Part shown: one piece after another, positions 1 through 64,000 of the stretch
How positions within the stretch are numbered: the first letter of the stretch is position 1
Layout of the letters: each line of letters begins with the position of its first letter
IMG/VR virus record: IMGVR_UViG_3300045988_062804
Reading direction: 5' to 3' (one strand)
DNA length: 64,000 nucleotides
From: a virus
The notes under the pieces: model-generated
The model's input: the letters and a program-made list of their open reading frames with translations, nothing else
Databases searched by the model: none
What the model was told of the DNA's origin: nothing
Program-made: the position numbers and the translations under genes

Positions 1-670
1 CGTTTAATAGTGTACATAAAAGCGTGGATACTCAGAGCACCAAGTATGGTTGTAGGTCTCAAAAGTCTAAAGTTTATATAATGACTTTAAATCGTGAGCT
101 TAACACCAGGTCATGTTTGAACATTAAGCTTTAAACATTTAGTCAGCTTATCTGACATTTTAAAAAACTCAATATAAAAGATATTGACTAATGTGTGTAA
201 CTAGTTGTCTTTAACCGCACGCCGAAGTGTTTCTACCGTAGTAGCAACAATCTCTACTAATGATGTAGATTATAGACAATGAACCACACTAGCTCTAAGA
301 GTATTAGTTTCAGTATTTCCAAGACGTTGAGGACGCCAGTTTCTTATCTTTCTGTATATCTAATTATGTACCCGAACTACTGCTGATCCGGTTTTAGTGA
401 ATATCAGAGTAATACTAATGAATCAGTACTGATTACGCTAATGTAATTTCATGGCTTATTAAGCTTACTAATTATTTATAGCCAAATGATAAGTTTTAGG
501 TGTAAAATGCAATCTTCTGCATAATTATTCATTTTAGATGGATATAATTCCATACCCCCCCCGTGAAGGGGTCGGCATCATGACTAAGCCTTTACGTGGC
601 GATGCTATAAGTAACCTATTAATAGGTGAAACTAATTGGTCATATTGTTTAATTTAATAACTAATCGACA

Positions 671-964
671 ATGAAAATTGAAAAGAACAAATTAGTGAAT
701 CGTGCTCAAGTGTTGAACCAAGACATTCAGTTAGGTATTATTGCCTATTCTGTAGCTGAAATGGCATCTATAATCGAACAGACAGATGCTAAGCTCCACA
801 AGGGTGAAATCACCGAAGAGCAGCACAAAACTATAGTTGATGATTGTACTGAATACATCAAGTCAGCTAAAGAGATGTGTGACGAATCCAAAATGGATTG
901 GAGTGTATGTATCTTGTTATCACGTACTAATCTTGATAAGTATGTGGAAAGCAAGATTGACTAA
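671..964 (+). CDS. hypothetical protein (97 aa)
   Basis: First ATG ORF after a ~670-nt ORF-free stretch; no motif recognised. Confidence 0.5.
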   Translation: MKIEKNKLVNRAQVLNQDIQLGIIAYSVAEMASIIEQTDAKLHKGEITEEQHKTIVDDCTEYIKSAKEMCDESKMDWSVCILLSRTNLDKYVESKID

Positions 965-980
965 GGCATTGTTCCTACTA

Positions 981-1094
981 ATGGTAGGATACTTAGGCTG
1001 GCAATGTACTAGAGCATCCTTATGGATTCCTCTGGTATTATGTGTGTTATTAGGCATTTTTATTATTCAACTTAAAAATAAGGATTTAGCATGA
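981..1094 (+). CDS. small hydrophobic protein (37 aa, one TM helix)
   Basis: ATG at 981, MVGYLGWQCTRASLWIPLVLCVLLGIFIIQL; stop overlaps next start (ATGA at 1091). Preferred over the 837..1094 ORF, which overlaps 671..964. Confidence 0.35.
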   Translation: MVGYLGWQCTRASLWIPLVLCVLLGIFIIQLKNKDLA

Positions 1095-1531
1095 AAAAGA
1101 TTGACGCAATTTTGAATGGAACTAAAGAACAGTACCCATCATTAATAAGCAAGTTATCTAATATTCTCGAACCGTTTGCCCTGCTTGCAGTAGGCAAAGC
1201 ACCCGTTTACGTTGGACGTGTAGTTGAAGAACTCGGAGTAAAGCAATGCAAGGACTGCGGAGCTTTCATATTTAACATTGATGGCAATGATGTTGCCCAT
1301 GTTGATGTTAAAAGAATGGAAGCATCAGTATTCGGTGGTGAGACATTCTCAATCTCTACAGAAGATGCCGAGTCGGTAACTAATGTACTGGCTGCATTTG
1401 AGAACCATAAAGAAGAGGATGATGAGAATCCTGTTAAGGAAATTCTTGAGAATATGCCTAAGGAACTCAAATCTCTTCTTGGAGCAGCTATCATGGTATC
1501 TAAACTCCGTAGAAAGGGAGAAGACAACTAA
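1091..1531 (+). CDS. hypothetical protein (146 aa)
   Basis: ORF in the co-directional array, ATGA-coupled to the upstream ORF; no motif recognised. Confidence 0.55.
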   Translation: MKKIDAILNGTKEQYPSLISKLSNILEPFALLAVGKAPVYVGRVVEELGVKQCKDCGAFIFNIDGNDVAHVDVKRMEASVFGGETFSISTEDAESVTNVLAAFENHKEEDDENPVKEILENMPKELKSLLGAAIMVSKLRRKGEDN

Positions 1532-1614
1532 AGAAGGTTTTTGAAGACAAATATCAAGGGGTTAGTCCACTGTGAAGTGAGCTAGCTCCGCCAACTTTTA
1601 AAGCTAATAATGAA

Positions 1615-1815
1615 ATGGATATACTGAAGCAATTAGAAGAAGGCAAACCTTTCTCTGGTAGAAATGGTGCTTTTACTGGAAGAGTTGAACCGCAATCAAT
1701 AAGTGGAGATACTCTGAATGTCATATGTGATAAGGATGGCACAAGATGGCATGAGAATTGGGAATTACAGCATGTTATTTGGGCATTTGAATGTGGAGAT
1801 TATTACTTCTTATGA
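1615..1815 (+). CDS. hypothetical protein (66 aa)
   Basis: Short ORF; stop overlaps the next start (ATGA at 1812). Confidence 0.4.
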   Translation: MDILKQLEEGKPFSGRNGAFTGRVEPQSISGDTLNVICDKDGTRWHENWELQHVIWAFECGDYYFL

Positions 1816-2213
1816 TTAAGTGTGATATATCTAAATGCCATGCGAGTTGTTGTTATAACGCTCCATTGCCTAAGAAATACATATTTGCATTAAAGAATAG
1901 GATTGTTACTCCAGTTAAGGAGATTCTCGTTATTGATGATGAGAATATGAAAGGTGAGGTAATGTGTTATCCAATCACAGACCATAACCCTGATAAGAAC
2001 AAATGTCCATTCTTAACTGAGAATTGTAGATGTAATATTTATGATAGAAGACCACCAATATGTAAGAAGTTTGGTAATGGTACAGAACCATTATTAACTT
2101 GCTCATTCTTAGTTCCAGAAGAACAAAGAGAGTCTGTATTGGCTGGTTATAAGTCTGCTATTAATAACCTAACATCTCCAACTGCTTGGGAACTTGCTAA
2201 AAAGTATAAGTAA
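1812..2213 (+). CDS. YkgJ-type cysteine-cluster protein (putative Zn/Fe-binding CxxCxxCC family)
   Basis: KCHASCCYNAPLP ... CPFLTENCRCNIYDRRPPICKKF, the pattern of the UPF0153/YkgJ family. Start moved to the ATG at 1812 (ATGA overlap). Confidence 0.55.
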   Translation: MIKCDISKCHASCCYNAPLPKKYIFALKNRIVTPVKEILVIDDENMKGEVMCYPITDHNPDKNKCPFLTENCRCNIYDRRPPICKKFGNGTEPLLTCSFLVPEEQRESVLAGYKSAINNLTSPTAWELAKKYK

Positions 2214-2214
2214 T

Positions 2215-2574
2215 ATGCCAAAGGATTATGCGCTAAGAAAGTTACATTCTAAGGAGAAGATTATCTTCTGTGGATGTGATGCTATAAGTGGTTTATTAAT
2301 GCATTACCTACTTGATGAATTGTTTGGCAGAGGTGAGTATAAGATACTTCATCACTATGATTTACGATTACAACAAGAATGGGAATGGACTATTGATGAG
2401 CCAATACCTGACAAAGATATTATTAAGGAATGGTTCTTCTGTGAACCTGAGAGAATAATAACTACTTGTTGGGATTACGAGAGAACTCTCAAAGCTGTAG
2501 AAGATGCGCAGATTACAAATGTGCGTATCTATGAGTTTTGTAAGTATAAACACATAACTGATTTACCATTCTAA
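2215..2574 (+). CDS. hypothetical protein (119 aa)
   Basis: ATG at 2215 directly after the upstream stop; no motif recognised. Confidence 0.5.
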   Translation: MPKDYALRKLHSKEKIIFCGCDAISGLLMHYLLDELFGRGEYKILHHYDLRLQQEWEWTIDEPIPDKDIIKEWFFCEPERIITTCWDYERTLKAVEDAQITNVRIYEFCKYKHITDLPF

Positions 2575-2614
2575 TGGTGAATACTCATAGTGCAGGAGTA
2601 CAACTGCACTAACT

Positions 2615-3114
2615 GGGCTTGTATGGTTTTGACAGGCGATTACGAGTTAGTAAGACGTGTAGAGTTGGCACCAACTCTTTAATAATGATGCACAATTTTA
2701 AGTGGAAACACTGAAGTAAGAATGGCAGCCTAAGCTGCTGGCTTATCAGTATTTATATTGATTAAGTCGGGTTAATTGGAGAGACCTAGAAACAGAAGAG
2801 GATTGACAAACGTCATTAACCGAACGCTCTAAGAGTTAGTAAGCCGAAATCTCCACTACCTAGCTATGGGTTACAAATAGACGTTCTCCAACGTAAATGG
2901 AGTGGTGGAGCGACCGTTCGGTCAAGCCCAGTTTGGTAGTTTGTGAACAACTAAGTCGTAGCCTTACGAGGAGACGTAATTGGTGAATTAACACTCAGCT
3001 TCTTAGTAAAACTATCTACATGCTGAACTCAACAGCTGATGTAATAAAATAGAGACACACGTAATCTTATTAATGAGAGTTGTTTGGACGGCAGTTCGAT
3101 TCTGCCCAAGTCCA
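2615..3114 (+). ncRNA. ssrA: tmRNA (transfer-messenger RNA), ~500 nt
   Basis: The 5' end GGGCTTG-TATGGTTTTGACAGG resembles GGGGCUG-AUUCUGGAUUCGACGGG. The 3' end is GGACG-GCAG-TTCGATT-CTGCC-CAAGTCC-A. The acceptor GGGCTTG/CAAGTCC carries the G3:U70 alanine identity pair. Candidate tag ORF at 2704-2733: GGA AAC ACT GAA GTA AGA ATG GCA GCC TAA = GNTEVRMAA*. CCA is not encoded. Confidence 0.8.
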
Positions 3115-3141
3115 CATTGTATAACTAATCGACAAAGAATT

Positions 3142-3936
3142 ATGGAAAATTTTGATTTTGCAGAACAAATTAAAAATGTTGCTACAGAGAGTGTTTATGT
3201 ACTCACTGAGAAGAACAAGGAAGTAGTCAAAGCTTTACGATTGCTGCCTGGCAACAGACCTACAAAAGTTAAGAAAGTAGAATCCTTAGTGGAAGCATAC
3301 AAACGAGGTGTATACATTCCTCCAATATTAGTAGCTTTACCTTACAGATTTGTAACTGAAGGTAATCATAGATTGGCTGCAGCTTTGGAGTGTATTGAAA
3401 GAGGTATTCCATTTACTCTTAGAGTATATATGTATAGGGATGATGATTCATTAGGAACAGCTCGCCTAATCAATAATACTCAAGATAGATGGAAGGCTAA
3501 TGATAGATTAGACTCATATGTCTATGAGAGAAAAGAAGCATATGTTCGTCTTAAAGAGTTTATGGATTTGTATCCTTCAATCTTTAGGTTAGCTAACACA
3601 TACTCAATCCAGGCTGCTTTGTGTGTACTGGCACTTGGGAGAACTAGACAATCTATGCGAAATGCTTTCAACTCTGGTAAGTTAGTAATAACAGAAGAAG
3701 CTATCTCTCATGGTAAAGAATTGATGGAAGAACTTATACTGATTTCAGAGATATTGGATACCACTTCAGTATTTGTGAGAGACCATTCAACTGCGTGGGA
3801 CAAAGCTAGAAACAGGTTAGGTATATCATTTAACCAGTTTATAGTACGGCTTCGTAAGAAGGCTGACTCATGGGAAGAACCTAAGGATAGTGTTGAAGCA
3901 TGGTTTACTATGTACCTTAAAATTGCTGGAATATGA
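3142..3936 (+). CDS. ParB-like nuclease/partition N-terminal domain protein
   Basis: VTEGNHRLAAALEC matches the ParB/Srx GxHR box. Start moved from 3073 to the ATG at 3142, because 3073-3114 lies inside the tmRNA. Confidence 0.6.
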   Translation: MENFDFAEQIKNVATESVYVLTEKNKEVVKALRLLPGNRPTKVKKVESLVEAYKRGVYIPPILVALPYRFVTEGNHRLAAALECIERGIPFTLRVYMYRDDDSLGTARLINNTQDRWKANDRLDSYVYERKEAYVRLKEFMDLYPSIFRLANTYSIQAALCVLALGRTRQSMRNAFNSGKLVITEEAISHGKELMEELILISEILDTTSVFVRDHSTAWDKARNRLGISFNQFIVRLRKKADSWEEPKDSVEAWFTMYLKIAGI

Positions 3937-4181
3937 AAAAAGTATATATTCAAATCATAGACCCTCTTAATGGCACGTGTATAAATGCGTGCCATGAGTA
4001 TCCCAGTGAGTATAATCAAGCTGTGGAAGCTACTCTTAGGTATTATAAGCTCTCTGCCAATGAAGATTATGAGGCTATGAGTGGTACTGGACGTGAACTG
4101 CCTGGAATGCCTGAATATCTACTCATACATGGGTTAGAGAAAGGTACTTCCAAGTTGGTAAATATAACTGTTGTAGGGTAA
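3933..4181 (+). CDS. hypothetical protein (82 aa)
   Basis: ATGA-coupled ORF; no motif recognised. Confidence 0.5.
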   Translation: MKKVYIQIIDPLNGTCINACHEYPSEYNQAVEATLRYYKLSANEDYEAMSGTGRELPGMPEYLLIHGLEKGTSKLVNITVVG

Positions 4182-4594
4182 TTCCTACTGCGAAACACGA
4201 AACTGACCTGATGAGTTAGACTACATAGTGCGCACTATGTAGTGACTTAAACGTGTATAAATAAAAGTTGAAACCTAGTTCATACGAATAAGAAGTGTTC
4301 GCCCACCTTCAAAGTGGGAGGATGAGGTGCAACTCCTCAATGTAATATGTAAGGAGAAAACCCTTACGTCTCTTGTTTAATTCATCTAAATGTGTAACAA
4401 TATTTTGATTAATGGTCAAGCAATACGAGAGTAGGTCGTCAGTTCCATTTCATTATTGACCTTTCACTCAGCTACAAAATCTTTCATTGCCAAGTAGCTG
4501 AGTGATTGTTTTATGAGAATGTTAAAGGATAGATTATGTAGGTGAGACACGCTATATAATTATCTCAATTAATTTATAAATTAAGAGATAAACA

Positions 4595-6397
4595 ATGGAA
4601 TTTAGTAAGAAGAAGAAAAGTCTGTACAAGACTGTATCTCCAACACAAGAGAACAACTTTGTAAAGGAGGGATTGAAGCTGTCAGCCGAGACTGTGAGTG
4701 GAAATGGTGCTAAGAAGTATAGCACTAGTAATGATGCATTTGTGGATAACTTTGCAATGATTGCAAACTTTAAGGCACCTCGTGATTATGCTGAGGTATC
4801 TAAAGATATGTATAAGTTGTGGAGTATTAATCCTAAGAAGTGTCTGCAACTTGCAGTGTATATTAGGTTGATTACTCGTGAGACTCAAATTGTTCTTCCT
4901 GATGAAACTATCACACTGGATGTTCAAAGGGGACAAGGCTTAAAGAATGAAGGTATTATGCGTATGCTATGGTTAGCAATGCATCACAAACCTACATTCA
5001 TGGCTAATATGCCTTACTTCATCGCTGCTGGTAGCTGGAAGGATGTATTTGAAATGATGAGCCTTGATTTACAATATCATGGCTGGGAAGGAAGAAAGTT
5101 GGATTGGAATTTCATGCGTAAGATTATCTTGGCTGGATTAGCTAATGGTCATACAAGTGAATTGGTAAAGAAATACCTTCCGACTATTCGTTCAATGAAA
5201 GAATGTAAAACTGTTGAATCACAAGCTCGTACAATTATCGGTCAGTATCTGGCTTCTTGCATTTATGGTAAGAAGAAGGATAAGGAATCCGATAAAGAGA
5301 CTGCGGATAGCCGTGCTGCACAACGTAGATACAGGAAACTCAAACAGAGTGGAACTGCTCATACTTGGCAGCAATTAATAAGTCAGAAGAAGTTACTCGA
5401 ACTGGACTTCAATACCATTCATGGACGCGCTTTAAGCCTATTAGTAGGCTCTAAGTTCTTGAAAAATCAGGGATTGGTAGAGAAGTATTCCAAGTGGATA
5501 AGTGGTCGCAAAGTGGCTAAATACACTGGATTCGTGTTCGAGTTGTTCCAACCACTTGGTGATAGCTATCGAACCAATAGGCTTGAAGAGTATAGAGAAC
5601 AGACTATCAATGCCCAGTTTAATGGATTAGTTGAGACTGGAAGACAGAATCTCAACCAAAACAGCAAACTATTGGTAGTTAGAGATATATCTGGTTCTAT
5701 GACCTCTAAGGCAGTTGGAACTAATATGTCTTCTTATGCTGTTGGTAAGGCAATGGCATTGTATTTCTCTGCTCTGTTGGATGGTCCATTTAAGGATGCT
5801 TATGCTACATTTAGTAGTACTTGTAAGTTCTGTAAATGGCAAGGTAAGACTCCTATTGAGAAGTGGACTAATGATACTGATGGAAACTTTGGTAATACCA
5901 ATTTATTATCAGTAGCAGATATGTTTGTCAAGCTGAGGGGTACAATGAAGATTTCTGAGAATGAGTTCCCAACAGGAGCATTATTGATTAGTGATGGTGA
6001 GTTCGACTCTGCTCGTAGCTGGAGTGGTAGTGGAGCAAATGTTACTAACTTTGAGGCATTCAGGAAGAAACTACTCAATGGTGGGTTCAGTAAAGAGTAT
6101 GTAGATAACTTTAAGTTAATCCTTTGGGATTTGCCTAATGGTTATTATGGTGGAGGTCTTCGTCCTAAGTTTGAAGACTTTGCAGATGCTCCGAACAATT
6201 TCTACATTAGTGGTTATGACCCTGCTGCTGTAGCATTCATCTTGGGAACTAAACCATTTAAGGCTACACCTAAGAACGCAACAGAGTTGTTCAATGCAGC
6301 TATGGACCAGGAACTATTGAATAGACTGGTTATCTCTGAACGAAAGGTATTCAACAAGTCTAAGAAGAATATAAACTCTAAAAGTAATAAGAAATAA
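4595..6397 (+). CDS. vWA/MIDAS protein with large N-terminal helical domain (DUF2828-like; possibly Ro60/TROVE-like)
   Basis: MIDAS motif LLVVRDISGSMTS at about aa 360, preceded by ~350 aa of helical sequence. This is the same domain order as Ro60/Rsr. The family name is recalled from memory, not searched. Confidence 0.6.
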   Translation: MEFSKKKKSLYKTVSPTQENNFVKEGLKLSAETVSGNGAKKYSTSNDAFVDNFAMIANFKAPRDYAEVSKDMYKLWSINPKKCLQLAVYIRLITRETQIVLPDETITLDVQRGQGLKNEGIMRMLWLAMHHKPTFMANMPYFIAAGSWKDVFEMMSLDLQYHGWEGRKLDWNFMRKIILAGLANGHTSELVKKYLPTIRSMKECKTVESQARTIIGQYLASCIYGKKKDKESDKETADSRAAQRRYRKLKQSGTAHTWQQLISQKKLLELDFNTIHGRALSLLVGSKFLKNQGLVEKYSKWISGRKVAKYTGFVFELFQPLGDSYRTNRLEEYREQTINAQFNGLVETGRQNLNQNSKLLVVRDISGSMTSKAVGTNMSSYAVGKAMALYFSALLDGPFKDAYATFSSTCKFCKWQGKTPIEKWTNDTDGNFGNTNLLSVADMFVKLRGTMKISENEFPTGALLISDGEFDSARSWSGSGANVTNFEAFRKKLLNGGFSKEYVDNFKLILWDLPNGYYGGGLRPKFEDFADAPNNFYISGYDPAAVAFILGTKPFKATPKNATELFNAAMDQELLNRLVISERKVFNKSKKNINSKSNKK

Positions 6398-6399
6398 GT

Positions 6400-7191
6400 A
6401 TGATTAAGCTTAACACTTTACTTGCTAAAGCAGACCACGGAACATCAATGTTCAATAGAATGATTGGTGATTATTCTGCTTTCTTTAAGAATAAGCAAGG
6501 TATGTTTGAGGGCATCAAGAAGACCTTCAAACCGAGAGATGGTTACGCAGAGGATGCTCGTTATATGGGCACTACTAAAGTAGCTACAACCGTGGAAGAG
6601 AAGCTCGAATGGTTCGAGAACAATGCAACTCCTTATTTGAAAGACGTATTCTCTATTGAAGCAACTAACTCTGCTGGTGCACCGAGAGTTGAATTGATAG
6701 TAGATGGTATTTCATTTGGTAAGTTGACTGCTCTTGACCTTATGAGACTAAAGACCATTCTAACTGGTAAGCAGTTGGAAGATATGTATACCAACATCCC
6801 AGTGCGCTCTGATTCAGAGGTTTGGCTTGAAGGAACTGACGAAGAATATAAGGGACGTGACATCCATGAAACAGAAATGTTGAAAGGTATAACTCGTACT
6901 ACTGAATCTGAGGAAGTTATCCTTAAAGACCCGAATCTTGACCCAGCTAAGTTGCCTGCAAATTATAACGCTAAGGTTACTGTTAAGAAGAAGACAGTAG
7001 AGACTGGCGACTATACATTGCAGAAGTTTACTGGTGCATGGACACAGAGACAACGTGCTGAATTACTGCAAAGAAGAAGTAAGATTCTTGCAGCAGTGAT
7101 TGAGGCATTGAAGGTAGTTAACGATAACGAAGCACAGAGTCCGAATCTCAATGTGGAGAAACTCGTTACATTCTTACATCATGGTAAGTAA
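6400..7191 (+). CDS. hypothetical protein (263 aa)
   Basis: Starts 3 nt after the vWA gene stop; no motif recognised. Confidence 0.6.
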   Translation: MIKLNTLLAKADHGTSMFNRMIGDYSAFFKNKQGMFEGIKKTFKPRDGYAEDARYMGTTKVATTVEEKLEWFENNATPYLKDVFSIEATNSAGAPRVELIVDGISFGKLTALDLMRLKTILTGKQLEDMYTNIPVRSDSEVWLEGTDEEYKGRDIHETEMLKGITRTTESEEVILKDPNLDPAKLPANYNAKVTVKKKTVETGDYTLQKFTGAWTQRQRAELLQRRSKILAAVIEALKVVNDNEAQSPNLNVEKLVTFLHHGK

Positions 7192-7335
7192 AAAATAAAA
7201 TGTTGACTAAAGCTTTAGCTTCAGCCTCAGCGTTACTAAATCCTAGATATTTAGCATAAGCATTGAGTCAAGAGCTTTAGCTTTAGCCTTAACGTGAGAA
7301 ACCAGTAGCTGTAAAATGATAATTGATAATAATTA

Positions 7336-7545
7336 TTATTAAATCTGACCATTCACGGGTTCGAATCCCGTGCGCGCCTCTAACATAATCCTTTGTTTAC
7401 AAGGTGGGATAGAAGCATAAGAACCAACATATTAGATGAGCAGTATTGCAAGTAAGCAGCAATCAATATGACTCTTATGTGTATGATTCCCACCTTCTTT
7501 TAACATGGCGCGCTGGTGAAGTGGATTAACACGTCAGACTAATAA
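7336..7545 (+). ncRNA. permuted tRNA-like module U1
   Basis: 7344-7378: TCTGAC-cattc-ACGGG-TTCGAAT-CCCGT-GCGCGCC. A 128-nt insert follows, closed by AAGGTGGGA/TCCCACCTT. 7507-7545: GGCGCGC-TG-GTGAAGTGGATTAACAC-GTCAGA-CTAATAA. The anticodon-type stem GTCAGA/TCTGAC and the outer helix TTATTA/TAATAA both pair. Confidence 0.55.
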
Positions 7546-7618
7546 AACAGCATTAGCGTGAAACTACTGAACGTTATCTCACAACTAGGGACTATCATCG
7601 AGGAGTTTTGAGTTAGTC
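7537..7618 (+). ncRNA. possible ACAGCA-box element (weak member)
   Basis: GACTAA-taaa-ACAGCA ... TTAGTC; only a 6-bp closing helix. Confidence 0.25.
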
Positions 7619-7621
7619 CTT

Positions 7622-7696
7622 AGGGGGTTAGCTTAATGGTTAAAGCACAAGAACGTTTAATTCTTGGGAGTGGAGGTTCGATTCCTCCACCCTCTG
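7622..7696 (+). tRNA. tRNA-like with atypical anticodon arm (Lys-UUU-like)
   Basis: Acceptor AGGGGGT/ACCCTCT, D-arm GCTT/AAGC, T-arm GGAGG-TTCGATT-CCTCC. The anticodon arm is CAAGA-ACGTTTAAT-TCTTG, i.e. a 9-nt loop, or a 6-bp stem with loop CGTTTAA lacking U33. Confidence 0.5.
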
Positions 7697-7733
7697 CTTT
7701 TTGATAGGTTAATAATAATGAACTCATAATCAA

Positions 7734-7761
7734 AACTACTTGTCTGTGAAGATAGGTAGTT
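7734..7761 (+). repeat. conserved GNRA-capped hairpin (copy a)
   Basis: AACTACTT-GTCT-GTGA-AGAT-AGGTAGTT, a 12-bp stem with a GUGA tetraloop, 5 nt upstream of the tRNA-like gene at 7766. Confidence 0.6.
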
Positions 7762-7765
7762 ATAC

Positions 7766-7857
7766 AGAGGGATGCGCAAATGGTAAAGCGGCAATCGATG
7801 GATTGTAGTACAGTGTTCTAGGCGTGTACATTGAAGGTTCGATTCCTTTTCCCTCTA
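7766..7857 (+). tRNA. tRNA-like RNA (92 nt) lacking a 7-nt anticodon loop
   Basis: Acceptor AGAGGGA/TCCCTCT, D-arm CGC-AAATGGTAAA-GCG, T-arm GAAGG-TTCGATT-CCTTT. The anticodon position is CAATC-GATG-GATTG (a tetraloop), followed by an extra arm GTACA...TGTAC. Confidence 0.4.
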
Positions 7858-7888
7858 CAATTCTTTGTAATAAATTACATTTGTCAGC

Positions 7889-7916
7889 AGTTGTTGGTCT
7901 GTGAAGATAGACAACT
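7889..7916 (+). repeat. conserved GNRA-capped hairpin (copy b)
   Basis: AGTTGTT-g-GTCT-GTGA-AGAT-a-GACAACT. Confidence 0.55.
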
Positions 7917-7996
7917 ATAAGCAGAGCATTAAAATTTAAGCAACAAGATGGGATATCGTAATATATTTAATTGTTACAAAATTTAACATTATTCAC

Positions 7997-8027
7997 TTTG
8001 TAGAGTCTAAAGATTGCACTATCTTTG
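7997..8027 (+). promoter_or_regulatory. Bacteroidota-type promoter (-33 TTTG / -7 TAnnTTTG)
   Basis: TTTG at 7997-8000 and TATCTTTG at 8020-8027, about 60 nt upstream of tRNA-Tyr. Confidence 0.5.
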
Positions 8028-8086
8028 TACTCAGAAACGTTGAGAGAACGTGATTGTGTTTGTGTTTTATTTATCCCATTGTTGAG

Positions 8087-8170
8087 GGGAGTGCGCCACA
8101 GTTGGAGAGGTGGGGCGGACTGTAAATTCGCTGCCTTCGGGCTGAGTAGGTTCGAATCCTACCACTCCCA
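8087..8170 (+). tRNA. tRNA-Tyr(GTA)
   Basis: Acceptor GGGAGTG/CACTCCC, loop CTGTAAA, long variable arm TGCCTTCGGGCTGA, T-arm GTAGG-TTCGAAT-CCTAC. Confidence 0.85.
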
Positions 8171-8208
8171 CAACAATATCTGCTAAAGTCAAGTGCTTTG
8201 GTAAAGAG

Positions 8209-8234
8209 TATGCTCGTCTGTGAAGATGGGCATA
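8209..8234 (+). repeat. conserved GNRA-capped hairpin (copy c)
   Basis: TATGCTC-GTCT-GTGA-AGAT-GGGCATA, 10 nt upstream of tRNA-Gly. Confidence 0.6.
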
Positions 8235-8243
8235 TTTCGTCTT

Positions 8244-8315
8244 GCAGGATTAGTACAATGGTTAGTATGTCAGACTTCCAATCTGAATATGAGAGTTCGA
8301 TTCTCTTATCCTGCT
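8244..8315 (+). tRNA. tRNA-Gly(TCC)
   Basis: Acceptor GCAGGAT/ATCCTGC, stem TCAGA/TCTGA, loop CTTCCAA, T-arm GAGAG-TTCGATT-CTCTT. Confidence 0.85.
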
Positions 8316-8322
8316 CAAATTT

Positions 8323-8396
8323 GCGGGTATAGCTCAATCGGCTAGAGTACCACCTTGCCAAGGTGGAAGTTGTGGGTTCGAATCCCATTACTCGCT
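8323..8396 (+). tRNA. tRNA-Gly(GCC)
   Basis: Acceptor GCGGGTA/TACTCGC, stem CCACC/GGTGG, loop TTGCCAA. Confidence 0.85.
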
Positions 8397-8404
8397 CTTC
8401 TTAT

Positions 8405-8477
8405 GGGCTGATAGTGATAACGGCAAGCACTTCTGCTTTGCACGCAGAGAGTCTGGGTTCGAATCCCAGTCGGTCCA
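8405..8477 (+). tRNA. tRNA-Ala(TGC)
   Basis: Acceptor GGGCTGA/TCGGTCC with G3:U70, loop TTTGCAC, T-arm CTGGG-TTCGAAT-CCCAG. Confidence 0.85.
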
Positions 8478-8488
8478 CTATTTATAAT

Positions 8489-8560
8489 GGTGCATTGGTC
8501 TAATGGTCAGGATACTAGACTGTCTATCTTGGGGTACGAGTTCGATTCTCGTATGCACCG
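8489..8560 (+). tRNA. tRNA-Asp(GTC)
   Basis: Acceptor GGTGCAT/ATGCACC, loop CTGTCTA (one mismatch in the anticodon stem), T-arm ACGAG-TTCGATT-CTCGT. Confidence 0.7.
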
Positions 8561-8817
8561 CATTCTTCCCCAATCTTCCAAAGGGTGAGACGGAAGCGTT
8601 TTGTTGAGGGCATCACGATAGAGAGACCTTAGTATCATGCTAACTTGAAAGCATGGAGAGCATTCGCTAATACGCTCTCGAAAAGATTATTAGTGGAGGT
8701 TAGGTGAACGCTAGCAAAGTAGCCTAATGACAGGAATTTGTAGCATAACAGATGGAAACCAAAGAAGTGAGGATTGAAGTCTTCCTTATGTCTAACTAAA
8801 TTCCTTTTATTTAACAT

Positions 8818-8903
8818 CGCGGATTAGAGAAGTGGTCTATCTCGCCAGTCTCATAAGCTGGAACACTCATAAGGTGTCGCAAGTTCGAATCTTGCATCCG
8901 CAA
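8818..8903 (+). tRNA. class-II-shaped tRNA with CAT anticodon (Met/Ile2-type loop, long extra arm)
   Basis: Acceptor CGCGGAT/ATCCGCA (C1:A72 mismatch), long D-loop, stem CCAGT/GCTGG, loop CTCATAA. Extra arm ACAC-TCATAAG-GTGT, T-arm GCAAG-TTCGAAT-CTTGC. Confidence 0.6.
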
Positions 8904-8918
8904 CTAACTTAATGTATT

Positions 8919-9095
8919 ATGGAAGAGAAATTAGACTTAATTATTCAAAAGTTAGATGAGTTGCTTATATTAGCAAGACGTATTCATAAAGATACAGAGC
9001 CATCTATTGAGAATAATGCATCTGAATATCTTCTAAATGTATTAGGTGATGTTACTGGTGATGTCTTAATGCAAGGCTTAACTGGTAATAGATAA
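8919..9095 (+). CDS. small hypothetical protein (58 aa)
   Basis: ATG ORF MEEKLDLIIQKLDELLILARR... between two tRNAs; below the 60-aa cut-off of the ORF track. Confidence 0.35.
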   Translation: MEEKLDLIIQKLDELLILARRIHKDTEPSIENNASEYLLNVLGDVTGDVLMQGLTGNR

Positions 9096-9103
9096 GAACA
9101 ACG

Positions 9104-9177
<74 letters not shown>

Positions 9178-9266
9178 CTATTACACCAGGCAATGCTAAG
9201 TGGAATACACTTAGGACTGTTGTAGTTACGATAGAGTATGAGGGGTGAAACTCATAACTCACTATA

Positions 9267-9333
9267 AGAAAGCATACAGCAAATCTATTCAAGCATCAAA
9301 CTTTTAATTTGACACCGCTAAGAACTGCTTTCT
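9267..9333 (+). ncRNA. ACAGCAA-box element (small type)
   Basis: AGAAAGCA-T-ACAGCAA ... TGCTTTCT (8-bp terminal helix). Confidence 0.5.
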
Positions 9334-9340
9334 GTTTAAT

Positions 9341-9412
9341 AGGCACATCTTCTAATGGTCAGGAAGCTACCCTGATAAGGTAGTAATCCCAGTTCAATTC
9401 TGGGTGTGCCTA
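9341..9412 (+). tRNA. tRNA-Ile(GAT)
   Basis: Acceptor AGGCACA/TGTGCCT, stem CTACC/GGTAG, loop CTGATAA, T-arm CCCAG-TTCAATT-CTGGG. Confidence 0.85.
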
Positions 9413-9414
9413 CA

Positions 9415-9951
9415 ATGATTACTAATGATACTAAGCTCAAGGTTATACAACTCAAACAATCTGGAATGACCTACAGTCAAATCTCTGAACAGTTAGGGAT
9501 TTCTAAAGGTAGTATATCTACTATAGTAAAGGAGGCAGGCTTAGGAGTAAGTAAACCTGTTGAAATTACCGAGGAGTTGTTAGGTAAGATTCAAGAAAGA
9601 TATAATGAGATTGGTAATATCAAAAAGGTAGCCGAGGAATTTCATATCTCTTATAGACGGCTAGCTAAAATAAAGTCTTTCAGTAGAAAGACAAAGAGTA
9701 ATTATGAATGTGTAAAAGATAGTAGAGTTAGGAAGAAACTAGTACTTGTAGAGTACAAAGGAGGTAAGTGTGAAAGATGTGGGTACAGCAAATGCATTCA
9801 TGCACTGGAGTTCCATCACCTTAACCCTTTGGAGAAAGACTTTAATATTTCTAGTTCCTCTAAACCTATAGAAGAACTAAAGAAGGAAGTTGATAAATGC
9901 CAACTTCTCTGTGCAAACTGTCATAGGGAAGTCCATCAAGAAATAACGTGA
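9415..9951 (+). CDS. HNH homing-type endonuclease with N-terminal HTH
   Basis: GGKCERCGY...LEFHHLNP...DKCQLLCANCHREVH. Start set to the ATG at 9415, because 9406 lies inside tRNA-Ile. Confidence 0.8.
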   Translation: MITNDTKLKVIQLKQSGMTYSQISEQLGISKGSISTIVKEAGLGVSKPVEITEELLGKIQERYNEIGNIKKVAEEFHISYRRLAKIKSFSRKTKSNYECVKDSRVRKKLVLVEYKGGKCERCGYSKCIHALEFHHLNPLEKDFNISSSSKPIEELKKEVDKCQLLCANCHREVHQEIT

Positions 9952-9956
9952 TTTTA

Positions 9957-10026
9957 AGAAGTCTAACAGCAAATTACCAATCCAATATTTGATTTCCAAT
10001 TCAAATTAATGATTATAAAGACTTCT
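9957..10026 (+). ncRNA. ACAGCAA-box element (small type)
   Basis: AGAAGTCT-A-ACAGCAA ... AGACTTCT. Confidence 0.5.
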
Positions 10027-10032
10027 GTCTAT

Positions 10033-10106
10033 AGTCCCTTAGCTCAGCTGGTAAGAGTATCTGGCTTACATCCAGAGGGTCGTAGGTTCGAACCCTACAG
10101 GGACTA
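10033..10106 (+). tRNA. tRNA-Val(TAC)
   Basis: Acceptor AGTCCCT/AGGGACT, stem TCTGG/CCAGA, loop CTTACAT. Confidence 0.85.
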
Positions 10107-10113
10107 CAGTAAT

Positions 10114-10197
10114 GTATGGTTAGCCAAGCGGTCGACGGCAATAGGCTGTTAACCTATCTGAGAAATCACACCGCAGGTTCGAATCCTGCACCATACG
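10114..10197 (+). tRNA. tRNA with GTT anticodon and 15-nt variable region (Asn-type loop on a class-II-like body)
   Basis: Acceptor GTATGGT/ACCATAC, D-arm GCC-AAGCGGTCGAC-GGC, stem ATAGG/CCTAT, loop CTGTTAA, then CTGAGAAATCACACC before T-arm GCAGG-TTCGAAT-CCTGC. Confidence 0.6.
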
Positions 10198-10202
10198 CAA
10201 CT

Positions 10203-10276
10203 GGGTGGTTAGCTTTAATGGTTAGAGCATTGGACTGTTAATCCAAGGGTTGTCGGTTCGAGTCCGACACTGCCCT
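10203..10276 (+). tRNA. tRNA-Asn(GTT)
   Basis: Acceptor GGGTGGT/ACTGCCC, stem TTGGA/TCCAA, loop CTGTTAA. Confidence 0.85.
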
Positions 10277-10361
10277 CAACCTAGCGAGGTTTCACGTACT
10301 AATAATATGTGCACAAAAGAGAACTTCCATGTAGGCTTGTTGTGAAACAGGTCTACTATAT

Positions 10362-10433
10362 GCGTCGGTGGCATGACTGGGAAGCAACGCTCTCCAAAAG
10401 CGTGATATGGGGGTTCGAATCCCTCACGGCGTG
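10362..10433 (+). tRNA. tRNA-Trp(CCA)
   Basis: Stem ACGCT/AGCGT, loop CTCCAAA, T-arm GGGGG-TTCGAAT-CCCTC, acceptor GCGTCGG/ACGGCGT (one mismatch). Confidence 0.75.
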
Positions 10434-10453
10434 CAAGCGATTAGTTATCAATA

Positions 10454-10526
10454 AGAAGACTTCAGCAAACAATTTTAATCAAACATCTGTACCATTTATC
10501 ACGGATATGATAACAAACAGTCTTCT
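10454..10526 (+). ncRNA. ACAGCAA-box element (small type, box variant TCAGCAA)
   Basis: AGAAGACT-TCAGCAA ... AGTCTTCT. Confidence 0.5.
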
Positions 10527-10532
10527 GTAAAT

Positions 10533-10606
10533 TGGGAGGTAGGACAATAGGCTAGTCTACTACATTTGGGATGTAGAGGTTGCGAGTTCGAATCTCGTCC
10601 TCCCAA
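10533..10606 (+). tRNA. tRNA-Pro(TGG)
   Basis: Acceptor TGGGAGG/CCTCCCA, stem CTACA/TGTAG, loop TTTGGGA. Confidence 0.85.
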
Positions 10607-10629
10607 CACATTTATGGTTAAGTTAAATA

Positions 10630-10781
10630 AGAATACTTACAGCAAACAACTAAGCAATTCAAACAAACAGTAAATTTGTCTTAAACGTAGGTTCGATTCC
10701 TGCCCTTCCCACCATTGTGTGACTATTTAAATGGGAAGGTTGAAATGTTGGGTAGTCCGAAAGGGCGAAAAGAAGTATTCT
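10630..10781 (+). ncRNA. permuted tRNA-like module U2 with ACAGCAA box
   Basis: AGAATACTT-ACAGCAA ... GTAGG-TTCGATT-CCTGC-CCTTCCC-A-CCA, an 18-nt loop, then GGGAAGG ... GTCC-GAAA-GGGC ... AAGTATTCT. The D-arm is degenerate. Confidence 0.5.
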
Positions 10782-10784
10782 GAT

Positions 10785-10868
10785 TTAATTAAATAGTAGC
10801 CAGACACACGTTCAAAAGATAATTTTTATCCAGAGAGAGAAATGGTGATAAAGCTACTATTTAATTAA
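10785..10868 (+). repeat. 16-bp perfect inverted repeat (long hairpin)
   Basis: TTAATTAAATAGTAGC (10785-10800) pairs with GCTACTATTTAATTAA (10853-10868); 52-nt loop. Confidence 0.7.
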
Positions 10869-10874
10869 TTAAAT

Positions 10875-10947
10875 GGGGAGGTAGCATAATTGGCTAATGC
10901 ACCGCATTTGCACTGCGGATTATTGGGTTCGAGTCCCACCTGCTCCA
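10875..10947 (+). tRNA. tRNA-Ala(TGC)
   Basis: Acceptor GGGGAGG/CTGCTCC with G3:U70 and an A5:G68 mismatch, stem CCGCA/TGCGG, loop TTTGCAC. Confidence 0.75.
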
Positions 10948-11034
10948 CGAATCTTTAAGATTCACACTTCAACAACTCTTTGTTCAAATTAGACCCAGAT
11001 AGAGAAACATAAATGCACGTAAAGTAGTGTTTAT

Positions 11035-11105
11035 GTAGGGTTGCCCGAGCGGTTAGGGGCTGGTCTGCAAAACCAGTTAGAACGGTTCGATTCCGTTACC
11101 CTACT
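11035..11105 (+). tRNA. tRNA-Cys(GCA)
   Basis: Acceptor GTAGGGT/ACCCTAC, stem CTGGT/ACCAG, loop CTGCAAA. Confidence 0.85.
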
Positions 11106-11125
11106 CTATTTTGAGTTTAACAACA

Positions 11126-11245
11126 AGAAACCTTACAGCAATACCTATTCAGCTTTGTAAGCCGTAGGTCATGGGTTCAAGTCCCATAGGTGGATACGTC
11201 CATCTTAGCTCAGTTGGATAGAGCAACGTATTTAAAATGGTTTCT
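11126..11245 (+). ncRNA. permuted tRNA-like module U3 with ACAGCAA box
   Basis: AGAAACC-TT-ACAGCAA ... ATGGG-TTCAAGT-CCCAT-AGGTGGA-tacg-TCCATCT-TA-GCTC-AGTTGGATA-GAGC-A-ACGTA-TTTAAAA ... GGTTTCT. The acceptor is closed by a UACG tetraloop. Confidence 0.6.
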
Positions 11246-11285
11246 GAACCCACATCTATTGTTAATACAGTAATGTGGGTTATTT

Positions 11286-11358
11286 CACCCTATAGCTTAA
11301 TTGGCAAAGCCTTGCACTTTTAATGCAGAGAGTCCGAGTTCGAGTCTCGGTGGGGTGA
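11286..11358 (+). tRNA. tRNA-Lys(TTT)
   Basis: Acceptor CACCCTA/TGGGGTG, stem TTGCA/TGCAG, loop CTTTTAA. Confidence 0.85.
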
Positions 11359-11392
11359 CAAAGGTGCTCATAACACCTCCTTTCCTACTGTA

Positions 11393-11609
11393 AGAGGACA
11401 TACAGCAAAGTATTTCTAACACTACTATTGATTTGACGGTTGCCTTCCGAAGTATTCCCGTAAGGGTGCAGGTAAGGCTAGAGTAGGACGCTTGAAGTAA
11501 ATGTACTATGCTATGAGAATTAGCCCTGACTATGCTAGGTTAAAGTATAGTGTCTAATCATTCTAAATTGGGAGAGTGAAAGACATTAAATGTAAAACCC
11601 TTGTCCTCT
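11393..11609 (+). ncRNA. ACAGCAA-box element (217 nt, no tRNA-like part)
   Basis: AGAGGACA-T-ACAGCAA ... TGTCCTCT. Interior hairpins include CCC-GTAA-GGG. Confidence 0.5.
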
Positions 11610-11704
11610 GTTAAACCTATCCATCGAATTTCCGTATCTGGAGTTTTGGATAGGTTTATTTAACTAACAAGATTGACATATTTATTCAGTAACACTATCT
11701 TATT

Positions 11705-11809
11705 ATGAAGGCAATTAGACTGATTAAGAAGGCTGTTAAGTGGTATCTTGATAGGACTGCAAATTCCTACATTTACCCTACTGGAACTTTCCCTATTATA
11801 AAGGAGTAA
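11705..11809 (+). CDS. possible micro-ORF (34 aa)
   Basis: MKAIRLIKKAVKWYLDRTANSYIYPTGTFPIIKE. A TTGACA-N17-TATCTT-like box lies upstream; weak. Confidence 0.2.
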   Translation: MKAIRLIKKAVKWYLDRTANSYIYPTGTFPIIKE

Positions 11810-11851
11810 GTTCCTATGCTGCTGAGGTGAATATGTAAATCAATAACTTAT

Positions 11852-11943
11852 GGAAGAGTAAGCCTAATTGGTAAGGCAGTAGTCTTGAAAACTACCAGTA
11901 ATCGTGTAAAAGCGATGTCTCGGTTCGAGTCCGAGTTCTTCCT
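11852..11943 (+). tRNA. tRNA-Ser(TGA)
   Basis: Acceptor GGAAGAG/TTCTTCC, stem GTAGT/ACTAC, loop CTTGAAA, long variable arm. Confidence 0.85.
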
Positions 11944-11965
11944 CAATTATTAATAACAAAGTATT

Positions 11966-12277
11966 ATGACAGGAAGATTTAGACCAGTTAACAAGATTAG
12001 TAGACACAAGATGTCCTTATTATGGGACAGAGCATTAGTGTATTTCTATAAGGAACACGCTGTGGTTAGAGCCGTACAAGATGGCTTTACTGATGATAAC
12101 AACCAAACATTATTAAAGAGATTTCAGTATCTTGAATCACTTATAATGAATGGGCGCTTTAAGAAGATGCCTCGTAAAATGAAGAAGGCATTTATAAGAG
12201 AACTATCAGCAAGGTATAACCTTTGCTTGATTGTATTACAACATTGGGATGATTTTAAAGCATTAGAAACAACATGA
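11966..12277 (+). CDS. hypothetical protein (103 aa)
   Basis: ORF directly after tRNA-Ser; basic. Confidence 0.5.
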   Translation: MTGRFRPVNKISRHKMSLLWDRALVYFYKEHAVVRAVQDGFTDDNNQTLLKRFQYLESLIMNGRFKKMPRKMKKAFIRELSARYNLCLIVLQHWDDFKALETT

Positions 12278-12429
12278 TAGAATCAATTATAGCAGACATA
12301 GTATTTGATTGGACTTTCCTTAACCCTTTAATTGAAAGAGACGATGGAAAGAAAGAATCAAATGAAGTGGACGAATCCACGCAACAAGTATTGGCGCAGG
12401 CAGAAATTGGTCCAGAAGTATATTACTAG
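12274..12429 (+). CDS. possible small acidic protein (51 aa)
   Basis: ATGA-coupled to the upstream stop; partly overlaps 12344..12604 in another frame, so one of the two may be spurious. Confidence 0.3.
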   Translation: MIESIIADIVFDWTFLNPLIERDDGKKESNEVDESTQQVLAQAEIGPEVYY

Positions 12430-12604
12430 ATTAAAGAAGTTTCCTGCTAGTAATTATGGATTATGGTGTGATAACTATAATCAACACTGGACATTACCTT
12501 ATAAATCAACAAGTACTCCATGTAGTTGTTGGTTATGTAAGGGAGAACGATATAACAGACGAGGGTTTAAAAAGGAAACTAGACTTGAAATAGAAATGTT
12601 TTAA
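12344..12604 (+). CDS. hypothetical basic W/R-rich protein
   Basis: ATG at 12344 (the ORF track starts at TTG 12332); KWTNPRNKYWRRQKLVQKYITRLKK. Confidence 0.45.
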   Translation: MERKNQMKWTNPRNKYWRRQKLVQKYITRLKKFPASNYGLWCDNYNQHWTLPYKSTSTPCSCWLCKGERYNRRGFKKETRLEIEMF

Positions 12605-12619
12605 GTTATTTAATTTATA

Positions 12620-12761
12620 AGAAGTCTTACAGCAATAACATTAGCAATTCGATTCTGGTTCGACTAGCCTGGGTTCGAATCCCAGCAACCTCCCAATTAT
12701 TAGTACTATATGGAGGTTGTAGTGTAGCGGATAGCACAGTATATGCAAACAAATGACTTCT
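12620..12761 (+). ncRNA. permuted tRNA-like module U5 with ACAGCAA box
   Basis: AGAAGTC-TT-ACAGCAA ... CTGGG-TTCGAAT-CCCAG-CAACCTC, a 20-nt loop, then GAGGTTG-TA-GTGT-AGCGGATA-GCAC ... GACTTCT. Confidence 0.6.
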
Positions 12762-12767
12762 GGTGAT

Positions 12768-12839
12768 GCCTCAATAGCTCAACGGATAGAGCGTCGGTCT
12801 TCTAAACCGAACATCTAGGTTCGATTCCTAGTTGGGGTA
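12768..12839 (+). tRNA. tRNA-Arg(TCT)
   Basis: Acceptor GCCTCAA/TTGGGGT, stem TCGGT/ACCGA, loop CTTCTAA. Confidence 0.8.
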
Positions 12840-13062
12840 CTAACTTGGCAAGGTTGGGATTAATCAGACCCAAGTACCCAATTCCATACACCGAAAGGTT
12901 AAAATGGGGAAGTGGTTCTAAGTATGGATAGTTAATGGTTAATCCTTTTAGCATTAGACTAAGGTTGTGGTAGGGGTAGTGCCTTATGTGGATGAGGTCG
13001 TACCTTATTGGTGATGCATCACTAATCATAAATGGAAGTGGGTACGAGTGTAGGTCTAACAT

Positions 13063-13135
13063 GGTGTTTATAGTTCAACGGTTAGAATAACTGATTGTGG
13101 TTCAGTAGATGTGGTTTCGACTACCACTAAACACC
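13063..13135 (+). tRNA. tRNA-His(GTG)
   Basis: Encoded G-1 opposite C73, acceptor GTGTTTA/TAAACAC, stem ACTGA/TCAGT, loop TTGTGGT. Confidence 0.85.
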
Positions 13136-13233
13136 CTTATGGCAGTAGGTTTTTTTAAAATAAAATCTTCCTGTTTGTTTACTATTGCCTTAACGTGGTT
13201 TAGAAGGATTGCACGAAAATAAATCCTTCCTCT

Positions 13234-13305
13234 GGGGCGGTAGCTCAATGGTAGAGCGCAGGTCTGAAGAGCCTGGCGTTGGAGGTTCGATTCCTCCTCG
13301 CCCCA
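13234..13305 (+). tRNA. tRNA-Phe(GAA)
   Basis: Acceptor GGGGCGG/TCGCCCC, stem CAGGT/GCCTG, loop CTGAAGA. Confidence 0.85.
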
Positions 13306-13320
13306 CGTCGATTAGTAGAC

Positions 13321-13447
13321 GAGAACTAACAGCAATTCTAAAGTTTTGCATTCCAAGCAGTGGGTCTGAGGTTCGAGTCCTCACGTTAGCTTAGGCTAAT
13401 GTAGCTCAGTGGTTTAGAGCAACAGCGTTAAAACAAAGATGGTTCTC
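13321..13447 (+). ncRNA. permuted tRNA-like module U7 with ACAGCAA box
   Basis: GAGAAC-TA-ACAGCAA ... GCAGT-gggtc-TGAGG-TTCGAGT-CCTCA-CGTTAGC-ttag-GCTAATG-TA-GCTC-AGTGGTTTA-GAGC-A-ACAGC-GTTAAAA ... GTTCTC. Confidence 0.6.
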
Positions 13448-13486
13448 AGCTGTTTTACAGAGTTACAGGTTAAAGAAACTCTGTAT

Positions 13487-13574
13487 GGAGAGTTGGGTGA
13501 GTGGTCTATACCAGAGTCCTGCTAAGACTCCGAACCCCAAAAGGGTTCCGCTGGTTCGAATCCAGCACTCTCCG
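13487..13574 (+). tRNA. tRNA-Ser(GCT)
   Basis: Acceptor GGAGAGT/ACTCTCC, stem GAGTC/GACTC, loop CTGCTAA, long variable arm. Confidence 0.85.
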
Positions 13575-13612
13575 CAAGTATATTTGGAATTTTTGTATAA
13601 TAATGATTAATT

Positions 13613-13951
13613 ATGATTACTATGACAAAGATTCAGCCTATAAATCCTAATGAAATAATCAGTGAGAAAGTAAAGGTCATACCAGACCAAGTTATTAGGG
13701 TTTTTAATGAACTGATTGCAAGAAACTGGAACAACGACAAGTCAATAGTGTTTACTAATGAAGCTGTTGAGTTTATAAAGTTTCTGACTGGTGCCAGTAA
13801 GGATACTATCATACAAAACCATTGGTTAGATGTAGAGCCTCTCTACAGAGATAATGGATATGAAGTAACTTACCATGAGTCCCAGGGTAATGAATCCTTC
13901 CCCTCATATTATGAGTTTAGGAAGAAGTCTCTAAATGCTGGGTTCGAATAA
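13613..13951 (+). CDS. hypothetical protein (112 aa)
   Basis: ATG ORF; its last 15 nt overlap tRNA-Glu(TTC). Confidence 0.5.
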   Translation: MITMTKIQPINPNEIISEKVKVIPDQVIRVFNELIARNWNNDKSIVFTNEAVEFIKFLTGASKDTIIQNHWLDVEPLYRDNGYEVTYHESQGNESFPSYYEFRKKSLNAGFE

Positions 13952-14008
13952 CGGCTAGTTCCTCACACTTTCGATGTGAAGATAGGGGTTCGATTCCCCT
14001 ACCCAGTA
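13937..14008 (+). tRNA. tRNA-Glu(TTC)
   Basis: Acceptor GCTGGGT/ACCCAGT, D-arm GAAT/GTTC, stem TCACA/TGTGA, loop CTTTCGA, T-arm AGGGG-TTCGATT-CCCCT. Confidence 0.8.
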
Positions 14009-14191
14009 CCTTGTAGTCCTCCTTAATCCTTAATAGGATAGTTAGGCTACACTGTGAACGAACAGAGGAGAGGAGTTCACACGTTGGCTAGCAACGTAGT
14101 ACACAATGGTGGGATAGGAACGGCTAGCACCCACCTTAACTGTTCTTATAATACTAGTTAAATTCCGACGGGGAGTTAGAACAGTTAAAAT

Positions 14192-14263
14192 ACTCCTATC
14201 TACTAATGGTTAGGTAATCGGTCTCTCAAGCCGAAAATACGGGTTCGAATCCCGTTGGGAGTA
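14192..14263 (+). tRNA. tRNA-Glu(CTC)
   Basis: Acceptor ACTCCTA/TGGGAGT, stem TCGGT/GCCGA, loop CTCTCAA. Confidence 0.8.
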
Positions 14264-14302
14264 CGCGATAATGGGTTCCATTATTAGCAATCATCTTAAT
14301 AG

Positions 14303-14330
14303 AACTACCCGTTCGTGAGAATAGGTAGTT
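14303..14330 (+). repeat. conserved GNRA-capped hairpin (copy d, covarying variant)
   Basis: AACTACC-c-GTTC-GTGA-GAAT-a-GGTAGTT, upstream of tRNA-Asp. Confidence 0.55.
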
Positions 14331-14334
14331 AATC

Positions 14335-14404
14335 GAGGGCGTAGTGTAATGGTTAGCACGCCTCCCTGTCACGGAGGTAGAGGGGTTCGAATCCCACGTT
14401 CTCG
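14335..14404 (+). tRNA. tRNA-Asp(GTC), shortened T-stem
   Basis: Acceptor GAGGGCG/CGTTCTC, stem CCTCC/GGAGG, loop CTGTCAC. The T-stem seems 1 nt short. Confidence 0.65.
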
Positions 14405-14433
14405 GCTAAACATAGTAAAAATCACTTATTACA

Positions 14434-14573
14434 AGAAGACTTACAGCAAACCAATTCTAAAATTCAATCGGTAAAATGAAAGACGTAGGGTTCGAATCCC
14501 TACCTATACCGCCAAAGTCCTGATGGGTATAGTCGTCTAGTGGTAGGATGTATTAGAAACAGGCTAGTCTTCT
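14434..14573 (+). ncRNA. permuted tRNA-like module U10 with ACAGCAA box
   Basis: AGAAGACT-T-ACAGCAA ... GTAGGG-TTCGAAT-CCCTAC-CTATACC, a 15-nt loop, then GGTATAG-TC-GTC-TAGTGGTAG-GAT ... AGTCTTCT. Confidence 0.6.
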
Positions 14574-14603
14574 GAGCGTACATCTAAGTATGTACGCTAA
14601 TTC

Positions 14604-14686
14604 GCCGTCTTCGCATAGTGGTCGATTGCACCTGACTTGTAATCAGGTTCCGCAAGGACACGTCCGTTCGAATCGGACAGGCGGCT
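14604..14686 (+). tRNA. class-II-shaped tRNA with TGT anticodon (only Thr decoder seen)
   Basis: Acceptor GCCGTCT/AGGCGGC, D-arm GCA-TAGTGGTCGAT-TGC, stem CCTGA/TCAGG, loop CTTGTAA. Extra arm TCC-GCAA-GGA, T-arm GTCCG-TTCGAAT-CGGAC. Confidence 0.65.
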
Positions 14687-14691
14687 CAAAT

Positions 14692-14730
14692 AGTCCTATT
14701 GTTAGTAATAACAGTGGGACTTATTCTTTC
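14692..14730 (+). terminator. 13-bp hairpin with GUAA tetraloop closing the tRNA island (possible terminator)
   Basis: AGTCCTATTGTTA-GTAA-TAACAGTGGGACT followed by TATTCTTTC. Confidence 0.4.
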
Positions 14731-14798
14731 TAAACAACAAGATTCTCAGTTAGTACTACAAAGATTAGCATTTGCAAATGTTTTATGTAAAATGATTT

Positions 14799-15176
14799 AT
14801 GAGTAGCTTTAAAGACGGATTGAGAAGAAGTGGTCAGAGTGTATTGGATGCAAGGGCACAGAACTTGTATGAAATGACTAAAATTGAAGAGGAACGCTTC
14901 ATTCAGGAATGTAAGATGAAAGTTCTTCGTATCAAGAATGAGTTGAACAAACACAGAGACCTATCTGTAAAGTCCACTACTTCGTTAGAGGTTGGTAATG
15001 GCTTTGACCCGAAGGCTTGGGTAGCTAAAAGACATCAATTGGAACGTGACCTAAGAGTTGCTAACATTGAGTATGCTTTGGCTCTTAAAGTTGACGGAGA
15101 AGAGTTTCCAGCTGACGAAACTGAGGAACAAATTAACGTAGCAGCAGTGCTAGAAGAGGATGCTAAATTGAATTAA
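14799..15176 (+). CDS. hypothetical protein (125 aa, coiled-coil-like)
   Basis: ORF preceding the vWA gene; no motif recognised. Confidence 0.55.
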   Translation: MSSFKDGLRRSGQSVLDARAQNLYEMTKIEEERFIQECKMKVLRIKNELNKHRDLSVKSTTSLEVGNGFDPKAWVAKRHQLERDLRVANIEYALALKVDGEEFPADETEEQINVAAVLEEDAKLN

Positions 15177-15179
15177 TCT

Positions 15180-16127
15180 ATGGGAAGTGGAAGTTATTCT
15201 TTTGCAGCTTATTCTTGCTTATCTAGTGATAGAGGATATGCAACTAAGTCAGCTGATGCTGTCTTTAAGAATCATTCTTTATCAGCTAAATCAGACATTA
15301 AATTGTCTAATGTAAACGCAAGAAGCTTTAATACACAGATTAAACCTGAAATGGTTGATACTGGTGTTAGAGAGAGTAGAGATAGCAGTGAACACCCAGA
15401 GATTACTCCGATTATCATTGCTCTTGATGTTACTGGTTCAATGCGTAGAACACCTCATGAAATGATTAAGGATAACTTCCCTAAACTCATGGATGCTCTA
15501 ATGCAACTGGGAGTCAAAGACCCGCAGCTGTTATTTATGGCAGTGGGTGACCATGAATATGACCGCTATCCAATTCAAGTTGGACAGTTTGAGTCTGATA
15601 CTGAGAAAATTGTAAATTCACTAGAAGAGTTTGTACTCGAAGGTGGAGGTGGTGGTAATGCTGGCGAAAGCTACTTGCTAGCACATATAATTGCTGGGTA
15701 TCACACTGAAACAGATTCATGGTTTAAGAGACACAAGAAAGGTTACTTATTCACCATTGGTGATGAACCTAACTTGCGTAACATCAGTGGACATGCTTTA
15801 GAAGATTTCTTAGGCTATCAACATCCTGCTAATCCTATTAGTGCGGATGAAGCTGTTAAGAAGGCTCAAGAGCAATATAATGTCTATCATATTCACGTTA
15901 CTAATGGTAGCTATGGTACAAGAATCGCTCCAGGTTGGAAGGATTTACTTGGACAGAATGTATTAACTTGTGATTCACACGATGTTCACAATGTTATTGC
16001 AGAAGCTATCAAGCAACACGAAGACCTTACTGGAATACCTTATGAGGCACAGGCAGTGGTTGATATCCCTGCTTACACTCCTAATAGTACCAGTGCAGGT
16101 AAAGAAAACGGAACTTATACCTATTAA
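15180..16127 (+). CDS. vWA domain protein (MIDAS)
   Basis: IIIALDVTGSMRRTP, a DxTGS MIDAS motif. Confidence 0.7.
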   Translation: MGSGSYSFAAYSCLSSDRGYATKSADAVFKNHSLSAKSDIKLSNVNARSFNTQIKPEMVDTGVRESRDSSEHPEITPIIIALDVTGSMRRTPHEMIKDNFPKLMDALMQLGVKDPQLLFMAVGDHEYDRYPIQVGQFESDTEKIVNSLEEFVLEGGGGGNAGESYLLAHIIAGYHTETDSWFKRHKKGYLFTIGDEPNLRNISGHALEDFLGYQHPANPISADEAVKKAQEQYNVYHIHVTNGSYGTRIAPGWKDLLGQNVLTCDSHDVHNVIAEAIKQHEDLTGIPYEAQAVVDIPAYTPNSTSAGKENGTYTY

Positions 16128-16137
16128 TAGTAGATGA

Positions 16138-17244
16138 ATGAATGAAATCGTATTAGGCTCGTTCTTTGGTGACGAGGGTAAAGGACAAACTGTCCATAAT
16201 CTGTGTAAGACACATCCGAGAGAAGAAACAATAGTTATTCGCTTTAGTGGTGGACACCAAGTAGGACATACTGTAAGGCATGGAAAGCTTGAACACACAT
16301 TTAGTAATTATGGTAGTGGTACTTTGCTAGGGATACCAACGTACTGGTCTAGTTACTGTACAGTAGACCCTATTACTACTATGAAGGAGTTGGTTGATTT
16401 AAATAAAATGGGGGCAAACCCTGAGATTATTTATCACCCACTCTGCGAGGTTGTTACTCCCTTTGACGTTATTAGTCAATGGAATAATGAGGACAACCTT
16501 AGACATGGTACTGTAGGGACTGGTTTCAAATCTGCTCTTGATAGAGTAGCTGCTGGTTATCATATTACAGTTCGAGATTGTGCTAATATCATGGTTTTAA
16601 GAACCAAGATAGCATCACTTATCAAGAACTATTATGATTTTAGTTCCAACCTTCCAATGTACAATATTGATGAATGGTGTGTTAAAGTGTATGAGTATTT
16701 CAAGTCCGTAACTGTACATGACGAGAGTATTTTAACTCGTTATAAGTACAAGGTATTTGAAGGCTCACAAGGTATATTATTAGACCAGAGGTTTGGTATA
16801 ATGCCTTATTGCACTCCAAGCAATACCACTTGTCAAAATGCTGTGGAGATTATTAATAGGATTAGAAAAGAATCTAAGAACCACTTAGATAGAATGACGG
16901 AAGAGATAACAGACCATGTGTATGTTATCAGACCATATATCACTAGACATGGTAATGGTCCAATTCCTTCTACTAAACCTGTTAGAGAAGTAAATGACCC
17001 TAATAATAAGTTCAACGAGTTTCAAAAGACTCTTAGAGCTGTAGAGTTTGATGTGAATTTATTCCAGCACTCTTTATTAGTTGATTCTACTTTCATTCCA
17101 CACCATTACACTCACAGAAGAGTATTAGTTATTACTCATAGAGATGAAATCACATCTCAGTTTAATGATGAACTTCTATCTGGTGATTGGGAGGAACAAT
17201 TCAACAGCATACGAACATCTTATTATGACAAACTCACTGTTTGA
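16138..17244 (+). CDS. adenylosuccinate synthetase-like protein (short PurA/PurZ-type, 368 aa)
   Basis: N-terminal P-loop GDEGKGQ, SGGHQVGHT, GTVGTGFK: the PurA signature order. It is about 60 aa shorter than bacterial PurA. Confidence 0.75.
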   Translation: MNEIVLGSFFGDEGKGQTVHNLCKTHPREETIVIRFSGGHQVGHTVRHGKLEHTFSNYGSGTLLGIPTYWSSYCTVDPITTMKELVDLNKMGANPEIIYHPLCEVVTPFDVISQWNNEDNLRHGTVGTGFKSALDRVAAGYHITVRDCANIMVLRTKIASLIKNYYDFSSNLPMYNIDEWCVKVYEYFKSVTVHDESILTRYKYKVFEGSQGILLDQRFGIMPYCTPSNTTCQNAVEIINRIRKESKNHLDRMTEEITDHVYVIRPYITRHGNGPIPSTKPVREVNDPNNKFNEFQKTLRAVEFDVNLFQHSLLVDSTFIPHHYTHRRVLVITHRDEITSQFNDELLSGDWEEQFNSIRTSYYDKLTV

Positions 17245-17259
17245 CATAGTATATTATAA

Positions 17260-17354
17260 AAACGACATACAGCAAGCAATCATACTGACTTTCAAATAGT
17301 AAAACCCTCTGCTGCCCATTGCGGAGGTTAAAGAGTTGAATGGGAATGTCGTTT
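17260..17354 (+). ncRNA. ACAGCAA-box element with internal pseudoknot candidate
   Basis: AAACGACAT-ACAGCAA ... ATGTCGTTT (9 bp). Hairpin CCTCTGC-tgCCCATTg-GCGGAGG, whose loop can pair with AATGGG at 17340-17345. Confidence 0.5.
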
Positions 17355-17361
17355 GTTTTAT

Positions 17362-17433
17362 TGGGCTATAGTGTAACGGTTAGCACACAACACTTTGACT
17401 GTTGTAGTCCAGGTTCGAATCCTGGTAGCCCAA
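17362..17433 (+). tRNA. tRNA-Gln(TTG)
   Basis: Acceptor TGGGCTA/TAGCCCA (U1:A72 as in bacterial Gln), stem CAACA/TGTTG, loop CTTTGAC. Confidence 0.85.
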
Positions 17434-17448
17434 CTAGGAGATAATCTT

Positions 17449-17751
17449 ATGAAGGCAATGAAGGATAAGAAGAAATTCGGAGGATGTTCCTTAACATCTA
17501 AGAATCGTAGCTGTAAGAAATTCGGCTGGAGTTATGATAAGGAAACAAGAAGAATCTGGAGGATTGAAGCTAAACGTATGGCTCATAAAGTACTTATGCA
17601 TCTACCTATCAGTAGGGAAGAGATTCAGAAAGCGTGGAGTAATCCATATATGAACCTTTCTGAACTTGGTGTTCCTTATGTGTGGGATGGCGTAGGCTAT
17701 TATGAAAGATGGGTTGAGCAAGTGTACAAAAAATTAAATAACGTAACATGA
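17449..17751 (+). CDS. hypothetical basic W/R-rich protein
   Basis: Start moved to the ATG at 17449, because 17395 lies inside tRNA-Gln; FGWSYDKETRRIWRIEAKRMAHKVL. Confidence 0.5.
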   Translation: MKAMKDKKKFGGCSLTSKNRSCKKFGWSYDKETRRIWRIEAKRMAHKVLMHLPISREEIQKAWSNPYMNLSELGVPYVWDGVGYYERWVEQVYKKLNNVT

Positions 17752-17909
17752 TTTATGCAAGAGTAATTCTAGTGGTGCTTATTATACTAATATTAGTATA
17801 CTATGCTATGGTGGTTGCACACCTCTCTGGTATTATATACCTTACGAGTAGGAAAGTGACCTTCGCCAAACTGTGTATTCCATTTTATTATTGGGTACAT
17901 CAGGATTAA
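17748..17909 (+). CDS. small membrane protein (53 aa)
   Basis: ATGA-coupled; MIYARVILVVLIILILVYYAMVVAHLSGIIYL. Confidence 0.45.
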   Translation: MIYARVILVVLIILILVYYAMVVAHLSGIIYLTSRKVTFAKLCIPFYYWVHQD

Positions 17910-17940
17910 TGATAATGTTTTAATGTAAATAAGTAGAAAA

Positions 17941-19164
17941 ATGAATCAACCTAAAGTAAGTAAAAGTTCAATCTTTGCTATTTTGGCAGGAGTAATCGTA
18001 GTACTGTTAGTCTGCATGGCAGGTTCACTCTTTGAAGATGCTGATAAGTCTAAGAACTATGTTTGTCAGATGCCTATGTCTGGTAAATACGTTGTATGGA
18101 CAGATGGTGGTCTTCAGTGGCAAGGCTTTGGTAACAAGCACGAGTATTTCAAAACTTCTCAGATAGAGTTCGTTGACTGGAAAGAAGTCAGTGAAGGTAA
18201 TTATATTGCATCTGGTGAGAACCCAGCAGCTTCACTTACCTTTAATGATAAGGGTAAGGGATTTATTATTGGTTCTTTCCGAGTTGTTATGCCAAATGAC
18301 GATGCTAATATGAAGAAAATTCAGCAGGACTTCGGTTCAGAGAAGGCATTGATAGCAAACTTAATTAAACCTACTCTATACAAGGTTGTAACATCTTGTG
18401 GTCCTCTGATGTCATCATTGGAATCTGTATCTGAAACAAGAACTGACCTTATTGCTTACATCACTGACCAGCTTAATAACGGAGTATACAAAACTGTTGT
18501 AGTTCGTGATTCTGTTACTAATGAAATTACTGGTGAGAAGGAATTGAGAGCTAAGGCACAGATTGTTGCTGATGCTAACTCTCCAAGTGGTTATAAACGT
18601 CAAGAAACATCACCGTTCAGTCAGTATGGTATTACCTGTGGATTGGTATCTATTTTGGATATTAAATATGATGGAGCTACTCAATCTCAGATTGATGCCC
18701 AAAAGCAAGCTAACTTAGCCGTAATAACTTCTAAGACTAAATCTTTGGAAGCAATTCAAAGAACTGTTCAGATTACTGAAGAGGGTAGAGCAGCAGCTGA
18801 GAGAGCTAAATGGGAACAAGAGAAAGAGAAGGCTGTAGCAGTTACTAAGGCTCAGCAAGAGTTTGAAGTAGCTGAACTAGAAGCTAAGAAAGCAAAGCAA
18901 GTTGCTTTGAAGGTTCAAGCTGAAGGTGAAGCTAAGGCAGCAGCTAATAGAGCATTAGTATCAGCAGGTTTAACTCCAGCTGAAAGAGCTGAGTGGGATT
19001 ATAAGACAGCTGTAGGAGTTGCACAAGCTCTAGCAGAATCTAAAGTGTCTTGGGTTCCATCTGTGATGTTTGGAGGAGGCAGTTCAAGTAATTCAGCTAT
19101 GGATGCTGTAGGCTTGAAGATGTTACTGGATATTACTAAGTCTTTGGAAAAGACAAGTAAATAA
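17941..19164 (+). CDS. SPFH/band-7 (flotillin/HflK-like) membrane protein
   Basis: N-terminal TM helix, central globular part, and an Ala/Glu/Lys-rich coiled coil (AQQEFEVAELEAKKAKQVALKVQAEGEAKAAANRA). Confidence 0.55.
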   Translation: MNQPKVSKSSIFAILAGVIVVLLVCMAGSLFEDADKSKNYVCQMPMSGKYVVWTDGGLQWQGFGNKHEYFKTSQIEFVDWKEVSEGNYIASGENPAASLTFNDKGKGFIIGSFRVVMPNDDANMKKIQQDFGSEKALIANLIKPTLYKVVTSCGPLMSSLESVSETRTDLIAYITDQLNNGVYKTVVVRDSVTNEITGEKELRAKAQIVADANSPSGYKRQETSPFSQYGITCGLVSILDIKYDGATQSQIDAQKQANLAVITSKTKSLEAIQRTVQITEEGRAAAERAKWEQEKEKAVAVTKAQQEFEVAELEAKKAKQVALKVQAEGEAKAAANRALVSAGLTPAERAEWDYKTAVGVAQALAESKVSWVPSVMFGGGSSSNSAMDAVGLKMLLDITKSLEKTSK

Positions 19165-19170
19165 AAACAT

Positions 19171-19277
19171 AAATACGCAATGAGGAGGGCAGGTGTGTAG
19201 AGTTCTACAACATACTGAGGGTTTGGAGTCTGAGACGGTAAGAACAAACTGGGTAAAGACTAAGTAATTGCGTATTT
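19171..19277 (+). ncRNA. helix-closed structured RNA upstream of the split tRNA
   Basis: AAATACGCAAT (19171-19181) pairs with ATTGCGTATTT (19267-19277), 11 bp. Confidence 0.4.
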
Positions 19278-19321
19278 ACGGACCTATAGCTCAGCCAGGT
19301 CAGAGCAGCTAATTATGAGTC

Positions 19322-20015
19322 AGATAGGGACGTATCCCCTCAAGCTTATACCTTGTAGAAAGGGTAGTCGGTCGCACGTGGGTTCAAGCCCCACCGTCCC
19401 TACAACTTCTGGATTGAATTTTTAGTTTTGCACCAAAACATTTGGTATTATGATTATTTTCATATATATTTGTATATGAATTACAATGATTATAATACAC
19501 AGAAGTTAAGAGGTTTAAAGCGCAAATTAGAGCTAGTAAAATCTCGTGGTGGTAAATGTGAACTATGCGGCTATGATAGAAACATAGCTGTTCTAGAATT
19601 TCACCATATCAATCCAGATGAGAAAGAGTTTCAGTTAGATATGAGACATTTATCTAATACAAGTCTAGAAAGGCTTAAAGAGGAAGCAGATAAATGTCAA
19701 CTTCTATGCGCTAATTGTCATAGAGAAGTACATAACCCTCACTTGGGAATGGACGAAGTTGAAGATTTAGTTAATACTGAAGCTAAAGATAAGACGTCTT
19801 TTGAAAATATGACTGGGTCTGTATGCCCAGTATGCGGCAAAAGATTTCCTAAATCTAAGGGTAAGATATACTGTTCTAAGGAATGCAGAGATGCTGATAA
19901 ACATTATCCTTCTCTAGAAGAAGTAAATGAGCAGTACGAAATACTTAAGAATTGGGAGAAAGTTGCTCAGCATTTTGGATTAACTCGCAGAGTTATTCAA
20001 GGAATAAGAAAGAAA
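19322..20015 (+). mobile_element. intron-like or mobile insertion carrying a tRNA-like minihelix and an HNH endonuclease gene
   Basis: Bounded by the 10-bp inverted repeat above; contains 19326-19402 and ORF 19476..20024. Confidence 0.4.
19326..19402 (+). ncRNA. tRNA-like element inside the insertion (acceptor + T-arm canonical, rest atypical)
   Basis: AGGGACG ... GTGGG-TTCAAGC-CCCAC-CGTCCCT-A. No clear D-arm; 8-nt loop TGTAGAAA on stem TACCT/GGGTA. Confidence 0.4.
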
Positions 20016-20024
20016 GACTCATAA
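19476..20024 (+). CDS. HNH homing-type endonuclease
   Basis: GGKCELCGY...LEFHHINP...DKCQLLCANCHREVH; paralogue of 9415..9951. Start set to the ATG at 19476. Confidence 0.8.
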   Translation: MNYNDYNTQKLRGLKRKLELVKSRGGKCELCGYDRNIAVLEFHHINPDEKEFQLDMRHLSNTSLERLKEEADKCQLLCANCHREVHNPHLGMDEVEDLVNTEAKDKTSFENMTGSVCPVCGKRFPKSKGKIYCSKECRDADKHYPSLEEVNEQYEILKNWEKVAQHFGLTRRVIQGIRKKDS

Positions 20025-20080
20025 TCAGGAGGTCGGGGGTTCAAAGCCCTCTAGGTCCACTTCTTTAAAAACTATCGCTT

Positions 20081-20455
20081 ATGAAACATTTATTACTAAT
20101 ACTAATGTTTATTCCTTTAGCTTTATATGGTCAACATAATGTTACGGCAACGTATTATCATGCAGGACCAAAACATGGTTTATCATGGATTACGGCTAGT
20201 GGAAATAGAATTAGTGTTAAGAAACTAAATGCTGGTAAGTTAAGATGGGTGGCGCTATCACATAACTTATTAAAGCATTATGATTATGGAGATACTATTA
20301 TAGTAGTATCTAATAACCCTAAGCTTAGAGGTAAATGGGTAGTAATGGACAAGATGCACAAGAGACACTATAATAAGATAGATTTCTTGACTCCATCTGG
20401 AAAGAATTTAGGAATGTTAAAACCAACTAAAGTGAAGATAAGAAAGAAGAAGTAA
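20081..20455 (+). CDS. secreted RlpA/3D-domain (double-psi beta-barrel) protein, lytic-transglycosylase-like
   Basis: Signal peptide MKHLLLILMFIPLALYGQ, then ATYYHAGPKHGLSWITASGNRI...GDTIIVVS...GKWVVMDKM. Confidence 0.5.
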   Translation: MKHLLLILMFIPLALYGQHNVTATYYHAGPKHGLSWITASGNRISVKKLNAGKLRWVALSHNLLKHYDYGDTIIVVSNNPKLRGKWVVMDKMHKRHYNKIDFLTPSGKNLGMLKPTKVKIRKKK

Positions 20456-20460
20456 GTTAT

Positions 20461-20542
20461 GCCTCAGTGGTGGAATGGTAGACACGCATGTCTTAGGAAC
20501 ATGTGGGCTTAGCCCGTGTCGGTTCGAGTCCGACCTGGGGTA
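20461..20542 (+). tRNA. tRNA-Leu(TAG)
   Basis: Acceptor GCCTCAG/CTGGGGT, stem CATGT/ACATG, loop CTTAGGA, long variable arm. Confidence 0.85.
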
Positions 20543-20568
20543 CAAAACATTATTAAATAACAGGAAGT

Positions 20569-20940
20569 ATGAAAGAGATTAAAGATTTTATTCAAGAACT
20601 ATGTGAGTGTGCTAAGCCAAGTATTAATGGTAGCATAGTTACATTAGAAGAAGCTACTAGAATTGTAGCAGAAGCGTTTACTGCTGGCATGAACTTTCAA
20701 GACCATGAGATAAAGAGTAAACACAAGTTCAGACACTTTGAAAAGGAAGACATTGATAAGGTAGCTGGATTTAAGTTCATTCCCAATCCTGCCAACGGAG
20801 GTGATGATGATTATATCATTGCTGATATGGTATTTAAGGAATATACATACGGAGAACATGGTGAAGAGCCATTCTGTGATGTTAATGCCTTAAATAGGGA
20901 CTTTGGGGAACTAAGGTTGAAAGAACTTATAAGACTGTAA
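20569..20940 (+). CDS. hypothetical protein (123 aa)
   Basis: ORF; no motif recognised. Confidence 0.55.
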   Translation: MKEIKDFIQELCECAKPSINGSIVTLEEATRIVAEAFTAGMNFQDHEIKSKHKFRHFEKEDIDKVAGFKFIPNPANGGDDDYIIADMVFKEYTYGEHGEEPFCDVNALNRDFGELRLKELIRL

Positions 20941-20945
20941 GAAAT

Positions 20946-21102
20946 AAATCCACCACTCAAGTTGGTATGAGGTGAGAAATTGCTTAGAGACTGTTGATGT
21001 CTATTAGACGTAGTAGACTATAGTACAGTTGCGGTTAAAAATTGACAGCACTACCAATCCTGTCAGGCGGATTTCAGAACGTAGTTAACGCTACGTTCTT
21101 TT
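20946..21102 (+). ncRNA. helix-closed structured RNA with its own terminator
   Basis: AAATCCACC (20946-20954) pairs with GGCGGATTT (21066-21074). Then AGAACGTAG-ttaacg-CTACGTTCT-TTT (21076-21102). Confidence 0.45.
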
Positions 21103-21104
21103 AA

Positions 21105-21179
21105 GGCGACATAGCTCATTTTGGTTAGAGCGTGGGAGTCATAACCCCAAGGTGGTTGGTTCGAATCCAACTGTCGCCA
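21105..21179 (+). tRNA. tRNA-Met/Ile2(CAT)
   Basis: Acceptor GGCGACA/TGTCGCC, stem TGGGA/CCCCA (A31:C39 mismatch), loop GTCATAA, T-arm GTTGG-TTCGAAT-CCAAC. Confidence 0.75.
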
Positions 21180-21200
21180 CTATACCTTAATTTTATATGT

Positions 21201-22433
21201 ATGAGTGACAAAGGCTTATTATTTAAGAAGAGAAAGAATAATCATGGAAGACATCATAAATGCAGTAGTGGAAGTGGTTTCCCCAGACATAGCATGAACC
21301 ACTATCCTGGTACTCATTTAGGAATGAAGCTAAGATATTCTAAACCATCTGTAGGGCGTCTTTATTGTGAATGGGGTCCAAATCGTGGTTATCTAAGAAC
21401 AAATAGAATAACTGGTTTTATTAATAAGTTCATAGGAAAACCTTATAATGATTTGGTTAAAGCATTCTACGCTCTTATTAAAGACCTAAGAGATAGCCAT
21501 AAAGAGGTAGGACTTAGTGACCTTGAATGGCACTTCGAACAGTTTAGATATAGAAGATGGAGAGGTGATTATTATGTTGATGATGATGGATTAGTTCAAA
21601 TAGTCCACCCAGAATCGGTGAGAAAGCAAACTAGTCATATTAATAAGCAACAAGTAGCATACAATAAGAAGGTTAAGATTCCAGACTTTGGTAGAGTGTC
21701 TCTTCCAAGAACTCCTAGCAGAGAAACTAATAACAGGTATTGTCTTCCAGAATATGGCAGTGTAAGTTATGAGAAACCTCAATATGATGCTCCTAGATTC
21801 TTAGGCAATTACTGGTGTGATATGGATGGTAAGATGCTATTCTTACCTGTATATCATGTTCCAGGTACTAATATGTATGCTAAGTATTGGACTGATACAC
21901 ATAACATTCGTAAGCCTAAAGAGTATAAAGAGGGTTATTACTACAGTAGCTACCCACAGAGATGGGATAGGAAAGGGTATTGTGATAGATTCAGTGATAT
22001 GTTTAGACCTGGAGATTCTGCATTTAAGTGGGCGCAAGGTGTAGAAAATGGGTGGGTTGTTCCAATCATCCCATTTAGCAAGAGGTCTGAGTGGTATGGT
22101 CTTAGATATGCTATGTATAAAAGAATGTATCACAGCAAACTAGTACTAATGCCAAATACTAAGGAACTGACTAGTGTGAGAGAATTAGTTCAGAGATGCA
22201 GGGAACACCTATCTCAATGCGAAGACCCTGAAAACTGGTGGTATGGTAAGGCTGAAAGATGTCAGAAAGAACTTGACGAAGCCTTAGAGAAACTTAGGAA
22301 GACACCTAACATGGCTTACTTTGAAGTGGGATATGGTCAGCTGTATCCTATGGTCAAAAGATACGATTATGAAAAAGCATTAAGAATCTATGAGCAGGAG
22401 CAGAAAGAAACCAGTATGGAAGGACAAGAGTAA
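21201..22433 (+). CDS. hypothetical protein (410 aa, basic, W/Y-rich)
   Basis: Start moved to the ATG at 21201 (21132 lies inside the tRNA); no motif recognised. Confidence 0.6.
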   Translation: MSDKGLLFKKRKNNHGRHHKCSSGSGFPRHSMNHYPGTHLGMKLRYSKPSVGRLYCEWGPNRGYLRTNRITGFINKFIGKPYNDLVKAFYALIKDLRDSHKEVGLSDLEWHFEQFRYRRWRGDYYVDDDGLVQIVHPESVRKQTSHINKQQVAYNKKVKIPDFGRVSLPRTPSRETNNRYCLPEYGSVSYEKPQYDAPRFLGNYWCDMDGKMLFLPVYHVPGTNMYAKYWTDTHNIRKPKEYKEGYYYSSYPQRWDRKGYCDRFSDMFRPGDSAFKWAQGVENGWVVPIIPFSKRSEWYGLRYAMYKRMYHSKLVLMPNTKELTSVRELVQRCREHLSQCEDPENWWYGKAERCQKELDEALEKLRKTPNMAYFEVGYGQLYPMVKRYDYEKALRIYEQEQKETSMEGQE

Positions 22434-22644
22434 CCATGTTTGGTACAACAGAATTGTCCGCAGAGTGCAGAGAATGCAAGTTAAGCAGATAGCAAGTCTT
22501 AATGATATTTTAGAATACGAAATCTCACAACCTAATGAATTAATAAATGATTGGGATGTCTGTGATTGGAAGTTTGATTATAGAAATCCACGATGGAGAG
22601 ATAATCATACTCCAGAAGAGTTAAAGAGGTTTTGTTGTAAATAA
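22390..22644 (+). CDS. hypothetical basic W/R-rich protein (84 aa)
   Basis: PVWKDKSNHVWYNRIVRRVQRMQVKQ; overlaps the upstream gene by 44 nt. Confidence 0.45.
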   Translation: MSRSRKKPVWKDKSNHVWYNRIVRRVQRMQVKQIASLNDILEYEISQPNELINDWDVCDWKFDYRNPRWRDNHTPEELKRFCCK

Positions 22645-22804
22645 TATATTCCCAATCTTAGTCAAAGGAATTGAAATATTAGGCTAGGCGATGACAACTA
22701 AGTAGAGTTGAGCGTATGTAATAAGACGTGTTCCGAAGTACAAGGAATGGGGTGGGCGCAGAATACCTCTTTAGACTATCTTGTATAGTCAATCACTGCT
22801 TCAT

Positions 22805-22890
22805 GGCTCGATGGCGAAATTGGTAGACGCCCCAGATTTAAGCTCTGGTGTCCAGAAATGGGCGTGTGGGTTCGAATCCCACTCAGGCTA
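22805..22890 (+). tRNA. tRNA-Leu(TAA)
   Basis: D-arm TG-GCG-AAATTGGTAGAC-GC, stem CCAGA/TCTGG, loop TTTAAGC, long variable arm. Acceptor GGCTCGA/TCAGGCT (one C:A mismatch). Confidence 0.8.
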
Positions 22891-22929
22891 CACCCTTGAA
22901 TTTACTCTTAATCCTTAAATATAACTGAT

Positions 22930-23160
22930 ATGAATATCTTTGGTAACACAGCAGCAGGATTTAGTAAGGAAGTAGACAACGCAATGTCTGCATTTAAGAG
23001 TACTATTACAAAGCTTAAAGCTACAGCTGAGAAAGCAGTAGCAACTAAAGCTGAGAAGCAAGATGAAATTAAGAAGCTGGAATCTGAATGTTCAGCTCTT
23101 GATGGAGTATCTACTAAGGCTAATAACTTGGCTGCCAAGTTGGAAGCATTATTTGAATAA
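22930..23160 (+). CDS. hypothetical protein (76 aa, coiled coil)
   Basis: ORF; Ala/Lys/Glu-rich. Confidence 0.5.
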   Translation: MNIFGNTAAGFSKEVDNAMSAFKSTITKLKATAEKAVATKAEKQDEIKKLESECSALDGVSTKANNLAAKLEALFE

Positions 23161-23162
23161 TC

Positions 23163-23564
23163 ATGAAAGTTGAGAATATAATTGACCACCCAATAGACTT
23201 CACCACCATTGAGGGATGCAAATCCTTTACTGAATGGGTTAACGGAGATATATCTAATGCCTTCTATTTAGGTTTCCTAAGAGAAGAATTTAGTGAATAC
23301 GTTCCCAAGATGAATGAATGTGAAGAGGGTATTCAATTCCTAAAGAGTATGGCTACAGCAAACACTAATGCTAAGAAATACTTAAAGGAACTCGCTAGAT
23401 TGATGGAACCTTACTTGCAAAGTAAAGATGGATTTGTAATTCTAGATATGATTAACGACGTACTAGGGAGAGTATCCTTAGAGAAGAAAGATGATATTTA
23501 CGGAGTTGCCTTTGTATTAGGCATTTACACCGACTATCTATTTACTACGCAAGCTGAGGCATGA
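23163..23564 (+). CDS. hypothetical protein (133 aa)
   Basis: ORF 3 nt after the upstream stop. Confidence 0.55.
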   Translation: MKVENIIDHPIDFTTIEGCKSFTEWVNGDISNAFYLGFLREEFSEYVPKMNECEEGIQFLKSMATANTNAKKYLKELARLMEPYLQSKDGFVILDMINDVLGRVSLEKKDDIYGVAFVLGIYTDYLFTTQAEA

Positions 23565-23971
23565 GTTCTTATACTGTTTATACTGACGGTGCATATTCCA
23601 ATACCAGAAATCAAGGTGGCATAGGGTTTGTCATTTTGAAAGAAGGTAAAGAAGTTGCTAGATATAGTAAAATGTATAAGAATACTACAAACCAAAGAAT
23701 GGAACAGATGGCAGCAATAGTTGCCCTTGAATCTATTACTACACCTTCAGAAGTTACCATAGTTTCTGATTCTCAGTATGTGGTCTGCACATATACTAAG
23801 AATTGGAAGAGAAAGGCGAATCTGGATTTGTGGAAGAGATTTGATGCAGCAATCGCATTCCATACTAAGGTTGACTTCAGTTGGACTAAGGGTCACGCTG
23901 AAGACAAATATAACAAGATTTGTGATAAGCTAGCACAAGGAGCTAGTAAGACTATAGAGATTACTAATTAA
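23561..23971 (+). CDS. rnhA: ribonuclease H (RNase HI type)
   Basis: YTDGAY ... TNQRMEQMAAIVALE ... IVSDSQYV ... KGHAED..NKICDKLA (DEDD catalytic pattern). Confidence 0.8.
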   Translation: MSSYTVYTDGAYSNTRNQGGIGFVILKEGKEVARYSKMYKNTTNQRMEQMAAIVALESITTPSEVTIVSDSQYVVCTYTKNWKRKANLDLWKRFDAAIAFHTKVDFSWTKGHAEDKYNKICDKLAQGASKTIEITN

Positions 23972-23991
23972 TAATTTGTAAATTCTTCTAT

Positions 23992-24123
23992 ATGAAATAC
24001 AAGAAAATGGTAGCTAACTTAGAAGCAGCTAAGAGATGGTGGGATGCCCAACCTGAATCATTCAAGAAGGCAACTACACGTCCTGGCTCTGTCAAATGCA
24101 AATCTGTTAATAGAGGTAAATAA
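23992..24123 (+). CDS. possible small basic protein (43 aa)
   Basis: ATG ORF MKYKKMVANLEAAKRWWDAQPESFKKATTRPG... Confidence 0.3.
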   Translation: MKYKKMVANLEAAKRWWDAQPESFKKATTRPGSVKCKSVNRGK

Positions 24124-24270
24124 TACCGATTCGTTAAGGGAAGTGGGAAGACGGTAACCCTTACTCAGCATCTATGCTGAAACCCACCACGAGAGGTATC
24201 GGTGACTCTCATGCCCATGTATAACTACACTGGGTTTCGGGGCAGGAGGTACTTGATTGCTACCCTGCCC
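24124..24270 (+). ncRNA. structured RNA (nested hairpins plus pseudoknot candidate) upstream of tRNA-Lys(CTT)
   Basis: TACCGAT/ATCGGTG closing helix. Inner helices AAGGG/CCCTT and CAGCAT/ATGCTG; GTGGG (24143-24147) can pair with CCCAC (24183-24187). Then GGGCAGG...CCTGCCC. Confidence 0.4.
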
Positions 24271-24277
24271 TGCGTAT

Positions 24278-24349
24278 GACCCTATAGCTTAGTTGGTAGA
24301 GCTGCGGACTCTTAATCCGTAGACCAGGGTTCGAATCCCTGTGGGGTCA
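24278..24349 (+). tRNA. tRNA-Lys(CTT)
   Basis: Acceptor GACCCTA/TGGGGTC, stem GCGGA/TCCGT, loop CTCTTAA. Confidence 0.85.
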
Positions 24350-24386
24350 CAATAAAGTTAAAGTAATAAAAAGAAGTAATCCATGT

Positions 24387-24420
24387 ATGCCATTTGCTCG
24401 TGAGAGTGGGTGGCATTTTT
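24387..24420 (+). repeat. conserved GNRA-capped hairpin (copy e, variant) with T-run
   Basis: ATGCCA-ttt-GCTC-GTGA-GAGT-ggg-TGGCAT-TTTTT. Confidence 0.45.
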
Positions 24421-24438
24421 CATTTAACACTTATATTT

Positions 24439-24729
24439 ATGATTGGATTTTTAAGTTATTTAGTTAGTAAGGGGTTTACACCTTACAGAAAGATTGGTGA
24501 CAAATATGTCAAATGTAGTCTTGATAACTACTTCTCATCTACAATGCCTGGATATTTAGATATTAGGTTAATAAAAGGTAAGAAAGAAGTTGTCTATGGA
24601 TTACATGAGAGAAACCATCCACCTACATTGATATATCCTAGACCACAGTGGGTAGTCTATGACTATGAAATGGATAGATTATTCCAGACCACATCATTCG
24701 AAGATATATACAATCTGTTGCACTTTTAA
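24439..24729 (+). CDS. hypothetical protein (96 aa)
   Basis: ATG at 24439 preferred, because the longer ORF starts inside the hairpin. Confidence 0.5.
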   Translation: MIGFLSYLVSKGFTPYRKIGDKYVKCSLDNYFSSTMPGYLDIRLIKGKKEVVYGLHERNHPPTLIYPRPQWVVYDYEMDRLFQTTSFEDIYNLLHF

Positions 24730-24731
24730 AA

Positions 24732-24803
24732 GTCCCCATAGGTCAACGGATAGACCAAGAGTTTCCTAAACTCTAAATGAAGGTTCGATTCCTTCTGGGG
24801 ATA
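24732..24803 (+). tRNA. tRNA-Arg(CCT)
   Basis: Acceptor GTCCCCA/TGGGGAT, stem AGAGT/ACTCT, loop TTCCTAA. Confidence 0.85.
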
Positions 24804-24825
24804 CTAATTTAACGTATCAAAGATT

Positions 24826-25155
24826 ATGAAAGTATATGATGTTATAAGAATTGCTAAAGATACCTACATAAGTGAAACTAGTCACCTATGTTATCCAGGT
24901 ATGTGTTGGTGTCTTAAAGTGGCAGCAACTAAAGGATTGGGTTTTAAAGAGAAGAATAGGAAAGAGCATCCTTCTTATAAGGATTTAGTTACTAATATTC
25001 CAGAATTTAATCCAGAGTTCCTTAAAGCTACTAAAACTGTACAACACGCAGGTTTGGACTTCTGGTGGGAGAACACAGATGTGAAGTCTAGGCTTAATGC
25101 CTTTGAAGTACTAGAAGGTATCTATAAGGAGAGTGTTAGAGAATTTGAATATTAA
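24826..25155 (+). CDS. hypothetical protein (109 aa)
   Basis: ORF; no motif recognised. Confidence 0.55.
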   Translation: MKVYDVIRIAKDTYISETSHLCYPGMCWCLKVAATKGLGFKEKNRKEHPSYKDLVTNIPEFNPEFLKATKTVQHAGLDFWWENTDVKSRLNAFEVLEGIYKESVREFEY

Positions 25156-25161
25156 AGTATA

Positions 25162-25580
25162 ATAGAGGGGATGTGGGCTTGGAGGTAGCCATCATTTAAA
25201 GAGTTGCGAGCGGAGGTTATGGTATATCCTTAGGTCATGTATAGCTAACATGATGTAGACAAGCGTGGAGGTATAGAACTTACTAGTCCTTCCGTAGAGC
25301 CGCAGGGAGGCACAAGCATTAATCTCGGAGAGTAGTATTCCAAGTCTGAAACGACGAGGGTTCCTATACGTTGCTCAATGTGATATTAAGTGTCGGAGCC
25401 AATTATTGATAAGTTCCAACAGTACGAGAGGAGCCTGGAATTAAGATTGGGAGGTACGTGATACCTTAGCTGTTAGTAGGAAAACGAAAGTCAGTTAGTA
25501 CATACGTTAAGTCACTGTGTACATACGTTCAATGTCAATAATCGCCCTTAGAGCATTTGGTGTAACAGCACACCCTCTAT
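25162..25580 (+). ncRNA. ~420-nt structured RNA containing a sarcin-ricin-loop-identical 12-mer
   Basis: ORF-free. Closing helix ATAGAGGG (25162-25169) / CCCTCTAT (25573-25580). AGTACGAGAGGA at 25421-25432 is flanked by TTCCA/TGGAA. Confidence 0.5.
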
Positions 25581-25584
25581 CTTT

Positions 25585-25656
25585 AGTCCTATAGTTTAAC
25601 GGATAGAATACCATACTACGGATATGGAGGTCTCAGTTCGATTCTGAGTAGGACTA
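25585..25656 (+). tRNA. tRNA-Arg(ACG)
   Basis: Acceptor AGTCCTA/TAGGACT, stem CCATA/TATGG, loop CTACGGA. Confidence 0.85.
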
Positions 25657-25674
25657 CATCTAAAGTTATTTATT

Positions 25675-26034
25675 ATGAATAAGTTAGTAAAGCTTAGGGA
25701 TAAGTGGTTTCCCAAGCCTAAGCCACTAAGTGTCTTAGATGCTTATACAATCACTAAATATGGATTAAAACTTGATAGAGACACCTTGCATAAGAAGTGT
25801 GTAGAAGAGATAGCTGGCTTAATGCAAGCTAAATCGGCTAGAAACGAATATAGCTTGGTGTTTGACCTTGACGAGAATATTCCCGAATTAGGAGTATACT
25901 TATCTGAGTATTATACTAATTTAGGGTTTAATTGCTTCGTCTTGGACAGCTCAGTAGACAAGAGAATTGAAACGCCTCAACTCTATCTTAGCTGGAAACG
26001 AAAAGGCGTTAAATCGTCTGTGTTTGAAGGATAG
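25675..26034 (+). CDS. hypothetical protein (119 aa)
   Basis: ORF; no motif recognised. Confidence 0.55.
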   Translation: MNKLVKLRDKWFPKPKPLSVLDAYTITKYGLKLDRDTLHKKCVEEIAGLMQAKSARNEYSLVFDLDENIPELGVYLSEYYTNLGFNCFVLDSSVDKRIETPQLYLSWKRKGVKSSVFEG

Positions 26035-26067
26035 TCCTTCAATTAACTTTAATAACTTAATTACATT

Positions 26068-26667
26068 ATGGCAATTAACTTGCAAAAAGGTGGACGTATT
26101 GACCTTTCTAAGGAGTCCACAGCTAGCGTGTTTAGAATTGGTTTGGGCTGGGATGCAGCACAACCTGGTAAGGAATTTGACTTGGATGCTATGGCTCTGA
26201 TGGTAAAAGCTGATGGTAAGTGTCTGAGCGACAATCACATGGTATTCTACGGTAACTTGGAAGACCCTTCTAAATCTGTAAAACACTCTGGTGATAACCG
26301 TACTGGTGCTGGTGACGGTGATGATGAAACTATCACTATCGACACTACTAAGGTTCCTGCTGAAGTACAGGAAATCATAGTACTGGTGAATATCCACGAT
26401 GCCAAGAACCGTCAGCAGAACTTCGGCATGGTAAAGAATGCCAAAGTAAATCTGTATGAAGGTGCAGAAGGCAATAACATTCTTGCTAAGTACGACTTGG
26501 AAGAAGATGCTTCTATGGACAGAGCGTTGGTATTCTGTAAGCTATATCGCAAGGACGGAAGCTGGAGATTCCAGGCAGTAAACGAGGGTAAAGGTAATTA
26601 CCAGTCAGTGCTGTTGTGTGACATTCTGTCAGGTTACGGCATTGATGCTGGTCCAAAGGATTTATAA
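26068..26667 (+). CDS. terD: TerD-family stress protein
   Basis: MAINLQKGGRIDLSKE, GLGWD, FDLDAMALMV, HSGDNRTGAGDGDDETITID, ALVFCKLYRKDGSWRFQAV. Confidence 0.85.
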   Translation: MAINLQKGGRIDLSKESTASVFRIGLGWDAAQPGKEFDLDAMALMVKADGKCLSDNHMVFYGNLEDPSKSVKHSGDNRTGAGDGDDETITIDTTKVPAEVQEIIVLVNIHDAKNRQQNFGMVKNAKVNLYEGAEGNNILAKYDLEEDASMDRALVFCKLYRKDGSWRFQAVNEGKGNYQSVLLCDILSGYGIDAGPKDL

Positions 26668-26670
26668 GCC

Positions 26671-27318
26671 ATGATAAATCTGTCTAAAGGTGGTAGAGTA
26701 AATCTGTCGAAGGATGATAACGGTAACAAGTTATCTAAGGTTTTCTTTGGTGCGAACTGGGGAGCTATCAAGTCTGGTGGCTTCTTAGGTTTCGGTGGAG
26801 GTACTGAGGCTGTAGACCTCGATGCTTCTGTAGTTCTTATGGATGCTAATAAGCGTAAGCTTGAAACTGTTTACTTTGGTCATAAAGATTCAAGTGACAG
26901 AGCTATCCATCACTCTGGTGATGATTTGGTAGGTGATACCAATGGAGACGACGGAATGGATAATGAAACTATCTCAGTAGAACTGGATAGAATTAGACCA
27001 GAAGTTGAATATGTTGCATTCATCTTAAATTCATTTCGTCACCAAAGATTCGATAAGATTCCTTATATGGGATTACGAATCTATACGACATCTGACGGGC
27101 GTCCTGTTACCCGTCCAAACTCCAATCCTAACGTATTGGCTAAGTATAACCTAGACAATGATAGTAAAGACTCTGATACAACATTCGTTGGTCGTGAAGC
27201 TATCATCTTAGGATATGCTTATCGTAAGGATGGAGAGTGGAAGTTCAAGGCTCTTGGTAACACAGGCTCTTGGCAGTCTATAGGAGAAATCGAAAGGGTA
27301 TTACCCAATTTTATTTAA
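26671..27318 (+). CDS. TerD-domain protein (second paralogue)
   Basis: MINLSKGGRVNLSK, VDLDASVVLMD, HHSGDDLVGDTNGDDGMDNETISV, YRKDGEWKFKALG. Confidence 0.8.
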   Translation: MINLSKGGRVNLSKDDNGNKLSKVFFGANWGAIKSGGFLGFGGGTEAVDLDASVVLMDANKRKLETVYFGHKDSSDRAIHHSGDDLVGDTNGDDGMDNETISVELDRIRPEVEYVAFILNSFRHQRFDKIPYMGLRIYTTSDGRPVTRPNSNPNVLAKYNLDNDSKDSDTTFVGREAIILGYAYRKDGEWKFKALGNTGSWQSIGEIERVLPNFI

Positions 27319-27337
27319 TTATTAAATACTTACAATT

Positions 27338-27694
27338 ATGTGTAAAGAAAGTGTAAACGTAGAAGAACTTCGTAAAGAAGTTATGGCGGACGGAGTGGTA
27401 ACAAAGGAAGAAGTGGAAATGCTGTGGGAGAAGAAAGACTCTCAAGAAGGTAACACTTCATCTGAATTTGATGCATTCTTTGCTGAAGCAGTGATGGCTT
27501 GGTTGTTAGCAGACGGTAAGATTGACGAAGAAGAGGCTCAGTTCCTGGTTGACAAAATCAACGAGGATGAGGACATCGACGACGCTGAATCTGAACTGTT
27601 GGAATCTATCAACGAGTGGGGTTCAGAAGAGGGACACGAGGTTCCGAGTATCCTTGTGGATGCTTTCTCCGACTACTTCGACAACGAAGACTAA
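27338..27694 (+). CDS. TerB-like acidic protein
   Basis: Repeated ADGxxxxEE units (ADGVVTKEEVEML, ADGKIDEEEAQFL) as in TerB; very acidic C-terminus. Confidence 0.45.
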   Translation: MCKESVNVEELRKEVMADGVVTKEEVEMLWEKKDSQEGNTSSEFDAFFAEAVMAWLLADGKIDEEEAQFLVDKINEDEDIDDAESELLESINEWGSEEGHEVPSILVDAFSDYFDNED

Positions 27695-27707
27695 AAACAC
27701 TTCTCAC

Positions 27708-27732
27708 GGGTGGGCATGACTGTCCACCTTTT
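27708..27732 (+). terminator. rho-independent terminator candidate
   Basis: GGTGG-gcatgactgt-CCACC-TTTT after the TerB-like gene. Confidence 0.45.
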
Positions 27733-27752
27733 AATAATTAAATAACTTAAAG

Positions 27753-30236
27753 ATGAATATAGAATTGTTAAAGGGCTTGACAGATGCTGAGGTTAATCAT
27801 AGTAGAGAGTGTCATGGCTCTAATACACTAACCCCACCTAAGAGAGACCCTTGGTATGTACTTTTCTTTGAGAAGTTTAAAGACCCCTTAATTCAAATAT
27901 TGAGTGTTGCTGCAGTCATTGCACTAATACTAGGGGTTATTAAATCAGAATATCTTGAACCCGTAGGAATCATAGCTGCTATACTATTGGCAGTAACTAT
28001 CGGTTTTATAAATGAGTATAGCGCATCTAAGAAATTTGATGTGCTGACTACAAGTTCTGATGATACACTTGTCAAAGTAAGGCGAAACGGTATAGTAACT
28101 CAAGTAGCTCGTAAAGACCTTGTTGTTGATGATGTAGTATTGCTAGCGGCTGGTGAAGAAATTCCTGCTGATATAACAGCTTATGAATCCCACAATCTAA
28201 AGGTCAATGAGTCTGTATTAACTGGAGAATCCAAGGCTGTTACTAAACAACCTAAAGAGGAAGGTGAATTAAATGCTACTTATCCCTCATGGCTACTACT
28301 GAAAGGTACTATCGTTGAAGAAGGTACTGTAACAGGTATAGTCAATGCTGTAGGTGATAACACTGCATTCGGACAGACAGCTCGTAAAGCTGCTGAGATT
28401 ACTGATACAGAGACTCCACTAAACAAGCAGCTTAATGGTCTTGCTGACCTTATCAATAAGATTGCATTTGGTGCTGCTGGTTTCCTTATTCTTGCCTTAT
28501 TGGTGAGATACTTCTTTATAGAACAAGCTTATGTAGGACAAGATTGGATGCAGATTACTAACGATTTGTTATCCTTCCTAATGATTGCAGTTGCATTAAT
28601 TGTAGTTGCAGTACCAGAAGGATTACCCATGGCGGTTACTTTAGCATTAGCATACTCTATGAAGAGAATGTCTAAGGCTAATAACTTAGTTCGTAAGATG
28701 CACGCTTGTGAAACTCTCGGAGCAACTACTCTTATTCTAACCGATAAAACGGGCACTCTAACAGAGAATAAGATGAAAGTTGTGAATGAGGTAATGCCTA
28801 ATAGGGCATACATTACCATTAACACTTTAGCCAATTCTACAGCATATGTAGATGGTGATAAGACTGTTGGTAATCCTACAGAAGGTGCTATAATTAAGTA
28901 TATGGATGCAGGTGATTTACTTGATGATATAAGGAGGGATAACTCCCCAGTGTTCAGACTGGATTTCTCAAGTAAGACTAAGTTCATGATGTCTGTTGTT
29001 AAACAAGATGATGCCTTTATATCCCTGATAAAGGGTGCTCCCGAAGTTGTCAGAAGTATGTGTAATGCTACTGATATTGAAGGAGAGGTAAATGAGCAGA
29101 ACAAAGGTAGAAGAGTTATAGGCTTTGCTTATAAGGAATCTATGACTTTAGAAGATGCTCAGAAACTAAATGGCTTCACCTATAACGGATTCATGGCTAT
29201 TGAAGACCCAATCCGTAAGGACGTACCAGATGCAGTTAAAGCTGCTAAAGAGGCTGGCATTGAAGTTAAAATCATTACTGGTGATAATCCAGCTACAGCC
29301 ACTGAAATAGCGAGACAGGCTGGATTAAGTGAACATCCCGTAGCAATGTTGGGCAGCGATATAAAAGAACAGGTAAACCCTCTACGAGTAGTAGATGTGT
29401 TTGCTCGTACTAAACCAGAGGATAAACAAACTCTGGTAACTCGCTTCCAACAAATGGGAGAAGTAGTCGCTATGACTGGTGATGGTACTAATGATGCACC
29501 AGCTTTAAATCATGCCGAAGTAGGTATTGCCATGAATAATGGCACTGATGTAGCTAAAGAGGCTGCTGATATTATCCTACTCGACAATTCGTTCCCATCC
29601 ATCATCTTAGGAGTGAAGTGGGGAAGAAGTCTGTACAAGAATATACAGCACTTCATTCTATTCCAATTGACCATTAACGTAGTAGCTATTCTTATAGCTT
29701 GTATTGGTCCGTTTATTGGAGTAGACCTACCCTTCACTGTTACTCAGATGTTATGGGTTAATTTAATCATGGATACATTCGCTGCATTAGCTTTGGCAAC
29801 TGAACCAGCCAATGATGCAGTTATGAAGGATAAACCAAGAAGTCCTAAAGCATTCATTATCACTAAGAAAATGTGGTATGAAATCTTTGGAGTTGGTATT
29901 ATATTCTTCATATTCTTAGTCACTTTACTCTATACTAAAGCAGTATCTCTAACAGAGTTCTTTACGATATTCGTATTGTTACAATGGTGGAATCTGTTCA
30001 ATGCTAGAGTGTTCGGACAAAGGAGAAGTATCTTTGATGGCTTACTAAAGAATCCAGCGTTTGCTGGAATAGCTTTAGTTATTCTCGTCGGTCAATTCTT
30101 AATCGTTCAATATGGTGGTGCTATGTTTAGAACCGAACCTCTCTCTATGGAGACTTTGGGTTTGATTTTAGCTGGAACCTCTGTAGTTACGGTTGTTAGG
30201 GAGTTGGCTTATCAATTAGGCAAAATTTTCAAATAG
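27753..30236 (+). CDS. P-type (P2, Ca2+-transporting-type) ATPase
   Basis: TGES, DKTGTLT, TGDGTNDAPAL, about 10 TM helices, and an N-terminal cation-ATPase-N segment. Confidence 0.9.
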   Translation: MNIELLKGLTDAEVNHSRECHGSNTLTPPKRDPWYVLFFEKFKDPLIQILSVAAVIALILGVIKSEYLEPVGIIAAILLAVTIGFINEYSASKKFDVLTTSSDDTLVKVRRNGIVTQVARKDLVVDDVVLLAAGEEIPADITAYESHNLKVNESVLTGESKAVTKQPKEEGELNATYPSWLLLKGTIVEEGTVTGIVNAVGDNTAFGQTARKAAEITDTETPLNKQLNGLADLINKIAFGAAGFLILALLVRYFFIEQAYVGQDWMQITNDLLSFLMIAVALIVVAVPEGLPMAVTLALAYSMKRMSKANNLVRKMHACETLGATTLILTDKTGTLTENKMKVVNEVMPNRAYITINTLANSTAYVDGDKTVGNPTEGAIIKYMDAGDLLDDIRRDNSPVFRLDFSSKTKFMMSVVKQDDAFISLIKGAPEVVRSMCNATDIEGEVNEQNKGRRVIGFAYKESMTLEDAQKLNGFTYNGFMAIEDPIRKDVPDAVKAAKEAGIEVKIITGDNPATATEIARQAGLSEHPVAMLGSDIKEQVNPLRVVDVFARTKPEDKQTLVTRFQQMGEVVAMTGDGTNDAPALNHAEVGIAMNNGTDVAKEAADIILLDNSFPSIILGVKWGRSLYKNIQHFILFQLTINVVAILIACIGPFIGVDLPFTVTQMLWVNLIMDTFAALALATEPANDAVMKDKPRSPKAFIITKKMWYEIFGVGIIFFIFLVTLLYTKAVSLTEFFTIFVLLQWWNLFNARVFGQRRSIFDGLLKNPAFAGIALVILVGQFLIVQYGGAMFRTEPLSMETLGLILAGTSVVTVVRELAYQLGKIFK

Positions 30237-30237
30237 T

Positions 30238-30630
30238 ATGGAATATTGGGTATTATACTTATGTAGTATTGCTGACTCAGTTCATACATTGTTAATGGTT
30301 CTTTCTATCTTTGGTTTAATAATATCAGTTATTCTATTCCTTATGTCCATATGTAGTTCACAGTGCGATGTGTGTAGTACTAGAGCTTGCGTTGCTAAAG
30401 GTGTAAAGAAGTCTGGTGTAAAGAGGAAATACTTCGTGATACCTACTGTAATAGCGGCAGTATTATGTGTACTTACTCCTTCAACAAACCAATGCTACGC
30501 TATCTTTGGCGTAGGAGCAACTCTACATTATGTAAATCATAGTGAAGAAGTGCAAAAGATACCTGACAATGCAATGAAAGCAGTAAATCGCTACTTGGAG
30601 TCTCTGGCTCCCAACGACTCCATACAATAG
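30238..30630 (+). CDS. membrane protein (130 aa)
   Basis: Starts 2 nt after the ATPase stop; 2-3 hydrophobic helices. Confidence 0.55.
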   Translation: MEYWVLYLCSIADSVHTLLMVLSIFGLIISVILFLMSICSSQCDVCSTRACVAKGVKKSGVKRKYFVIPTVIAAVLCVLTPSTNQCYAIFGVGATLHYVNHSEEVQKIPDNAMKAVNRYLESLAPNDSIQ

Positions 30631-30634
30631 TACT

Positions 30635-30682
30635 AGGGGTCAATGCTGTCTATATATGTAGATGGGTTGACCCTTATTTTTT
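30635..30682 (+). terminator. rho-independent terminator
   Basis: AGGGGTCAA ... TTGACCCTT followed by ATTTTTT. Confidence 0.6.
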
Positions 30683-30717
30683 GTAGATACGTGGTAAAGT
30701 AACTGAAAAGTCAATAA

Positions 30718-31206
30718 GTGAAGGGACTAAGTAAAGTTAAGGCATGGCTAACTAAGAAGGAATTTATTCAAGTAGAACAGGTTGGAGATACAAATTCAGA
30801 ATACTTCCAGTTATCTGGATTTCCAATTACAGTTAGACTTGGAGACCATCTTGGTAGGCAGAATACTATCTCTGATAAGTATATCAATGTTTTACCAGGT
30901 AACGATTGTGATTCATATGTACTAGTAATAGACAAGACTACTAAAGTTGTTAAGTATAAAGAGTTATTGAAGGTTTTAGAGAGCTTCATTTCACTTTATT
31001 CAATCCTGCCAGACCATCTTAAATTTAGGGTGGAGATGAAGAAGGAATTTCAACAGAAGGAATCTAGTCTAAATTCTGAGATTAATAACCTGAAAGCATC
31101 TATTCAATCTCTTAAAGCTAAGATGAAAGATAAGATGAATAACTTTAGTCAGGCTATTAAGAAAGTGAATAATGACATTGTAGTCGAAATGAATAACTTG
31201 CAATGA
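30718..31206 (+). CDS. hypothetical protein (162 aa, C-terminal coiled coil)
   Basis: GTG start per the ORF track; no motif recognised. Confidence 0.5.
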   Translation: MKGLSKVKAWLTKKEFIQVEQVGDTNSEYFQLSGFPITVRLGDHLGRQNTISDKYINVLPGNDCDSYVLVIDKTTKVVKYKELLKVLESFISLYSILPDHLKFRVEMKKEFQQKESSLNSEINNLKASIQSLKAKMKDKMNNFSQAIKKVNNDIVVEMNNLQ

Positions 31207-31595
31207 TTATACAGAATATTATAGACTCTTGGAAACACATTCCATATACTCTTAGACATTATGCTGCCTTCCTCAGAACTGAGAAGAAGTATATTGGCTA
31301 TTATAAGTATAAGTTTCATGATTTAGATAAAGTTCTTATGTATATTTTTATCCCTTGGTTAGGCACTAAGAGAATCAAGAAGATACATAGAGCTATTAAC
31401 AAACATCATATCCAGAACCATAAAGCTGCTTGGGAGTGTAATTACGAAGAAGCAGTGATAGATTGGGAATGTTGTCGGTTAACTAAACCTCAAGAACCTA
31501 TGAGTGCAAGGGAATATCTAGAGTACAAGAAAGGAACTCTCAGAGATGTACATTATGCCCATATGGACATGATAATGAAACAATTTAACCTGTAG
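31203..31595 (+). CDS. hypothetical His-rich protein (130 aa)
   Basis: KFHDLDK ... HRAINKHHIQNHK; possible metal-binding/HD-like, family not identified. Confidence 0.5.
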   Translation: MIIQNIIDSWKHIPYTLRHYAAFLRTEKKYIGYYKYKFHDLDKVLMYIFIPWLGTKRIKKIHRAINKHHIQNHKAAWECNYEEAVIDWECCRLTKPQEPMSAREYLEYKKGTLRDVHYAHMDMIMKQFNL

Positions 31596-31602
31596 AATAG
31601 AT

Positions 31603-31923
31603 ATGGTTATCGAGGAAGCTGATTTTAGAATAACATCTGAAACTAGTGATTATTTCTGGGATTTAGAATTACTATATACAGTTAGACCTAAAGGTAAACC
31701 AGAGCGTCAGGAATTTAAGAACGCTGGGTATGGTATGCCATTGGATACTTGTATTAAGAGGGTAATTCATCACAGAATATCTAATAAGAGAGATGTTGGT
31801 ACTCTTGCAGAGTACGTACAAGATTATAAGGAAGAAGTAAAGAGATTGGAAGAGTTACTAAATTCTTCTTCAGTAGAGAAGATGGTAGCTGACTCTAAGC
31901 TAGCTAAATCTTTAAAATCATAA
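31603..31923 (+). CDS. hypothetical protein (106 aa)
   Basis: ORF; no motif recognised. Confidence 0.55.
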   Translation: MVIEEADFRITSETSDYFWDLELLYTVRPKGKPERQEFKNAGYGMPLDTCIKRVIHHRISNKRDVGTLAEYVQDYKEEVKRLEELLNSSSVEKMVADSKLAKSLKS

Positions 31924-31925
31924 TT

Positions 31926-32087
31926 ATGGCTTCAATTAAGAAAGCTCCTAAGAAGGGCACAAGACGCGTACAGTCAGTTAGAACACTGAGTTGTGATAGG
32001 TGTGGTTTGCCAACAACGCATACTCTATACGATGCAGAGAACAAAGTCTACAAGTGTACTATTTGTGGTAGTGTAATCAAATTATAA
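31926..32087 (+). CDS. small zinc-ribbon protein (53 aa)
   Basis: CDRCG ... CTICG (CxxC-N17-CxxC); TAATG overlap with the next gene. Confidence 0.45.
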   Translation: MASIKKAPKKGTRRVQSVRTLSCDRCGLPTTHTLYDAENKVYKCTICGSVIKL

Positions 32088-32512
32088 TGTGTAACTCTAA
32101 CTCGTTTAGTAAAATGAAGAAAGAAGAGAAGAAGAAGAAGGAAGAGGATAAGAGAGTTGATGTAAACAACGATGCCGAAATGGTTGCATTAGGAATCCGC
32201 AACCCATTTGTAACACCTCGTGACCCATCCGTGTGGACTAAGACTGAGAAAGAACGTAAGGCTTGGAAGAAGCAGCGCCGTTTCCCAGCTCCTGATTCAC
32301 GTTGGGCACCTCCTACAAGAACATCACGATTCGTAGGTCGTCTTATTGTCAATGTCAAAGGATTGGATAAGACAACTTATCGTCATGACTGCCCAGAAAC
32401 AGATATACCTTATCTGTTGAGTAAGTACAAGAGCGAACACAGCTCTATTGTGAGAGCATTCTGGAATGGTAAAGAAATCGACCCAGAACGTCTACTCAAA
32501 CAAGCAGTATAA
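32087..32512 (+). CDS. hypothetical basic protein (141 aa)
   Basis: Lys/Glu-rich N-terminus; no motif recognised. Confidence 0.55.
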   Translation: MCNSNSFSKMKKEEKKKKEEDKRVDVNNDAEMVALGIRNPFVTPRDPSVWTKTEKERKAWKKQRRFPAPDSRWAPPTRTSRFVGRLIVNVKGLDKTTYRHDCPETDIPYLLSKYKSEHSSIVRAFWNGKEIDPERLLKQAV

Positions 32513-32783
32513 GCTAACTGAATACCCTAAGTTCCTATATGAAGTATCTTTGTATAAGATATGGAAAGATAGGGCTGAGTGTGTAGGAAGTCAGTTCTAT
32601 GCAGCTGATACACCTTTAACTATAGCCAAAGAAACTATTAGTAAGAAGGTGGAAGATTATAGATTAGTTAAGTTTATTACTTGGCTATCAGCACCTCTAG
32701 ATTACTTGATGCAAAACAACTTTAAATTAGTTACTGATGAGAGTACTAGACGCACAAGGAAATCCAGAACAAAAAGAAACTAA
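32466..32783 (+). CDS. hypothetical protein (105 aa)
   Basis: Overlaps both neighbours by ~47 nt; start uncertain. Confidence 0.4.
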   Translation: MVKKSTQNVYSNKQYKLTEYPKFLYEVSLYKIWKDRAECVGSQFYAADTPLTIAKETISKKVEDYRLVKFITWLSAPLDYLMQNNFKLVTDESTRRTRKSRTKRN

Positions 32784-32808
32784 GCAAGGTGTTCAGACAG
32801 TAGATGCA

Positions 32809-33396
32809 ATGCCTACAATGCGATATACAGAGAAGGTAATTGATGAAAGTAGACGTAAGTGTACATTATCAAGTGTTATGGTAGAAATGTTAGTAAAGCA
32901 GATGTCTGCCGAATTAGCTAACCATAGTCTGTATAGAACCTTTGCTAATTACTTCGATGTAGAAGGATTGCCCAAATTAGCTGCTTACTGGCTTGGTAGA
33001 GCAGCTGAGGAGTATCTACACCATGAGTGGATTTATAAGTATCTGACTACTAATGATGCTCTGTTCCAATACCCACCAGTTCCAGCTATTAAGGTAAACA
33101 TAATTGATAGAGTTATGCCTTTCGCTGCTACTGTAGATAGGGAGATTGAAACTACTATGAGTATCAATAAGATTGTAGACCAAGCTCAGAAAGAGGGTGA
33201 TTGGGCTACATTCCAGTGGTTGAATGGTGAGGATGAAGACGAGGGAAGACTCGTTAAAGAGCAAGTAGAAGAAGAGTCCATTAGTAGGACTATTCTGGAT
33301 ATGGCTAAAGAGGAAGGTTCTTGGTTGCGTAAGCAATCCACTATCCTTGCTTTCTATCGTAATCCCGATAGCTTGCAGCCATCTCGTAAAGCATAA
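32809..33396 (+). CDS. ferritin-like protein
   Basis: MSAELANHSLYRTFANYF...AAEEYLHHEWIYKYL: the ferroxidase E ... ExxH pattern of a four-helix bundle. Start set to the ATG at 32809. Confidence 0.65.
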   Translation: MPTMRYTEKVIDESRRKCTLSSVMVEMLVKQMSAELANHSLYRTFANYFDVEGLPKLAAYWLGRAAEEYLHHEWIYKYLTTNDALFQYPPVPAIKVNIIDRVMPFAATVDREIETTMSINKIVDQAQKEGDWATFQWLNGEDEDEGRLVKEQVEEESISRTILDMAKEEGSWLRKQSTILAFYRNPDSLQPSRKA

Positions 33397-33449
33397 GATT
33401 ATTAAACTACAGAGATTAGCTTTAGAAATATCTTATAATTTACATTAAT

Positions 33450-33965
33450 ATGAAGAAGGTAGAATATATCGTAGACAGCTTTAAGGACTTTACTGGTGAA
33501 GAGCGTCAATTTGTAATGGCTGCTGTTAGCCTACATGGTGAGCCAGAAGTTTACATCGAAGAGGATGATGAACCCATTGATAATGACATGAAAGTGTTGT
33601 CTATCGGTGTGTCAGTATGCCGTCCTGACGATGAGTTCAATGAAACTCTTGGTAAGACTATTAGTGAGGGTAAGGCTACGAAATATCGTAATCACGCATT
33701 GTATGCTGTGGACGCAGGGCTAATCAACGAAACAATGGTTAGAGCACTGCTTCAACAAGAAGCTGAATACTTTAAAATAAATCCTGGTCGTTATCTGGCT
33801 GGATATGATAGGGATGCTGAGAAGTATCACAGAAGTACAAGGATTGAGAGTTATATTGAAAATCTCGGAGGAGAAGCCAAAACTGCATTCGATTACCTTA
33901 CAGAAGCAACTGATGAGGAAATGGAAAAGATGGCTGAGGCAGTAAACTACGTACTCGGTGAGTAA
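33450..33965 (+). CDS. hypothetical protein (171 aa)
   Basis: ORF; acidic. Confidence 0.55.
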   Translation: MKKVEYIVDSFKDFTGEERQFVMAAVSLHGEPEVYIEEDDEPIDNDMKVLSIGVSVCRPDDEFNETLGKTISEGKATKYRNHALYAVDAGLINETMVRALLQQEAEYFKINPGRYLAGYDRDAEKYHRSTRIESYIENLGGEAKTAFDYLTEATDEEMEKMAEAVNYVLGE

Positions 33966-34272
33966 GAAGTTACTGTGGCTGGTAATACTATGTCTTATAG
34001 GAATACTAGCCTGGACATGGTTGACTCCAACTAAGGAACACCAACCTATACCTAACTATGAAGAATTAGTTAACCATATTGATTCTTTGAACGGTGAAAT
34101 AAGTTTGCTCAAACTTGAGAGAGATTCATTACATAATGTAATAGATTCCTCTAAAGTTAAAGTTGATGTAATTGAACATTGGTATGAAAAAGAGCTTACT
34201 GATATCACTAATCAGTCTATTGCCGATGATGTGGTGTTCTTCACAGAATACCTATCCGAAGTTGGTAAATGA
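33958..34272 (+). CDS. N-terminal TM + coiled-coil protein (i-spanin-like topology)
   Basis: MSKKLLWLVILCLIGILAWTWL followed by a helical region. Confidence 0.45.
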   Translation: MSKKLLWLVILCLIGILAWTWLTPTKEHQPIPNYEELVNHIDSLNGEISLLKLERDSLHNVIDSSKVKVDVIEHWYEKELTDITNQSIADDVVFFTEYLSEVGK

Positions 34273-34597
34273 TTCATTAGTAGTAATTACGCCTCAACAG
34301 TTAAAGGCAACCAATCTAATATTCTTGGAACATAAGAAGTTAAAGCTGGAAATTCCAGAGCTTAAGAAGCAATTAACATCTTATGAAAGTTTGATTAACT
34401 CTTATGAAAAGACTGACTCTGTAAGGAATGCACAGATTAAAAGACTTATGCTTCATGCACAAGCTTCTGAGCAAGTAATGCAGAATCAGCTTAGAGAGAT
34501 TAATAAACTTGAATCCAAGAAGAAACTCTATAGGGGTTTAACGATTGGTGGATTTACTGTTAGTGCAGTCCTTCTAATAACACTACTACTGAAGTGA
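34184..34597 (+). CDS. lipoprotein-signal protein with C-terminal TM helix (u-spanin-like topology)
   Basis: MKKSLLISLISLLPMMWCSSQ (a lipobox-like Cys) and C-terminal LTIGGFTVSAVLLITLLLK. Overlaps the upstream gene out of frame. Confidence 0.4.
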   Translation: MKKSLLISLISLLPMMWCSSQNTYPKLVNDSLVVITPQQLKATNLIFLEHKKLKLEIPELKKQLTSYESLINSYEKTDSVRNAQIKRLMLHAQASEQVMQNQLREINKLESKKKLYRGLTIGGFTVSAVLLITLLLK

Positions 34598-34755
34598 AGT
34601 ATACAGTAGGAGCAATGGTTTTATTGTTCATAGTTGTTATACATTTTTTATTTGTTATCCCAGACCTTCTGCTGGTATTACTGATACTGAATGTAATAGT
34701 GAACTTAGATTGGATATCAAACAAGATTGTTAAACTGTTAAAAAGACAAGTATGA
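34594..34755 (+). CDS. small two-TM protein (holin-like size)
   Basis: GTGA/ATGA coupled on both sides (alternative ATG at 34615); MVLLFIVVIHFLFVIPDLLLVLLILNVIV. Confidence 0.4.
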   Translation: MKYTVGAMVLLFIVVIHFLFVIPDLLLVLLILNVIVNLDWISNKIVKLLKRQV

Positions 34756-34949
34756 ATTTCACAGACATTTTTAAAGGTAAAAACCTCATAGCTTTGATAG
34801 CTGCTGTCGTTGTGTGTGTTCTATTGTCAGCATTCGGGGTACCAAAGATAGCTATATATGTGGTTATGTTCGCTCTGGGATGCAACAATAAGAACTTTGC
34901 GCAATGGGTGGAGGACAAAATCATAATTCCATTTAAGAGGTTAGTATAA
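34752..34949 (+). CDS. small two-TM protein (65 aa, holin-like size)
   Basis: LIALIAAVVVCVLLSAFGVPKIAIYVVMFALG. Confidence 0.45.
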   Translation: MNFTDIFKGKNLIALIAAVVVCVLLSAFGVPKIAIYVVMFALGCNNKNFAQWVEDKIIIPFKRLV

Positions 34950-35009
34950 TCGTATTATCTGGTAAATAGCTAAAGAGTCTGCTAGTTCATACTTAGACTC
35001 AGGTATTCA

Positions 35010-35183
35010 ATGGCAAAGCAACTAAGTAGTTCCTTCGATAAAGACAAGGATGGAGTTAGATATCAACATCCAGAGCGTACATGCAAGGAGTGTGCTAAAT
35101 ACCCCTGTTTCGGAGGTCAAGAGGACAAGACTTGTGACTATGCCAAATACGGTTGTAGGAAATACAAAGATAAGGAAGATTAA
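35010..35183 (+). CDS. small Cys-rich protein (57 aa)
   Basis: CKECAKYPCFGG...CDYAKYGC. Confidence 0.35.
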   Translation: MAKQLSSSFDKDKDGVRYQHPERTCKECAKYPCFGGQEDKTCDYAKYGCRKYKDKED

Positions 35184-35201
35184 TTATTAATTCTTATCAT
35201 T

Positions 35202-35423
35202 ATGATAGAATGTAACATCTACTCTGGACGTAGGGGAAGGATAGATTACCAGGAAACTGGTAACTTTGAATCCTTATTGGAAGCTGAACTCTATGCTCAG
35301 GAAATCTCTGAAATGGATGCTAATGAATATGGCTATCCTATTGAAGAGTGCGAATGGCTGGCTGTAGAGACTGCTACTGATAACATTCCTTACGACGAAC
35401 GAGTAGGAGTAATGTATCTGTAA
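35202..35423 (+). CDS. hypothetical protein (73 aa)
   Basis: ORF; acidic. Confidence 0.5.
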   Translation: MIECNIYSGRRGRIDYQETGNFESLLEAELYAQEISEMDANEYGYPIEECEWLAVETATDNIPYDERVGVMYL

Positions 35424-35720
35424 ATGGAAACAATCCATGCCAAGTTGATAACCTTACGAGAAGATGTGGGTGGTTATATAATCTATGTCTTCCAGAATTT
35501 AGCTAATGGGGCTTATGAAATGATAACTCGATTACCTAGGTGGGAATCTCCAGTTCTCAAGATAGGTGATGTGGGGTTTCTAAAGTACAATGAGGTAATA
35601 GCTGGTGAGGATACTTGGTATGACTCTGCAACAGGTCAGAAAGTACCTTACCGCTTTACTGGAGTTTATTTTATGGACTTTGTTTATGAGAAACCAGCGG
35701 AATCAGATTTAATATTGTAA
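35424..35720 (+). CDS. hypothetical protein (98 aa)
   Basis: Starts on the base after the upstream stop. Confidence 0.5.
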   Translation: METIHAKLITLREDVGGYIIYVFQNLANGAYEMITRLPRWESPVLKIGDVGFLKYNEVIAGEDTWYDSATGQKVPYRFTGVYFMDFVYEKPAESDLIL

Positions 35721-35784
35721 ATAAATAGATGAATGAATTAAAGAGATTATTTTATATGATAAAGACATAATATAGAATAACAAT

Positions 35785-36624
35785 ATGATGAAGGAAAAAT
35801 TGGCTGCCGCTATTGCTAAGAAGAATAATGACATTAACACTTTCACATGGAAGGGTCGCAAGGTTGAAGTAAATGGACAATTCATACAAGAAGAAAGACG
35901 ACTTGTTGATTGTTCTGATAAAGAACTAAGAACGTTCTATAACCATTGCGAATCAATGCTGTATAATGATAGCAAAGAACATCCAGGTCGATATGTTCTA
36001 TTGGACATTATTAAAGACCAAAGAGAAAGATGTAATACTGAGTTATTCCTTCGCTGGTTAGAGCAAGATAGAGGTATTCCAAGATTTACGTTCTTACCCT
36101 CGTTGAGAGTGTTCCTTGATAACAACAAAGGTATTGATACCAAGGAAACATTCATCTCTGAGGCTTTAGTAGGGGACTGTCCTGTGGAGTTCGCGAGACT
36201 TCCTATTGAACTAGTCCTTGAAGGCTGTCTTGATAAGTTGGGTAAATTTAACAAGCAGCATATTACATTAACATTTATCTTAAAACAAGGTCTATGGTTT
36301 ACGCAGCAGGAGTCTAAGGACTTGACTGAGAAGACTGCAAACGGAGAATATCGTGAGAAGGCTGAAGTAGCCAGAGAGCGTCTTGGTCTTAATCCTACTG
36401 CAAACCTGTATATGACACCGAAAGGTCTATCATTCACTCAACTGCGTGCTATGGTAAACCTTAAGAGTAAGAAATACTCTGAACTTACTACTGCCCAACT
36501 GGAAACATTGAGGAACAGAATCTTATTCTCTTTGGAGGATGAAGTTAAGTTCCATATCAATCAGTGGGAAACCCGTAAGAACCAAATTAAAATGGTTTGT
36601 GATGCTAAAGGTTATACTCTTTAA
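35785..36624 (+). CDS. hypothetical protein (279 aa)
   Basis: ORF; no motif recognised. Confidence 0.6.
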   Translation: MMKEKLAAAIAKKNNDINTFTWKGRKVEVNGQFIQEERRLVDCSDKELRTFYNHCESMLYNDSKEHPGRYVLLDIIKDQRERCNTELFLRWLEQDRGIPRFTFLPSLRVFLDNNKGIDTKETFISEALVGDCPVEFARLPIELVLEGCLDKLGKFNKQHITLTFILKQGLWFTQQESKDLTEKTANGEYREKAEVARERLGLNPTANLYMTPKGLSFTQLRAMVNLKSKKYSELTTAQLETLRNRILFSLEDEVKFHINQWETRKNQIKMVCDAKGYTL

Positions 36625-36659
36625 CATCTATACCCATCTACATTGGTTCTACATTTACA

Positions 36660-36698
36660 CTCCTGAGTTTTACTCACTCATCATAGGAGTTTTGTTTA
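36660..36698 (+). terminator. terminator candidate
   Basis: ACTCCT ... AGGAGT followed by TTTGTTT. Confidence 0.4.
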
Positions 36699-36750
36699 CA
36701 TAACTATCAATAGAATTAAGGAGTAAATTCAAGGGTAAAATTGATAGTAT

Positions 36751-38019
36751 ATGGCAGACTTGTTTGGAAATCTAAGTAGAACTGAACGCCAAGAACAAGG
36801 TGTTCAACGATGGGTAGATAACAAGTTGTGTGGGACTTTAAACTGGGCAACTGGTGTAGGTAAAACTAGAGGAGGTCTAATGGCTATTAGTCGGTTCTTA
36901 AAGAAGAATCCAACTAAGTCTGTTATTATAGTTGTCCCAAGTGAACCTATTCAAAGACAATGGAATCAAGAACTAATTGACTGGAACTTATTCCAACAAT
37001 GCTCGGTGAAGACTATGAATGATACATCAGTTAATAAGTATAGTTGTACTTTACTCGTAATTGATGAAATTCATAAAGTAGGCGCACCCACACTACTGAA
37101 CATATTTAAAAACATCCAGTATACAATAATCTTAGGGTTAACTGCGACCTTTGAGAGATTGGATGGTAAAGATGAAATTATAAGTAAGAAGTGTCCTATT
37201 GTGGATACCATTTCTGTAGAAGAAGCCATAGAGAATAAATGGCTCGCTGATTATCGAGAATATGAGGTACTTATTGAGCCAGAGGACATTGATGTCTATA
37301 AGGAGGTCAACAAGGAGTTCTATGAGCATTTCTCATTCTTTAACTATGACTTTAACCTTGCTATGAAGTGTGCAACTGATTGGAAGAGAAGGTCTGAGTT
37401 AGCTAAAGAGAGATGTAGAGAAGACCAAAGTGAAGACTTTAAAACTGTTAATAAGCAGATTTTAGTTCATGCTATGGGCTTTAGTAGAACCTTACAGGCT
37501 CGTAAGAAATACATATATAATCATCCTAAGAAGATTGAACTTACCAACTTAATTCTGGAGCATAGACAAGACAAGAAGTGTATAACTTTTAGTGCTACTA
37601 TAGCTATGGCTGAGAAGATTAAGTATGGTGCTGTATATTCTGGTAAAGATTCTACTAAGAAGGGTAGGATGAGTTTACAAGAGTTTGTACAGCAGGATGG
37701 TGGCGTACTGAATACTGTTATGAAACTGAATGAAGGGTTTAATTGTCCTGACATCAGTGTGTCAGTAATACTGGGCTTTAATAGTAGTTCTACTACTAAG
37801 AAACAGAGAGTGGGTCGAGTTATCCGTCAGAAGGAGGGCAAAGTTGCCGAAGTCTTCACTTTAGTTCTTAAGGGAACTGTAGAGGAGGAATGGTTTAGGA
37901 AGTCTACCAGCACTGGAAGATATATCCCCATTAGTGAGGAAAATCTTATAGATGTCCTTGAGGGAAGACCATTTAATCCTAAGAAGAAGAAGCAAACTAA
38001 AATGATGTTTAGATTCTAA
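36751..38019 (+). CDS. SF2 DEAD/DEAH-box DNA helicase
   Basis: Walker A ATGVGKTRGG, LLVIDEIHKV (DEIH), LTATF, QRVGRVIRQ. Confidence 0.8.
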   Translation: MADLFGNLSRTERQEQGVQRWVDNKLCGTLNWATGVGKTRGGLMAISRFLKKNPTKSVIIVVPSEPIQRQWNQELIDWNLFQQCSVKTMNDTSVNKYSCTLLVIDEIHKVGAPTLLNIFKNIQYTIILGLTATFERLDGKDEIISKKCPIVDTISVEEAIENKWLADYREYEVLIEPEDIDVYKEVNKEFYEHFSFFNYDFNLAMKCATDWKRRSELAKERCREDQSEDFKTVNKQILVHAMGFSRTLQARKKYIYNHPKKIELTNLILEHRQDKKCITFSATIAMAEKIKYGAVYSGKDSTKKGRMSLQEFVQQDGGVLNTVMKLNEGFNCPDISVSVILGFNSSSTTKKQRVGRVIRQKEGKVAEVFTLVLKGTVEEEWFRKSTSTGRYIPISEENLIDVLEGRPFNPKKKKQTKMMFRF

Positions 38020-38201
38020 TGTTCAATGTAACCTATTACGAACAGTCCAACAATGCAGTTGATGTTAAAGTTGATGCTATACAGTTCCTACATCTATTGG
38101 AACTATGTGCAGCTGGCAGGTACATCAGAGCCATAACAGCGGACTTTCAAGGTAAGAGCATAGACTGTAATAAGCTATTACGTAGCTTAAAGTTTGTGTA
38201 G
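38019..38201 (+). CDS. hypothetical protein (60 aa)
   Basis: TAATG-coupled short ORF. Confidence 0.4.
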   Translation: MFNVTYYEQSNNAVDVKVDAIQFLHLLELCAAGRYIRAITADFQGKSIDCNKLLRSLKFV

Positions 38202-38205
38202 ATTC

Positions 38206-38238
38206 ATTTGGTAATTTAAGAGATTTTTAGTATCTTTG
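38206..38238 (+). promoter_or_regulatory. Bacteroidota-type promoter (-33 TTTG / -7 TAnnTTTG)
   Basis: TTTG near 38206 and GTATCTTTGTA with TATCTTTG at 38231-38238, 22 nt upstream of the ATG at 38260. Confidence 0.55.
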
Positions 38239-38259
38239 TACTCTTAACACGTTAATAAG

Positions 38260-38460
38260 ATGACAACAGAGAGAATGTTAGAGTTGATTTGTCTCACAAA
38301 CTTCTTAAAGAGGGAGCTGTCTCAAGCTAGTAACAATCCGTACTACGCTACAGTGCTAAATAGGTACTATAACATGGATGGCATTCAAAATAGAGCAAGT
38401 GAGTTAGAATCAGAACTCTTGAACCCGTATGTAATTGACAACGCTGAGAAATCAGAATAA
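38260..38460 (+). CDS. hypothetical protein (66 aa)
   Basis: ORF just downstream of the promoter box. Confidence 0.5.
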   Translation: MTTERMLELICLTNFLKRELSQASNNPYYATVLNRYYNMDGIQNRASELESELLNPYVIDNAEKSE

Positions 38461-38510
38461 ACACTTTACAGTTAGTAGATTGTTTAGTTATTAGCTAACA
38501 ATTTATTTAA

Positions 38511-39131
38511 TTGGAAAAACTAAGTTTAACAGTAGACAATCAATTAGTAATGATGGAGAAGTATAGACTAACAGCAGAAGAGGTCTTACTAATTGATTTA
38601 TTATTTCTAGCTAGTATAGAAGAAGGGCATAAAGAATATCTAGTTAAGTACTTTACTATACCTGTAACTAGAACCAATCTTAGAGATTTACTATTAAGTC
38701 TCCAGGCTAAGGGAATCATTACTAAGCAGTATAAGGTTCCTGATAAGGGTCAGAAGTTTGACCCTGAATGTGTTATATTCAACCAGAACTTTCTTAATAA
38801 TTATAGGAAATTTAGTGGTGATTTAGGCGCAGAGTTCTTAATGACTTATCCTCACAATGGACTAATTAATGGAGTTGAAGTTCCGTTAAACAACTGGGCT
38901 AAGAAATTTAGTACAGAAGAAGAGTTCTATTATGCCTATGGTAAATCCATAGGCTGGAAGCAGGATAAGCACAATGAAGTATTGGAACTCATTAGGTGGG
39001 CTAAGGATAACAACTGTAATCTTCTTAACATGAATATTGCCGACTTTATGATAAGTAAAATCTGGCAGAATATTGCAGAGCTTAAGAACGGAGATGGGAC
39101 TATGAGGTTTGATACTATCAAGAGTATTTAA
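38511..39131 (+). CDS. hypothetical protein, possible replication organiser/helicase loader (by position only)
   Basis: TTG start in the ORF track (alternative ATG at 38550); immediately precedes the DnaB-like helicase. Confidence 0.45.
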   Translation: MEKLSLTVDNQLVMMEKYRLTAEEVLLIDLLFLASIEEGHKEYLVKYFTIPVTRTNLRDLLLSLQAKGIITKQYKVPDKGQKFDPECVIFNQNFLNNYRKFSGDLGAEFLMTYPHNGLINGVEVPLNNWAKKFSTEEEFYYAYGKSIGWKQDKHNEVLELIRWAKDNNCNLLNMNIADFMISKIWQNIAELKNGDGTMRFDTIKSI

Positions 39132-40231
39132 TGGGTAGGATAACTAAGAATTTAAAGGAGTTAATTGATAGAGGTAGGAAAGGAGAGAATCATGCTTTAT
39201 CAATGGGTCTTCCTAAACTAGAGAGATTTGTGGATGGTGTAGCACAAGAGACATATTACTTAATAGCTGGTGGTACTGGCTCTGGTAAGACTTCTTTTGC
39301 ATTACATTCATTCGTCTATAAGCCTATAATGGAGAATATTGACAATTCAGACTTCCATATTATATATTTCAGTTTAGAAATGACTGCTGAGCAACTGCTT
39401 GGCAAGATTCTATCTATTTATATATATGAGACATTTGGTGTTGAATTATCCTTTAAGGAGCTACTCTCCAGAAGTAAAGACACAACTCTGTCCGATATGG
39501 ACTATGAATTAGTATGTCAATCCTTAGAGATGCTTGATAAGATTGAATCTCACATGATAATATATGATAAGCCTTTGAATAACCAGCGCATGGTAGACTT
39601 CCTTATGGAATCCCTAAAGCAGTTTGGTAAATTCCAGGGCGATACATATACTCTGTTTAGACCCAATCACATCATATTAGTTATTCTAGACCATATTGGT
39701 TTAGCTAGACCTTCTATTGGTAATACCAAGAAGGATGAGATGGATGCTATGTCGTCTTCACTAGTTTCATTTAGAAATAAGTGTAAGATTAGTCCTGTGG
39801 TGGTAATGCAGGTAAATAGAGGTTCCTCTAATGTGGAGAGAAGGAAGCTAAATTTCCAGGAACTTCAGTTGGACGATTTAAAGGGAACTGGTAATCCAGC
39901 AGAGGATGCTAACATAGTATTAGCATTATTTTATCCTTTTAGAGAGAAGATGTCTTCGTATAGAGGATATGACATAAAACAAATTGGAGAGAATTTTAGA
40001 AGTGCAGTAGTATTAAAGAATAGATGGGGTGCAGCAGACATTGCTGTAGGTCTCGGATTCTATGGTAAGACTGGCTTGTTTAGAGAACTTCCGATTGCAA
40101 CCAAGATTACAAACTATGATAAGTATTTAACCCCTGATTGGTTAATTACTGATTCATTAGAAGATTCATGCCAAGAGATTACTCAAGAAGAACAACAAGA
40201 TTCTAGTTCAAAAATGACTTTAGTTCTATAG
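39131..40231 (+). CDS. DnaB-like replicative helicase (RecA-type C-terminal domain)
   Basis: Walker A AGGTGSGKTSFAL, Walker B LVILDHIGL, VVMQVNR. Confidence 0.75.
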   Translation: MGRITKNLKELIDRGRKGENHALSMGLPKLERFVDGVAQETYYLIAGGTGSGKTSFALHSFVYKPIMENIDNSDFHIIYFSLEMTAEQLLGKILSIYIYETFGVELSFKELLSRSKDTTLSDMDYELVCQSLEMLDKIESHMIIYDKPLNNQRMVDFLMESLKQFGKFQGDTYTLFRPNHIILVILDHIGLARPSIGNTKKDEMDAMSSSLVSFRNKCKISPVVVMQVNRGSSNVERRKLNFQELQLDDLKGTGNPAEDANIVLALFYPFREKMSSYRGYDIKQIGENFRSAVVLKNRWGAADIAVGLGFYGKTGLFRELPIATKITNYDKYLTPDWLITDSLEDSCQEITQEEQQDSSSKMTLVL

Positions 40232-40234
40232 TAA

Positions 40235-40933
40235 ATGGCAGCAGAAACTATTGCGATTGTTGGTGAGAGTGGTACTGGTAAGAGTACTTGTTTAAGAAAT
40301 TTAAACCCAGAAGAAACCTTCTTGATTTCTACTACTGGTAAGCCCTTGCCTTTTAAGGGATATAAGAAGAAATATAAAGAGATTAAGAAGGAAGGCTCTG
40401 AATGGGTTGGTAACTACTATGTTAGTTCTAAGTATGACAAAATCATTAACATCTTGAAGATTGTTAATCTAAAGATGCCTCATATTAAGCAAGTTATCAT
40501 TGATGATTGGCAGTATATGTTGAGTTATGAGTTTGTTGATAGGGCAACTGAAGTAGGTTATACTAAGTTTACTGAGTTAGCTCAGCACGCTATGGAAGTA
40601 CTTAGGTATTCAGAATCTATGAGGGATGATTGCAAAATGATATTCCTTACTCACAGTGAGAATGTCGGCGATGCCATGAATCCTAAATATTCAATCAAGA
40701 CTATTGGTAAGTTATTGGCAGAGAAAGTTACTCTGGAAGGTCTATTCACCTATGTATTCTTTACTAAGGTACAAGAAGGTGATTCTGGCAGAATGGAGTA
40801 TAAGTTCCTTACTAATACTGACGGAGAGTGTGTAGCAAAGACTCCGATGGGTATGTTCGATGATTTGTTAATTGACAATGACTTGAACGAGATTATTAAG
40901 GTAATTGATGCTTATAACAACGACGAGGAATGA
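40235..40933 (+). CDS. AAA_24/Sak4-like ATPase
   Basis: Walker A IVGESGTGKST, Walker B VIIDDW. Confidence 0.6.
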   Translation: MAAETIAIVGESGTGKSTCLRNLNPEETFLISTTGKPLPFKGYKKKYKEIKKEGSEWVGNYYVSSKYDKIINILKIVNLKMPHIKQVIIDDWQYMLSYEFVDRATEVGYTKFTELAQHAMEVLRYSESMRDDCKMIFLTHSENVGDAMNPKYSIKTIGKLLAEKVTLEGLFTYVFFTKVQEGDSGRMEYKFLTNTDGECVAKTPMGMFDDLLIDNDLNEIIKVIDAYNNDEE

Positions 40934-41499
40934 TTATAAAAATGATGATTACCTTTGACTACAATCCTGATACTAAGGAGTGTGTACTTCTAAAGCAGGA
41001 GCAAGTTAAAGAGAAAGCTCAGAAGACAAGCACTAAGGCTGAGGAAGCAGAAGATTCTGCTGAACCTCAGATTACCTTGGAGTCTAACAAATATGTCCTT
41101 AATAAGGCAGCTGCATCCTTAATGGGTGTGGAATGGGAGAATAGGTTGGATATTAAGTATCAGCCTATTGAGAAAGGTGGATTGATGTTCCCTATTATAG
41201 GAACTGATACTGCTTGGAAGACTAAGTCTGGTAACAAGTTAACTAAGAGCCTTACAGTAAGTTGTAGAGGTAATGCAAACGACTTATTGTCTAAATATGG
41301 AGATACATTTACTGTAACTCCGTGGAAAGGACATGATGGTTTGTTCGTGTTAATTGGTAACAAGGACAGGTCTGAAGAAATAAAAGATAATAATATTAAG
41401 ATTAAAGAAGATGAAAACCCAGTGGAGGATTTACCATTGGACACAAGCCTAGATAATGATGAAGCATACGAGATTGATGACTTATCATTTGAAATTTAA
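40930..41499 (+). CDS. hypothetical acidic protein with SSB-like C-terminal tail
   Basis: Ends ...DNDEAYEIDDLSFEI. Confidence 0.5.
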   Translation: MIIKMMITFDYNPDTKECVLLKQEQVKEKAQKTSTKAEEAEDSAEPQITLESNKYVLNKAAASLMGVEWENRLDIKYQPIEKGGLMFPIIGTDTAWKTKSGNKLTKSLTVSCRGNANDLLSKYGDTFTVTPWKGHDGLFVLIGNKDRSEEIKDNNIKIKEDENPVEDLPLDTSLDNDEAYEIDDLSFEI

Positions 41500-41510
41500 T
41501 TTTTAATATT

Positions 41511-42179
41511 ATGGCAGGAATGACATTCAATCTAAATAACGTTAAAGGCACAGCAGTAGTAAGACTGAAAGCATGGGGTATCTATGATGTAGTATTCAAA
41601 GGTATTGAGTTGGCTAAGGGTACAAACAAAGAAGGTAACGAGTGGAAAGCAATGAAGATTAAGTTCTCTGGCGAGGAAGGAATCTTTGAACCTCTTATCT
41701 TCTGTCCTGGTGACAACGGAGGTGAACGTGTAACTGGTGAAACTGGCGGTAAGAAGTGGGAACTTCCTTCTGCTTTGGAACAACTTCAGTTCACTGTATC
41801 TCACGTAATGACAAATCTTGCTCCTGAAATGATGGAGAAGTTTGTTAAGGCTGTATCTGGTCTTACATTGCCTGACGATTTCGAGAAACTGATTGAAATC
41901 ATGAATAAAGCTTTGGCTAAGGCTGTAAACAAACAGACTAAGTTGAAGTTAATTGGAAATAGCAAGGGTTATGCATCTTTGCCTAGCTTCGTTGGTATTA
42001 ACAAGGAAGGTGATGCTTATATCAACAACAACTGGTTGGGTGATACTGTAGCATTCTCTGATTATGAAGTTAAGAAGATGAATGAGCAGAAGAATGCTAA
42101 ACCTACAGCTGTAAAAGATGACGTAGATGCTACTGACGATACAGCAGCAGGTAACGAAGACTTGGATTTTGAAGTATAA
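41511..42179 (+). CDS. putative single-stranded DNA-binding protein
   Basis: Position in the replication module and the acidic tail ...GNEDLDFEV; no OB-fold motif verified. Confidence 0.4.
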   Translation: MAGMTFNLNNVKGTAVVRLKAWGIYDVVFKGIELAKGTNKEGNEWKAMKIKFSGEEGIFEPLIFCPGDNGGERVTGETGGKKWELPSALEQLQFTVSHVMTNLAPEMMEKFVKAVSGLTLPDDFEKLIEIMNKALAKAVNKQTKLKLIGNSKGYASLPSFVGINKEGDAYINNNWLGDTVAFSDYEVKKMNEQKNAKPTAVKDDVDATDDTAAGNEDLDFEV

Positions 42180-42227
42180 TAAATAGTTAGTAACTTTGTG
42201 GTTCTAATACAAACCATATGAATTAAT

Positions 42228-43235
42228 ATGAAACTTGAATTTGAACCTACGATTACTAAGCAATATTTATTAGACAGAGCATCTCAAGAAACATATCTCG
42301 AATATTATTTAGGTATACCTGTTAAAAAAGGTCTATTTAAATCTCCTTTGAGAGCAGACAATAATCCCACCTGCTCCTTTTACAGGAACAAGAGTGGAGA
42401 TATTGTTCTGAAGGACTTTAGTGGTGCATTTTATGGTAATTTTATCAGTGTGGTTATGTACAAGTATGGGCTAACCTATTATAAAGCATTGAGAATGATT
42501 GCCAATGACTTTGGTTACATTAAACATCCTAAACTTAAAAAGAATCCTAAACCTGTTACTATTAGTACGAATGAACTCAAAGAGTGTAAGGAAGCTAATA
42601 TACAGGTAGAAATTCAAGAGTTCTCTAAAGAAGAACTTGAATGGTGGATGCAATTTGGTATTACAGAGAAGATTCTAAAGAAATTTAGGGTCTTCTCTTG
42701 TAAGACCGTATTTCTAAATGGTAATTTCTTTACAACATCTACTAAGAGTTGTCCAATATTTGGATATTATAGGGGTAAGAATGAGAACGAAACAGAATTG
42801 TGGAGAATCTACTTCCCTTTTAATAAGAAGCATGAATTGAGGTTTCTATCTAATTGGAAATCTTTCCTCTTACAGGGTGCTAAACAACTTCCTAAAGAAG
42901 ATGATGTCTTAGTAATAACTAAGAGTCTAAAGGATGTAATGACATTGTATTCTCTCGGAATTACAGCTATTGCTCCAAATTCTGAGAATCTATTCCTAAC
43001 TGAAAGTCAATTCTCTAAATTGAAGAGTAGATTTAAGAGGATTATTGTATTCTATGACAATGACTTAACTGGTCTTCATAACATGAATAAGATTAGAAAG
43101 TCATTTGATGTAGAATGTATGTGGATTCCTCGTAGTTATGGAGCCAAAGATATATCAGACTTTCATAAGATGTATGGACGAGAGAAAACTTTAGAATTAA
43201 TAGAATATGCCAGAAGAAGTAGCAGAAAAACCTAA
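42228..43235 (+). CDS. Toprim-domain DNA primase
   Basis: VLVITKSLKDVMTLYSLGITAIA ... IIVFYDNDLTG (Toprim E ... DxD); N-terminal Cys/His segment. Confidence 0.6.
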   Translation: MKLEFEPTITKQYLLDRASQETYLEYYLGIPVKKGLFKSPLRADNNPTCSFYRNKSGDIVLKDFSGAFYGNFISVVMYKYGLTYYKALRMIANDFGYIKHPKLKKNPKPVTISTNELKECKEANIQVEIQEFSKEELEWWMQFGITEKILKKFRVFSCKTVFLNGNFFTTSTKSCPIFGYYRGKNENETELWRIYFPFNKKHELRFLSNWKSFLLQGAKQLPKEDDVLVITKSLKDVMTLYSLGITAIAPNSENLFLTESQFSKLKSRFKRIIVFYDNDLTGLHNMNKIRKSFDVECMWIPRSYGAKDISDFHKMYGREKTLELIEYARRSSRKT

Positions 43236-43596
43236 GAAGAAACGTAATGGTGCATATGCCAGACGTAAAGGAAACAATTATGAGTTGAAGATTATTAAGG
43301 AACTCACAGAACTAGGATATGCTGGACTAAAATCAGCTAGGTCAGAATCTAAGAACTTAGATAATGACAAGATTGATATAGCAGAAACTATAGACCACTT
43401 ACCTTGTTATGTGCAGTGTAAATGTACCAAGAATACTCCTTCGATTTCAGAAATCATTAAATCGTGTCCTCGTAAGGATAGACCATTGGTGATAGTATGG
43501 AATAAACAAATTAACAAAGAGGTCAATATGGCTTCTGATGGACAGTATGTAATGATGTCCAAAGAATTCTTCTATGATTTAATAAGAAAGAATTAA
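43207..43596 (+). CDS. PD-(D/E)XK nuclease, Holliday-junction-resolvase-like
   Basis: RKGNNYE ... DKIDIA ... VQCK (a G..E / D / Q-x-K pattern). Confidence 0.45.
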   Translation: MPEEVAEKPKKKRNGAYARRKGNNYELKIIKELTELGYAGLKSARSESKNLDNDKIDIAETIDHLPCYVQCKCTKNTPSISEIIKSCPRKDRPLVIVWNKQINKEVNMASDGQYVMMSKEFFYDLIRKN

Positions 43597-43600
43597 AGCT

Positions 43601-44332
43601 ATGAACATATTAGTAATACCAGTACAGTCTGTTAGTGATTTGATTACTAATAGCTCATCCGAGGTATTTATCTTGGAGACTGGAAAGACGTGTGAGGAAG
43701 TCAATACTATCCTCAACACATTTACCTCTGGGTTTAGACATCCAGAGGTTTTTTCGTTAAAGGACTTTCGTGAGTGGAGAAAGAAACTCCGCAGTGGTGA
43801 AATTGAGGATGATTGGAGTTATCCAGGTACTATCTTCAGTATAGCTAATGGATGGTTCAAAGACCCAGAAGATGAAGAAGACCTTCTTAATTTAAGAATG
43901 GACTTCTTATTCGACCCATTTGACACTATAGACTATGGGAATGGGTATATAGCACATGGCTACAGTTCTAGCTATAAAGAACCTATTCATGACGCCTTTA
44001 TTGAGTATCTAAACAAGAATTGGGATAAGGTTGCGTATGACATCAACCGAGTTCTTGCAGAGGAAGAGGACGATGCTGTTAGTAGCATTGATTGGAAGAC
44101 TCTACGTAGACATAATTATTGGCTCAAAGATGCTCTTGAAGATGTAGCTAAGGAGTTCTTGAAGAACTACAATGGACCCGAACCCACTGTATGGAATGTT
44201 AGTAAGGGTGAGGATGTGAGAAGACTGGATGGTAAGGTATTGGTTGTAAGCAATGACGATAACAGTATCCCATATGATACTTGGGATAAGATTAGAGATT
44301 TATTCAATGGTTGGAATGTACACTTAGGATGA
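43601..44332 (+). CDS. ITNSSSE-motif paralogue A (243 aa)
   Basis: N-terminus VIPVQSVSDLITNSSSEVFIL. Confidence 0.6.
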   Translation: MNILVIPVQSVSDLITNSSSEVFILETGKTCEEVNTILNTFTSGFRHPEVFSLKDFREWRKKLRSGEIEDDWSYPGTIFSIANGWFKDPEDEEDLLNLRMDFLFDPFDTIDYGNGYIAHGYSSSYKEPIHDAFIEYLNKNWDKVAYDINRVLAEEEDDAVSSIDWKTLRRHNYWLKDALEDVAKEFLKNYNGPEPTVWNVSKGEDVRRLDGKVLVVSNDDNSIPYDTWDKIRDLFNGWNVHLG

Positions 44333-44832
44333 AATTTAGACTACAATCTTTAAATGACGTAGTAACTAACAGTAGTATGGAAGTCTATCAAGAGGCTACT
44401 CAATACACTGTAAATGCAGTAAGAGATATTATTAATGTAATTTTAAAGATTAGTGGTTCAGACAAGTCCTGTGATGATTTGTTCACCATTAGTATTAACT
44501 ATGAGGATATGCTTGATTCTTACTTTGACGACTGCCTCGATAGGTCTGATATTGATGAAGAATATCTAGGTATGATTGAAGAGGTTAGGAATCGTAAGGA
44601 TGATAATGGATATTTCATTAGTAATTCAGAAGCATATAAAGAATTAGTTAATATGGGTATTGTGGGTGATGTATTACCCACTATTGAGGAATATGTTGGA
44701 AACTTTGACTGTGATTGGAGATATCCATCAACCGAAGTGTCTATAGTTCCTAAAGGTGAAGCGAGTCCAGCTGATGTTGCCATATTGAACAAAATAAATG
44801 ACCTATTTAATGTTGAAGCGTGCTATAACTAA
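44329..44832 (+). CDS. ITNSSSE-motif paralogue B
   Basis: MKFRLQSLNDVVTNSSMEVYQEA; ATGA-coupled start at 44329. Confidence 0.55.
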   Translation: MKFRLQSLNDVVTNSSMEVYQEATQYTVNAVRDIINVILKISGSDKSCDDLFTISINYEDMLDSYFDDCLDRSDIDEEYLGMIEEVRNRKDDNGYFISNSEAYKELVNMGIVGDVLPTIEEYVGNFDCDWRYPSTEVSIVPKGEASPADVAILNKINDLFNVEACYN

Positions 44833-45262
44833 GTGCTACTTAATCCCAATTCAGTCATTTTCTGATATTATAACTAACAGTTCTTCTGAAACTTATATTG
44901 TTGATACTTCCTACACTGCCAAAGCATTAGAAGAGGCATTAGAGGCAGTACACAAGGAACATGAGGATGAAGAATATTATTCAGGAGAGTGCTGTGGGAT
45001 TGAGGTAAGTGACTTTAAGGAGTATTGTAGAGAAGCCTATATGTGGGATGAATATGATGAGAATGGGACTCCATTTGAATCTAAGGAGGACTACGTAGCT
45101 TGGGTTTTCGAAGTACCTTTAAGTGTTGCTAAAGGATGTCTGGTTGTTAGAGTTGATTATGGGTATAGCGATGTAGATAAGTTCTTAACTAAGAATTTTA
45201 AATGTATAGCATCTGACCATGAAAGAGTCAAAGACGCAGACGGGCGTATTGTTGAGGATTAA
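44798..45262 (+). CDS. ITNSSSE-motif paralogue C
   Basis: LIPIQSFSDIITNSSSETYIV; start uncertain. Confidence 0.55.
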   Translation: MTYLMLKRAITKCYLIPIQSFSDIITNSSSETYIVDTSYTAKALEEALEAVHKEHEDEEYYSGECCGIEVSDFKEYCREAYMWDEYDENGTPFESKEDYVAWVFEVPLSVAKGCLVVRVDYGYSDVDKFLTKNFKCIASDHERVKDADGRIVED

Positions 45263-45530
45263 TATTCAGTCATTCTCTGATGTAATTACTAATAGCTCTT
45301 CGGAGATATTCTGTACTATTACTGGAGACGATTTGAAAGCTATCTATGACCTACTAAAGCCAATACTTCCTGGTAGAGATTCGGACTTAGAGCCTACCCT
45401 ACATATGGAAGATAACATCATTACATTGTGGTTGCCTTATGGAGAATACGCAGTGGAGTTCTATAAAGAGGGATTAGAAGCAATTCTTGACAAGTACTTT
45501 AAAGATAACTATAAAATAGAGTATGAATGA
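45219..45530 (+). CDS. ITNSSSE-motif paralogue D
   Basis: RINIQSFSDVITNSSSEIFCT; start uncertain (possible TTG near 45249). Confidence 0.55.
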   Translation: MKESKTQTGVLLRINIQSFSDVITNSSSEIFCTITGDDLKAIYDLLKPILPGRDSDLEPTLHMEDNIITLWLPYGEYAVEFYKEGLEAILDKYFKDNYKIEYE

Positions 45531-46450
45531 AAGATTGGACAAACTGGGGTACTAAAATAAGAGAGTTCCCTGCATACAATTATAAGGCTATATGGGCTAA
45601 CCTGAAGACTATTCGAGTAGGTACTGGAGTAGCTAAGGAATTACCTCCCGATATGGCTGAATTTTATGATGTGGGTATTAATACTGTATGTAATGCTGAA
45701 TGTGACTTCTGTTATGTGTCAGCAGGACATGGTGGTATTAACTATCCTGACATCTGTGAGACATGGAAGAAATGGATGTACGTATATCAATCTGAATTAA
45801 AGGATGGAATACTATACACAAGTAAGCCATTCCAGATTGCTATTGGTTCTACTGGAGAGCCAACTATGCATCCAGACTTCTGTGAGTTCCTCGAAACAGT
45901 ATATAATACTGGAGTAGTTCCTAATTACACCACTAATGGTCTTATTATAGCGAGAGACAATGTAAAGGGAGGAGAGATTCTTGCCTATACTAAAGAATAT
46001 GTTGGTGGAGTTGCAGTTAGTCTAGGTAATCCTAGTATAAGACTCCAAGCACATAGAGCTGTTAATAAGTTACTAACGTGGGGTAATACTAATGTAAATA
46101 TTCATCACATTATATCTGATAAGGTTTCTGTAGACGAGTTCTATGATACTGTAGTTAGGTATGGTGATAGTATTTACTATCATGTATTGTTACCTTTAAT
46201 GCCTTCTGGCAGAAGCAATAAGGGTATTGAACCTGGTGTGTTTGAATACTTAGAGGAAATAATTCAGAAACACGATATAAAGAATGCTGCATTTGGAGCA
46301 CACTTTGTAGAGTATCTGAAGACTTCTAAGATAAAAACACATCTCTATCCACCTGAATCGTTAAGTAAGAATGTTATTCTTACTAAGGATAAGGTACAAA
46401 TAACTCCGAGTTCTTTTAATCTAACACCTATAAAAGTTATTCACGTATGA
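45527..46450 (+). CDS. radical SAM protein
   Basis: CNAECDFCY (CxxxCxxC) and IGSTGEPTMHPDF; ATGA-coupled to paralogue D. Confidence 0.7.
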   Translation: MKDWTNWGTKIREFPAYNYKAIWANLKTIRVGTGVAKELPPDMAEFYDVGINTVCNAECDFCYVSAGHGGINYPDICETWKKWMYVYQSELKDGILYTSKPFQIAIGSTGEPTMHPDFCEFLETVYNTGVVPNYTTNGLIIARDNVKGGEILAYTKEYVGGVAVSLGNPSIRLQAHRAVNKLLTWGNTNVNIHHIISDKVSVDEFYDTVVRYGDSIYYHVLLPLMPSGRSNKGIEPGVFEYLEEIIQKHDIKNAAFGAHFVEYLKTSKIKTHLYPPESLSKNVILTKDKVQITPSSFNLTPIKVIHV

Positions 46451-46872
46451 CAACAACTGATGTGAGTTTGTTAGCATATGTGAAGAGTCTATTCCCTTTC
46501 AATACAGATAGAATACAATCTATCTCTAGGGAAGATGGTAAACTATTTGTAGCCACTGACGATGATAAGCGTTATATACTAAAGCTAGTTGAACTACCTC
46601 CTATTGTAGCTAGTGTTAATATGGGTGAGCACCAAACCTTATTCTATATTAACCCAGAAACTAAGGAACCAGTGTATAGGAATAAGACTACATATGAAAC
46701 CGAGAAGGAAGCTATTCATGCTGCTATGGTTATCAATGTGCAGGATAAGACTATACATAAAAGGCAGGCTTATAAGTGTAGCGTATGTCATAAGTGGCAC
46801 GTAGGTAGAGGAAAGACTACACTCACAGATGAGGATAAAAGAAAACTTAAAATTAAGCATAACATTCGATGA
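46447..46872 (+). CDS. hypothetical protein (141 aa)
   Basis: ATGA-coupled to the radical SAM gene; CSVCHKWH near the C-terminus. Confidence 0.55.
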   Translation: MTTTDVSLLAYVKSLFPFNTDRIQSISREDGKLFVATDDDKRYILKLVELPPIVASVNMGEHQTLFYINPETKEPVYRNKTTYETEKEAIHAAMVINVQDKTIHKRQAYKCSVCHKWHVGRGKTTLTDEDKRKLKIKHNIR

Positions 46873-47087
46873 CAACTTACCTACTCCCATGTTATGGGGA
46901 TGGTCATTGCTGGATTGAGAAGGTGCGTGCAAGGAACTTCTCTGATGCTCAGCAGAAGTTTATTAATGCTTTTACAGAAGATTATGAGGATATTGACATT
47001 CCATCCGATTGGGAGGATTTAATCACTATTCTAAACACTCAAGCAGATATAGTAATTGGAGACATCTACGACATAGAGGAATTCTAA
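46869..47087 (+). CDS. hypothetical protein (72 aa)
   Basis: ATGA-coupled; acidic. Confidence 0.5.
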   Translation: MTTYLLPCYGDGHCWIEKVRARNFSDAQQKFINAFTEDYEDIDIPSDWEDLITILNTQADIVIGDIYDIEEF

Positions 47088-47108
47088 GTCATTAAAAGGA
47101 GATTAACA

Positions 47109-47621
47109 ATGAACATAGGTTTAAGAATAGGGCTTGATATTGACGATTGCCTAGCGGACTTTTGGGGAGCATATTGTAAGTACTTCGATACAGACAATAA
47201 TCCTAAAATGCTGGAAGACCACATTATAACACGTAATGTACAGCAGATTTTAAGTAAGGACAGAGATTTTTGGTTGAACCTTGAAGTTAAGAACAGACCT
47301 GACTTCATACCTGAATTGTATTGCACCAAGCGAGTAAACAATAAGGCATGGACTAAGGAATGGTTAAGACGTAATGGGTTTCCTGACAGACCAGTCTATC
47401 AAATGATTTATCAGCATGGTAATAAGGCTGATATGATTAAGGGTAGGGTGGATATTTTTATTGATGATTCACTATCTAATGTGTTAAAATGTCAGAAGTC
47501 TGGACTACCAGCGCTGTTGTTTCATACAGAGAGGACAGCAGACTTTCCTATGTTTAAAGTATTCTCACTAAATAAGGATGAGATAATTGACTCATATCTG
47601 TTTATGAAGAAGTATGCATAG
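47109..47621 (+). CDS. 5'(3')-deoxyribonucleotidase (NT5C/HAD family)
   Basis: IGLDIDDCLADFW (DxDxx nucleophile motif) ... FIDDS. Confidence 0.65.
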   Translation: MNIGLRIGLDIDDCLADFWGAYCKYFDTDNNPKMLEDHIITRNVQQILSKDRDFWLNLEVKNRPDFIPELYCTKRVNNKAWTKEWLRRNGFPDRPVYQMIYQHGNKADMIKGRVDIFIDDSLSNVLKCQKSGLPALLFHTERTADFPMFKVFSLNKDEIIDSYLFMKKYA

Positions 47622-48633
47622 AAATGTTAAACTGATTCCACTTCTTGACACTATACAACTCATTGAGATGAGTGACGAAGAATACTTTAGTGAAAAGTGG
47701 GCAGGATATATAAACAACTCAAAGCTTGCATTAATTAATCCAGCCCAGGACGGAAGTCCACAGATTTATAAGGAAGGACTAAGTAAACATCCTAAGTATT
47801 CTGACTCTCTTGTGTTTGGCTCAGCAGTCCATGAATTAGTACTACAGCCAGGAGAATTTAAAGTAGCTGATAACGTTGATAGACCTACCGCTAAGATGGG
47901 AGCTATGGCAGATGAACTATATAAGACATTCCTTAGTAATAAGGGTGTTGTATCAGATGATGATATTATAGCTGCATCTAACAAAATCGACTACTATAAA
48001 GGCAAAATGGATAGTATTAAGATTGAGAATGTTAAAGACAAATGCATCAACTATTGGTGGGATAGAAGAGATTGGGAATCTGAGCATAATAACTCAGAGA
48101 TTGAGCCAATCTATCTAGACCCTAAGTCAAGAGAGAAGTTACAGCTTTGTTTAGCATCTGTTGAGGCTAATAAAGAGGTGCAGGATTTATTACATCCAAA
48201 AGGAGTATTCGAGGAGCCTATCTCCATGAATGAAGCAGCTCTGTTTATGGATGTGAAGGCTGAACATGAGGGTAAGGAGACAATCCTTAAACTTAAAGGT
48301 AAGCTAGATAATTTCACCATTGATACTGAAACTAATGAAGTAGTTCTTAATGACCTTAAGACTACTGGGCATTGGTTGATTGACTTTGGTGATTCATTTA
48401 AGAAATACCATTACAATAGACAGATGGCAATGTATGCGTGGATGCTGCGTTCTTACGTACAGAAGCAATATAATATAAAGCCTTCTAGTCTGATGGCGAA
48501 TATGCTATTAGTATGCACTGTTCCAGATTATAGAGCTGGAGTATTTAGGGTAACTAATGGTGAGATTCGTAAAGGTTTCTTAGAATTTAAAGATTTGCTG
48601 CAGAGAGTGGCATACTGCGAACTATATGATTGA
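47614..48633 (+). CDS. PD-(D/E)XK exonuclease (RecB/RecE-like)
   Basis: GKLDNFTID ... VLNDLKTTG (D ... D-x-K core). Confidence 0.55.
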   Translation: MHRNVKLIPLLDTIQLIEMSDEEYFSEKWAGYINNSKLALINPAQDGSPQIYKEGLSKHPKYSDSLVFGSAVHELVLQPGEFKVADNVDRPTAKMGAMADELYKTFLSNKGVVSDDDIIAASNKIDYYKGKMDSIKIENVKDKCINYWWDRRDWESEHNNSEIEPIYLDPKSREKLQLCLASVEANKEVQDLLHPKGVFEEPISMNEAALFMDVKAEHEGKETILKLKGKLDNFTIDTETNEVVLNDLKTTGHWLIDFGDSFKKYHYNRQMAMYAWMLRSYVQKQYNIKPSSLMANMLLVCTVPDYRAGVFRVTNGEIRKGFLEFKDLLQRVAYCELYD

Positions 48634-48994
48634 ATCTTTTCTTATGGAAGCATGGGAGCCATCTTACCAAGACCTTGAGAATTATTACAGAGAATATTAT
48701 AGTTTAGGTAACTTAAATTGTGATATTGGGAGCAAGTTTGCACTCATATCCCTTATTTGTTTCCTTACTAAGCAAGCAAGGATTAAGAATCCAGACGCAA
48801 CTTGTTATCTCGTAATAATGAAGATTATTGATGGGGAGGAGTCACAACATGACTTAAAATTCATTAGGGGGTTATCTGTTGTCTGTACAGACATGATGAA
48901 GCACTGTAATGAGTTCCTAACCTTTGATATGAAATCATCTAAGGAAATGGTTAAGAAGATTAAGGAAATTCTACACACTTATTTACCTTTCTAA
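48626..48994 (+). CDS. hypothetical protein (122 aa)
   Basis: ORF overlapping the upstream stop. Confidence 0.5.
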   Translation: MIESFLMEAWEPSYQDLENYYREYYSLGNLNCDIGSKFALISLICFLTKQARIKNPDATCYLVIMKIIDGEESQHDLKFIRGLSVVCTDMMKHCNEFLTFDMKSSKEMVKKIKEILHTYLPF

Positions 48995-49245
48995 TGACCG
49001 AAGAAGTAAGAATATCTTGGGGCGATAAGGTTGCTAAGAGGTATGAATCAAATCAAAGGATTGTTGAGATTCTATCCGAGTTAGTGGAGAAGTTTCCCCA
49101 ATGGAGATTCCAACAAATTTTACAGAATGTAGATATTGCGTCCAGGAATGGAGAGGATTTGTTCTACGAAGAGAGTTATGACACTCTAACTACAATGACC
49201 AATAATGCAATAGTTGGGTCAATTTTATCTCATACTGCCAATTAA
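48994..49245 (+). CDS. hypothetical protein (83 aa)
   Basis: TAATG-coupled ORF. Confidence 0.5.
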   Translation: MTEEVRISWGDKVAKRYESNQRIVEILSELVEKFPQWRFQQILQNVDIASRNGEDLFYEESYDTLTTMTNNAIVGSILSHTAN

Positions 49246-49265
49246 CACTTTTTAAAGGTTATCGG

Positions 49266-49296
49266 TTGGACAGTTAAGTAAAATGTAGTATCTTTG
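49266..49296 (+). promoter_or_regulatory. Bacteroidota-type promoter, upstream copy of a tandem pair
   Basis: GTAGTATCTTTGTA with TATCTTTG at 49289-49296; TTGG about 20 nt upstream. Confidence 0.5.
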
Positions 49297-49364
49297 TATC
49301 ACTTTCCTCAAGGGAAATATAGAGATGATAATTCAAATTTTAGATTATTTAATACTAAGACTAC

Positions 49365-49395
49365 TTGGTCAATCCAATTTAAAGTAGTATCTTTG
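49365..49395 (+). promoter_or_regulatory. Bacteroidota-type promoter, downstream copy of a tandem pair
   Basis: GTAGTATCTTTGTA with TATCTTTG at 49388-49395. Confidence 0.5.
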
Positions 49396-49453
49396 TACTA
49401 TAGAAAGTTACAAGATTAGACGTATGAAATAATGTTTAAACAATTTTTGAATT

Positions 49454-49987
49454 ATGCAAGCAATGAATTTTAAGAAAGTAGAAGTAAAAGGTTTCACTAA
49501 ACAAGAAGCTATCGCAGAAGCACCATTCCAAGTAATCCGTGACGCAACTCAGGCATGGAAGACTGCTGGTAAACCAATCGCTGAGAAAGCGTTGAAAGAG
49601 TTCTGTGCAGAGTATCTAGCAAAGCACACTAAGTATGCTGCTGGTATTGGTTGTTCTATCACATTTGAAGCAGGTTCTGCTGATACACGTGAGCGTCCTT
49701 ATACCGTAAAGGATATTAAGAACGAGAAGGGTAAGAGAAAGTATAAAACTGGTTATCAAGGTATCAACCCTGCAACTGGCGAAATTCTATTCACTAACTT
49801 CGAGACAAAGAACAAAGCTAAGGAAGTAGCTAAAGAGTTGTACACTAAGAAAGATTACAAAGGCGACATCTTCTGCAAGTACATCAAGGATGTGGTTGAG
49901 GGTGAAGTTGGTGCATTTGAAGTTAAGTACACCCCATCTAAGAGTGCTAAACAAGGAACTTACATCTGCTTTGGAGTTGAAGCCTAA
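49454..49987 (+). CDS. hypothetical Lys-rich protein (177 aa), probably highly expressed
   Basis: Own tandem promoters and a strong terminator; function unknown. Confidence 0.6.
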   Translation: MQAMNFKKVEVKGFTKQEAIAEAPFQVIRDATQAWKTAGKPIAEKALKEFCAEYLAKHTKYAAGIGCSITFEAGSADTRERPYTVKDIKNEKGKRKYKTGYQGINPATGEILFTNFETKNKAKEVAKELYTKKDYKGDIFCKYIKDVVEGEVGAFEVKYTPSKSAKQGTYICFGVEA

Positions 49988-50012
49988 TAGACTTCTACAA
50001 CTTTAAATATCA

Positions 50013-50054
50013 AAGGGATTATCTTATGCGAATAAGGTAGTCCCTTATTTTTTT
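50013..50054 (+). terminator. rho-independent terminator
   Basis: AAGGGATTATCTTA-tgcgaa-TAAGGTAGTCCCTT followed by ATTTTTTT. Confidence 0.7.
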
Positions 50055-50126
50055 GTAATAGATTGCCAACTATCAAGATGCTGTATTTTAAAGGCGTAAC
50101 TGCTATCTAATTTTAAACATCTAACG

Positions 50127-51725
50127 ATGAAGGAACAAACTATTATTAAACTTACAAATCACCTTAAAACGGTAATTGCAGATAACATCAGCATGAATGC
50201 TTATTCTGAGAAGATAGGTCTACCTACCAGCTACTTCTGTATGAAGAGGAAAGCTGTAGAACAAGCTAAAGAAGCTGGAACAATCCCTGATGAATATTAT
50301 AATGTCATTATGGACTTGTTTAAGCAGATTGATGCTAGACCTAGACTTAGGGCTACTAAGAAAGAATCCACTCCAGATTTATTCGGGAATGAAGCTGTCT
50401 TTAGTGACTCTGAATTAGATTCGGATGATACATCTAAGGTTACTATCGAAAGGGATGAAGAAGGCAAAATAGTTAAGTATCTGTTCACTATCTATGTAAG
50501 GGATAAGCAACCCATATTAGGCTCATTCAATAGGGATGAGATGAATATGGTCTATAGGTTGTATTCTAACTATGGTAGTGGCATTACTCAGAGGGAAGTA
50601 TCCCGATTCTTCCCAGATTATTCTCTCGCTGACTTTAAGAGAATACTTAGAGCATTTAGCATTACTAAGGCATCAGCTCCCTTTGCTCCTCATGTTATTG
50701 AAGAGAATGATAAGGATAAGCTGTTAGAAATGCAGTTTAGAGAGAAGGAGAATGACTTCCTAAGAAGTTATGAAGCTGAGAAGATTAAACATACAGAGTC
50801 TCAGCTTAGAAGATATATGAAAGAGAATCAAGACCTCAAAGAACAGCTCCAGGATATGTCTGGAATGTTGGAAGGTATTGATGTGTCAAATCTGCCTAAA
50901 TTTGTTCCTACTGTAAAAGGTAGAGAAGATAGGGATTTGATTATTTGGTTATCTGATATGCACATTGGTGCATCTGTGTCTGGATATTCTATCTATGCTA
51001 ATGATTACGACCAAGAGGAAGTGGAAGTTAGACTTAGTAAGTTGGTGGAGCAATTAAAGAGAGAATCTTTAATGTTTGGTAACTTTACTAACGTAATTGT
51101 GTGTAATCTAGGAGATTCCTTAGATGGATATGATGGTCAAACTACAAGAGGTGGGCATCAGCTAGCTCAGAACATGAACAATAAGGAACAGTTAAAGTGC
51201 TTTATTGAAGTAATGACTAAGTTTATGACTGCATTGGTAGATGAACTACCTTGTGGTGGCTTATCATACTATTGTGTAGGAGAATCTAACCATGATGGAG
51301 ATTTCGGATATTCTGCTAATATTGCACTTCAATATATCTTACAAAGTATGGATATTGAAGCTACAATCTTTGAGAAGTTCATAGGTGAGTTCACGTTAGG
51401 AACTACTACTTATATTCTGTGTCATGGTAAGGATAACAAGGATATGTTTAAGAACTTACCTCTTACATTAGATGTCAAGACAGAGAACTTTATCAATGAG
51501 TATATTGATAACAAAGGAATTAAAGGCAATGTAGTCTTTGTAAAGGGCGATTTACATCAGTCCGCAACTACTTATGGTAGGAGGTTTACTTATAAATCAG
51601 TAAGCTCCTTATTTGGTAGTTCAGAATGGATTCACAAGAACTTCGGTAATACACCAGCTGCTTGTGATTATTCTATTGTAGATGAGAATGGTAATATACT
51701 AGATGGGCGTATAATTGTGCAGTAA
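50127..51725 (+). CDS. metallophosphoesterase (Mre11/SbcD-like nuclease) with N-terminal extension
   Basis: IWLSDMHIG, NLGDSLDG, GESNHD, CHGKDN (calcineurin-like motifs I-IV). Confidence 0.6.
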   Translation: MKEQTIIKLTNHLKTVIADNISMNAYSEKIGLPTSYFCMKRKAVEQAKEAGTIPDEYYNVIMDLFKQIDARPRLRATKKESTPDLFGNEAVFSDSELDSDDTSKVTIERDEEGKIVKYLFTIYVRDKQPILGSFNRDEMNMVYRLYSNYGSGITQREVSRFFPDYSLADFKRILRAFSITKASAPFAPHVIEENDKDKLLEMQFREKENDFLRSYEAEKIKHTESQLRRYMKENQDLKEQLQDMSGMLEGIDVSNLPKFVPTVKGREDRDLIIWLSDMHIGASVSGYSIYANDYDQEEVEVRLSKLVEQLKRESLMFGNFTNVIVCNLGDSLDGYDGQTTRGGHQLAQNMNNKEQLKCFIEVMTKFMTALVDELPCGGLSYYCVGESNHDGDFGYSANIALQYILQSMDIEATIFEKFIGEFTLGTTTYILCHGKDNKDMFKNLPLTLDVKTENFINEYIDNKGIKGNVVFVKGDLHQSATTYGRRFTYKSVSSLFGSSEWIHKNFGNTPAACDYSIVDENGNILDGRIIVQ

Positions 51726-51736
51726 AATGATATAAA

Positions 51737-52102
51737 ATGGCGTTATTTGATTTAATATTAAACCAGACCCTTGAATTACAAGAAGTAAAAGATTATGTTG
51801 AAATCTTCGAACCAATGTTTGAAGCATTGAACGTCGACTTAGATGATTATGATTGGGAAATGACTGACCTAGAGTCTATGCGGGATTTGGATTGTGTAAG
51901 GGTATTCATTCTTGGCAATCTAATATTTGCAGCTCAAGACGCTGGTATATTCCCATACTTCATGGACGCTGACGACTTTGACTTCACCGATGGAGTTCAT
52001 TTCGACATTGCTAACTATGATGACGATAAAGCAGATGAAATTAGAACTGCCCTAAAGGAGTTTGAAGATAAGACTGGTGTTGAAGTTAGTATTGAAGAGT
52101 AA
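51737..52102 (+). CDS. hypothetical acidic protein (121 aa)
   Basis: Asp/Glu-rich ORF. Confidence 0.55.
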   Translation: MALFDLILNQTLELQEVKDYVEIFEPMFEALNVDLDDYDWEMTDLESMRDLDCVRVFILGNLIFAAQDAGIFPYFMDADDFDFTDGVHFDIANYDDDKADEIRTALKEFEDKTGVEVSIEE

Positions 52103-52881
52103 TGGAAATAACATTAGACGAATTACTGCAAGGAAAGGCAACAAGAATTAAAGAGAGAGCATATTTCCCAACTGAGGCTTATGTAGAGCCATTCTTGGAA
52201 ACTATGTCCAAATTTACTTCTGATTTCAGGGTGCAAGTTAAACTCCCTGACCAAATCACCAGAACTATTACTGGTGAGTATAACACAGATGATGTAACCT
52301 ATAATAGGGTTCTCATTGAGGCAGTATTGCCAGATGAATATGCGTGGGATAACCATGATGAAGTAATTGGCTTCTTATATGGACTAGATGTTCGTAAGCC
52401 AATATGTAAGATGTATAGAGGTGGACTTAATAGGGCTTGTACCAATCTGTGTGTATTTGACCCTTCGTTCATCAATATACAGGAATTAGAGCCTGAGAAG
52501 GCTATAAACTATAAACCAGTTAAGAATCTGATGGAACAAACATCTGATTTGAAACTATGGTTGAAAACTCTCCACGATACAGAGTGGGAGAGAACAGTTC
52601 CAACTATCGAGTCTAATTTAGGTAAGTGGATGCGTAATGCAATTTCACAATCTTGTGACTTAGGCTATGGTAAAGTGAAGTTGGGAACTAAAGAAGTCAT
52701 TGACGCTTATAAATCATTGTTTGTGGACACTAAGTCCAAGTATTATGTTAAGGAAGATGAAGATGTCAATATGTTTAAGGTTTATAATGCATTTACTGAG
52801 CTAATCAGCAATGATGGTGGTAAAGATATCATCAATAAGGCAGAGAAGACCTTATTACTACGTACAATCTTAGACTTTTAA
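52102..52881 (+). CDS. hypothetical protein (259 aa; possibly DUF932-like)
   Basis: TAATG-coupled; weak resemblance (GGLNRACTNLCVF) recalled from memory only. Confidence 0.5.
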   Translation: MEITLDELLQGKATRIKERAYFPTEAYVEPFLETMSKFTSDFRVQVKLPDQITRTITGEYNTDDVTYNRVLIEAVLPDEYAWDNHDEVIGFLYGLDVRKPICKMYRGGLNRACTNLCVFDPSFINIQELEPEKAINYKPVKNLMEQTSDLKLWLKTLHDTEWERTVPTIESNLGKWMRNAISQSCDLGYGKVKLGTKEVIDAYKSLFVDTKSKYYVKEDEDVNMFKVYNAFTELISNDGGKDIINKAEKTLLLRTILDF

Positions 52882-52888
52882 TTAATTA

Positions 52889-54955
52889 ATGCTAGTAGTA
52901 AAACGAAACAAGACAGTACAGCCCTTTGACTGGGGTAAGATTGACTTAGCAATCACTAAAGCATTCCATGCTGTTAATGAACCTATTGACATGGATATTC
53001 TTAGTGATGTAAAAGATGAATTATACTTTAACAACATTATCTCTGTAGAAGAGATTCAAGACCAAATAGAGAAGGCTCTTATGGCTTGTGATTATTATAA
53101 TGTTGCTAAAGCATTTATCTTATATAGGCAGAAACAAGCTGAACTTAGAACCTTAACAAGCAAGAAACAGTTTATTAAGGACTATGCTAAGGCTAGTAAT
53201 GCCGCAACAGGTAGTAAATATGATTCTAATGCTAATGTTACTGAGAAGAACATTGTAACTCTTAATGGTGAACTCTTCAAGGGTGATATTATTAAGGTGA
53301 ATCGTACTATACTTACCGATAAGATTAGAGAAATGTATGGCGAGGATTTAGCTAAGGAGTATATCCAAATGCTAGAATCACACGTATTATATAAACATGA
53401 TGAGACAAGTATTATGCCATATTGTGTGGCAATTACTATGTATCCATTCTTGTTAGAAGGTTTACAGCCTATTGGAGGTTTATCTGCTAAACCTAAGAAC
53501 TTAGACTCATTCTGTGGAATGTTTGTGAATCTAGTATTTGCAATTAGTTCACAGTTTGCTGGTGCAGTAGCTACTGGTGAGTTTCTAATGTACTTTGATT
53601 ACTTTGCTCGTAAGGAGTGGGGTGATGACTACTGGAAACGTCCAGAAGAGATGGTTGATAAGCATAGGAACATTGACAAGACTCTTGAGCAGAAGTTCCA
53701 GCAGATTGTATATTCAATCAATCAGCCTGCTGCTGCTCGTAACTTCCAATCAGTATTCTGGAATATCAGTTACTTTGACAAGTATTACTTTGAAGGTTTG
53801 TTCGGAGAGTTTGTATTCCCTGATGGAAGTAAACCTCAATGGGATTCATTGAACTGGCTGCAGAAGAAGTTCATGTCGTGGTTTAACGAGGAGAGGACTA
53901 AGTGTATTCTTACCTTCCCAGTTGAAACTGTTGCATTACTTACTGATGGTGAGGACATTCGTGACAAAGAATGGGCTGACTTCACTGCTGAAATGTATAG
54001 TAAGGGACATTCGTTCTTTACCTATACTTCTGATAGTGCAGACTCACTATCATCATGTTGTAGGTTGAGGAATGAGGTTAGTGACAATCAATTCTCCTAT
54101 TCATTAGGTGCTGGAGGTATTGCTACTGGTAGTAAGTCTGTAATGACTCTCAATATCAATAGGCTAGTACAGGATGCAGTTAATAAGGGATATGATATGA
54201 TTGATTATCTACGCTCTCAGGTTCAGAAGGTTCATAAATTCCAAACAGCATATAATGAATTGCTAAAGGATTATCTAAAGGATGGTCTACTAACAGTTTA
54301 TACTGCTGGATTTATTAATCTGAAGAAGCAATACCTAACTGTAGGTGTTAATGGTGTTATCGAAGCTGCTGAGTTCTTAGGAATAGAAGTAAGTGATAAT
54401 GATACCTATAGAGAGTTCATGCAGTCAATTCTTAAGGCTATTAGTGATGAAAATCGTAAGGCTAAAACCAAAGAGTTGATGTTCAATACTGAGTTCGTTC
54501 CAGCTGAGAACCTTGGAGTTAAACACGCTAATTGGGATAGGAAGGATGGTTACTTTGTACCTAGAGATTGCTATAATAGCTATTTCTATGCAGTAGAGGA
54601 CACATCTTTAACTATCTTTGATAAGTTCAAACTTCATGGAAAAGAGTATGTTAAATACTTGGACGGAGGTAGTGCACTGCATATGAACTTAGAAGAGCAC
54701 CTTACTAAAGACCAATACAGAAATCTATTAAAGGTTGCGGCTGCTAATGGTACTAATTACTTTACCTTTAATATTCCAAATACTATCTGTAATGATTGTG
54801 GGCACATTGATAAGAGATACTTGCATGAGTGTCCTAAGTGTGGAAGCAAGAATATAGACTATGCTACTAGGATTATTGGGTATCTAAAGAGAATTAGTAA
54901 CTTTAGTGAAGCTAGACAGAAAGAAGCTAGTAAACGTTATTACTATAAACAATAA
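52889..54955 (+). CDS. nrdD: anaerobic ribonucleoside-triphosphate reductase
   Basis: N-terminal ATP-cone (VVKRNKTVQPFDWGKI), C-terminal CNDCGH...CPKCGS zinc site, and glycyl-radical segment TRIIGYL. Confidence 0.9.
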   Translation: MLVVKRNKTVQPFDWGKIDLAITKAFHAVNEPIDMDILSDVKDELYFNNIISVEEIQDQIEKALMACDYYNVAKAFILYRQKQAELRTLTSKKQFIKDYAKASNAATGSKYDSNANVTEKNIVTLNGELFKGDIIKVNRTILTDKIREMYGEDLAKEYIQMLESHVLYKHDETSIMPYCVAITMYPFLLEGLQPIGGLSAKPKNLDSFCGMFVNLVFAISSQFAGAVATGEFLMYFDYFARKEWGDDYWKRPEEMVDKHRNIDKTLEQKFQQIVYSINQPAAARNFQSVFWNISYFDKYYFEGLFGEFVFPDGSKPQWDSLNWLQKKFMSWFNEERTKCILTFPVETVALLTDGEDIRDKEWADFTAEMYSKGHSFFTYTSDSADSLSSCCRLRNEVSDNQFSYSLGAGGIATGSKSVMTLNINRLVQDAVNKGYDMIDYLRSQVQKVHKFQTAYNELLKDYLKDGLLTVYTAGFINLKKQYLTVGVNGVIEAAEFLGIEVSDNDTYREFMQSILKAISDENRKAKTKELMFNTEFVPAENLGVKHANWDRKDGYFVPRDCYNSYFYAVEDTSLTIFDKFKLHGKEYVKYLDGGSALHMNLEEHLTKDQYRNLLKVAAANGTNYFTFNIPNTICNDCGHIDKRYLHECPKCGSKNIDYATRIIGYLKRISNFSEARQKEASKRYYYKQ

Positions 54956-54960
54956 GAATC

Positions 54961-55170
54961 ATGGTTCTATTTCAAATCATATTTATTGCTATCCTGCTCC
55001 TAGAAATAGGGGTAGGATTGGCAGTAAAGTATAACCACAATGGTCTCCAAGATAAGTTAGTATCTATGTTCATGCGTATGGACATTGAACATTACATTAG
55101 GTATCAGTTCCCAGATAAGTGGGTATTGCAGATGGTATTCTTACTAATCTTATTCCTATTGTGTATATGA
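54961..55170 (+). CDS. small membrane protein (69 aa)
   Basis: Two hydrophobic helices; ATGA overlap with the next gene. Confidence 0.45.
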   Translation: MVLFQIIFIAILLLEIGVGLAVKYNHNGLQDKLVSMFMRMDIEHYIRYQFPDKWVLQMVFLLILFLLCI

Positions 55171-55517
55171 CAGGTATAGAGGATGGATGGGTATGTAATG
55201 TAGAGTTAGCTAAGAATATTATATTAGCTCATTTCAGTACATCAAGATACTACCTTAGCCCAGTCTACGGAGATAAATCCATGGATGATTGGCTAGATAA
55301 AGTTGAGAATAACCTACAGGACTTTGACGGAGACTTCTCAATTATGAGAGAAGGTGGCTGGTTTTTAGGTGGTCCAGATGGTTGGTCTGGCTTTATCATT
55401 TGTACATTGGACACATGGCTGAAAGAAATGGATGGATGTGACCCTAATGAAGAGGTTTTATCTGTATATGAAGTAGATGGGAAGCCTACTGTATTTGTCT
55501 TACATGAATCTGATTGA
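55167..55517 (+). CDS. hypothetical protein (116 aa)
   Basis: ATG at 55167 (ATGA overlap). Confidence 0.5.
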   Translation: MTGIEDGWVCNVELAKNIILAHFSTSRYYLSPVYGDKSMDDWLDKVENNLQDFDGDFSIMREGGWFLGGPDGWSGFIICTLDTWLKEMDGCDPNEEVLSVYEVDGKPTVFVLHESD

Positions 55518-55518
55518 T

Positions 55519-56004
55519 ATGCTGAAGTATGTTAATTATGATATAGTCTTCCAGGAGATACCAAATGAAACTACACTTGCTATTAACATCTCAAACTGTC
55601 CTTGTCATTGTAAGGGCTGTCATAGTTCTTACTTGGCAGAGGACATTGGAAACTTTCTTGACCTCGGAGCATTAATGCGTCTAATAGACAAGAATGAAGG
55701 TATCACTTGTGTTGCCTTTATGGGTGGGGATTCAGACCCACAATCTGTTAGTATGCTAGCTGGTATTGTCCAAACTAAAGGATTGTTAACAGCTTGGTAT
55801 AGTGGTAGGCAAGAACTATCTAAGGATGTCGATATTAAGAACTTCAACTTTATTAAGTTGGGTCCTTATGTTGAAGAATTAGGTGGTCTGAAGAGTCCTA
55901 CAACTAACCAGAGAATGTATGAGGTTAAGATGTGCAGGGAGTTAGATGAAGATGGTAATCCTATATATGGACTAGAAGACATAACAAGTTCGTTTTGGAA
56001 ATGA
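55519..56004 (+). CDS. nrdG: anaerobic RNR activating protein (radical SAM)
   Basis: NCPCHCKGCHS (CxxxCxxC); start set to the ATG at 55519, just after the upstream stop (the ORF track starts at 55477). Confidence 0.8.
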   Translation: MLKYVNYDIVFQEIPNETTLAINISNCPCHCKGCHSSYLAEDIGNFLDLGALMRLIDKNEGITCVAFMGGDSDPQSVSMLAGIVQTKGLLTAWYSGRQELSKDVDIKNFNFIKLGPYVEELGGLKSPTTNQRMYEVKMCRELDEDGNPIYGLEDITSSFWK

Positions 56005-57422
56005 ATACCAAATTACCCTTTAGTGGGCACTCGCTGAGGAAGGTAAGAGAACCAAGTAGACCCCGTATTACCTTAGCAGAGGAGCAAATAAAGGCTCTTG
56101 AAAGGATGAAAGACTTTCTAAATACAGAGGAGCCAGTACTAGTATTACAAGGTTATGCTGGTACTGGTAAAACCTCTATCCTTAATGAATATATACAATT
56201 CCTAAGGTCTACTAGGGAGGACTTCATATTGTGTGCCCCTACACATAAAGCTAAGTTAGTAGTAGAAGAGGTAACTGGTGAAGATGCAATGACTGTCCAT
56301 AAACTGTTATCTCTTGCTCCTAATATAGAGATATTTGAATTAGACTACAAAGATTTAAAATTCCAGTGTAATGGGTTTGGTGAAATACCTGATAATGGTA
56401 TTGTTATTATAGATGAAGCATCTATGATTAATGATGAAATATATAAGTTACTACTTGATATGTGTAATCAATATGGAACTAAGTTGCTATTCATTGGAGA
56501 TAAGGCTCAAATACAGCCTGTGTGTAGTAAGAGTACAAGTTTAGTATTTAATTGCCCGAACATTATTACACTAACTCAAATTCATAGACAAGCTGATACT
56601 AATGGATTATTGCCGTTATTATCAAGACTAAGAGAAAGACCCATGCGGAGATTTGAACCTATCAAAGCCCCCGAAGGGTCTTTAATTATATGTGACCAAG
56701 CCAAAGACTTTATGGTCAGAAGTGCTGACTTCTTTAAGCAAGCTATTAAGAAGCAGGACGTTAACGAAGTGAAGCTTATAGCATATACTAATGCTAGAGT
56801 ACAGGGATTCAATCAATGTATGAGAAAGCTGCTTTGGGAGGACAATGTAGCCAATGAATATAATCAGTTCGAGTTCTTGACTGGTTATGAGAACTTTGAG
56901 TATAATGGTACTCAGTTTTACAATTCTTTGGACTATATAATAGTAGGTACTCCTAAGAGAGTAGAAAGACATATTCCACATTTCATGAAGATGCCTGGGT
57001 ATGAGCTTGAACTATATGATACAGTATATAAGAAGTTATTAACTGTATTTATATTAGAAAGAGACATCAACAAAGACTATATAGATAGCCTTGCTGCTAC
57101 AATAGAGAATTTTAGAATATCTGCTATTGAGGCTAAAAGAAATGGTAACCGTACTAGGTCTACATTCTTATGGAAGAAGTACTTTGAAATGATTAAGAGC
57201 TTCGCTACTCCTAGAGATATAATGTGGGATAATAGGGTTATTAAAAAGAAGACATTCGACTATGGGTATGCATCAACTATTCATAAGATTCAAGGAAGCT
57301 CTCTTGGAACAGTGTTCATTGATATGGCAAACGTTCTTGTTTGTAAGAATGTTGACGAGATTAGGCAGATGCAATACGTATCGTTGTCAAGAACTAAAAC
57401 AGATGCTTATATATTGGTATAA
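56001..57422 (+). CDS. Dda/RecD-like SF1 DNA helicase
   Basis: QGYAGTGKTS, VIIDEASMI, STIHKIQGSS, YVSLSRTK; ATGA-coupled ATG at 56001. Confidence 0.8.
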   Translation: MNTKLPFSGHSLRKVREPSRPRITLAEEQIKALERMKDFLNTEEPVLVLQGYAGTGKTSILNEYIQFLRSTREDFILCAPTHKAKLVVEEVTGEDAMTVHKLLSLAPNIEIFELDYKDLKFQCNGFGEIPDNGIVIIDEASMINDEIYKLLLDMCNQYGTKLLFIGDKAQIQPVCSKSTSLVFNCPNIITLTQIHRQADTNGLLPLLSRLRERPMRRFEPIKAPEGSLIICDQAKDFMVRSADFFKQAIKKQDVNEVKLIAYTNARVQGFNQCMRKLLWEDNVANEYNQFEFLTGYENFEYNGTQFYNSLDYIIVGTPKRVERHIPHFMKMPGYELELYDTVYKKLLTVFILERDINKDYIDSLAATIENFRISAIEAKRNGNRTRSTFLWKKYFEMIKSFATPRDIMWDNRVIKKKTFDYGYASTIHKIQGSSLGTVFIDMANVLVCKNVDEIRQMQYVSLSRTKTDAYILV

Positions 57423-57433
57423 TCCGACTAAAC

Positions 57434-57715
57434 ATGACTGTAAAGATAGTTTATAGTGAAACTTGCCTGCCTCTTAAGAATAAGGTGGTAGCATACATCT
57501 GGGAGAAATTCCCTAAGATAGAAGTTGAAACTTACGATGAACTACACTATAAGGATAAGAAGAAAGCTATTATGATTAAAGCATCATGTGGCACTAGGTT
57601 AGTTCCTTTCGTTGCTGTCTATGATAACAACAAAGAACTAATTAAAGCTTTTTATTCCGAAGTGGGGGATTGTACAGCGGATAACATTATTAAATATTTG
57701 AATGAGGTTCAGTGA
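57434..57715 (+). CDS. hypothetical protein (93 aa; thioredoxin-fold-like, single Cys)
   Basis: VKIVYSETCLPLK resembles a glutaredoxin/NrdH N-terminus but lacks CxxC. Confidence 0.4.
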   Translation: MTVKIVYSETCLPLKNKVVAYIWEKFPKIEVETYDELHYKDKKKAIMIKASCGTRLVPFVAVYDNNKELIKAFYSEVGDCTADNIIKYLNEVQ

Positions 57716-58109
57716 AGCAATAATGTGGGGAGATAGCTTTATACAAGCTACTCTTAAACACAGAGAAGCAAGCCTTAAAGACTTTGTGAGAGTAGGGGGA
57801 AACCCTAAACTCCACAGAGCTTTGAAAGACTCTAAAGTTGGCTATATTAAGATTACTAAAGTCTCTAGTAATGGAGGGTACTTATCCGCAGGTGAATCTG
57901 AGGAGGGCATCACCGCTGCATTTGGAGAAGGTCTTAGTCTTTACATAGCTGACGTAGAACAGTGGTATAGAACATCTGTAATCCAGAAGATTTACTGGGA
58001 TAAGGGTGAGTTCACCACGCTAAATTCAAGATACAAGTTCGAATTTGAAGAGATTGATTATCGTCCTATTCTTGAAGAAATGAAGAATGAAAGTACAAGT
58101 AATAAATAA
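57702..58109 (+). CDS. hypothetical protein (135 aa)
   Basis: ORF; no motif recognised. Confidence 0.5.
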
Positions 58110-58596
58110 ATCTCAATGGGAACTCCCAAAGTGTGAAACCTTATTCTCTGCTGGCATGGATGTCAGAGGAGATTTCAGTAGAATTAAACTAGTAGATAGT
58201 AAACCAGAGAAGTTCTTCTTTGATGCTGATGCTGTTGGTATATTAGAAGGCAAGGTTAAGACTATTGAAATTAAGCCTGGAGGTAGATGTCTAATCCCTA
58301 CTGGTCTATTTGTAGCTATTCCACAAGGATATGAGTTGCAATGTAGAATGAGAAGTGGATTAGCATTAAAGATGGGACTTACTCTTACTAATGGAATTGG
58401 TACTATTGATGCTGATTACAGAGGTGAGATAGGTATTATCTTAACTAATACATCTAATATTCCTGTTCGCATTAATGACGGTGAAAGACTAATGCAGTTA
58501 GTTCTTGCTAAGCATGAAGTAGCTGAATGGGAAGAAGTAGAAGTACTTCCAGAAACAGATAGAGGTGAAGGTGGATTTGGACATACTGGTAAGTAA
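58087..58596 (+). CDS. dut: dUTP diphosphatase
   Basis: [30 protein letters not shown]. Confidence 0.9.
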
Positions 58597-58817
58597 TGGG
58601 AGCAATAGACCCTATCATAGGTTATAGTCAGAAGATTACAGAGCTTACATCTAAGATTAAGCAATGTGATGATGACGTAGAGGATGCTTATGCTGTAATA
58701 GAGAATCTAAAGCAACACAAAGCCGACTTAATCAAGGAAAGAGATACTATTATTACTGTTCTTAAAGAGTTCTTATCTCAACCAATATCTATGGCTGAGT
58801 TAGACGATGATATGTGA
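58596..58817 (+). CDS. hypothetical protein (73 aa)
   Basis: TAATG-coupled ORF. Confidence 0.5.
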   Translation: MGAIDPIIGYSQKITELTSKIKQCDDDVEDAYAVIENLKQHKADLIKERDTIITVLKEFLSQPISMAELDDDM

Positions 58818-60019
58818 TGGATATTCTAGTTAGTAAAGACAATAAGGGTAAAATCAGAGTTGTTGAGATTGACTATGAATGGGATGATTCAAGAAGAGGC
58901 TTTGTAATAAGAAGACGTACTTACCAATATGCTGGTAAGGTATCAGTTCAGCCAGAAATCTGGATATTTACAGGTAAGGCTAAGCGAACTGTTACTGAGC
59001 AAGTTAAATTGGAGTATGCTTCCCATTTGAAGAAGTATCAAGATAAAGGATATAAGCTATTACCATCTAACATCAGTATTGATGATAGTAAGGCAGTAGC
59101 TGACTTCGTCCAAGAACAGATGGGCGAAGGTGTTTCTGACTCTAATGGGTTTAAGAAGCATATGTTGGCTAAACAAGCTGACAAAGTTGCAACCAGTGTA
59201 TTCGATAAGATTAAGTACTGGTGGGGGAGTAGGAAGATAGATGGAGTTAGATGCTCCTTCTACTGGAAAGACGGAGAAGTAAGAACTGCCTCTAGAGGAG
59301 GTGGTGATTATGATGCTTCTACTTCCTTTATGCGCCACAATCCGAAACTTATTCAATTCTTTGAGGAACATCCTGATGTTGTATTAGATGGTGAGCTATA
59401 TGAACATGGCAAATCTCTACAGCAAATCAGTGGTGCAGCAAGATTGGAGAAAGATACAGCTGGAATGAATTGGCTTGAATATTATATCTATGATGTAATG
59501 GATAGTACTAAGACATTTGAAGAGCGGTTAGACATTCTCCATGATATTGCTAATGAGTTAGGCTTAGGCTTTGACCCAGAAAGGCAATGGGCTGAAGGGG
59601 ACTTAAAGTTCCAAATGGTTCCACAAGAGAAGGTTGTTGGATGGGCAAATATACAAAAGCTACATGACAAGTATGTGGGTGAAGGCTTTGAGGGAATAGT
59701 TATTCGTGACCCTTCTAAGGTATATAACTTTGGAGGGAGAACTAATGCTATGATTAAAGTCAAAATGTATAAAGATGCTGAATTTAAAATTGTTGGTTAT
59801 GAAGATGGCTTACGTCCAGAAGACATGGTATTCGTATGTGAGACTGAATTAGGTATTAAGTTTGAAGCTAAACCTATGGGTCCTCGTGAATTAAAATGGG
59901 AATACCTTGACAGAATGGATGAAATCATTGGTAAGATGGCTACTGTAAAGTATTTCTATCTTAGTGATGAAGGTTGTCCTCTACAGCCAGTTCTAAAATG
60001 TATTAGGGACTATGAGTAA
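58814..60019 (+). CDS. ATP-dependent DNA ligase
   Basis: Motif I SRKIDGVR (KxDG), FEGIVIRD, AMIKVK. Confidence 0.85.
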   Translation: MMDILVSKDNKGKIRVVEIDYEWDDSRRGFVIRRRTYQYAGKVSVQPEIWIFTGKAKRTVTEQVKLEYASHLKKYQDKGYKLLPSNISIDDSKAVADFVQEQMGEGVSDSNGFKKHMLAKQADKVATSVFDKIKYWWGSRKIDGVRCSFYWKDGEVRTASRGGGDYDASTSFMRHNPKLIQFFEEHPDVVLDGELYEHGKSLQQISGAARLEKDTAGMNWLEYYIYDVMDSTKTFEERLDILHDIANELGLGFDPERQWAEGDLKFQMVPQEKVVGWANIQKLHDKYVGEGFEGIVIRDPSKVYNFGGRTNAMIKVKMYKDAEFKIVGYEDGLRPEDMVFVCETELGIKFEAKPMGPRELKWEYLDRMDEIIGKMATVKYFYLSDEGCPLQPVLKCIRDYE

Positions 60020-60257
60020 TTACAAAATACCCTATCGTTATGACGTGCATTGGGGTTTCATTGATAATCAGATTGAGCTTAATCCAGAGGATTATCTTGA
60101 TTACGAGGATGAATGTGAACTAAACGATGCAGTTTATGATGCAATATGGGATAGTTTTAGTGTCGGAGACTTAGATATAGACCAGGCAGAAATGGACTTT
60201 AGTCTGCCTAAGGAATTTGTTGACGAGTGGAAGAGACTTAAAGGCTATGAAATATGA
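60012..60257 (+). CDS. hypothetical acidic protein (81 aa)
   Basis: ORF overlapping the ligase stop by 8 nt. Confidence 0.5.
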   Translation: MSNYKIPYRYDVHWGFIDNQIELNPEDYLDYEDECELNDAVYDAIWDSFSVGDLDIDQAEMDFSLPKEFVDEWKRLKGYEI

Positions 60258-60552
60258 TATTCCTAGTAAGGTTAGAATAGCTAATCACTGGTATAAAGTT
60301 ATACTATGCGATTTTATAGATAATGGTGATACATTTGGTTCTCACTGCAACTTAAAGCTTGAAATCAAAGTAGCAGAATGTATGAAAACTGATGATGGGG
60401 AGACTGTTAACCTGACCGAAGAGCAGATTAAGAACTCTTTCTGGCATGAGATATTCCATGCATTTAACTATTACTATAACAATAAGCAAGATGAGTCGTT
60501 AGCACAAACATTCGCCAACTTTATGCGTGAATTTGAACTTACACGAGAATGA
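60247..60552 (+). CDS. putative zinc metallopeptidase (HExxH)
   Basis: FWHEIFHAFNY; start set to the ATG at 60247. Confidence 0.45.
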   Translation: MKYDIPSKVRIANHWYKVILCDFIDNGDTFGSHCNLKLEIKVAECMKTDDGETVNLTEEQIKNSFWHEIFHAFNYYYNNKQDESLAQTFANFMREFELTRE

Positions 60553-60800
60553 ATTATATTGTAGTTTTTAGGAGGAGAGGGATTTTAATGTCCCTCTTCT
60601 TTGCTTATAGAGACGAATCTGATATTGTCTATAAGGATGATACATTGATTCGTAACGTAGATGACGTTATTAAAGCGATGGATGAATACTTCTCTCCTGA
60701 TGATGGTGAATATGTAATAAGGGAAACCTTCTTAGATTCATACGCATTTAGGGAGGATAATCAAGCTATCACTGAACATTTAAGAAAGTTCTTACATTGA
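60549..60800 (+). CDS. hypothetical protein (83 aa)
   Basis: ATGA-coupled ORF. Confidence 0.5.
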   Translation: MNYIVVFRRRGILMSLFFAYRDESDIVYKDDTLIRNVDDVIKAMDEYFSPDDGEYVIRETFLDSYAFREDNQAITEHLRKFLH

Positions 60801-61105
60801 AGAAAGTAACGTTCCTTAAATTATTAGACCTTATATCAAATGTAGGTAAGGATACAGAGAAGTTAGAAGAACTTGGTATTGATGTATGCGAAAGTACATT
60901 AGTCAATGGTATGTGTGAATTGTTCGATGCTGTTATGGAAGATGCTTATGGTCAAGAAGGACTTGAATGGGTTCAATGGTGGGTATACGAGAAATCTCGC
61001 AACCCAGAACTCAAAGCATATGAAACTAATGAACATGGCGAAGACGTTGAAATAATTCGCAGTGTTGATGAACTGTATGACTATCTTGAAGAACATCATA
61101 GCTGA
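60797..61105 (+). CDS. hypothetical acidic protein (102 aa)
   Basis: TTGA-coupled ORF (TTG start at 60797 per the ORF track). Confidence 0.5.
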   Translation: MKKVTFLKLLDLISNVGKDTEKLEELGIDVCESTLVNGMCELFDAVMEDAYGQEGLEWVQWWVYEKSRNPELKAYETNEHGEDVEIIRSVDELYDYLEEHHS

Positions 61106-61156
61106 GACTGTTGCTTAGTAAATCTAAGTTTCACTTTATAAATATTAAAGGTAACA

Positions 61157-61366
61157 ATGGAAGTAAAACAGTTTGATTTTGGAGAGGCTTTGTCCTTTCT
61201 AAAGAGTGGTCTCAAAGTGACTAATCCAAGAGGTAACGTCCTCTTCATGGAGAATGGTAAAGTTTACTGTATCCCTAAAGCTCAATACCCTAAGGGTAAG
61301 AGAGAAGAAGTAAAGCTCTACTGGGATGCTATCCTCCGTGATGATTGGAGCTTATTCGAGGAATAG
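61157..61366 (+). CDS. DUF2829-like small protein (Tad2-type fold candidate)
   Basis: FDFGEALSFLKSGLKVTNPRGN resembles the DUF2829 N-terminal signature (F-GEAL-ALK-GKKV-R-GW), recalled from memory. Confidence 0.4.
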   Translation: MEVKQFDFGEALSFLKSGLKVTNPRGNVLFMENGKVYCIPKAQYPKGKREEVKLYWDAILRDDWSLFEE

Positions 61367-61434
61367 TCACTTTCCTCTTTAAAGATTACCTAATACAGAG
61401 ATTATTTAGTATGGGTTTTCTAAATTTGCTTTAA

Positions 61435-62820
61435 ATGCAATTAACTCAATCACCAAAATTTAACAGAAATTATGCTGCTAAGATTGTAGAGATTAAGGAT
61501 TTTATTAATCATCCTAATCCGAAGTGTGAGAGATTAAAGTGTTGTACAATTGATGGTTATTCTATCGCTGTAAGTATTGATACCAATCCTGGTACATATA
61601 TTTACTTCCCTATAGAATGTGCTATTGATGATAGATTCTTATCTGCCAACAATCTCTTTAGAGATAAGAATAAGAACTTTGATAAGGAACAGGCAGGATT
61701 CTTTGAAGATAATTGTAGAGTGAAGATTATCAAGCTACAAGGTTATCCTTCTGAAGGATTTATTACTCCTATTACATACCTATACAACTGGCTTACTTTA
61801 ATTGGTAAGAAGAGTGAGATAGTACATAAGGTTGCTCCAGGTACTGAGTTTGACTCTGTAGATGGAGAAATCATATGTAGGAAATATGTTCCCAAAGTTG
61901 CTTATACTCTTGGTCAGCCCAGAGAGGGAGGTAAGATAAAGAGAAACCTAAAGAAAGTAAAGAAAGTAATTGATACTCAATTTAGGTTTCATTATGATAC
62001 TACGCTCATTAAGAAGTGTCCATCAGCTGTTCATCCTAACGATATTATAAGCATTACTGCTAAGGTTCATGGAACCTCTGGTATATCTGCTTATGTATTG
62101 TGTGAAAGACCTAAGAAATGGTATGAGAAAGTATTCGAGTTCCTAACTCGTAAAGAGATAGATGATACTCGATATGATTATCTATGGTCTTCTCGTTCAG
62201 TAGTTAAGAATCCATACTACAATGGAACTACTAACGGTGGTTTCTATGGAGTGGACGTATGGAAGTATGCAGATGATGTTGTTAGACCTCATCTACAGAA
62301 AGGAATGACAGCTTACTACGAGATAGTAGGTTATCTGCCAAATGGTGGTGCAATTCAGAAGTTAGGTGGTAAAGCATTTGATTATGGGTTTGAACCTCCG
62401 AGAAGTGCAGATAGGTATAAGTATGGTGAGAACTTTGGAATACAAATCTATCGTTTAACCTATACCAACCCCGACGGACGTGTATATGAGTTTAGTGCAA
62501 GACAGGTGCAACAATGGTGTGCCAAAGAAGGCTTAAAGCCTGTAGAAGAATATTACTATGGCTATGCTAAAGACTTATATCCAGACTTAGATATTGCTGA
62601 GCACTGGAATGAGAACTTCCTACAGAAGTTAGCTAGTGATAAGAATTTCTTCATGGAGTGTGAATCTCCAACTTGTAACAATAAAGTACCTCACGAGGGT
62701 ATTGTTATTAAGATTGAAAACTCCCTATCCGAAGCCTATAAGCTGAAGTGTATTAAATTCCTGGAAGGAGAATCTAAATCACTGGATAAGGGTGAAGTGG
62801 ACATTGAAACTGAATCATAA
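61435..62820 (+). CDS. RNA ligase (nucleotidyltransferase with KxHG motif I, N-terminal extra domain)
   Basis: ISITAKVHGTSG (motif I), YYEIVGY, HEGIVIKIE. Confidence 0.6.
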   Translation: MQLTQSPKFNRNYAAKIVEIKDFINHPNPKCERLKCCTIDGYSIAVSIDTNPGTYIYFPIECAIDDRFLSANNLFRDKNKNFDKEQAGFFEDNCRVKIIKLQGYPSEGFITPITYLYNWLTLIGKKSEIVHKVAPGTEFDSVDGEIICRKYVPKVAYTLGQPREGGKIKRNLKKVKKVIDTQFRFHYDTTLIKKCPSAVHPNDIISITAKVHGTSGISAYVLCERPKKWYEKVFEFLTRKEIDDTRYDYLWSSRSVVKNPYYNGTTNGGFYGVDVWKYADDVVRPHLQKGMTAYYEIVGYLPNGGAIQKLGGKAFDYGFEPPRSADRYKYGENFGIQIYRLTYTNPDGRVYEFSARQVQQWCAKEGLKPVEEYYYGYAKDLYPDLDIAEHWNENFLQKLASDKNFFMECESPTCNNKVPHEGIVIKIENSLSEAYKLKCIKFLEGESKSLDKGEVDIETES

Positions 62821-62845
62821 AGTGAAATTTAAGCTTGAATATGTA

Positions 62846-63043
62846 ATGGAAGTGGATGATTTGGAATTGCTTGAGTTAGTCAATGACTATCAAGAGCGTT
62901 CTGATGAACCCACTTTCAATACATTAGACGACATTCCAGAGGCTCTAATGATAGAAGCCTTAGATGAAGCTAATTACATAGAGGACGAGATTAATGATTA
63001 TATGATGGTAGAAGACATCAGTATTTCTAAACTTGCTAAATAA
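62846..63043 (+). CDS. hypothetical acidic protein (65 aa)
   Basis: ATG at 62846 preferred to 62792, which overlaps the RNA ligase. Confidence 0.45.
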   Translation: MEVDDLELLELVNDYQERSDEPTFNTLDDIPEALMIEALDEANYIEDEINDYMMVEDISISKLAK

Positions 63044-63360
63044 TGAAGAGGTTTCTAATACACGTTAGCACATATTGGTGCGGTATGGATAACACTTTCA
63101 GAGCAGAAGCTGAGAGTGAACTTGAGTTAGATGAAATAGCCGACCAGTTAGCTTATGATAACTTCCAGTCTTATGGATGTGAGGCTGATATAGCAGAAGA
63201 GGAAGGCTATGACCCAGATGAAATGGAAGATTCAGACTGGGATAAGTTGTGGGAGACGGTAGATGAATCTCAGTACTATAATTTCACTATTGAAGAGTTC
63301 GAAGGTGACGACGAAGAGTGGGAAGAGTATGGAGGGGAAATCTATGGAAAAGACAACTAG
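63043..63360 (+). CDS. hypothetical very acidic protein (105 aa)
   Basis: TAATG-coupled; Asp/Glu-rich. Confidence 0.5.
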   Translation: MKRFLIHVSTYWCGMDNTFRAEAESELELDEIADQLAYDNFQSYGCEADIAEEEGYDPDEMEDSDWDKLWETVDESQYYNFTIEEFEGDDEEWEEYGGEIYGKDN

Positions 63361-63730
63361 AAAGTTAAATGATTTATTATCGCAATTTCTATCACTCAGA
63401 AATGAAGTTTCCGAAATTGCAGATAAAACTGCTGATGCTGTATTTGATTCTGTTGAGTCTGGAGACATAACTAAAGAGGAAGCGCTGACCATACTGACAG
63501 ATAATAAGCTATTACCTGTAGCAAATTGGATATGTCTTCCTGATTTTATGGATGACTATGATTATTTTAGTAGATATTCAACTATCTATTATATGGATTA
63601 TATGTATCCACAGAATTTTGGGAATCATGAATATGCTAGTTGGTCTGAAATGTCTTACGAAGAAGGCATTAATGAATTATATGACTTCGTTGAAGGGAAT
63701 AGAGTAATTGGTTGTATATATGATTGGTGA
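63344..63730 (+). CDS. hypothetical protein
   Basis: ATG at 63344 preferred over 63263. Confidence 0.5.
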   Translation: MEKTTRKLNDLLSQFLSLRNEVSEIADKTADAVFDSVESGDITKEEALTILTDNKLLPVANWICLPDFMDDYDYFSRYSTIYYMDYMYPQNFGNHEYASWSEMSYEEGINELYDFVEGNRVIGCIYDW

Positions 63731-64000
63731 TTTTAAGTTTTATGAAGTAGGTGGTAAGATACGTGATGAACTCTTAGGTCTTACTAATAAGGATGTGGAT
63801 TATGTTGCTGTACCTACCGAAGCGGTGTACAGTAAAATTCATCCATGTGAAGCTCAACTTAGTCCAGCTAGGTTAATGTTTAAGGCATTGAAAAACTACT
63901 TGGAAGAACAGAAGTTTGAAATCTTCTTAGTAACTCCAGAATGTTATACTATACGTGCTAAGTTCCCAGAAGGATACAAGTATCAAGGTGTGGCAGACTT
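63720..64000 (+). CDS. cca: tRNA nucleotidyltransferase (CCA-adding enzyme / poly(A) polymerase family), 5' fragment
   Basis: MIGDFKFYEVGGKIRDELLGLTNKDVDYVAV (GGxxRDxLLG ... DxD); runs off the window. Confidence 0.7.
   Translation, partial: MIGDFKFYEVGGKIRDELLGLTNKDVDYVAVPTEAVYSKIHPCEAQLSPARLMFKALKNYLEEQKFEIFLVTPECYTIRAKFPEGYKYQGVAD

What the first reader, a model, noticed from the sequence alone, without database searches (positions are those of the whole stretch)
7336..14573. Six circularly permuted tRNA-like modules with a loop-closed acceptor stem
Six loci share one gene order: 7336-7545, 10630-10781, 11126-11245, 12620-12761, 13321-13447 and 14434-14573. In each, a canonical T-arm (..GG-TTCGAnT-CC..) comes first, followed by a 7-nt 3' acceptor strand. 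Its perfectly complementary 5' acceptor strand lies 4-128 nt DOWNSTREAM, followed by a tRNA-like linker and D-arm with GG (degenerate in U2). Example: ATGGG-TTCAAGT-CCCAT-AGGTGGA-tacg-TCCATCT-TA-GCTC-AGTTGGATA-GAGC. In two loci the acceptor is capped by a tetraloop (tacg, ttag), so there are no free acceptor ends. One locus even keeps CCTTCCC-A-CCA. The anticodon side is open, and the outermost 5' and 3' ends pair over 6-9 bp. In four loci the D-arm is followed by a 5-nt stem strand and a heptamer with U33/A37-like spacing (CTAATAA, TTTAAAA, GTTAAAA, ATGCAAA).

I see two readings. (a) They are YrlA-type Y-RNA tRNA mimics, which have a tRNA-like module and are known from bacteria and phages that encode Ro60 orthologues; that their acceptor is loop-closed is recalled from memory. 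(b) They are genuinely permuted or split tRNA genes, of the kind known from the red alga Cyanidioschyzon and from Nanoarchaeum, that would need end-joining. I am not aware of either being described as a multi-copy family in a Bacteroidota phage tRNA island.
Basis: partly seen in the sequence, partly recalled or inferred. Interest (0 to 1): 0.9.

Follow-up and report, generated by a model that had tools for sequence, protein, structure and literature searches.

The report
Phage Y-RNA-like tRNA mimics beside Ro60-like gene
The six "inside-out tRNA" modules are real, conserved structured RNAs that most likely act as Y-RNA-type tRNA mimics partnering a divergent Ro60-like protein encoded just upstream; they are not split tRNA genes, and they belong to a larger family of at least eleven small RNAs that has apparently not been described.

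Summary
Observation confirmed. All six loci have, on the + strand, a T-arm, then a 7-8 bp acceptor-like stem closed by a loop of 4-128 nt, then a D-arm.

They are conserved in about 30 related phage contigs. 22 of 26 base pairs show compensatory changes, and the tRNA 15:48 Levitt pair covaries.

This topology is that of YrlA Y RNAs, described in the literature as circularly permuted tRNAs with closed acceptor stems.

The ORF at 4595-6397 (Pfam DUF2828/DUF7788) lies 0.9 kb upstream of U1. It has an intact MIDAS motif, and its AlphaFold model matches full-length Ro60/Rsr above every other solved structure.

Five of the modules, plus five elements without a tRNA-like body, share a "handle": a covarying 7-9 bp terminal helix followed by an invariant ACAGCAA.

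The same handle arrays sit beside DUF2828 genes in distant phages, including the cultured Enterococcus phage EFDG1 and Leptolyngbya phage Lbo-JY46.

They fail formal YrlA membership: 37 bits against a gathering score of 69, and no GNCGAA motif. The permuted-tRNA reading is not supported.

Verdict: a new variant of the Ro60/Y-RNA kind. RNA-protein binding and function are inferred, not shown.

The parts
4595..6397 (+). Gene for a 600-aa Ro60-like protein (Pfam DUF7788, with a weak DUF2828 match): an N-terminal helical domain and a C-terminal vWA domain with a MIDAS motif.
   Evidence: Pfam and PHROG 850 'RNA-binding protein'. [quoted passage not shown] In a profile search of PDB sequences the best hits are Ro60. 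The AF2 model has pLDDT 85.5. The top 8 Foldseek PDB hits are all full-length Ro60/Rsr. BFVD also returns a 'Ro-like RNA binding protein' of Gordonia phage VanLee.
7294..7585 (+). U1: a permuted tRNA-like RNA with its own three-helix closure. Outer helices are GUGAGA/UCUCAC and CCAGUAG/CUACUG. The anticodon-like stem is 7344-7349/7533-7538, the T-arm 7355-7371 and the acceptor stem 7372-7378/7507-7513 with a 128-nt insert. The D-arm is about 7516-7532. There is no ACAGCAA handle.
   Evidence: (z = -3.95). Orthologues in 25 loci have acceptor-loop inserts of 18-131 nt and covarying T, acceptor and anticodon-like stems.
9267..9333 (+). S0: a handle-only element (AGAAAGCA-UACAGCAAA...UGCUUUCU-G), 7 nt upstream of tRNA-Ile.
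9957..10026 (+). S1: a handle-only element, 6 nt upstream of tRNA-Val.
   Evidence: (R1 18.7 bits, handle part only).
10454..10526 (+). S2: a handle-only element (motif variant UCAGCAAA), 6 nt upstream of tRNA-Pro.
10630..10782 (+). U2: handle plus a tRNA-like module with a degenerate D-arm. The 7-bp acceptor stem is followed by an encoded discriminator and CCA (10711-14).
   Evidence: NCCA is kept in 10 of 13 distinct orthologues, and the loop insert varies from 20 to 83 nt. There are only weak partial hits to permuted-tmRNA models.
11126..11246 (+). U3: handle plus the most canonical tRNA-like module (UACG-capped acceptor stem, UA linker, GCUC/GAGC D-arm).
   Evidence: Rfam YrlA 37.1 bits, model positions 1-114. 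R1 133.9 bits. Orthologues reach to phages whose protein is 43-46% identical, and to Enterococcus phage EFDG1.
11393..11609 (+). L1: a 217-nt element with the same handle but an insert that is not tRNA-like.
   Evidence: fold z = -1.2, so the internal structure is not established.
12620..12762 (+). U4: handle plus tRNA-like module (8-bp acceptor stem, 18-nt loop), 5 nt upstream of tRNA-Arg.
   Evidence: (R1 40.1 bits).
13320..13449 (+). U5: handle plus tRNA-like module (UUAG-capped acceptor stem), 13 nt after tRNA-Phe.
   Evidence: YrlA 28.6 bits; R1 61.4 bits.
14433..14575 (+). U6: handle plus tRNA-like module (15-nt acceptor loop; D-stem with G-U pairs).
17261..17353 (+). S3: a handle element (AACGACAU-ACAGCAAG...AUGUCGUU-UG), 8 nt upstream of tRNA-Gln.

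Best explanation
The six loci encode small non-coding RNAs of the Y-RNA type. Each has an effector module that folds like a tRNA whose acceptor end is closed by a loop and whose anticodon side is open.

In five of them (U2-U6) the open side leads into a shared handle: a 7-9 bp helix formed by the RNA's 5' and 3' ends, with an invariant single-stranded (U/A)ACAGCAA on the 5' strand. U1 has a different three-helix closure of YrlA-like layout.

I propose the following, all of it inferred rather than shown:
- The handle is the docking site for the Ro60-like ring protein encoded at 4595-6397.
- The tRNA-like head recruits or occupies a tRNA-binding partner, such as host PNPase, RNase P/Z, the CCA-adding enzyme, modification enzymes or an RNA ligase. 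Alternatively it gates the ring.
- The phage thereby gains a set of RNPs for surveillance, repair or degradation of structured RNA, plausibly its own 34-tRNA/tmRNA output or damaged tRNAs.
- The RNAs are probably released from polycistronic tRNA transcripts by the tRNA-processing enzymes, because they lie 5-39 nt from flanking tRNAs.
- U2, with a 7-bp stem and an encoded NCCA, may in addition be cut in its acceptor loop, as M. smegmatis YrlA is.

Shown here: the structure, its conservation and covariation, the fold of the protein, and the gene-RNA linkage across distant phages.

Inferred: expression, RNA-protein binding, the effector and the biological role.
For: (1) tRNA-like permuted fold.
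- The descriptor scan finds only these six loci.
- On 42 distinct sequences 96.6% of cells pair and 22 of 26 pairs show compensatory change. All 7 acceptor pairs, 6 of 7 handle pairs and 4 of 5 T-stem pairs covary. Slid controls give 35-46%.
- U8 and A14 are invariant in every family except U2, and the Levitt pair switches between G15:C48 and A15:U48.
- After rotation, ARAGORN recognises 4 of 6 as tRNA bodies.

(2) Same topology as YrlA.
- The Rfam YrlA model aligns over positions 1-114 with U3.
- The literature describes YrlA as a permuted tRNA with a closed acceptor stem (10.1101/312249; PMC4201824).

(3) Ro60-like partner gene.
- MIDAS residues are invariant.
- In a profile search of the PDB the best hits are Ro60.
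- The top 8 Foldseek hits are full-length Ro60/Rsr, E 5e-8 to 1e-4; below them come only isolated vWA domains.

(4) Linkage across distant genomes.
- Handle/ACAGCAA elements, some with tRNA-like heads, are clustered within about 1 kb of DUF2828 genes in L029 and L030 (protein 43-46% identical), L032, L033 and L031, which has no tRNA at all.
- Leptolyngbya phage Lbo-JY46 has five tandem elements directly after the gene.
- Enterococcus phage EFDG1 has three elements upstream of a gene only 24% identical. Two carry tRNA-like heads that keep GCCGUAGGUC and AACGUAU as in U3.

(5) The handle also occurs on elements without a tRNA body. It is therefore a separate, shared module, as the Ro-binding stem of Y RNAs is.

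(6) Phage Ro60 with adjacent Y-like RNAs has precedent (PMC4201824; PMC12135203).
Against: - There is no expression or binding data.
- The modules score far below the Rfam YrlA gathering threshold.
- They lack the GNCGAAN0-1G/CGAA motif by which Ro60-binding stems are recognised.
- The protein is not a Pfam TROVE member, and its structural match to Ro60 is moderate (TM 0.41-0.51, rmsd about 10 A).
- Only U1 lies within the 4-kb window used to define YrlA genes; U2-U6 lie 4-8 kb downstream, among tRNAs.
- Alignment A4 was fitted to the model's structure and mixes orthologues with paralogues, so the pair counts lean towards the structure.
- No PNPase or RtcB gene was found among the 20 ORFs of the window that were scanned against Pfam.
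Confidence: 0.75

Rival explanations
1. They are genuinely permuted or split tRNA genes. The 3' half is transcribed before the 5' half, the ends are joined (circularised) at the terminal helix, and RNase P/Z then open the acceptor loop to give a decoding tRNA.
For: The 3' half does precede the 5' half. After rotation, ARAGORN in intron mode calls U1, U3, U4 and U5 as tRNAs. U2 keeps an encoded NCCA in 10 of 13 distinct orthologues. The acceptor stems are 7 bp, the length preferred by RNase P (PMC4201824). A ligase-family gene lies at 58814-60019.
Against: - Rejoining would leave 37-90 nt in the anticodon loop.
- The junction is a continuous 7-9 bp helix, not a bulge-helix-bulge, and no splicing endonuclease was seen.
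- The putative 7-nt anticodon loops change length and sequence among orthologues (UUUAAAA, UUAAAA, UUAAAAA, AAAACGA).
- Two acceptor stems are capped by tetraloops.
- tRNAs for all 20 amino acids are already present.
- The same handle carries inserts that are not tRNA-like.
- The elements track a Ro60-like gene even where there are no tRNAs (L031).
Confidence: 0.03
2. They are cis-acting structured spacers or processing elements of the polycistronic tRNA transcripts. They would be folding insulators or guides for RNase P, Z or E, built from tRNA-derived sequence, with no functional tie to the Ro60-like protein.
For: Ten of the eleven elements lie 5-39 nt from a flanking tRNA on at least one side (the exception, L1, is 33 nt from tRNA-Lys), and four of the five elements without a tRNA-like body end 6-8 nt before the next tRNA. 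All are on the tRNA strand. tRNA-like heads would attract the processing enzymes.
Against: Handle arrays occur next to the DUF2828 gene in loci with no adjacent tRNAs: L031; L032 7841-8649; Lbo-JY46 6860-7200. The invariant ACAGCAA, kept from cyanophage to Enterococcus phage while the helix sequence is free to vary, points to a conserved trans-acting reader. The two roles are not mutually exclusive.
Confidence: 0.1
3. They are free-standing tRNA decoys. They would soak up host tRNA-targeting defence nucleases, or tRNA-modifying or CCA-adding enzymes, through the tRNA elbow, independently of the Ro60-like protein.
For: The elbow nucleotides are intact (G18G19, the UUCRANU T-loop, the Levitt pair). 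The copies are multiple and divergent. They sit in a tRNA island of the kind often linked to counter-defence.
Against: They lack anticodon loops, which are the target of most known anticodon nucleases. The idea does not explain the conserved handle, the handle-only elements, or the linkage to the DUF2828 gene.
Confidence: 0.08
4. They are decaying debris of tRNA gene rearrangements: recombination between tandem tRNAs that joined the 3' half of one to the 5' half of the next.
For: Tandem tRNAs can mimic the pattern. The YrlA model and R1 both give spurious hits across the tRNA-Asn/Asn junction at 10135-10259.
Against: The two acceptor strands of each module are complementary to each other. Compensatory changes are kept in every helix across phages whose protein is 43-99% identical. 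The terminal helix and ACAGCAA are conserved as well.
Confidence: 0.01

Closest known systems
YrlA (Y RNA-like A; Rfam RF02553) of Salmonella, Mycobacterium and 22 phages, partner of Rsr/Ro60
   Same: The order is T-arm, loop-closed acceptor-like stem, UA linker, D-arm. The tRNA tertiary nucleotides and Levitt-pair covariation are present. The 5' and 3' ends pair into a stem. The RNAs are encoded on the same strand as, and near, a ring-plus-vWA protein. More than one Y RNA per locus occurs.
   Different: - Scores are 28-43 bits against a gathering score of 69.
- There is no GNCGAAN0-1G motif; an invariant ACAGCAA follows a single 7-9 bp helix instead.
- The partner protein is DUF2828/DUF7788, not Pfam TROVE.
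- There are at least 11 elements per genome, against an average of about 1.3 YrlA per genome in the 2014 census (355 in 276 genomes; PMC4201824).
- The elements are interleaved with tRNA genes.
- The handle is also used by elements without a tRNA-like head.
Mycobacterium smegmatis YrlA (cleaved by RNase P in the acceptor loop, then CCA added; PMC4201824)
   Same: The acceptor stem is 7 bp. U2 even encodes discriminator plus CCA directly after the 3' strand.
   Different: Cleavage is untested here. U3 and U5 have tetraloop caps that leave no room for a leader.
Thermus phage phiLo phiRo60 with Yrl1/Yrl2 (PMC12135203), and D. radiodurans Rsr-Yrn1-PNPase (RYPER)
   Same: A phage-encoded Ro60-type ring sits beside adjacent small RNAs. 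The model is of a Y RNA tethering the ring to a host effector.
   Different: phiRo60 is a bona fide TROVE protein, and its Yrl RNAs were recognised by a CGAA motif. There are two RNAs, not an array, and no tRNA island.
Permuted tRNA genes of Cyanidioschyzon merolae and split tRNAs of Nanoarchaeum
   Same: The 3' half is encoded upstream of the 5' half, and the acceptor strands are linked by a short intervening sequence.
   Different: Those yield decoding tRNAs by way of a BHB motif, a splicing endonuclease and a ligase. Here there is no BHB, no conserved anticodon loop, a long handle in its place, and a bacterial-virus setting.
Two-piece (circularly permuted) tmRNA genes
   Same: U2 has T-arm, 3' acceptor strand, NCCA, spacer, 5' acceptor strand and a degenerate D-arm. 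It gives weak partial hits to the beta_tmRNA and tmRNA_permuted models.
   Different: It is only about 150 nt, with no tag reading frame or pseudoknots and no G3:U70. A standard tmRNA gene is present at 2615-3117.

Membership tests
YrlA (Rfam RF02553 / Chen et al. 2014) | Effector module in the order T stem-loop, closed acceptor-like stem-loop, D stem-loop, with tRNA-type conserved nucleotides and a Levitt pair | tested here: met
   U2 has a degenerate D-arm.
YrlA (Rfam RF02553 / Chen et al. 2014) | 5' and 3' ends pair to form the Ro-binding stem | tested here: met
   The terminal helix covaries at 6 of 7 pairs. That it binds the protein was not tested.
YrlA (Rfam RF02553 / Chen et al. 2014) | Conserved GNCGAAN0-1G on the 5' strand of that stem | tested here: not met
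   Absent from all 11 elements. ACAGCAA stands in its place.
YrlA (Rfam RF02553 / Chen et al. 2014) | Score at or above the curated gathering threshold (69 bits) | tested here: not met
   Window: 37.1 and 28.6 bits. L019: 39.6 and 34.2 bits. EFDG1: 43.2 and 34.2 bits.
YrlA (Rfam RF02553 / Chen et al. 2014) | Encoded within about 4 kb of a Ro60/Rsr (TROVE) gene | tested here: inconclusive
   U1 begins 0.9 kb after a Ro60-like gene, while U2-U6 lie 4-8 kb downstream. The protein is Ro60-like by fold but has no Pfam TROVE match. In distant phages the elements lie within 1 kb of the gene.
YrlA (Rfam RF02553 / Chen et al. 2014) | Bound and stabilised by Ro60; modified by TruB and DusA | not testable with these tools
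   This needs RIP and modification mapping.
Ro60/Rsr proteins (TROVE + vWA) | Ring of alpha-helical repeats capped by a C-terminal vWA domain with a MIDAS motif | tested here: met
   AF2 model with pLDDT 85.5 and pTM 0.86. The top 8 PDB hits are full-length Ro60/Rsr. DxSxS, T and D are conserved. Closure of the ring was not examined.
Ro60/Rsr proteins (TROVE + vWA) | Sequence membership of Pfam TROVE | tested here: not met
   Only DUF7788, plus DUF2828 below its cut-off. The profile-to-PDB match to Ro60 is E = 0.002 and covers the vWA part only.
Permuted tRNA genes (C. merolae type) | 3' half upstream of 5' half, with the acceptor strands joined by an intervening sequence | tested here: met
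Permuted tRNA genes (C. merolae type) | After rejoining, a canonical anticodon stem and a conserved 7-nt loop | tested here: not met
   ARAGORN finds 0 of 6 without an intron, and 4 of 6 only with 37-90 nt 'introns'. Loop length is not conserved in orthologues.
Permuted tRNA genes (C. merolae type) | Bulge-helix-bulge at the junction, and a splicing endonuclease and ligase pathway | tested here: not met
   The junction is a continuous 7-9 bp helix. No endonuclease turned up among the 20 ORFs scanned against Pfam, which is not an exhaustive search.
Two-piece tmRNA | Tag reading frame and pseudoknots between the 5' acceptor strand and the T-arm; curated score | tested here: not met
   U2 is 153 nt. 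It scores 24.1 bits (gathering score 84) and 20.3 bits (gathering score 47).

The most novel reading that the evidence does not exclude
DUF2828/DUF7788 proteins are found in 187 records of the phage collection searched, including FelixO1-like, Schiekvirus, Campylobacter, Vibrio and jumbo phages, and in giant viruses. They may be a second, unrecognised branch of Ro60-like rings with their own class of Y RNAs.

These RNAs would be arrays of small RNAs sharing a 'helix + ACAGCAA' handle that displays interchangeable heads: tRNA mimics, simple hairpins and larger folds. In the phage of this window the array has grown to at least 11 copies woven into the tRNA operons.

The system would then be a modular RNP toolkit in which one protein is addressed to different partners by different heads. 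One head (U2) might be opened to a free CCA end.
Probability: 0.55. Interest if true: 0.78.

Novelty: new variant of a known kind. Interest (0 to 1): 0.62.

Why it matters
Ro60 and Y RNAs are a conserved but poorly understood RNA-surveillance system, and the role of YrlA's tRNA mimicry is still unknown.

This locus would do three things:
- It would tie a large family of 'unknown function' phage proteins (DUF2828/DUF7788, often annotated only as 'RNA-binding protein') to Ro60 biology.
- It would define a new RNA handle that current Rfam models miss.
- It shows natural experiments in which one handle carries many different heads, next to tRNA clusters or RNA ligase genes.

The same elements are present in cultured, genetically tractable phages (Enterococcus phage EFDG1, Leptolyngbya phage Lbo-JY46). 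Binding, effectors and phenotype are therefore directly testable.

Tried and rejected
- Megablast of the island against GenBank phages found only short tRNA matches to crAss-like phages and no homologous island.
- Single-sequence phmmer of the protein against the PDB found nothing. A profile and a structure prediction were needed.
- Single-sequence MFE folding gave weak z-scores (-0.6 to -2.5) and often missed the D-arm. It was not decisive either way.
- MAFFT misaligned the distant orthologues. I switched to a covariance model (R1) and its structural alignment, accepting the bias that brings.
- R1 found nothing in Lbo-JY46, because those elements mostly lack the tRNA-like head. They were found by reading the gap and by a handle scan.
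- Literature searches for DUF2828, RAGATH-34, TROVE with crAss, and permuted tRNA with phage found no description of this system.
- The sigma-70 promoter scan is not above background: 27 sites against 19.8 +/- 4.0.
- DUF7873 (6400-7191) was considered as a conserved partner, but it is absent from the distant loci.
- No RtcB or PNPase was found among the 20 ORFs of the window that I scanned against Pfam.
- Identity with tmRNA (U2) was considered and rejected, as was tandem-tRNA junction artefact: the spurious YrlA/R1 hits at 10135-10259 and 8290-8349 are exactly such junctions.

Full report
**1. What is there**

The window carries a phage tRNA island. ARAGORN finds 34 tRNAs covering all 20 amino acids. 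Rfam adds a tmRNA at 2615-3117 and a RAGATH-34 RNA at 4179-4281.

None of the six loci overlaps an ordinary tRNA.

I wrote a descriptor for a T-arm, a 7-nt strand, and its full complement 3-200 nt downstream, and masked it for ARAGORN tRNAs. It returns exactly these six loci on the + strand and none on the - strand, plus one A/T-rich junk hit.

In five loci the 5' acceptor strand is followed by a 2-nt linker and a D-arm with G18G19. U2's D-arm is degenerate.

**2. They are real structured RNAs**

Using the neighbouring protein as bait, I fetched 30 related viral contigs, mostly 175-190 kb long, whose protein is 43-99% identical.

Orthologous modules are present in nearly all of them, with compensatory substitutions.
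- The U3 acceptor stem AGGUGGA/UCCAUCU becomes AGUAGGA/UCCUAUU, AAGUGGG/CCCAUUU, AAUGAAG/CUUCAUU, CUCUAUA/UAUAGAG, CUUUGGU/ACCAAAG and CCUCAUC/GGUGAGG.
- The T-stems change in step: AUGGG, AUUGG, AUGAG, GAAGG, AUCAG.

A covariance model built from U3 orthologues (R1) finds 60 matches at E < 1e-5 in the window and loci. The counts on the 42 distinct sequences are:
- 96.6% of cells form standard pairs, against 35-46% when the 3' partners are slid by 1-3 columns.
- 22 of 26 pairs change on both sides.
- All 7 acceptor pairs, 6 of 7 terminal-helix pairs and 4 of 5 T-stem pairs covary.

This alignment was fitted to the model's structure and mixes orthologues with paralogues, so the figures lean towards the structure. 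The margin is very large all the same.

U8 and A14 are invariant in every family except U2, and position 15 covaries with position 48 (G:C, A:U, and U:A once). This is the tRNA Levitt pair.

When the permutation is undone in silico, ARAGORN in intron mode recognises 4 of 6 as tRNA bodies. Without introns it recognises none.

**3.

(a) *A shared handle.* Five of the six modules (U2-U6) share a terminal handle, and so do five elements with no tRNA-like body.
- The handle is a helix of 7-9 bp, consensus AGAAGNCU/AGNCUUCU, whose sequence covaries.
- It is followed on the 5' strand by an invariant (U/A)ACAGCAA, and on the 3' strand by G or UG.
- The extra elements lie at 9267-9333, 9957-10026, 10454-10526, 11393-11609 and 17261-17353 (mononucleotide shuffles give 0-7 matches, median 2, spread over 64 kb).

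U1 instead has two outer helices, GUGAGA/UCUCAC and CCAGUAG/CUACUG, separated by an asymmetric internal loop, plus a 6-bp anticodon-like stem. This three-helix layout is like that of the YrlA consensus.

Ten of the eleven elements lie 5-39 nt from a flanking tRNA on at least one side.

(b) *A Ro60-like gene.* The ORF at 4595-6397, which ends 0.9 kb before U1, is a DUF7788 protein with a weak DUF2828 match. It also matches PHROG 850, 'RNA-binding protein'.
- In 78 diverse homologues D364xS366xS368 is invariant and T435 and D467 are nearly so. Together they make up a vWA MIDAS motif.
- A profile of those homologues finds Ro60 as its best PDB sequence hits, at E = 0.002. A phage TROVE protein scores E = 0.68.
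- An AlphaFold model (pLDDT 85.5, pTM 0.86) matches Xenopus and human Ro60 and Deinococcus Rsr over 530-620 columns. These are the top eight PDB hits, with E from 5e-8 to 1e-4 and TM 0.41-0.51. Every lower hit is an isolated vWA domain.
- In BFVD the model matches DUF7788/DUF2828 proteins of phages and giant viruses, and a 'Ro-like RNA binding protein' of Gordonia phage VanLee.

**4. Linkage of RNA and protein beyond this phage**

| Genome | Protein identity | Elements near the gene |
|---|---|---|
| L029 | 46% | U3-type module with the same handle, immediately upstream |
| L030 | 43% | modules upstream, and about 260 nt downstream |
| L031 (no tRNA in 9 kb) | 46% | 4-5 tandem handle elements fill the gap upstream, one with a T-arm and closed stem |
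| L032 | 45% | six tandem elements downstream, two with full tRNA-like heads |
| Leptolyngbya phage Lbo-JY46 (cultured) | 44% | five tandem elements in the unannotated 390-nt gap right after the gene |
| Enterococcus phage EFDG1 (cultured) | 24% | three elements in the gap upstream |

Two of the EFDG1 elements have tRNA-like heads that keep GCCGUAGGUC before the T-arm and AACGUAU after the D-arm, exactly as in U3.

In other phages the DUF2828 gene abuts the tRNA cluster (Citrobacter phage Moogle) or an RNA ligase gene (Cronobacter phage GAP32).

**5. Comparison with what is known**

- They occur near Rsr in more than 250 bacteria and 22 phages.
- M. smegmatis YrlA, which has a 7-bp stem, is cut by RNase P and receives CCA (PMC4201824).
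- A phage Ro60 with two adjacent Y-like RNAs has been characterised structurally (PMC12135203).

The Rfam YrlA model aligns end to end with U3, but only at 37.1 bits against a gathering score of 69. It gives 28.6 bits for U5, and 34-43 bits in L019 and EFDG1.

The YrlA Ro-binding motif GNCGAAN0-1G is absent from all 11 elements.

These RNAs therefore work like YrlA in architecture and genomic setting. They are not members of the curated family, and their protein partner is not a TROVE-family member by sequence.

I found no paper that links DUF2828 to Ro60 or to Y RNAs.

**6. The rival reading: true permuted tRNA genes**

- Rejoining would leave 37-90 nt in the anticodon loop.
- The would-be loops differ in length among orthologues.
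- The junction is a plain helix, not a bulge-helix-bulge.
- The tRNA set is already complete.
- The handle also carries inserts that are not tRNA-like.

I rate this reading at about 3%.

A cis-acting role as processing spacers in the tRNA operons is compatible with the tight spacing. It does not explain the arrays beside DUF2828 genes that have no tRNAs nearby. The two roles may coexist.

**7. Mechanism proposed**

All of this is inferred.
- The RNAs are cut out of the tRNA transcripts by RNase P and RNase Z or E.
- The handle docks on the Ro60-like ring.
- The tRNA-like head engages a tRNA-binding partner or gates the ring.
- The result is RNPs for surveillance, repair or degradation of structured RNA during infection.
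- U2, which keeps an encoded NCCA in 10 of 13 distinct orthologues, may be opened to a free CCA end.

**8. Verdict**

| Question | Answer |
|---|---|
| Observation | confirmed |
| Reading (a) | supported in kind |
| Reading (b) | rejected |
| Novelty | new variant of the Ro60/Y-RNA kind: new handle, new protein branch, unusually large array interleaved with tRNAs |
| Confidence that these are conserved tRNA-like structured RNAs | about 0.97 |
| Confidence that they are partners of the Ro60-like protein | about 0.75 |
| Interest | 0.62 |

The host phylum was not tested. The only hint is tRNA similarity to crAss-like phages.

Noticed in passing
window 2615-3117: A phage-encoded tmRNA (Rfam 93.3 bits). 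It spans 503 nt against a 374-position model, so it probably carries an insertion. The ORF at 3073-3936 (ParB-like by PHROG) overlaps its 3' end.
   Followed up: no
window 4179-4281: A RAGATH-34 RNA (73.9 bits, above its gathering score) lies about 300 nt upstream of the Ro60-like gene. The alignment contains a CUGAUGA...GAAAC core reminiscent of hammerhead ribozymes. It is followed at 4289-4363 by a T-arm-like GAGGUGCAACUCCUC, which gives a weak Tymo_tRNA-like hit. A similar GGGUGCAACUCCC precedes the module in L030.
   Followed up: partly
window 7735-7762, 7890-7920, 8209-8236 (possibly also 14300-14330): A recurrent hairpin whose loop holds the exact 11-mer UCUGUGAAGAU. There are three exact copies, all on the + strand, between tRNAs in the first part of the island. 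The stems differ in sequence.
   Followed up: partly
window 7766-7858: An odd 93-nt tRNA-like gene that ARAGORN calls tRNA-??? with a 2-nt anticodon (Rfam tRNA-Sec, only 23 bits). Its 5' acceptor strand is also complementary to the 3' acceptor strand of the preceding tRNA-Lys.
   Followed up: no
window 11393-11609: A 217-nt element with the ACAGCAA handle but an insert that is not tRNA-like. Its fold is not significant on its own (z = -1.2). Conservation in relatives was not checked.
   Followed up: partly
window 9406-9951 and 19428-20024: HNH homing-endonuclease ORFs (the first with an N-terminal HTH) are inserted among the tRNA genes.
   Followed up: no
window 16138-17244 and 27753-30236: The phage carries an adenylosuccinate synthetase-like gene and a full-length P-type cation-transporting ATPase. 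Both are unusual auxiliary genes for a phage.
   Followed up: no
L001, L005, L013, L019, L023 (related loci): The repertoire differs between close relatives.
- In L001 (protein 99% identical) no U2 or U5 was found.
- L019 has an extra module at 16662-16709.
- The U2 acceptor loop holds an insert of about 80 nt in L005, L013 and L023.
- The U1 insert ranges from 18 to 131 nt.
   Followed up: partly
L036 3330-3900 (Enterococcus phage EFDG1, KP339049): Each of the three handle elements is preceded by a conserved hairpin, AGUUCC...GGAACAUAA. A good sigma-70-like promoter (TTGACA-17-TATTAT) lies upstream of the first element. This suggests a dedicated transcription unit.
   Followed up: no
window 6400-7191: A DUF7873 protein is encoded between the Ro60-like gene and U1. 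It is not found next to the DUF2828 gene in the distant loci, so it is probably not a core partner.
   Followed up: partly

Follow-up and report, generated by a model that had tools for sequence, protein, structure and literature searches.

A site-specific HNH homing-endonuclease cassette has probably invaded the tRNA(CAU) gene of a large crAss-like gut phage, costing the phage that tRNA and bringing in a cargo tRNA of its own. The locus lies in a 64,000-nt stretch of viral DNA (IMG/VR record IMGVR_UViG_3300045988_062804, hereafter the window), in which an earlier note had described a tRNA gene split by an insertion of about 700 nt with an HNH gene, the acceptor strands of its halves matching 7/7; we find all of these elements in place. 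As we picture it, the cassette would comprise a 9-nt arm and a 4-nt linker, a rewired tRNA-Ile(UAU) gene, a promoter of its own and an HNH ORF whose native end, ...TCA TAA, would fuse with the CTCATAA anticodon loop of the target (Table 1). During mixed infection the putative endonuclease would cut cassette-free tRNA(CAU) genes, repair would then use the donor as template for the cassette, co-converting more or less of the flanking tRNA sequence, and the interrupted tRNA would be left as a decaying pseudogene that is not restored.

Table 1. Features of the interrupted tRNA(CAU) locus, in window coordinates.
Feature	Coordinates	Strand	Remarks
Outer tRNA(CAU) positions 1-31: acceptor 5' strand, D arm, 5' anticodon-stem strand with G30>A	19280..19312	+	
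Junction-helix 5' arm, TTATGAGTC	19313..19321	+	complements the last 2 nt of the cassette and the anticodon loop
4-nt linker AGAT (GAAT in L218/L219)	19322..19325	+	
Cargo rewired (D-arm-permuted) tRNA-Ile-like gene, anticodon UAU	19326..19402	+	Rfam, covariation
Spacer with Bacteroidetes-type promoter motif TTTG-N20-TATATTTG (motif 19441-19472)	19403..19475	+	
Putative HNH homing-endonuclease ORF, 182 aa: HNH domain, Zn ribbon, C-terminal helix-turn-helix	19476..20024	+	profile matches, dN/dS
Junction-helix 3' arm, GACTCATAA	20016..20024	+	last ORF codons and stop codon
Outer tRNA(CAU) positions 32-73: anticodon loop, 3' stem strand, variable loop, T arm, acceptor 3' strand, A73	20018..20059	+	

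An SPFH gene of the window phage shares 78% identity with those of Kehishuvirus and PhiCrAssBcn phages. Related contigs, cited below by L handles, span 90-280 kb (mostly 140-190 kb), and TGA or TAG serves as a sense codon within the HNH gene of relatives. The phage and its relatives fit an intron-rich group of large (145-192 kb) crAss-like genomes (PMC7886860). Across 7.6-25.7 kb of the window runs an array of 34 tRNA genes with a tmRNA upstream; the window also holds six permuted T-arm/acceptor/D-arm modules, a Ro-like RNA-binding protein, and an RNA ligase-like ORF at 61435-62820 (PHROG 968, E=6e-42) for which a search of PDB sequences returned no match.

An interrupted tRNA gene and its empty site

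The 5' part of the outer tRNA reads GGACCTA-TA-GCTC-AGCCAGGTCA-GAGC at 19280-19306, with a perfect D arm, and the 3' part, at 20035-20059, consists of the T arm GGGGG-TTCAAAG-CCCTC followed by TAGGTCC-A; the two acceptor strands pair at all seven positions. The anticodon-loop sequence CTCATAA, which the earlier note had placed at the 3' junction with its complement at the 5' junction, occupies 20018-20024, and its last three bases are the TAA stop codon of the HNH ORF. A 705-nt insertion (19313-20017) separates the halves, and the 5' half equals that of intact alleles except at position 30 and at the polymorphic position 27. ARAGORN joined both halves once introns were allowed, although we rejected its call of tRNA-His(atg) with a 685-nt intron: it uses the hairpin GCTAA-TTATGAG-TCAGA, yields an absurd 96-nt product, and the intact alleles carry a CAU loop. 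The acceptor stem, D arm, junction helix, T arm and inner element all appear in both the minimum-free-energy and the centroid fold of the 780-nt RNA (z=-4.8).

A pattern scan for the 5' half followed directly by the CAU loop uncovered the uninterrupted tRNA in 40 viral contigs, 14 of them with flanks identical to those of the window. This bears out the claim that the halves belong to one gene, and supplies the empty site that a comparison with insertion-free relatives was meant to reveal. The intact allele reads GGACCTATAGCTCAG...GAGCA-(A/G)CTGA-CTCATAA-TCAG(G/A)-AGGTC...TAGGTCCA, AGGTC being followed by GGGGG TTCAAAG CCCTC TAGGTCC A. A clean 705-nt indel separates the window from L023, with 99.6% identity on one side of it and 97.8% on the other; together with the intact alleles, this indicates a recent insertion into an ordinary tRNA gene. 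Because L212 and L008 keep the native 5' stem strand through position 31, the alignments place the insertion site at 31|32, the border of anticodon stem and loop. One and the same locus occurs in three states: empty, with a window-type cassette (L009), and with a sister cassette (L204, L206). Likewise, the cassette of L016 sits at the exact place of the intact tRNA in L059. For backbones of the L008 and L010 types, the only intact versions among the matches listed belong to the very common GGGCCT... tRNA(CAU) family.

The insertion is a mobile cassette rather than a recognisable intron. At least seven different tRNA backbones host it: GGACCTA/TAGGTCC in the window, GGGCCTA/TAGGCCC in L010, GGGCCTC/GAGGCCC in L008, GGTCCCG/CGGGACC in L011, GCTCCTA/TGGGAGC in L212, GGACCTC/GAGGTCC in L218, and GGTCCTA/TGGGACC in L219 and L224-235. 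Near-identical cassettes (HNH 96-100% identical) are found in the GGACCTA, GGGCCTA and GGGCCTC backbones and in a chimeric GGGCCTG/TAGGTCC one, and remoter HNH homologues (56-80% identical) occupy the GGTCCCG, GCTCCTA, GGACCTC and GGTCCTA backbones with the stop codon at the same place in the loop. The site is polymorphic for presence and absence in otherwise near-identical genomes, and the flanks bear the marks of co-conversion. The outer tRNAs of L002 and L010 are chimeric, that of L008 retains its native 5' strand, and the linkage of positions 27 and 43 is broken: intact alleles have A.G (23) or G.A (17) and never G.G or A.A, whereas four of nine interrupted alleles of the same tRNA have G.G or A.A.

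Decay of the tRNA halves is widespread. In the sister cassette of L204-206 (HNH 80% identical), at the window's own locus, the 5' half ends at G24 and the 3' half starts at A35, so that ten tRNA nucleotides, positions 25-34 including C34, are gone. L011 lacks positions 27-31; only the 3' half is left in L012, L013 and L213, only 5' remnants in L014, L189, L202, L207 and L215, and neither half in L015, L016 and L208-211. A scan for more window-type junctions returned truncated copies only, and a viral scan for other junction types gave just four chance matches in coding sequence. The native anticodon stem is defective in every allele that bears the junction helix, with A30.C40 in window-type alleles, A31.A39 in L218, A29.A41 in L219-type alleles, and only one of five pairs left in L010. 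Given these damaged stems and the lack of group I, group II or bulge-helix-bulge features (below), the interrupted tRNA is most likely not restored and is probably a dead, decaying pseudogene. Of the readings offered in the earlier note, a mobile cassette that killed the tRNA is thus the one that the same-site polymorphism, the many backbones, the chimeric flanks, the decayed variants and the damaged stems support. Redundancy within the phage tRNA array would make the loss bearable, and a further probable reason is that the cargo tRNA(UAU) would cover AUA, the codon that the disrupted gene served.

The HNH gene and a rewired cargo tRNA

The ORF of the cassette matches an HNH profile (PHROG 2255, E=7e-26) and scores 20.7 bits against Pfam HNH, just below the cut-off of 21.4. 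Its pattern, CxxC...HH...N...CxxCH...H, is followed by a second four-cysteine ribbon and a helix-turn-helix; C28, C31, H43, H44, N61, C78, C81, H82 and H86 are invariant across 14 diverged members, giving the beta-beta-alpha-metal motif with Zn-binding cysteines that is expected of an HNH nuclease. The family has at least 850 members, all without a name, and a search of PDB sequences gave only weak similarity to McrA and to the HNH of group II maturases. A dN/dS of 0.06-0.12 (synonymous sites saturated) shows the gene to be under purifying selection. The ORF ends in TCA TAA, TCA TAG or TCG TAA even where no tRNA lies downstream (TCATAG in L016, TCGTAA in L015), and the cassette end thus has TCATAA microhomology with the CTCATAA loop.

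Upstream, the promoter motif ends 3 nt before the HNH ATG and is conserved in L012, L212 and L213; its consensus, TTTG-N20-TAnnTTTG, has five matches in the window against 1.8 expected. L011, L016 and L219 have no such spacer, and their HNH ORF begins 3-7 nt past the cargo tRNA. With or without the spacer and its promoter, the HNH message would be nearly leaderless.

The inner element at 19326-19402 is the sole Rfam match of the region (tRNA, 30.4 bits; gathering score 29), weak tmRNA matches there being merely the acceptor and T-arm parts. It does not follow the canonical cloverleaf order: ARAGORN makes no call, and the Rfam alignment deletes the D arm and adds 18 nt to the variable region. 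Its acceptor, anticodon and T stems nonetheless covary, and it has A73 and a 7-nt anticodon loop with U33 and A37. The tRNA-like minihelix of the earlier note is therefore real but was named too modestly, since the element amounts to a whole tRNA, rewired and covarying, whose anticodon is UAU. Among 71 distinct family sequences, 93% of cells are paired, 16 of 21 pairs show compensatory changes, and the covariation score reaches 0.69, compared with 0.17 in shuffled versions; the covarying pairs comprise all seven of the acceptor, three of the anticodon stem, four of the T stem and one of a small 3-bp stem (C-G, G-C, U-A). We read this small stem in the register 11-13/37-39, where pairing is 100% and the pairs covary, and rejected the RNAalifold register 8-12/37-41.

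Around these stems the tertiary core of a tRNA can be recognised. T8 and the A after the small stem are invariant, as is G45 of the GG downstream of that A (G46 is conserved in at least 90%), and covariation links the base after the invariant A to the one that precedes the T stem (A-U in 45, G-C in 21). This pattern corresponds to U8-A14, to G18/G19 and to the R15-Y48 Levitt pair. We read the order of the rewired tRNA, in canonical numbering, as 8-9, 22-25, 26, 27-43, a linker, 10-13, 14-21, about 46-48 and the T arm, so that segments 10-21 and 22-45 appear to have exchanged places. Set against known tRNA structure, each new junction would join residues that are neighbours in the canonical core.

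This architecture is not confined to the cassette. A degenerate pattern of the inner element has at least 120 matches in viral contigs from many metagenomes and habitats, and an HNH homologue lies within 400 nt downstream at only about 7 of 114 new loci. The family is present in 82 records of cultured Streptomyces phages, BE-cluster phages included; the one Streptomyces-phage copy that we read, at 75238-75311 of Jay2Jay, has the anticodon GAU. Among the phage records listed, none annotates a tRNA-Ile at the rewired tRNA and most annotate nothing there, and in the two records of phage EGole a tRNA-Leu feature underlies the match. Bacterial and archaeal species genomes seldom carry the family: 185,579 of them gave 31 matches, nearly all on MAG contigs. 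The inner element is one member of a phage tRNA-Ile family that is widespread, lacks annotation, has its D-arm connectivity swapped and escapes standard tRNA finders. The reviews and searches that we covered do not describe such a tRNA, which falls short of proof of novelty. If its members are charged and decode, the tRNA fold tolerates a rewired backbone and phage tRNA repertoires are under-counted; the family may also bear on the escape of phages from host tRNA-targeting defences or from dependence on the host's lysidine synthetase TilS.

A covarying junction helix and the rival explanations

The two junctions of the insertion form an inverted repeat, CTAATTATGAGTC (19309-19321) against GACTCATAATCAG (20016-20028), that is complementary at 12 of 13 positions around a perfect 10-bp core, just as the earlier note had it. 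All nine distinct alleles pair the 9-bp core of the repeat (19313-19321 with 20016-20024), and between them show two compensatory and two wobble changes. In L218 and in L219/L224-235 the arms are TTATGAATT/AATTCATAA as against TTATGAGTC/GACTCATAA in the window, two base pairs having changed on both sides, and both changes in L003 keep wobble pairs. The changed 3' positions belong to the penultimate HNH codon (GAC versus AAT) and lie outside the tRNA; the 5' arm thus tracks the end of the cassette itself and not the ancestral tRNA stem. We considered a simple snap-back on the intact tRNA arm as the source of the inverted repeat; it would account for the window but not for L218/L219, in which the arm is complementary to AAT of the HNH gene. 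The helix is confined to particular lineages: it is missing from L212 and L011, which have both tRNA halves, and L204-206 carry instead a local inverted copy of tRNA positions 3-12.

The pattern of changes points to a 9-bp helix that is a maintained feature of the window's cassette lineage, kept by compensatory changes. With low confidence, we suggest that it acts at the RNA level. Our best guess is that it would serve as an RNA clamp through which the halves could still fold into a tRNA-shaped handle in read-through transcripts of the array; that through this handle RNase P and RNase Z might process the HNH mRNA and the cargo tRNA in a defined way is the least supported step of the scheme. 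A clamp leaves the helix-free state of L212 unexplained. The compensatory helix poses a concrete puzzle in RNA processing.

Three other accounts of the locus have to be set against the homing cassette. That the insertion is a real tRNA intron, of a type not yet described and dependent on proteins, is improbable in our estimate. In such an intron the helix would expose the two splice sites on opposite strands at a distance of 7 bp, an endonuclease of host or phage would cleave them, and the phage RNA ligase would join the exons into a working tRNA(CAU). Such a scheme could draw on the RNA ligase-like ORF of the window, and on the intron richness of zeta-group crAss-like phages, for which "unknown forms of gene fragmentation" are on record (PMC7886860). 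The helix covaries, as expected of intron-exon pairing, and is present in the minimum-free-energy fold; exact removal of 19311-20015 from a window-type allele would restore a native tRNA sequence, the joined exons reading ...GAGCA(A/G)CT(A/G)A|CTCATAATCAG..., and precise excision is possible in L212 as well. However, the mature anticodon stem that splicing would yield is mismatched in every helix-bearing allele, L212, the cleanest restorable allele, lacks the helix, the tRNA halves are often lost, and the sister cassette of L204-206 has no positions 25-34, so that no splicing could restore its tRNA. The scan with group I and group II covariance models that the earlier note had proposed, which we ran with Rfam, gave no ribozyme or intron match at E<=10; for Intron_gpI this holds at the gathering score and at E<=10 on 19150-20150, although the models are of limited sensitivity to ORF-bearing introns, a putative group I intron in L011 being likewise undetected at E<=0.05. 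Nor do the boundaries obey splice-site rules. None of those allowed, (T29, A20015), (A30, G20016) and (A31, A20017), combines the U at -1 with the terminal G of a group I intron, and only 165 nt (19311-19475) are non-coding, including the 77-nt tRNA-like gene and the roughly 32-nt promoter, with the ORF running into the 3' exon. As to group II, the insertion starts with TTATGAG (or AATTATG) rather than GUGYG, no Rfam group II model matches, and the cassette ORF holds HNH, Zn ribbon and helix-turn-helix only, with no reverse-transcriptase ORF. The two 3-nt bulges 4 bp apart and the 37/38 site of a bulge-helix-bulge intron are absent from what is a continuous 9-10 bp helix at 31|32. Of an HNH-bearing intron, as the earlier note had put it, the HNH gene stands and the intron is disfavoured.

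A functionless scar at the DNA level is also unlikely as the source of the helix, if somewhat less so than an intron. A broken left end would have served as primer at the matching arm of the stem, by snap-back or template switching, so that an inverted copy of the loop arose; repeated templated regeneration, and not selection, would keep the arms complementary. In agreement with this, the window's 5' arm plus TCAG is the reverse complement of tRNA positions 28-38; the left junction of L204-206 is marked by AGCTATAGGT, the reverse complement of positions 3-12, a different inverted duplication which implies that inverted copies recur at left junctions; and the right end of the cassette shares its microhomology with the loop even when the tRNA is absent. 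A scar does not account for L218/L219, where the arm complements the penultimate HNH codon and not the native stem, and where the same 9-nt arm and a linker similar to that of the window point to one origin with two compensatory changes. Arms 700 bp apart are, moreover, generally poor substrates for quasi-palindrome correction. We give very little credence to the idea that the split gene works as a tRNA-like scaffold that does not decode, kin to permuted YrlA or Y-RNA-like modules, with the long helix in place of the anticodon arm. Six permuted modules and a Ro-like protein do share the window, and the fold is tRNA-shaped with an extended helix; yet the topology is opposite to that of the modules, the acceptor end being open and the helix closed by the insertion, the CTTACAGCAA motif is absent, no YrlA match falls on the locus, and the tRNA halves decay in relatives. 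The suggestion of a non-permuted relative of these modules founders on the empty site, an ordinary cloverleaf tRNA with a CUCAUAA loop that received a recent insertion. A homing cassette remains the account that we favour.

Known systems and the reading of AUA

The homing cassette is a variant of homing-endonuclease mobility in phage tRNA clusters, and its nearest precedent is SegB of phage T4, a free-standing GIY-YIG homing endonuclease encoded between tRNA genes that targets a T-arm sequence (PMC2330249). Both are endonuclease genes among phage tRNA genes and are absent from related phages, and the present cassette, like SegB, would target a conserved tRNA-gene sequence and spread by break repair together with neighbouring tRNA genes. 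It differs in encoding an HNH enzyme and in its position within the anticodon arm, where it most likely ruins the gene while bringing a tRNA whose decoding capacity would be equivalent. As far as our literature search extended, a tRNA split by an endonuclease cassette has not been described in crAss-like phages.

With the group I introns of bacterial and phage tRNA anticodon loops the cassette shares an anticodon-region insertion that holds a homing-endonuclease ORF, but it lacks a ribozyme core, U(-1)/G(omega) and non-coding room for such a core, and its ORF enters the exon. A likely group I example lies close by, in the tRNA-Leu(UAA)-like gene of L011 with its 811-nt HNH-containing insertion. 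Archaeal split tRNAs and bulge-helix-bulge introns of the Nanoarchaeum type resemble the locus in that an extra helix extending the anticodon stem holds the halves together; here, by contrast, the helix is free of bulges and takes in the anticodon loop itself, and both halves are on one transcript. We know of no splicing endonuclease in Bacteroidota or their phages. The cargo tRNA, like D-armless mitochondrial tRNAs and allo-tRNAs (PMC7609411), departs from the cloverleaf and keeps its acceptor, anticodon and T arms. It differs from them in keeping a D stem and D-loop-like GG, moved 3' of the anticodon arm, as well as U8, A14 and an R15-Y48-like pair, in its standard 7/5 acceptor and T stems, and in belonging to a phage-borne family.

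The anticodon loop of the cargo is CUUAUA(C/A/U) in every lineage examined except L011, whose cargo is an intact CAU tRNA. Its form varies: a canonical tRNA-Ile(UAU) in L012, L013, L212 and L217, the rewired UAU form in the window, L015, L016, L213, L215, L218 and L219, and another variant form, again with UAU, in L230. For the intact outer tRNA, the best full-length match among the E. coli genomes listed is a PGAP-annotated tRNA-Ile with anticodon CAU. The outer tRNA has C4-G69 and C5-G68, which we take to be determinants for TilS; compared with E. coli tRNAs, it is 75% identical to metT and 69% to ileX. On balance we lean towards a tRNA-Ile2 of the lysidine type, by a small margin over an elongator tRNA-Met. 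If this identity holds, the cassette destroys one reader of AUA and supplies another, and the cargo tRNA(UAU) possibly replaces the AUA reading of the disrupted gene; decoding of AUA by UAU tRNAs is established (PMC3575796). Taken together, these points allow a tentative composite picture, to which we would not yet commit: a homing endonuclease that destroys a lysidine-dependent AUA tRNA gene and brings with it an AUA decoder from an unrecognised, widespread phage family of functional tRNA-Ile (10-21 and 22-45 swapped; U8-A14, R15-Y48 and G18/G19 core kept), the junction helix being a processing signal of the composite transcript.

Homing endonucleases usually spare their hosts by residing in self-splicing introns, inteins or intergenic sites. 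A cassette that sat directly inside a structural RNA gene and brought a substitute for the function it broke, as the present one seems to do, would be a third way to harmlessness. ATA makes up 26% of the Ile codons in the ORFs of the window and four of the six Ile codons of the HNH gene.

A rewired tRNA-Ile family carried by phages

Judged from sequence, the minihelix, a tRNA-Ile-like gene carried as cargo inside the HNH cassette, is a member of a widespread family of phage tRNA-Ile genes with UAU or GAU anticodons. The arms of this family are rearranged such that the anticodon arm lies 5' of both the 5' strand of the D stem and the D-loop, and we observed strong covariation across every stem as well as at the Levitt-like pair. 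ARAGORN made no call for the family tRNA. The family is present in 82 records of cultured Streptomyces phages and almost missing from the 185,579 species genomes of bacteria and archaea that were searched. Among the Streptomyces phage records listed, the loci are mostly unannotated and none is annotated as tRNA-Ile, with a single phage carrying a tRNA-Leu label at this position.

Features discussed in this section, with their positions and supporting matches
Feature	Sequence	Position	Details
Minihelix-family tRNA-Ile	window	19326-19402	
Minihelix-family tRNA-Ile	L236-L349 (further family loci)		
Minihelix-family tRNA-Ile	L350, Streptomyces phage Jay2Jay (KM652554)	75238-75311	
tmRNA match	window	2615-3117	503 nt against a 374-position model
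RAGATH-34 RNA	window	4179-4281	73.9 bits
600-aa ORF	window	4595-6397	PHROG 850 "RNA-binding protein"; Pfam DUF7788/DUF2828
Permuted modules, T arms	window (+)	7355, 10687, 11171, 12669, 13367, 14486	example module 11115-11262
Odd ARAGORN-called tRNAs	window	7766-7858, 8818-8904, 10114-10198, 14604-14687	
tRNA-Ile(GAU)	window	9341-9413	
Second endonuclease ORF	window	9406-9951	N-terminal helix-turn-helix + HNH
461-aa ORF	window	61435-62820	PHROG 968 "RNA ligase", full-length match, E=6e-42
Interrupted tRNA-Leu(UAA)-like gene	L011 (related phage)	4630-5527	
Sister cassette, left junction	L204-L206	1305-1350	genomic site shared with window 19280
Pistol self-cleaving ribozyme	L012 (related phage)	590-659	61 bits; gathering score 34.5

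Insertions and endonucleases at other RNA genes

More than one homing-endonuclease gene adjoins an Ile tRNA in the window's array, and the second endonuclease ORF starts within the 3' end of tRNA-Ile(GAU). The tRNA-Leu(UAA)-like gene of L011 is interrupted in its anticodon loop, directly after ACTT, by an 811-nt insertion that codes for another, different HNH protein, with ~250 nt of non-coding RNA downstream. This insertion is probably a group I intron of the classic type; an Rfam search of it at E<=0.05 did not detect one. The tmRNA gene of the window also appears to contain an insertion, because its match exceeds the length of the model, and the tmRNA of L011 is likewise long (538 nt).

At the left junction of the sister cassette we identified a perfect local inverted repeat of 10 bp (ACCTATAGCT...AGCTATAGGT) followed by TTTAT, which sequesters the dead tRNA's 5' acceptor strand and may serve as a terminator-like hairpin. 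A further indel polymorphism adjoins the split tRNA: L023, a relative with an uninterrupted tRNA, lacks 1.6 kb (window 17458-19076) though it is otherwise 99% identical, and this segment takes in most of an SPFH-family ORF (17941-19164).

Permuted modules, RNA-related proteins and odd tRNAs

The window holds six circularly permuted tRNA-like modules, each composed of a T arm, an acceptor stem with a short closing loop, a D arm and a long outer helix, with a conserved motif (CTTACAGCAA/CTAACAGCAA) after the 5' strand of that helix. The modules give weak Rfam matches to YrlA (Y-RNA-like), and the 600-aa ORF is possibly their Ro60-like partner. RAGATH-34 RNA lies close upstream of this ORF. Searches of Pfam and of PDB sequences with the 461-aa RNA ligase-like ORF returned no match; its product could act in tRNA repair or, more speculatively, in joining tRNA halves.

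Several window tRNAs called by ARAGORN have odd loops or unexpected extra arms. They include one of 93 nt with a 2-nt "anticodon", a tRNA-Met(CAU) of 87 nt with a C1.A72 mismatch, and Thr and Asn tRNAs of 84 and 85 nt, respectively. The Pistol ribozyme is located in the tRNA-array region of its phage.

Follow-up and report, generated by a model that had tools for sequence, protein, structure and literature searches.

The segment at positions 25,162–25,580 on the plus strand of the window, the whole 64,000-nucleotide stretch of viral DNA analysed here, carries at its ends a faithful copy of the GTPase-associated centre (GAC) of 23S rRNA, namely the end of helix 42, helix 43, and helix 44. From its sequence we infer that it is the gene for a structured, putatively stable phage RNA of ~419 nt. 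Between the two parts of the GAC lies a hairpin resembling the sarcin-ricin loop (SRL), which is a real, selected feature. With the GAC and the SRL on one transcript, the RNA joins both rRNA elements of the ribosome’s docking site for translational GTPases. Approximately 90 distinct relatives (97–589 nt) were recovered from phage contigs, all with the GAC core, and the identity of the family as a GAC- and SRL-mimicking RNA is, in our judgement, almost certain. Genes for tRNAs, tmRNA, some ribosomal proteins, and translation factors are known from phages, yet we are aware of no report of a virus that encodes a functional rRNA domain; what is new here is an abundant, phage-specific RNA family that does so. 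Full-text searches of the literature returned no account of a GAC or SRL mimic from a phage, and a survey of 10,006 viral structured-RNA candidates reported no rRNA-like candidate (PMC10690425).

A sequence-only reading of this DNA had described the segment as an ORF-free, structured RNA closed by an 8-bp helix. The longest ORF within 25,162–25,580 is indeed at most 35 aa, and protein coding was rejected for want of any longer one. The closing helix also stood: ATAGAGGG (25,162–25,169) pairs with CCCTCTAT (25,573–25,580), the two strands corresponding to the distal end of 23S helix 42 (~1048–1055) and to ~1104–1111, and seven of its eight pairs change on both sides among 73 distinct homologues. 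As for the structured RNA, the helices are supported by covariation, but single-sequence folding was no better than shuffles (z = −0.49), with neither strand beating them, and so the support for structure comes from covariation and not from folding energy. A scan for promoters and terminators was uninformative.

The flanks of the SRL sequence had been thought not to resemble 23S rRNA, which does not hold. Positions 25,169–25,202 match E. coli 23S rRNA 1055–1088 at 30 of 34 nucleotides (E = 1e-6), with G25169 aligned to G1055; the match spans helix 43 and reaches into the beginning of helix 44. A profile built from 28 long-form relatives likewise matches 23S 1051–1088 (nhmmer, E = 8.9e-12). Since the rest of helix 44, the 1091–1104 segment, is found at 25,560–25,573, the element is a copy of the GAC, the uL11/thiostrepton domain. 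Its 5′ half (25,170–25,204) holds the helix 43 hairpin at 25,171–25,195 (1057–1081, with the 1065–1073 loop at 25,179–25,187), the 1082–1086 turn at 25,196–25,200, and G1087, A1088, G1089, and U1090 at 25,201–25,204. The 3′ part (25,556–25,572) starts with a UUUG linker (25,556–25,559) and continues as the 3′ half of helix 44, in which G1091 is 25,560, the GUAACA loop (1093–1098) is 25,562–25,567, and A1103 is 25,572. Helix 44 is thus not continuous, a variable domain of 351 nt (25,205–25,555, plus strand) being inserted between U1090 and G1091.

Covariation among 73 distinct elements supports a three-way junction in which the helix 43 and helix 44 hairpins are closed by helix 42. In the GAC core, 89% of cells are paired vs. 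65% in shuffles (without phylogenetic correction), and in 19 of 23 pairs both sides have changed. For covariation, the score is 0.612 vs. 0.166, a value that none of 500 shuffles reached (again without phylogenetic correction), and slid controls score at most 0.18. For example, the 1058:1080 pair is UA in 44 elements, GC in 14, AU in 13, and CG in two; 1082:1086 is UA in 53, CG in 11, and AU in seven; and 1091:1100 is GC in 73 of 73. The 1092:1099 pair (CG in 39, UA in 30, UG in four) tracks nucleotide 1072, and the tertiary triple 1072/(1092:1099) covaries in 72 of 73 elements (C with C-G in 39, U with U-A in 29, U with U·G in four, and one exception; Fisher p = 5e-20, without phylogenetic correction). 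We take this covarying triple to be the tertiary signature of the rRNA GAC, as which it was reportedly described by Conn, Gutell, and Draper in 1998. U1060, A1077, A1088, G1093, U1094, and A1098 are invariant, and G1071 (72/73) and A1095 (71/73) nearly so.

Compared with the GAC of E. coli 23S rRNA (1051–1108, helices 42–44, the uL11/thiostrepton-binding 58-mer), the phage element shares the sequence, the pairing of helices 43 and 44, the 1082:1086 pair, the triple, and the tertiary-core nucleotides. It differs in being a free-standing gene rather than part of a 2.9-kb rRNA, and in adding a domain of 45 to >350 nt and the UUUG linker between 1090 and 1091. All 73 elements have A at position 1101, where rRNA has U, and position 1067, a universally conserved A in rRNA, is not conserved in the family (A in 38, G in 32), being G in the window element and many other family members. 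Helix 42 is represented by a short stem whose sequence is arbitrary, and hence the uL10 site is not reproduced. A1101, the UUUG linker, and the fixed insertion site are invariant features specific to the phage family, and they indicate a single old origin and long maintenance.

These data bear on whether the element could be a non-functional remnant, either a piece of host 23S rRNA, captured by the phage and since decayed, or a tRNA-array sequence acting as a passive spacer or processing signal. Its sequence is of rRNA descent and its single-sequence fold does not exceed shuffles, as such a remnant would predict. We regard this explanation as exceedingly improbable, because almost every helix, and the tertiary triple as well, shows compensatory changes among 73 distinct sequences whose phages infect many hosts, because the phage-specific invariants are kept, and because the remainder of the element resembles neither 23S nor 16S rRNA. 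Moreover, when the window is compared with the Lak genomes at the DNA level, the element is the only conserved segment. The decayed rRNA fragment, raised in the sequence-only reading as the case that would overturn it, is ruled out on the same grounds of covariation, phage-specific invariants, and lack of other 23S or 16S likeness. A genuine 23S gene, intact or decayed, was also rejected from the search results, as nhmmer matches are confined to 1051–1088 and 2652–2666 and no Rfam LSU match was found.

The inserted domain has a structure of its own. At its base, UGC (25,205–25,207) pairs with GCA (25,553–25,555) in a helix that covaries at each position (UA32/GC27/AU12; GC40/AU18/UA10; CG36 and GC17 among others), followed by a conserved GAG/UUAGA internal loop. 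A k-turn was considered for this loop, and by inspection the consensus did not fit. Further in, GCGG (25,210–25,213) pairs with CCGC (25,300–25,303), with changes on both sides at all four pairs (RNAalifold columns 61–64/204–207). A long-range helix (25,402–25,410 with 25,534–25,542) closes the SRL-bearing sub-domain, and eight of its nine pairs change on both sides (columns 326–334/471–481). Within this sub-domain, the SRL-like hairpin (25,413–25,441) has a stem of GTTCCA (25,413–25,418) and TGGAAT (25,436–25,441), which shows compensatory changes in homologues (CG13/GC4/UG4/AU/UA; AU17/CG4/GC1; UA18/GC3/CG1), in line with the earlier observation that the SRL 12-mer is presented on a stem. 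The 12-mer itself, AGTACGAGAGGA at 25,421–25,432 on the plus strand, is exact (AGUACGAGAGGA, 23S 2654–2665), with 0.02 such matches expected per window and two of 100 shuffles reaching one. The long-form profile also matches 23S 2652–2666. On the 3′ side lies a conserved hairpin (25,452–25,466; columns 380–385/391–396), all six pairs of which change on both sides. Similar C-GAGA-G units previously pointed out at 4424 and 24,188 are attributable to chance, as CGAGAG occurs 14 times where 12.9 are expected.

Like the rRNA SRL (23S helix 95, 2653–2667), the phage hairpin presents the AGUA/GAA bulged-G motif and a GNRA tetraloop, here GAGA, on a Watson-Crick stem. It departs from the rRNA in its stem sequence and in the flanking non-canonical region; its loop lies within a phage-specific sub-domain and has been lost or mutated in some lineages. 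Whether homologues keep the 12-mer had been named as a point on which the earlier interpretation could fail, and the answer is divided. An SRL-like motif with at most two mismatches is present in 31 of 34 long forms (exact in 14), the bulged G and GNRA loop are retained in 22 of the 34, and four carry a GGGA tetraloop, which is still GNRA. However, degenerate versions occur in the published Lak phages (Lak-A/B/C) and the L024 type, and none of the short forms, ~55 family members, has an SRL. The Lak-B sequence is AUUACGAGAGGA, i.e., a G2655U change, and that of Lak-A/C is AUUACAAGAGGA; G2655U abolished EF-G binding to an SRL oligonucleotide (PMC3496166). The GAC is the constant part of the family and probably carries its primary function.

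Known RNA families do not account for the element. It has no match in Rfam 15 at E ≤ 10, and at 15 further loci only tRNA and tmRNA reached the gathering score. GOLLD, ROOL, RNase P, group I and II introns, 6S RNA, and LSU rRNA are therefore unsupported, including the large-RNA families that the sequence-only reading had suggested scanning. GOLLD, ROOL, and phage tmRNA are often found beside tRNAs in phage genomes, and these, like phage tRNAs, are large structured or translation RNAs; nevertheless, none of the GOLLD, ROOL, or LSU rRNA covariance models matches the element. Nor did blastn and nhmmer searches of the inserts against E. coli 23S and 16S rRNA find any recurrent rRNA piece other than the SRL. 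A resemblance of 25,193–25,219 to 23S 2559–2587 was weak (E = 0.5), and both it and a by-eye impression of a helix 93-like ‘GAAACGACGAGGGUUCCUAU’ were unsupported by the profile search.

The family is large, widespread, phage-specific, and under clear structural selection. Carriers number >120 phage contigs vs. ~13 true elements in 185,579 species genomes, and most of those ~13 come from MAG contigs that contain tRNA arrays. Carriers also include cultured jumbo phages (GAP32, CBB, XacN1, XaC1, RSP15, pf16, ME3, and others), which infect Enterobacteria, Xanthomonas, Pseudomonas, Ralstonia, and Acinetobacter. The insertion point is identical throughout, and the insert is hypervariable, ranging from 45 to >350 nt and falling into 42 sequence clusters among 89 elements. 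Minimal members (97–130 nt) have little beyond the GAC and a hairpin of 45–80 nt. At the same locus, close relatives hold SRL-plus or SRL-less inserts, which looks like module swapping under changing selection. One could suppose that the GAC core, bound by the abundant uL11 of the host, is a mere nuclease-resistant handle, with the function residing in the exchangeable insert and the SRL being one cargo among many. The constant core, the hypervariable inserts, their exchange between close relatives, and the unchanging insertion point all agree with such a stability scaffold. Yet the insert of minimal members is only a short hairpin, and the 1093–1098 loop appears more conserved than we would expect for folding alone, and we consider this explanation quite improbable.

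The element lies in a tRNA array. A tRNA-Arg(ACG), noted previously as following it, occupies 25,585–25,657 on the plus strand and starts 4 nt downstream. In 63 of 90 elements the locus contains tRNAs on the same strand; a tRNA starts 3–11 nt downstream in 24 of 90, and one ends 3–13 nt upstream in 21 of 90. Elements thus lie in phage tRNA arrays, on the tRNA strand and with tRNA-like spacing, and tmRNA co-occurs with the element in the window and at two further loci (L108 and L125). Upstream, an ORF of 109 aa and unknown function occupies 24,826–25,155 on the plus strand. The RNA begins 7 nt past the stop codon of this ORF, which makes co-transcription of the two probable. Neither this ORF nor the flanking ORFs matched Pfam or PHROGs, and the position of the 109-aa ORF next to the element is conserved solely within the window’s own clade, beyond which no conserved partner protein gene adjoins the element. 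Genes for uL11, uL10, and uL6 were found neither in the window or the other loci nor in the element-bearing cultured phages. An autoregulatory leader of a ribosomal protein was rejected, as tRNAs or small unrelated ORFs lie beside the element and none of these three genes is present in the window or loci. Such leaders (e.g., the L10 leader) similarly copy the rRNA site of a ribosomal protein and capture that protein, but they are cis-acting 5′ UTRs in cells, while the phage element sits among tRNAs with no ribosomal protein gene nearby.

From this arrangement, the RNA would be transcribed together with the tRNAs and trimmed by tRNA-processing enzymes; 5′ processing of the downstream tRNA by RNase P would leave its 3′ end 4 nt past the closing helix. 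It would then fold like the GAC and bind host uL11, and as a free decoy it would compete with ribosomes for host proteins recognising either the GAC or the SRL. The GAC folds autonomously, and its tertiary structure is recognised by L11 (PMC6239185). Binding of uL11 is predicted to be probable, although the helix 44 insertion and the U1101A change could alter it. For the decoy mode of action itself, the case as judged from sequence comparison appears evenly balanced. A decoy had already been suggested from the SRL 12-mer; selection on the SRL hairpin supports it, and the presence of the GAC in the same RNA makes the rRNA mimicry much stronger, while the degeneracy in Lak phages and the SRL-less majority speak against the decoy.

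To our knowledge, no anti-phage system attacking the GAC or the SRL is known, and Tre23 is a toxin that is secreted and acts between bacteria. Its ADP-ribosylation site is 1095–1098 in helix 44, and the SRL is targeted by VapC toxins and ricin (PMC8661411). Among the possible targets of the decoy, an rRNA-directed toxin or defence effector is the one that we would tentatively hold likeliest. Family members hardly differ in the 1093–1098 loop but vary freely at A1067, a contrast that favours a toxin. On the other hand, a stoichiometric RNA would counter a catalytic toxin only weakly, unless it were very abundant or a preferred substrate. Two further observations go against the decoy reading in general, namely that most family members lack the SRL, which in Lak-A/B/C and the L024 type is degenerate, and that no conserved partner protein gene lies beside the element.

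Instead of a decoy for toxins, the RNA may be a sponge that sequesters free or exchanging host uL11 and thereby blunts the stringent response. Activation of RelA requires uL11 (relC), and ribosomes lacking uL11 could not activate RelA, so that no (p)ppGpp-mediated shutdown would limit phage production. The sole universally conserved part of the family is the fold that uL11 recognises, and minimal members are approximately the GAC and a hairpin. Position 1061 is most often A (34/73), and U1061A stabilises the isolated GAC fold. Since element-bearing phages lack a uL11 of their own, any uL11 partner would be that of the host. Finally, in the RelA complex the thiostrepton loop and the SRL both touch the A/R-tRNA (PMC5829649). 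We still find this unlikely, as most uL11 is already bound to ribosomes with high affinity, the addition of the SRL in long forms and the diversity of inserts are left unexplained, and no alarmone-related gene was seen in the window.

The joining of both factor-binding-site elements in one RNA also raises the possibility that the long form binds IF2, EF-G, RF3, LepA, BipA, or RelA bivalently off the ribosome, as a trap or regulator that would shift initiation or elongation toward the phage. Isolated SRL RNA binds EF-G (Kd ~4–6 μM) and IF2 (0.67 μM) (PMC3496166), and the bulged G and GNRA loop are retained in the majority of long forms given above. In the ‘ribosome-in-pieces’ work (Munishkin and Wool 1997, as cited in PMC3496166), RNAs of the SRL and of the thiostrepton domain, each in isolation, are described as binding EF-G and IF2 off the ribosome. 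Those oligoribonucleotides were synthetic and separate, while the phage RNA is natural, joins both elements, and is maintained by selection. Against such a trap, A1067, the helix 43 contact for factors and tRNA, is unconserved, with a G in the window, the abundance of EF-G and EF-Tu is too high for titration, and most family members have no SRL, so that we give it little credence.

More speculatively, and with some doubt, a uL11-clamped GAC chassis with exchangeable RNA modules, of which the SRL is the commonest, could together with host stalk proteins form a ribosome-free, miniature factor-binding platform, trapping or mis-activating IF2, EF-G, RelA, or rRNA-directed defence toxins and giving the phage control of host translation and alarmone signalling. 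There is a partial parallel in pseudo-ToxI of phage PhiTE, which is said to be a phage RNA decoy against abortive infection that mimics an antitoxin RNA. In both cases a phage RNA would imitate a host RNA to neutralise a host protein, but the present RNA imitates rRNA instead.

As the element occurs in cultured jumbo phages, these readings are directly testable. The finding shows that phage tRNA arrays conceal non-tRNA genes overlooked by standard annotation, and a natural, compact RNA combining the GAC and the SRL would be useful for structural work on factor binding. If titration of uL11 or of translational GTPases is true, the family would represent a new route to translation takeover or to silencing of the stringent response. 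If the decoy reading is true, it would point to host factors or defences directed at the GTPase centre and the SRL, and to a new viral counter-strategy.

Compared by blastn with phage genomes, the Prevotella Lak megaphages match the window's sequence in the RNA segment only (window 25142–25559, ~70% identity), and a 42-nt piece is 93% identical to Xanthomonas jumbo phage XaC1. The 5' motif common to the relatives (GGATGTnGGCTTAGAAGCAGCCATCATTTAAAGAG) is the stretch of 23S rRNA around helix 43/44: window 25169–25202 aligns to E. coli rrlH 1055–1088 at 30 of 34 positions (E=1e-6), and the sequence-only reading was wrong to hold that the flanks are unlike 23S rRNA. The conserved 3' motif, TTTGGYGTAACARCACAC, is G1091–C1104, the remainder of helix 44 including the GUAACA loop. 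The element (25162–25580, +) is therefore a GTPase-associated centre (GAC) that an insertion, placed between U1090 and G1091, divides in two; in the window this insertion bears the sarcin-ricin loop (SRL). A profile built from 28 long-form relatives matches E. coli 23S at two sites only, 1051–1088 (E=8.9e-12) and 2652–2666, the SRL (E=0.081). The exact SRL 12-mer that had drawn attention to the segment, AGTACGAGAGGA, is indeed present at 25421–25432 (0.02 exact matches expected per window), where GTTCCA and TGGAAT form its stem; the helix that closes the element (ATAGAGGG with CCCTCTAT) is present too, and the stretch (25156–25584) has no ORF longer than 35 aa. The additional C-GAGA-G units reported elsewhere are chance occurrences (CGAGAG count 14, expected 12.9). 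As an interpretation, rRNA mimicry stands more strongly than was proposed, with the SRL as a secondary, lineage-variable module.

The 5' and 3' motifs, scanned as exact patterns against IMG/VR, gave 63 and at least 120 loci, and from the matches listed at least 90 complete elements, all distinct and 97–589 nt long, were extracted. In the shortest, the closing helix is followed by helix 43, UUAAAGAGU and an inserted helix or domain, and then by UUUG, the upper helix 44 with its 3' strand (G1091–A1103) and the closing helix again. When the cores of 73 distinct sequences from the matches listed are aligned, 89% of cells are paired, vs 65% in shuffles, and 19 of 23 core pairs have changed at both positions, with a covariation score of 0.612 vs 0.166 (0/500 shuffles; slid controls 0.10–0.18). 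A pseudogene reading is excluded because the helices covary, the folding energy of the window's segment being unremarkable taken alone (z=-0.49). The informative pairs are the rRNA's own: 1058:1080 (UA44/GC14/AU13/CG2), 1082:1086 (UA53/CG11/AU7) and 1092:1099 (CG39/UA30/UG4). The last is tracked by nucleotide 1072 (C with C-G in 39, U with U-A in 29, U with U.G in 4, with a single sequence departing from this; Fisher p=5e-20 without phylogenetic correction), in what we take to be the defining tertiary base triple of the folded GAC. U1060, A1077, A1088, G1093, U1094 and A1098 are invariant in these 73 sequences and G1071 and A1095 nearly so; A is commonest at 1061, and 1067 varies freely (A38/G32; G in the window). 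These patterns show an RNA whose sequence keeps the GAC's own sequence, pairing and tertiary signature, and in the long forms the SRL too. Invariants specific to the family are an A at 1101, the UUUG linker and an insertion site that does not move; they speak for one origin and against host rRNA having been captured several times.

The inserts form 42 sequence clusters among 89 elements from the matches listed, the largest (26 members) being the SRL-bearing type, and the SRL was their sole recurrent match to E. coli 23S and 16S (21 elements). Among 34 long forms (≥340 nt) in the matches listed, 31 carry the SRL motif within two mismatches, 14 of the 34 exactly, and four have a GGGA tetraloop. 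Two phage loci (L086 and L152) each have an element with two SRL-like motifs: the usual stem bears AAUACGAGAGGA, and a second motif, GGUACGAGAGGA or AGUACGAGAGGG, lies ~55 nt downstream. Other variants are AUUACGAGAGGA in Lak-B, AUUACAAGAGGA in Lak-A/C and AGUACAAGCGGA in the type of locus L024. The supported insert helices are the SRL stem, a 9-bp helix closing the SRL sub-domain, the hairpin after it and, close to the base of the insert, a 4-bp helix (92.8% of cells paired vs 70.8%; covariation 0.606 vs 0.196, 0/500, for a structure derived from the same alignment). The published Lak megaphages (L001–L005; Prevotella phages Lak-A1, A2, B2, B3 and C1) have the most divergent version: G2655U in Lak-B, G2655U with a non-GNRA loop in Lak-A/C, a helix 44 loop of GAGUAAA, not GUAACA, with 1091:1100 flipped to C-G, and a likewise altered helix 43 loop. 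Their element may be decaying or functionally changed.

Within the window's clade the locus order is 109-aa ORF, element, tRNA-Arg and 119-aa ORF, and the site carries either a 405-nt form with the SRL or a 205–208-nt form without it (L025, L046, L128, L136, L158, L166), in which an unrelated 152–155-nt insert replaces the 351-nt SRL domain. Several short versions (L025, L046, L166) have a closing helix identical to the window's, and by this comparison the variable module is swapped within one phage clade. One phage contig (L139) has two GAC elements ~1 kb apart, at 1128 and 2183; their lengths are 97 and 171 nt, and their inserts differ. Mid-size inserts of seven loci (L099, L107, L110, L120, L127, L130, L167) have motifs in common, among them ACCCC-hairpin-GGUAAGGC and GGGAAAAAUnnGGAUAG, which looks like a second recurrent module. 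Many subfamilies conserve an internal loop directly above the UGC/GCA base helix, an asymmetric one with GAG(Y) facing UUAGA (window 25208–25212 with 25548–25552); judged by eye, it matches the consensus of neither a k-turn nor a loop E.

The window's element lies towards the 3' end of an array of 34–36 tRNA genes (7622–25657), all on the + strand, between a 109-aa ORF (24826–25155) and tRNA-Arg(ACG) (25585–25657, +). One gene of this array, called by ARAGORN at 7766–7858, has a 2-nt anticodon that is undefined; several tRNAs are 84–93 nt long (e.g., Met 8818–8904, Asn 10114–10198, Thr 14604–14687), and one is detected by Rfam alone (19326–19402). Among the matches listed, 63 of 90 elements have same-strand tRNAs in the fetched locus and one has tRNAs solely on the opposite strand; a tRNA starts 3–11 nt downstream in 24 of the 90 (4 nt in the window) and ends 3–13 nt upstream in 21. 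Behaving as one of the array's own units, the element would be co-transcribed with the tRNAs and have its ends made by tRNA-processing enzymes. Several element loci also hold a tmRNA, near the element in L108 and L125 and at 2615–3117 (+) in the window, where its 503 nt are unusual against a 374-position model (93 bits). The remaining window genes concern replication, nucleotide metabolism, TerD proteins and a P-type ATPase; on the + strand, an adenylosuccinate-synthetase-like gene (16138–17244) lies within the tRNA region, and two tandem TerD-domain genes (26068–27318) directly downstream of the array are followed by the P-type cation ATPase (27753–30236). A RAGATH-34 RNA (4179–4281, +; 73.9 bits) lies ~310 nt upstream of a gene (4595–6397, +) for a 600-aa protein (domains DUF2828 and DUF7788), with which it may form an RNA-protein pair.

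A scan of the 3' motif against one genome per species for 185,579 bacterial and archaeal species gave 61 matches; ~13 are true elements, mostly on MAG contigs with tRNA arrays, and the others are chance matches in coding sequence. Cultured carriers include the enterobacterial phages Cronobacter GAP32, Pectobacterium CBB, Yersinia fHe-Yen9-03/04, Serratia BF and several Erwinia phages; Xanthomonas XacN1/XaC1/XbC2, Ralstonia RSP15, Acinetobacter ME3 and Aeromonas 4_4572; and Pseudomonas pf16, Milchi, Astolliot and UNO-G1W1. In their records the site is unannotated or lies under a CDS labelled "hypothetical protein" (Kaldavass, Milchi). No neighbouring protein family is conserved across subfamilies in the loci compared, and no uL11, uL10 or uL6 gene was found in the window, loci or carrier phages. 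In locus L099, a short bL12-like match (3437–3520; 54% over 28 aa, E=2e-4) lies ~2 kb from the GAC element; phage bL12-domain proteins are known, and phages acquire this stalk protein (PMC6375957). By comparative analysis, the element is a selected, phage-specific gene among tRNAs.

The GAC and SRL would fold as in rRNA, but the element does not qualify as rRNA, because no other part of it is like rRNA, an insertion breaks helix 44, and neither A1067 nor U1101 is retained. By analogy it would work like synthetic "ribosome-in-pieces" oligonucleotides and rRNA-mimicking r-protein leaders, but it differs from both as a free-standing viral gene. A scan of the segment against Rfam 15 gave zero matches even at E≤10, which sets aside GOLLD, ROOL and other Rfam families. 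No description was found in full-text literature searches or a 10,006-candidate viral RNA survey, with subscription and very recent work incompletely covered. Since neither search produced a match, we rate the element a new class of phage RNA.

The GAC folds autonomously and L11 recognises its tertiary structure (PMC6239185); with the SRL it makes up the factor-binding site (PMC2330231). The phage RNA would bind host uL11, and one possibility, ranked fourth, is a uL11-clamped scaffold for cargo modules. Possible too, and ranked third, is the trapping of low-abundance translational GTPases; a 27-nt SRL RNA binds EF-G (Kd about 4–6 μM) and IF2 (0.67 μM), and G2655U abolishes binding (PMC3496166). 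Titration of uL11 that relaxes the stringent response is the second-ranked possibility and best explains the minimal forms; in the RelA complex, the A/R-tRNA is contacted by the thiostrepton loop and the SRL (PMC5829649). We rank first, still as a possibility, rRNA-directed toxins or defence effectors: Tre23 ADP-ribosyltransferase targets the helix 44 loop (1095–1098), and VapC20/26 and ricin target the SRL (PMC8661411). This fits a nearly invariant helix 44 loop whereas A1067 varies, inserts that look modular in arms-race fashion, and co-location with tRNAs and tmRNA. We infer that the RNA would serve these phages as a decoy of the ribosomal factor-binding site.
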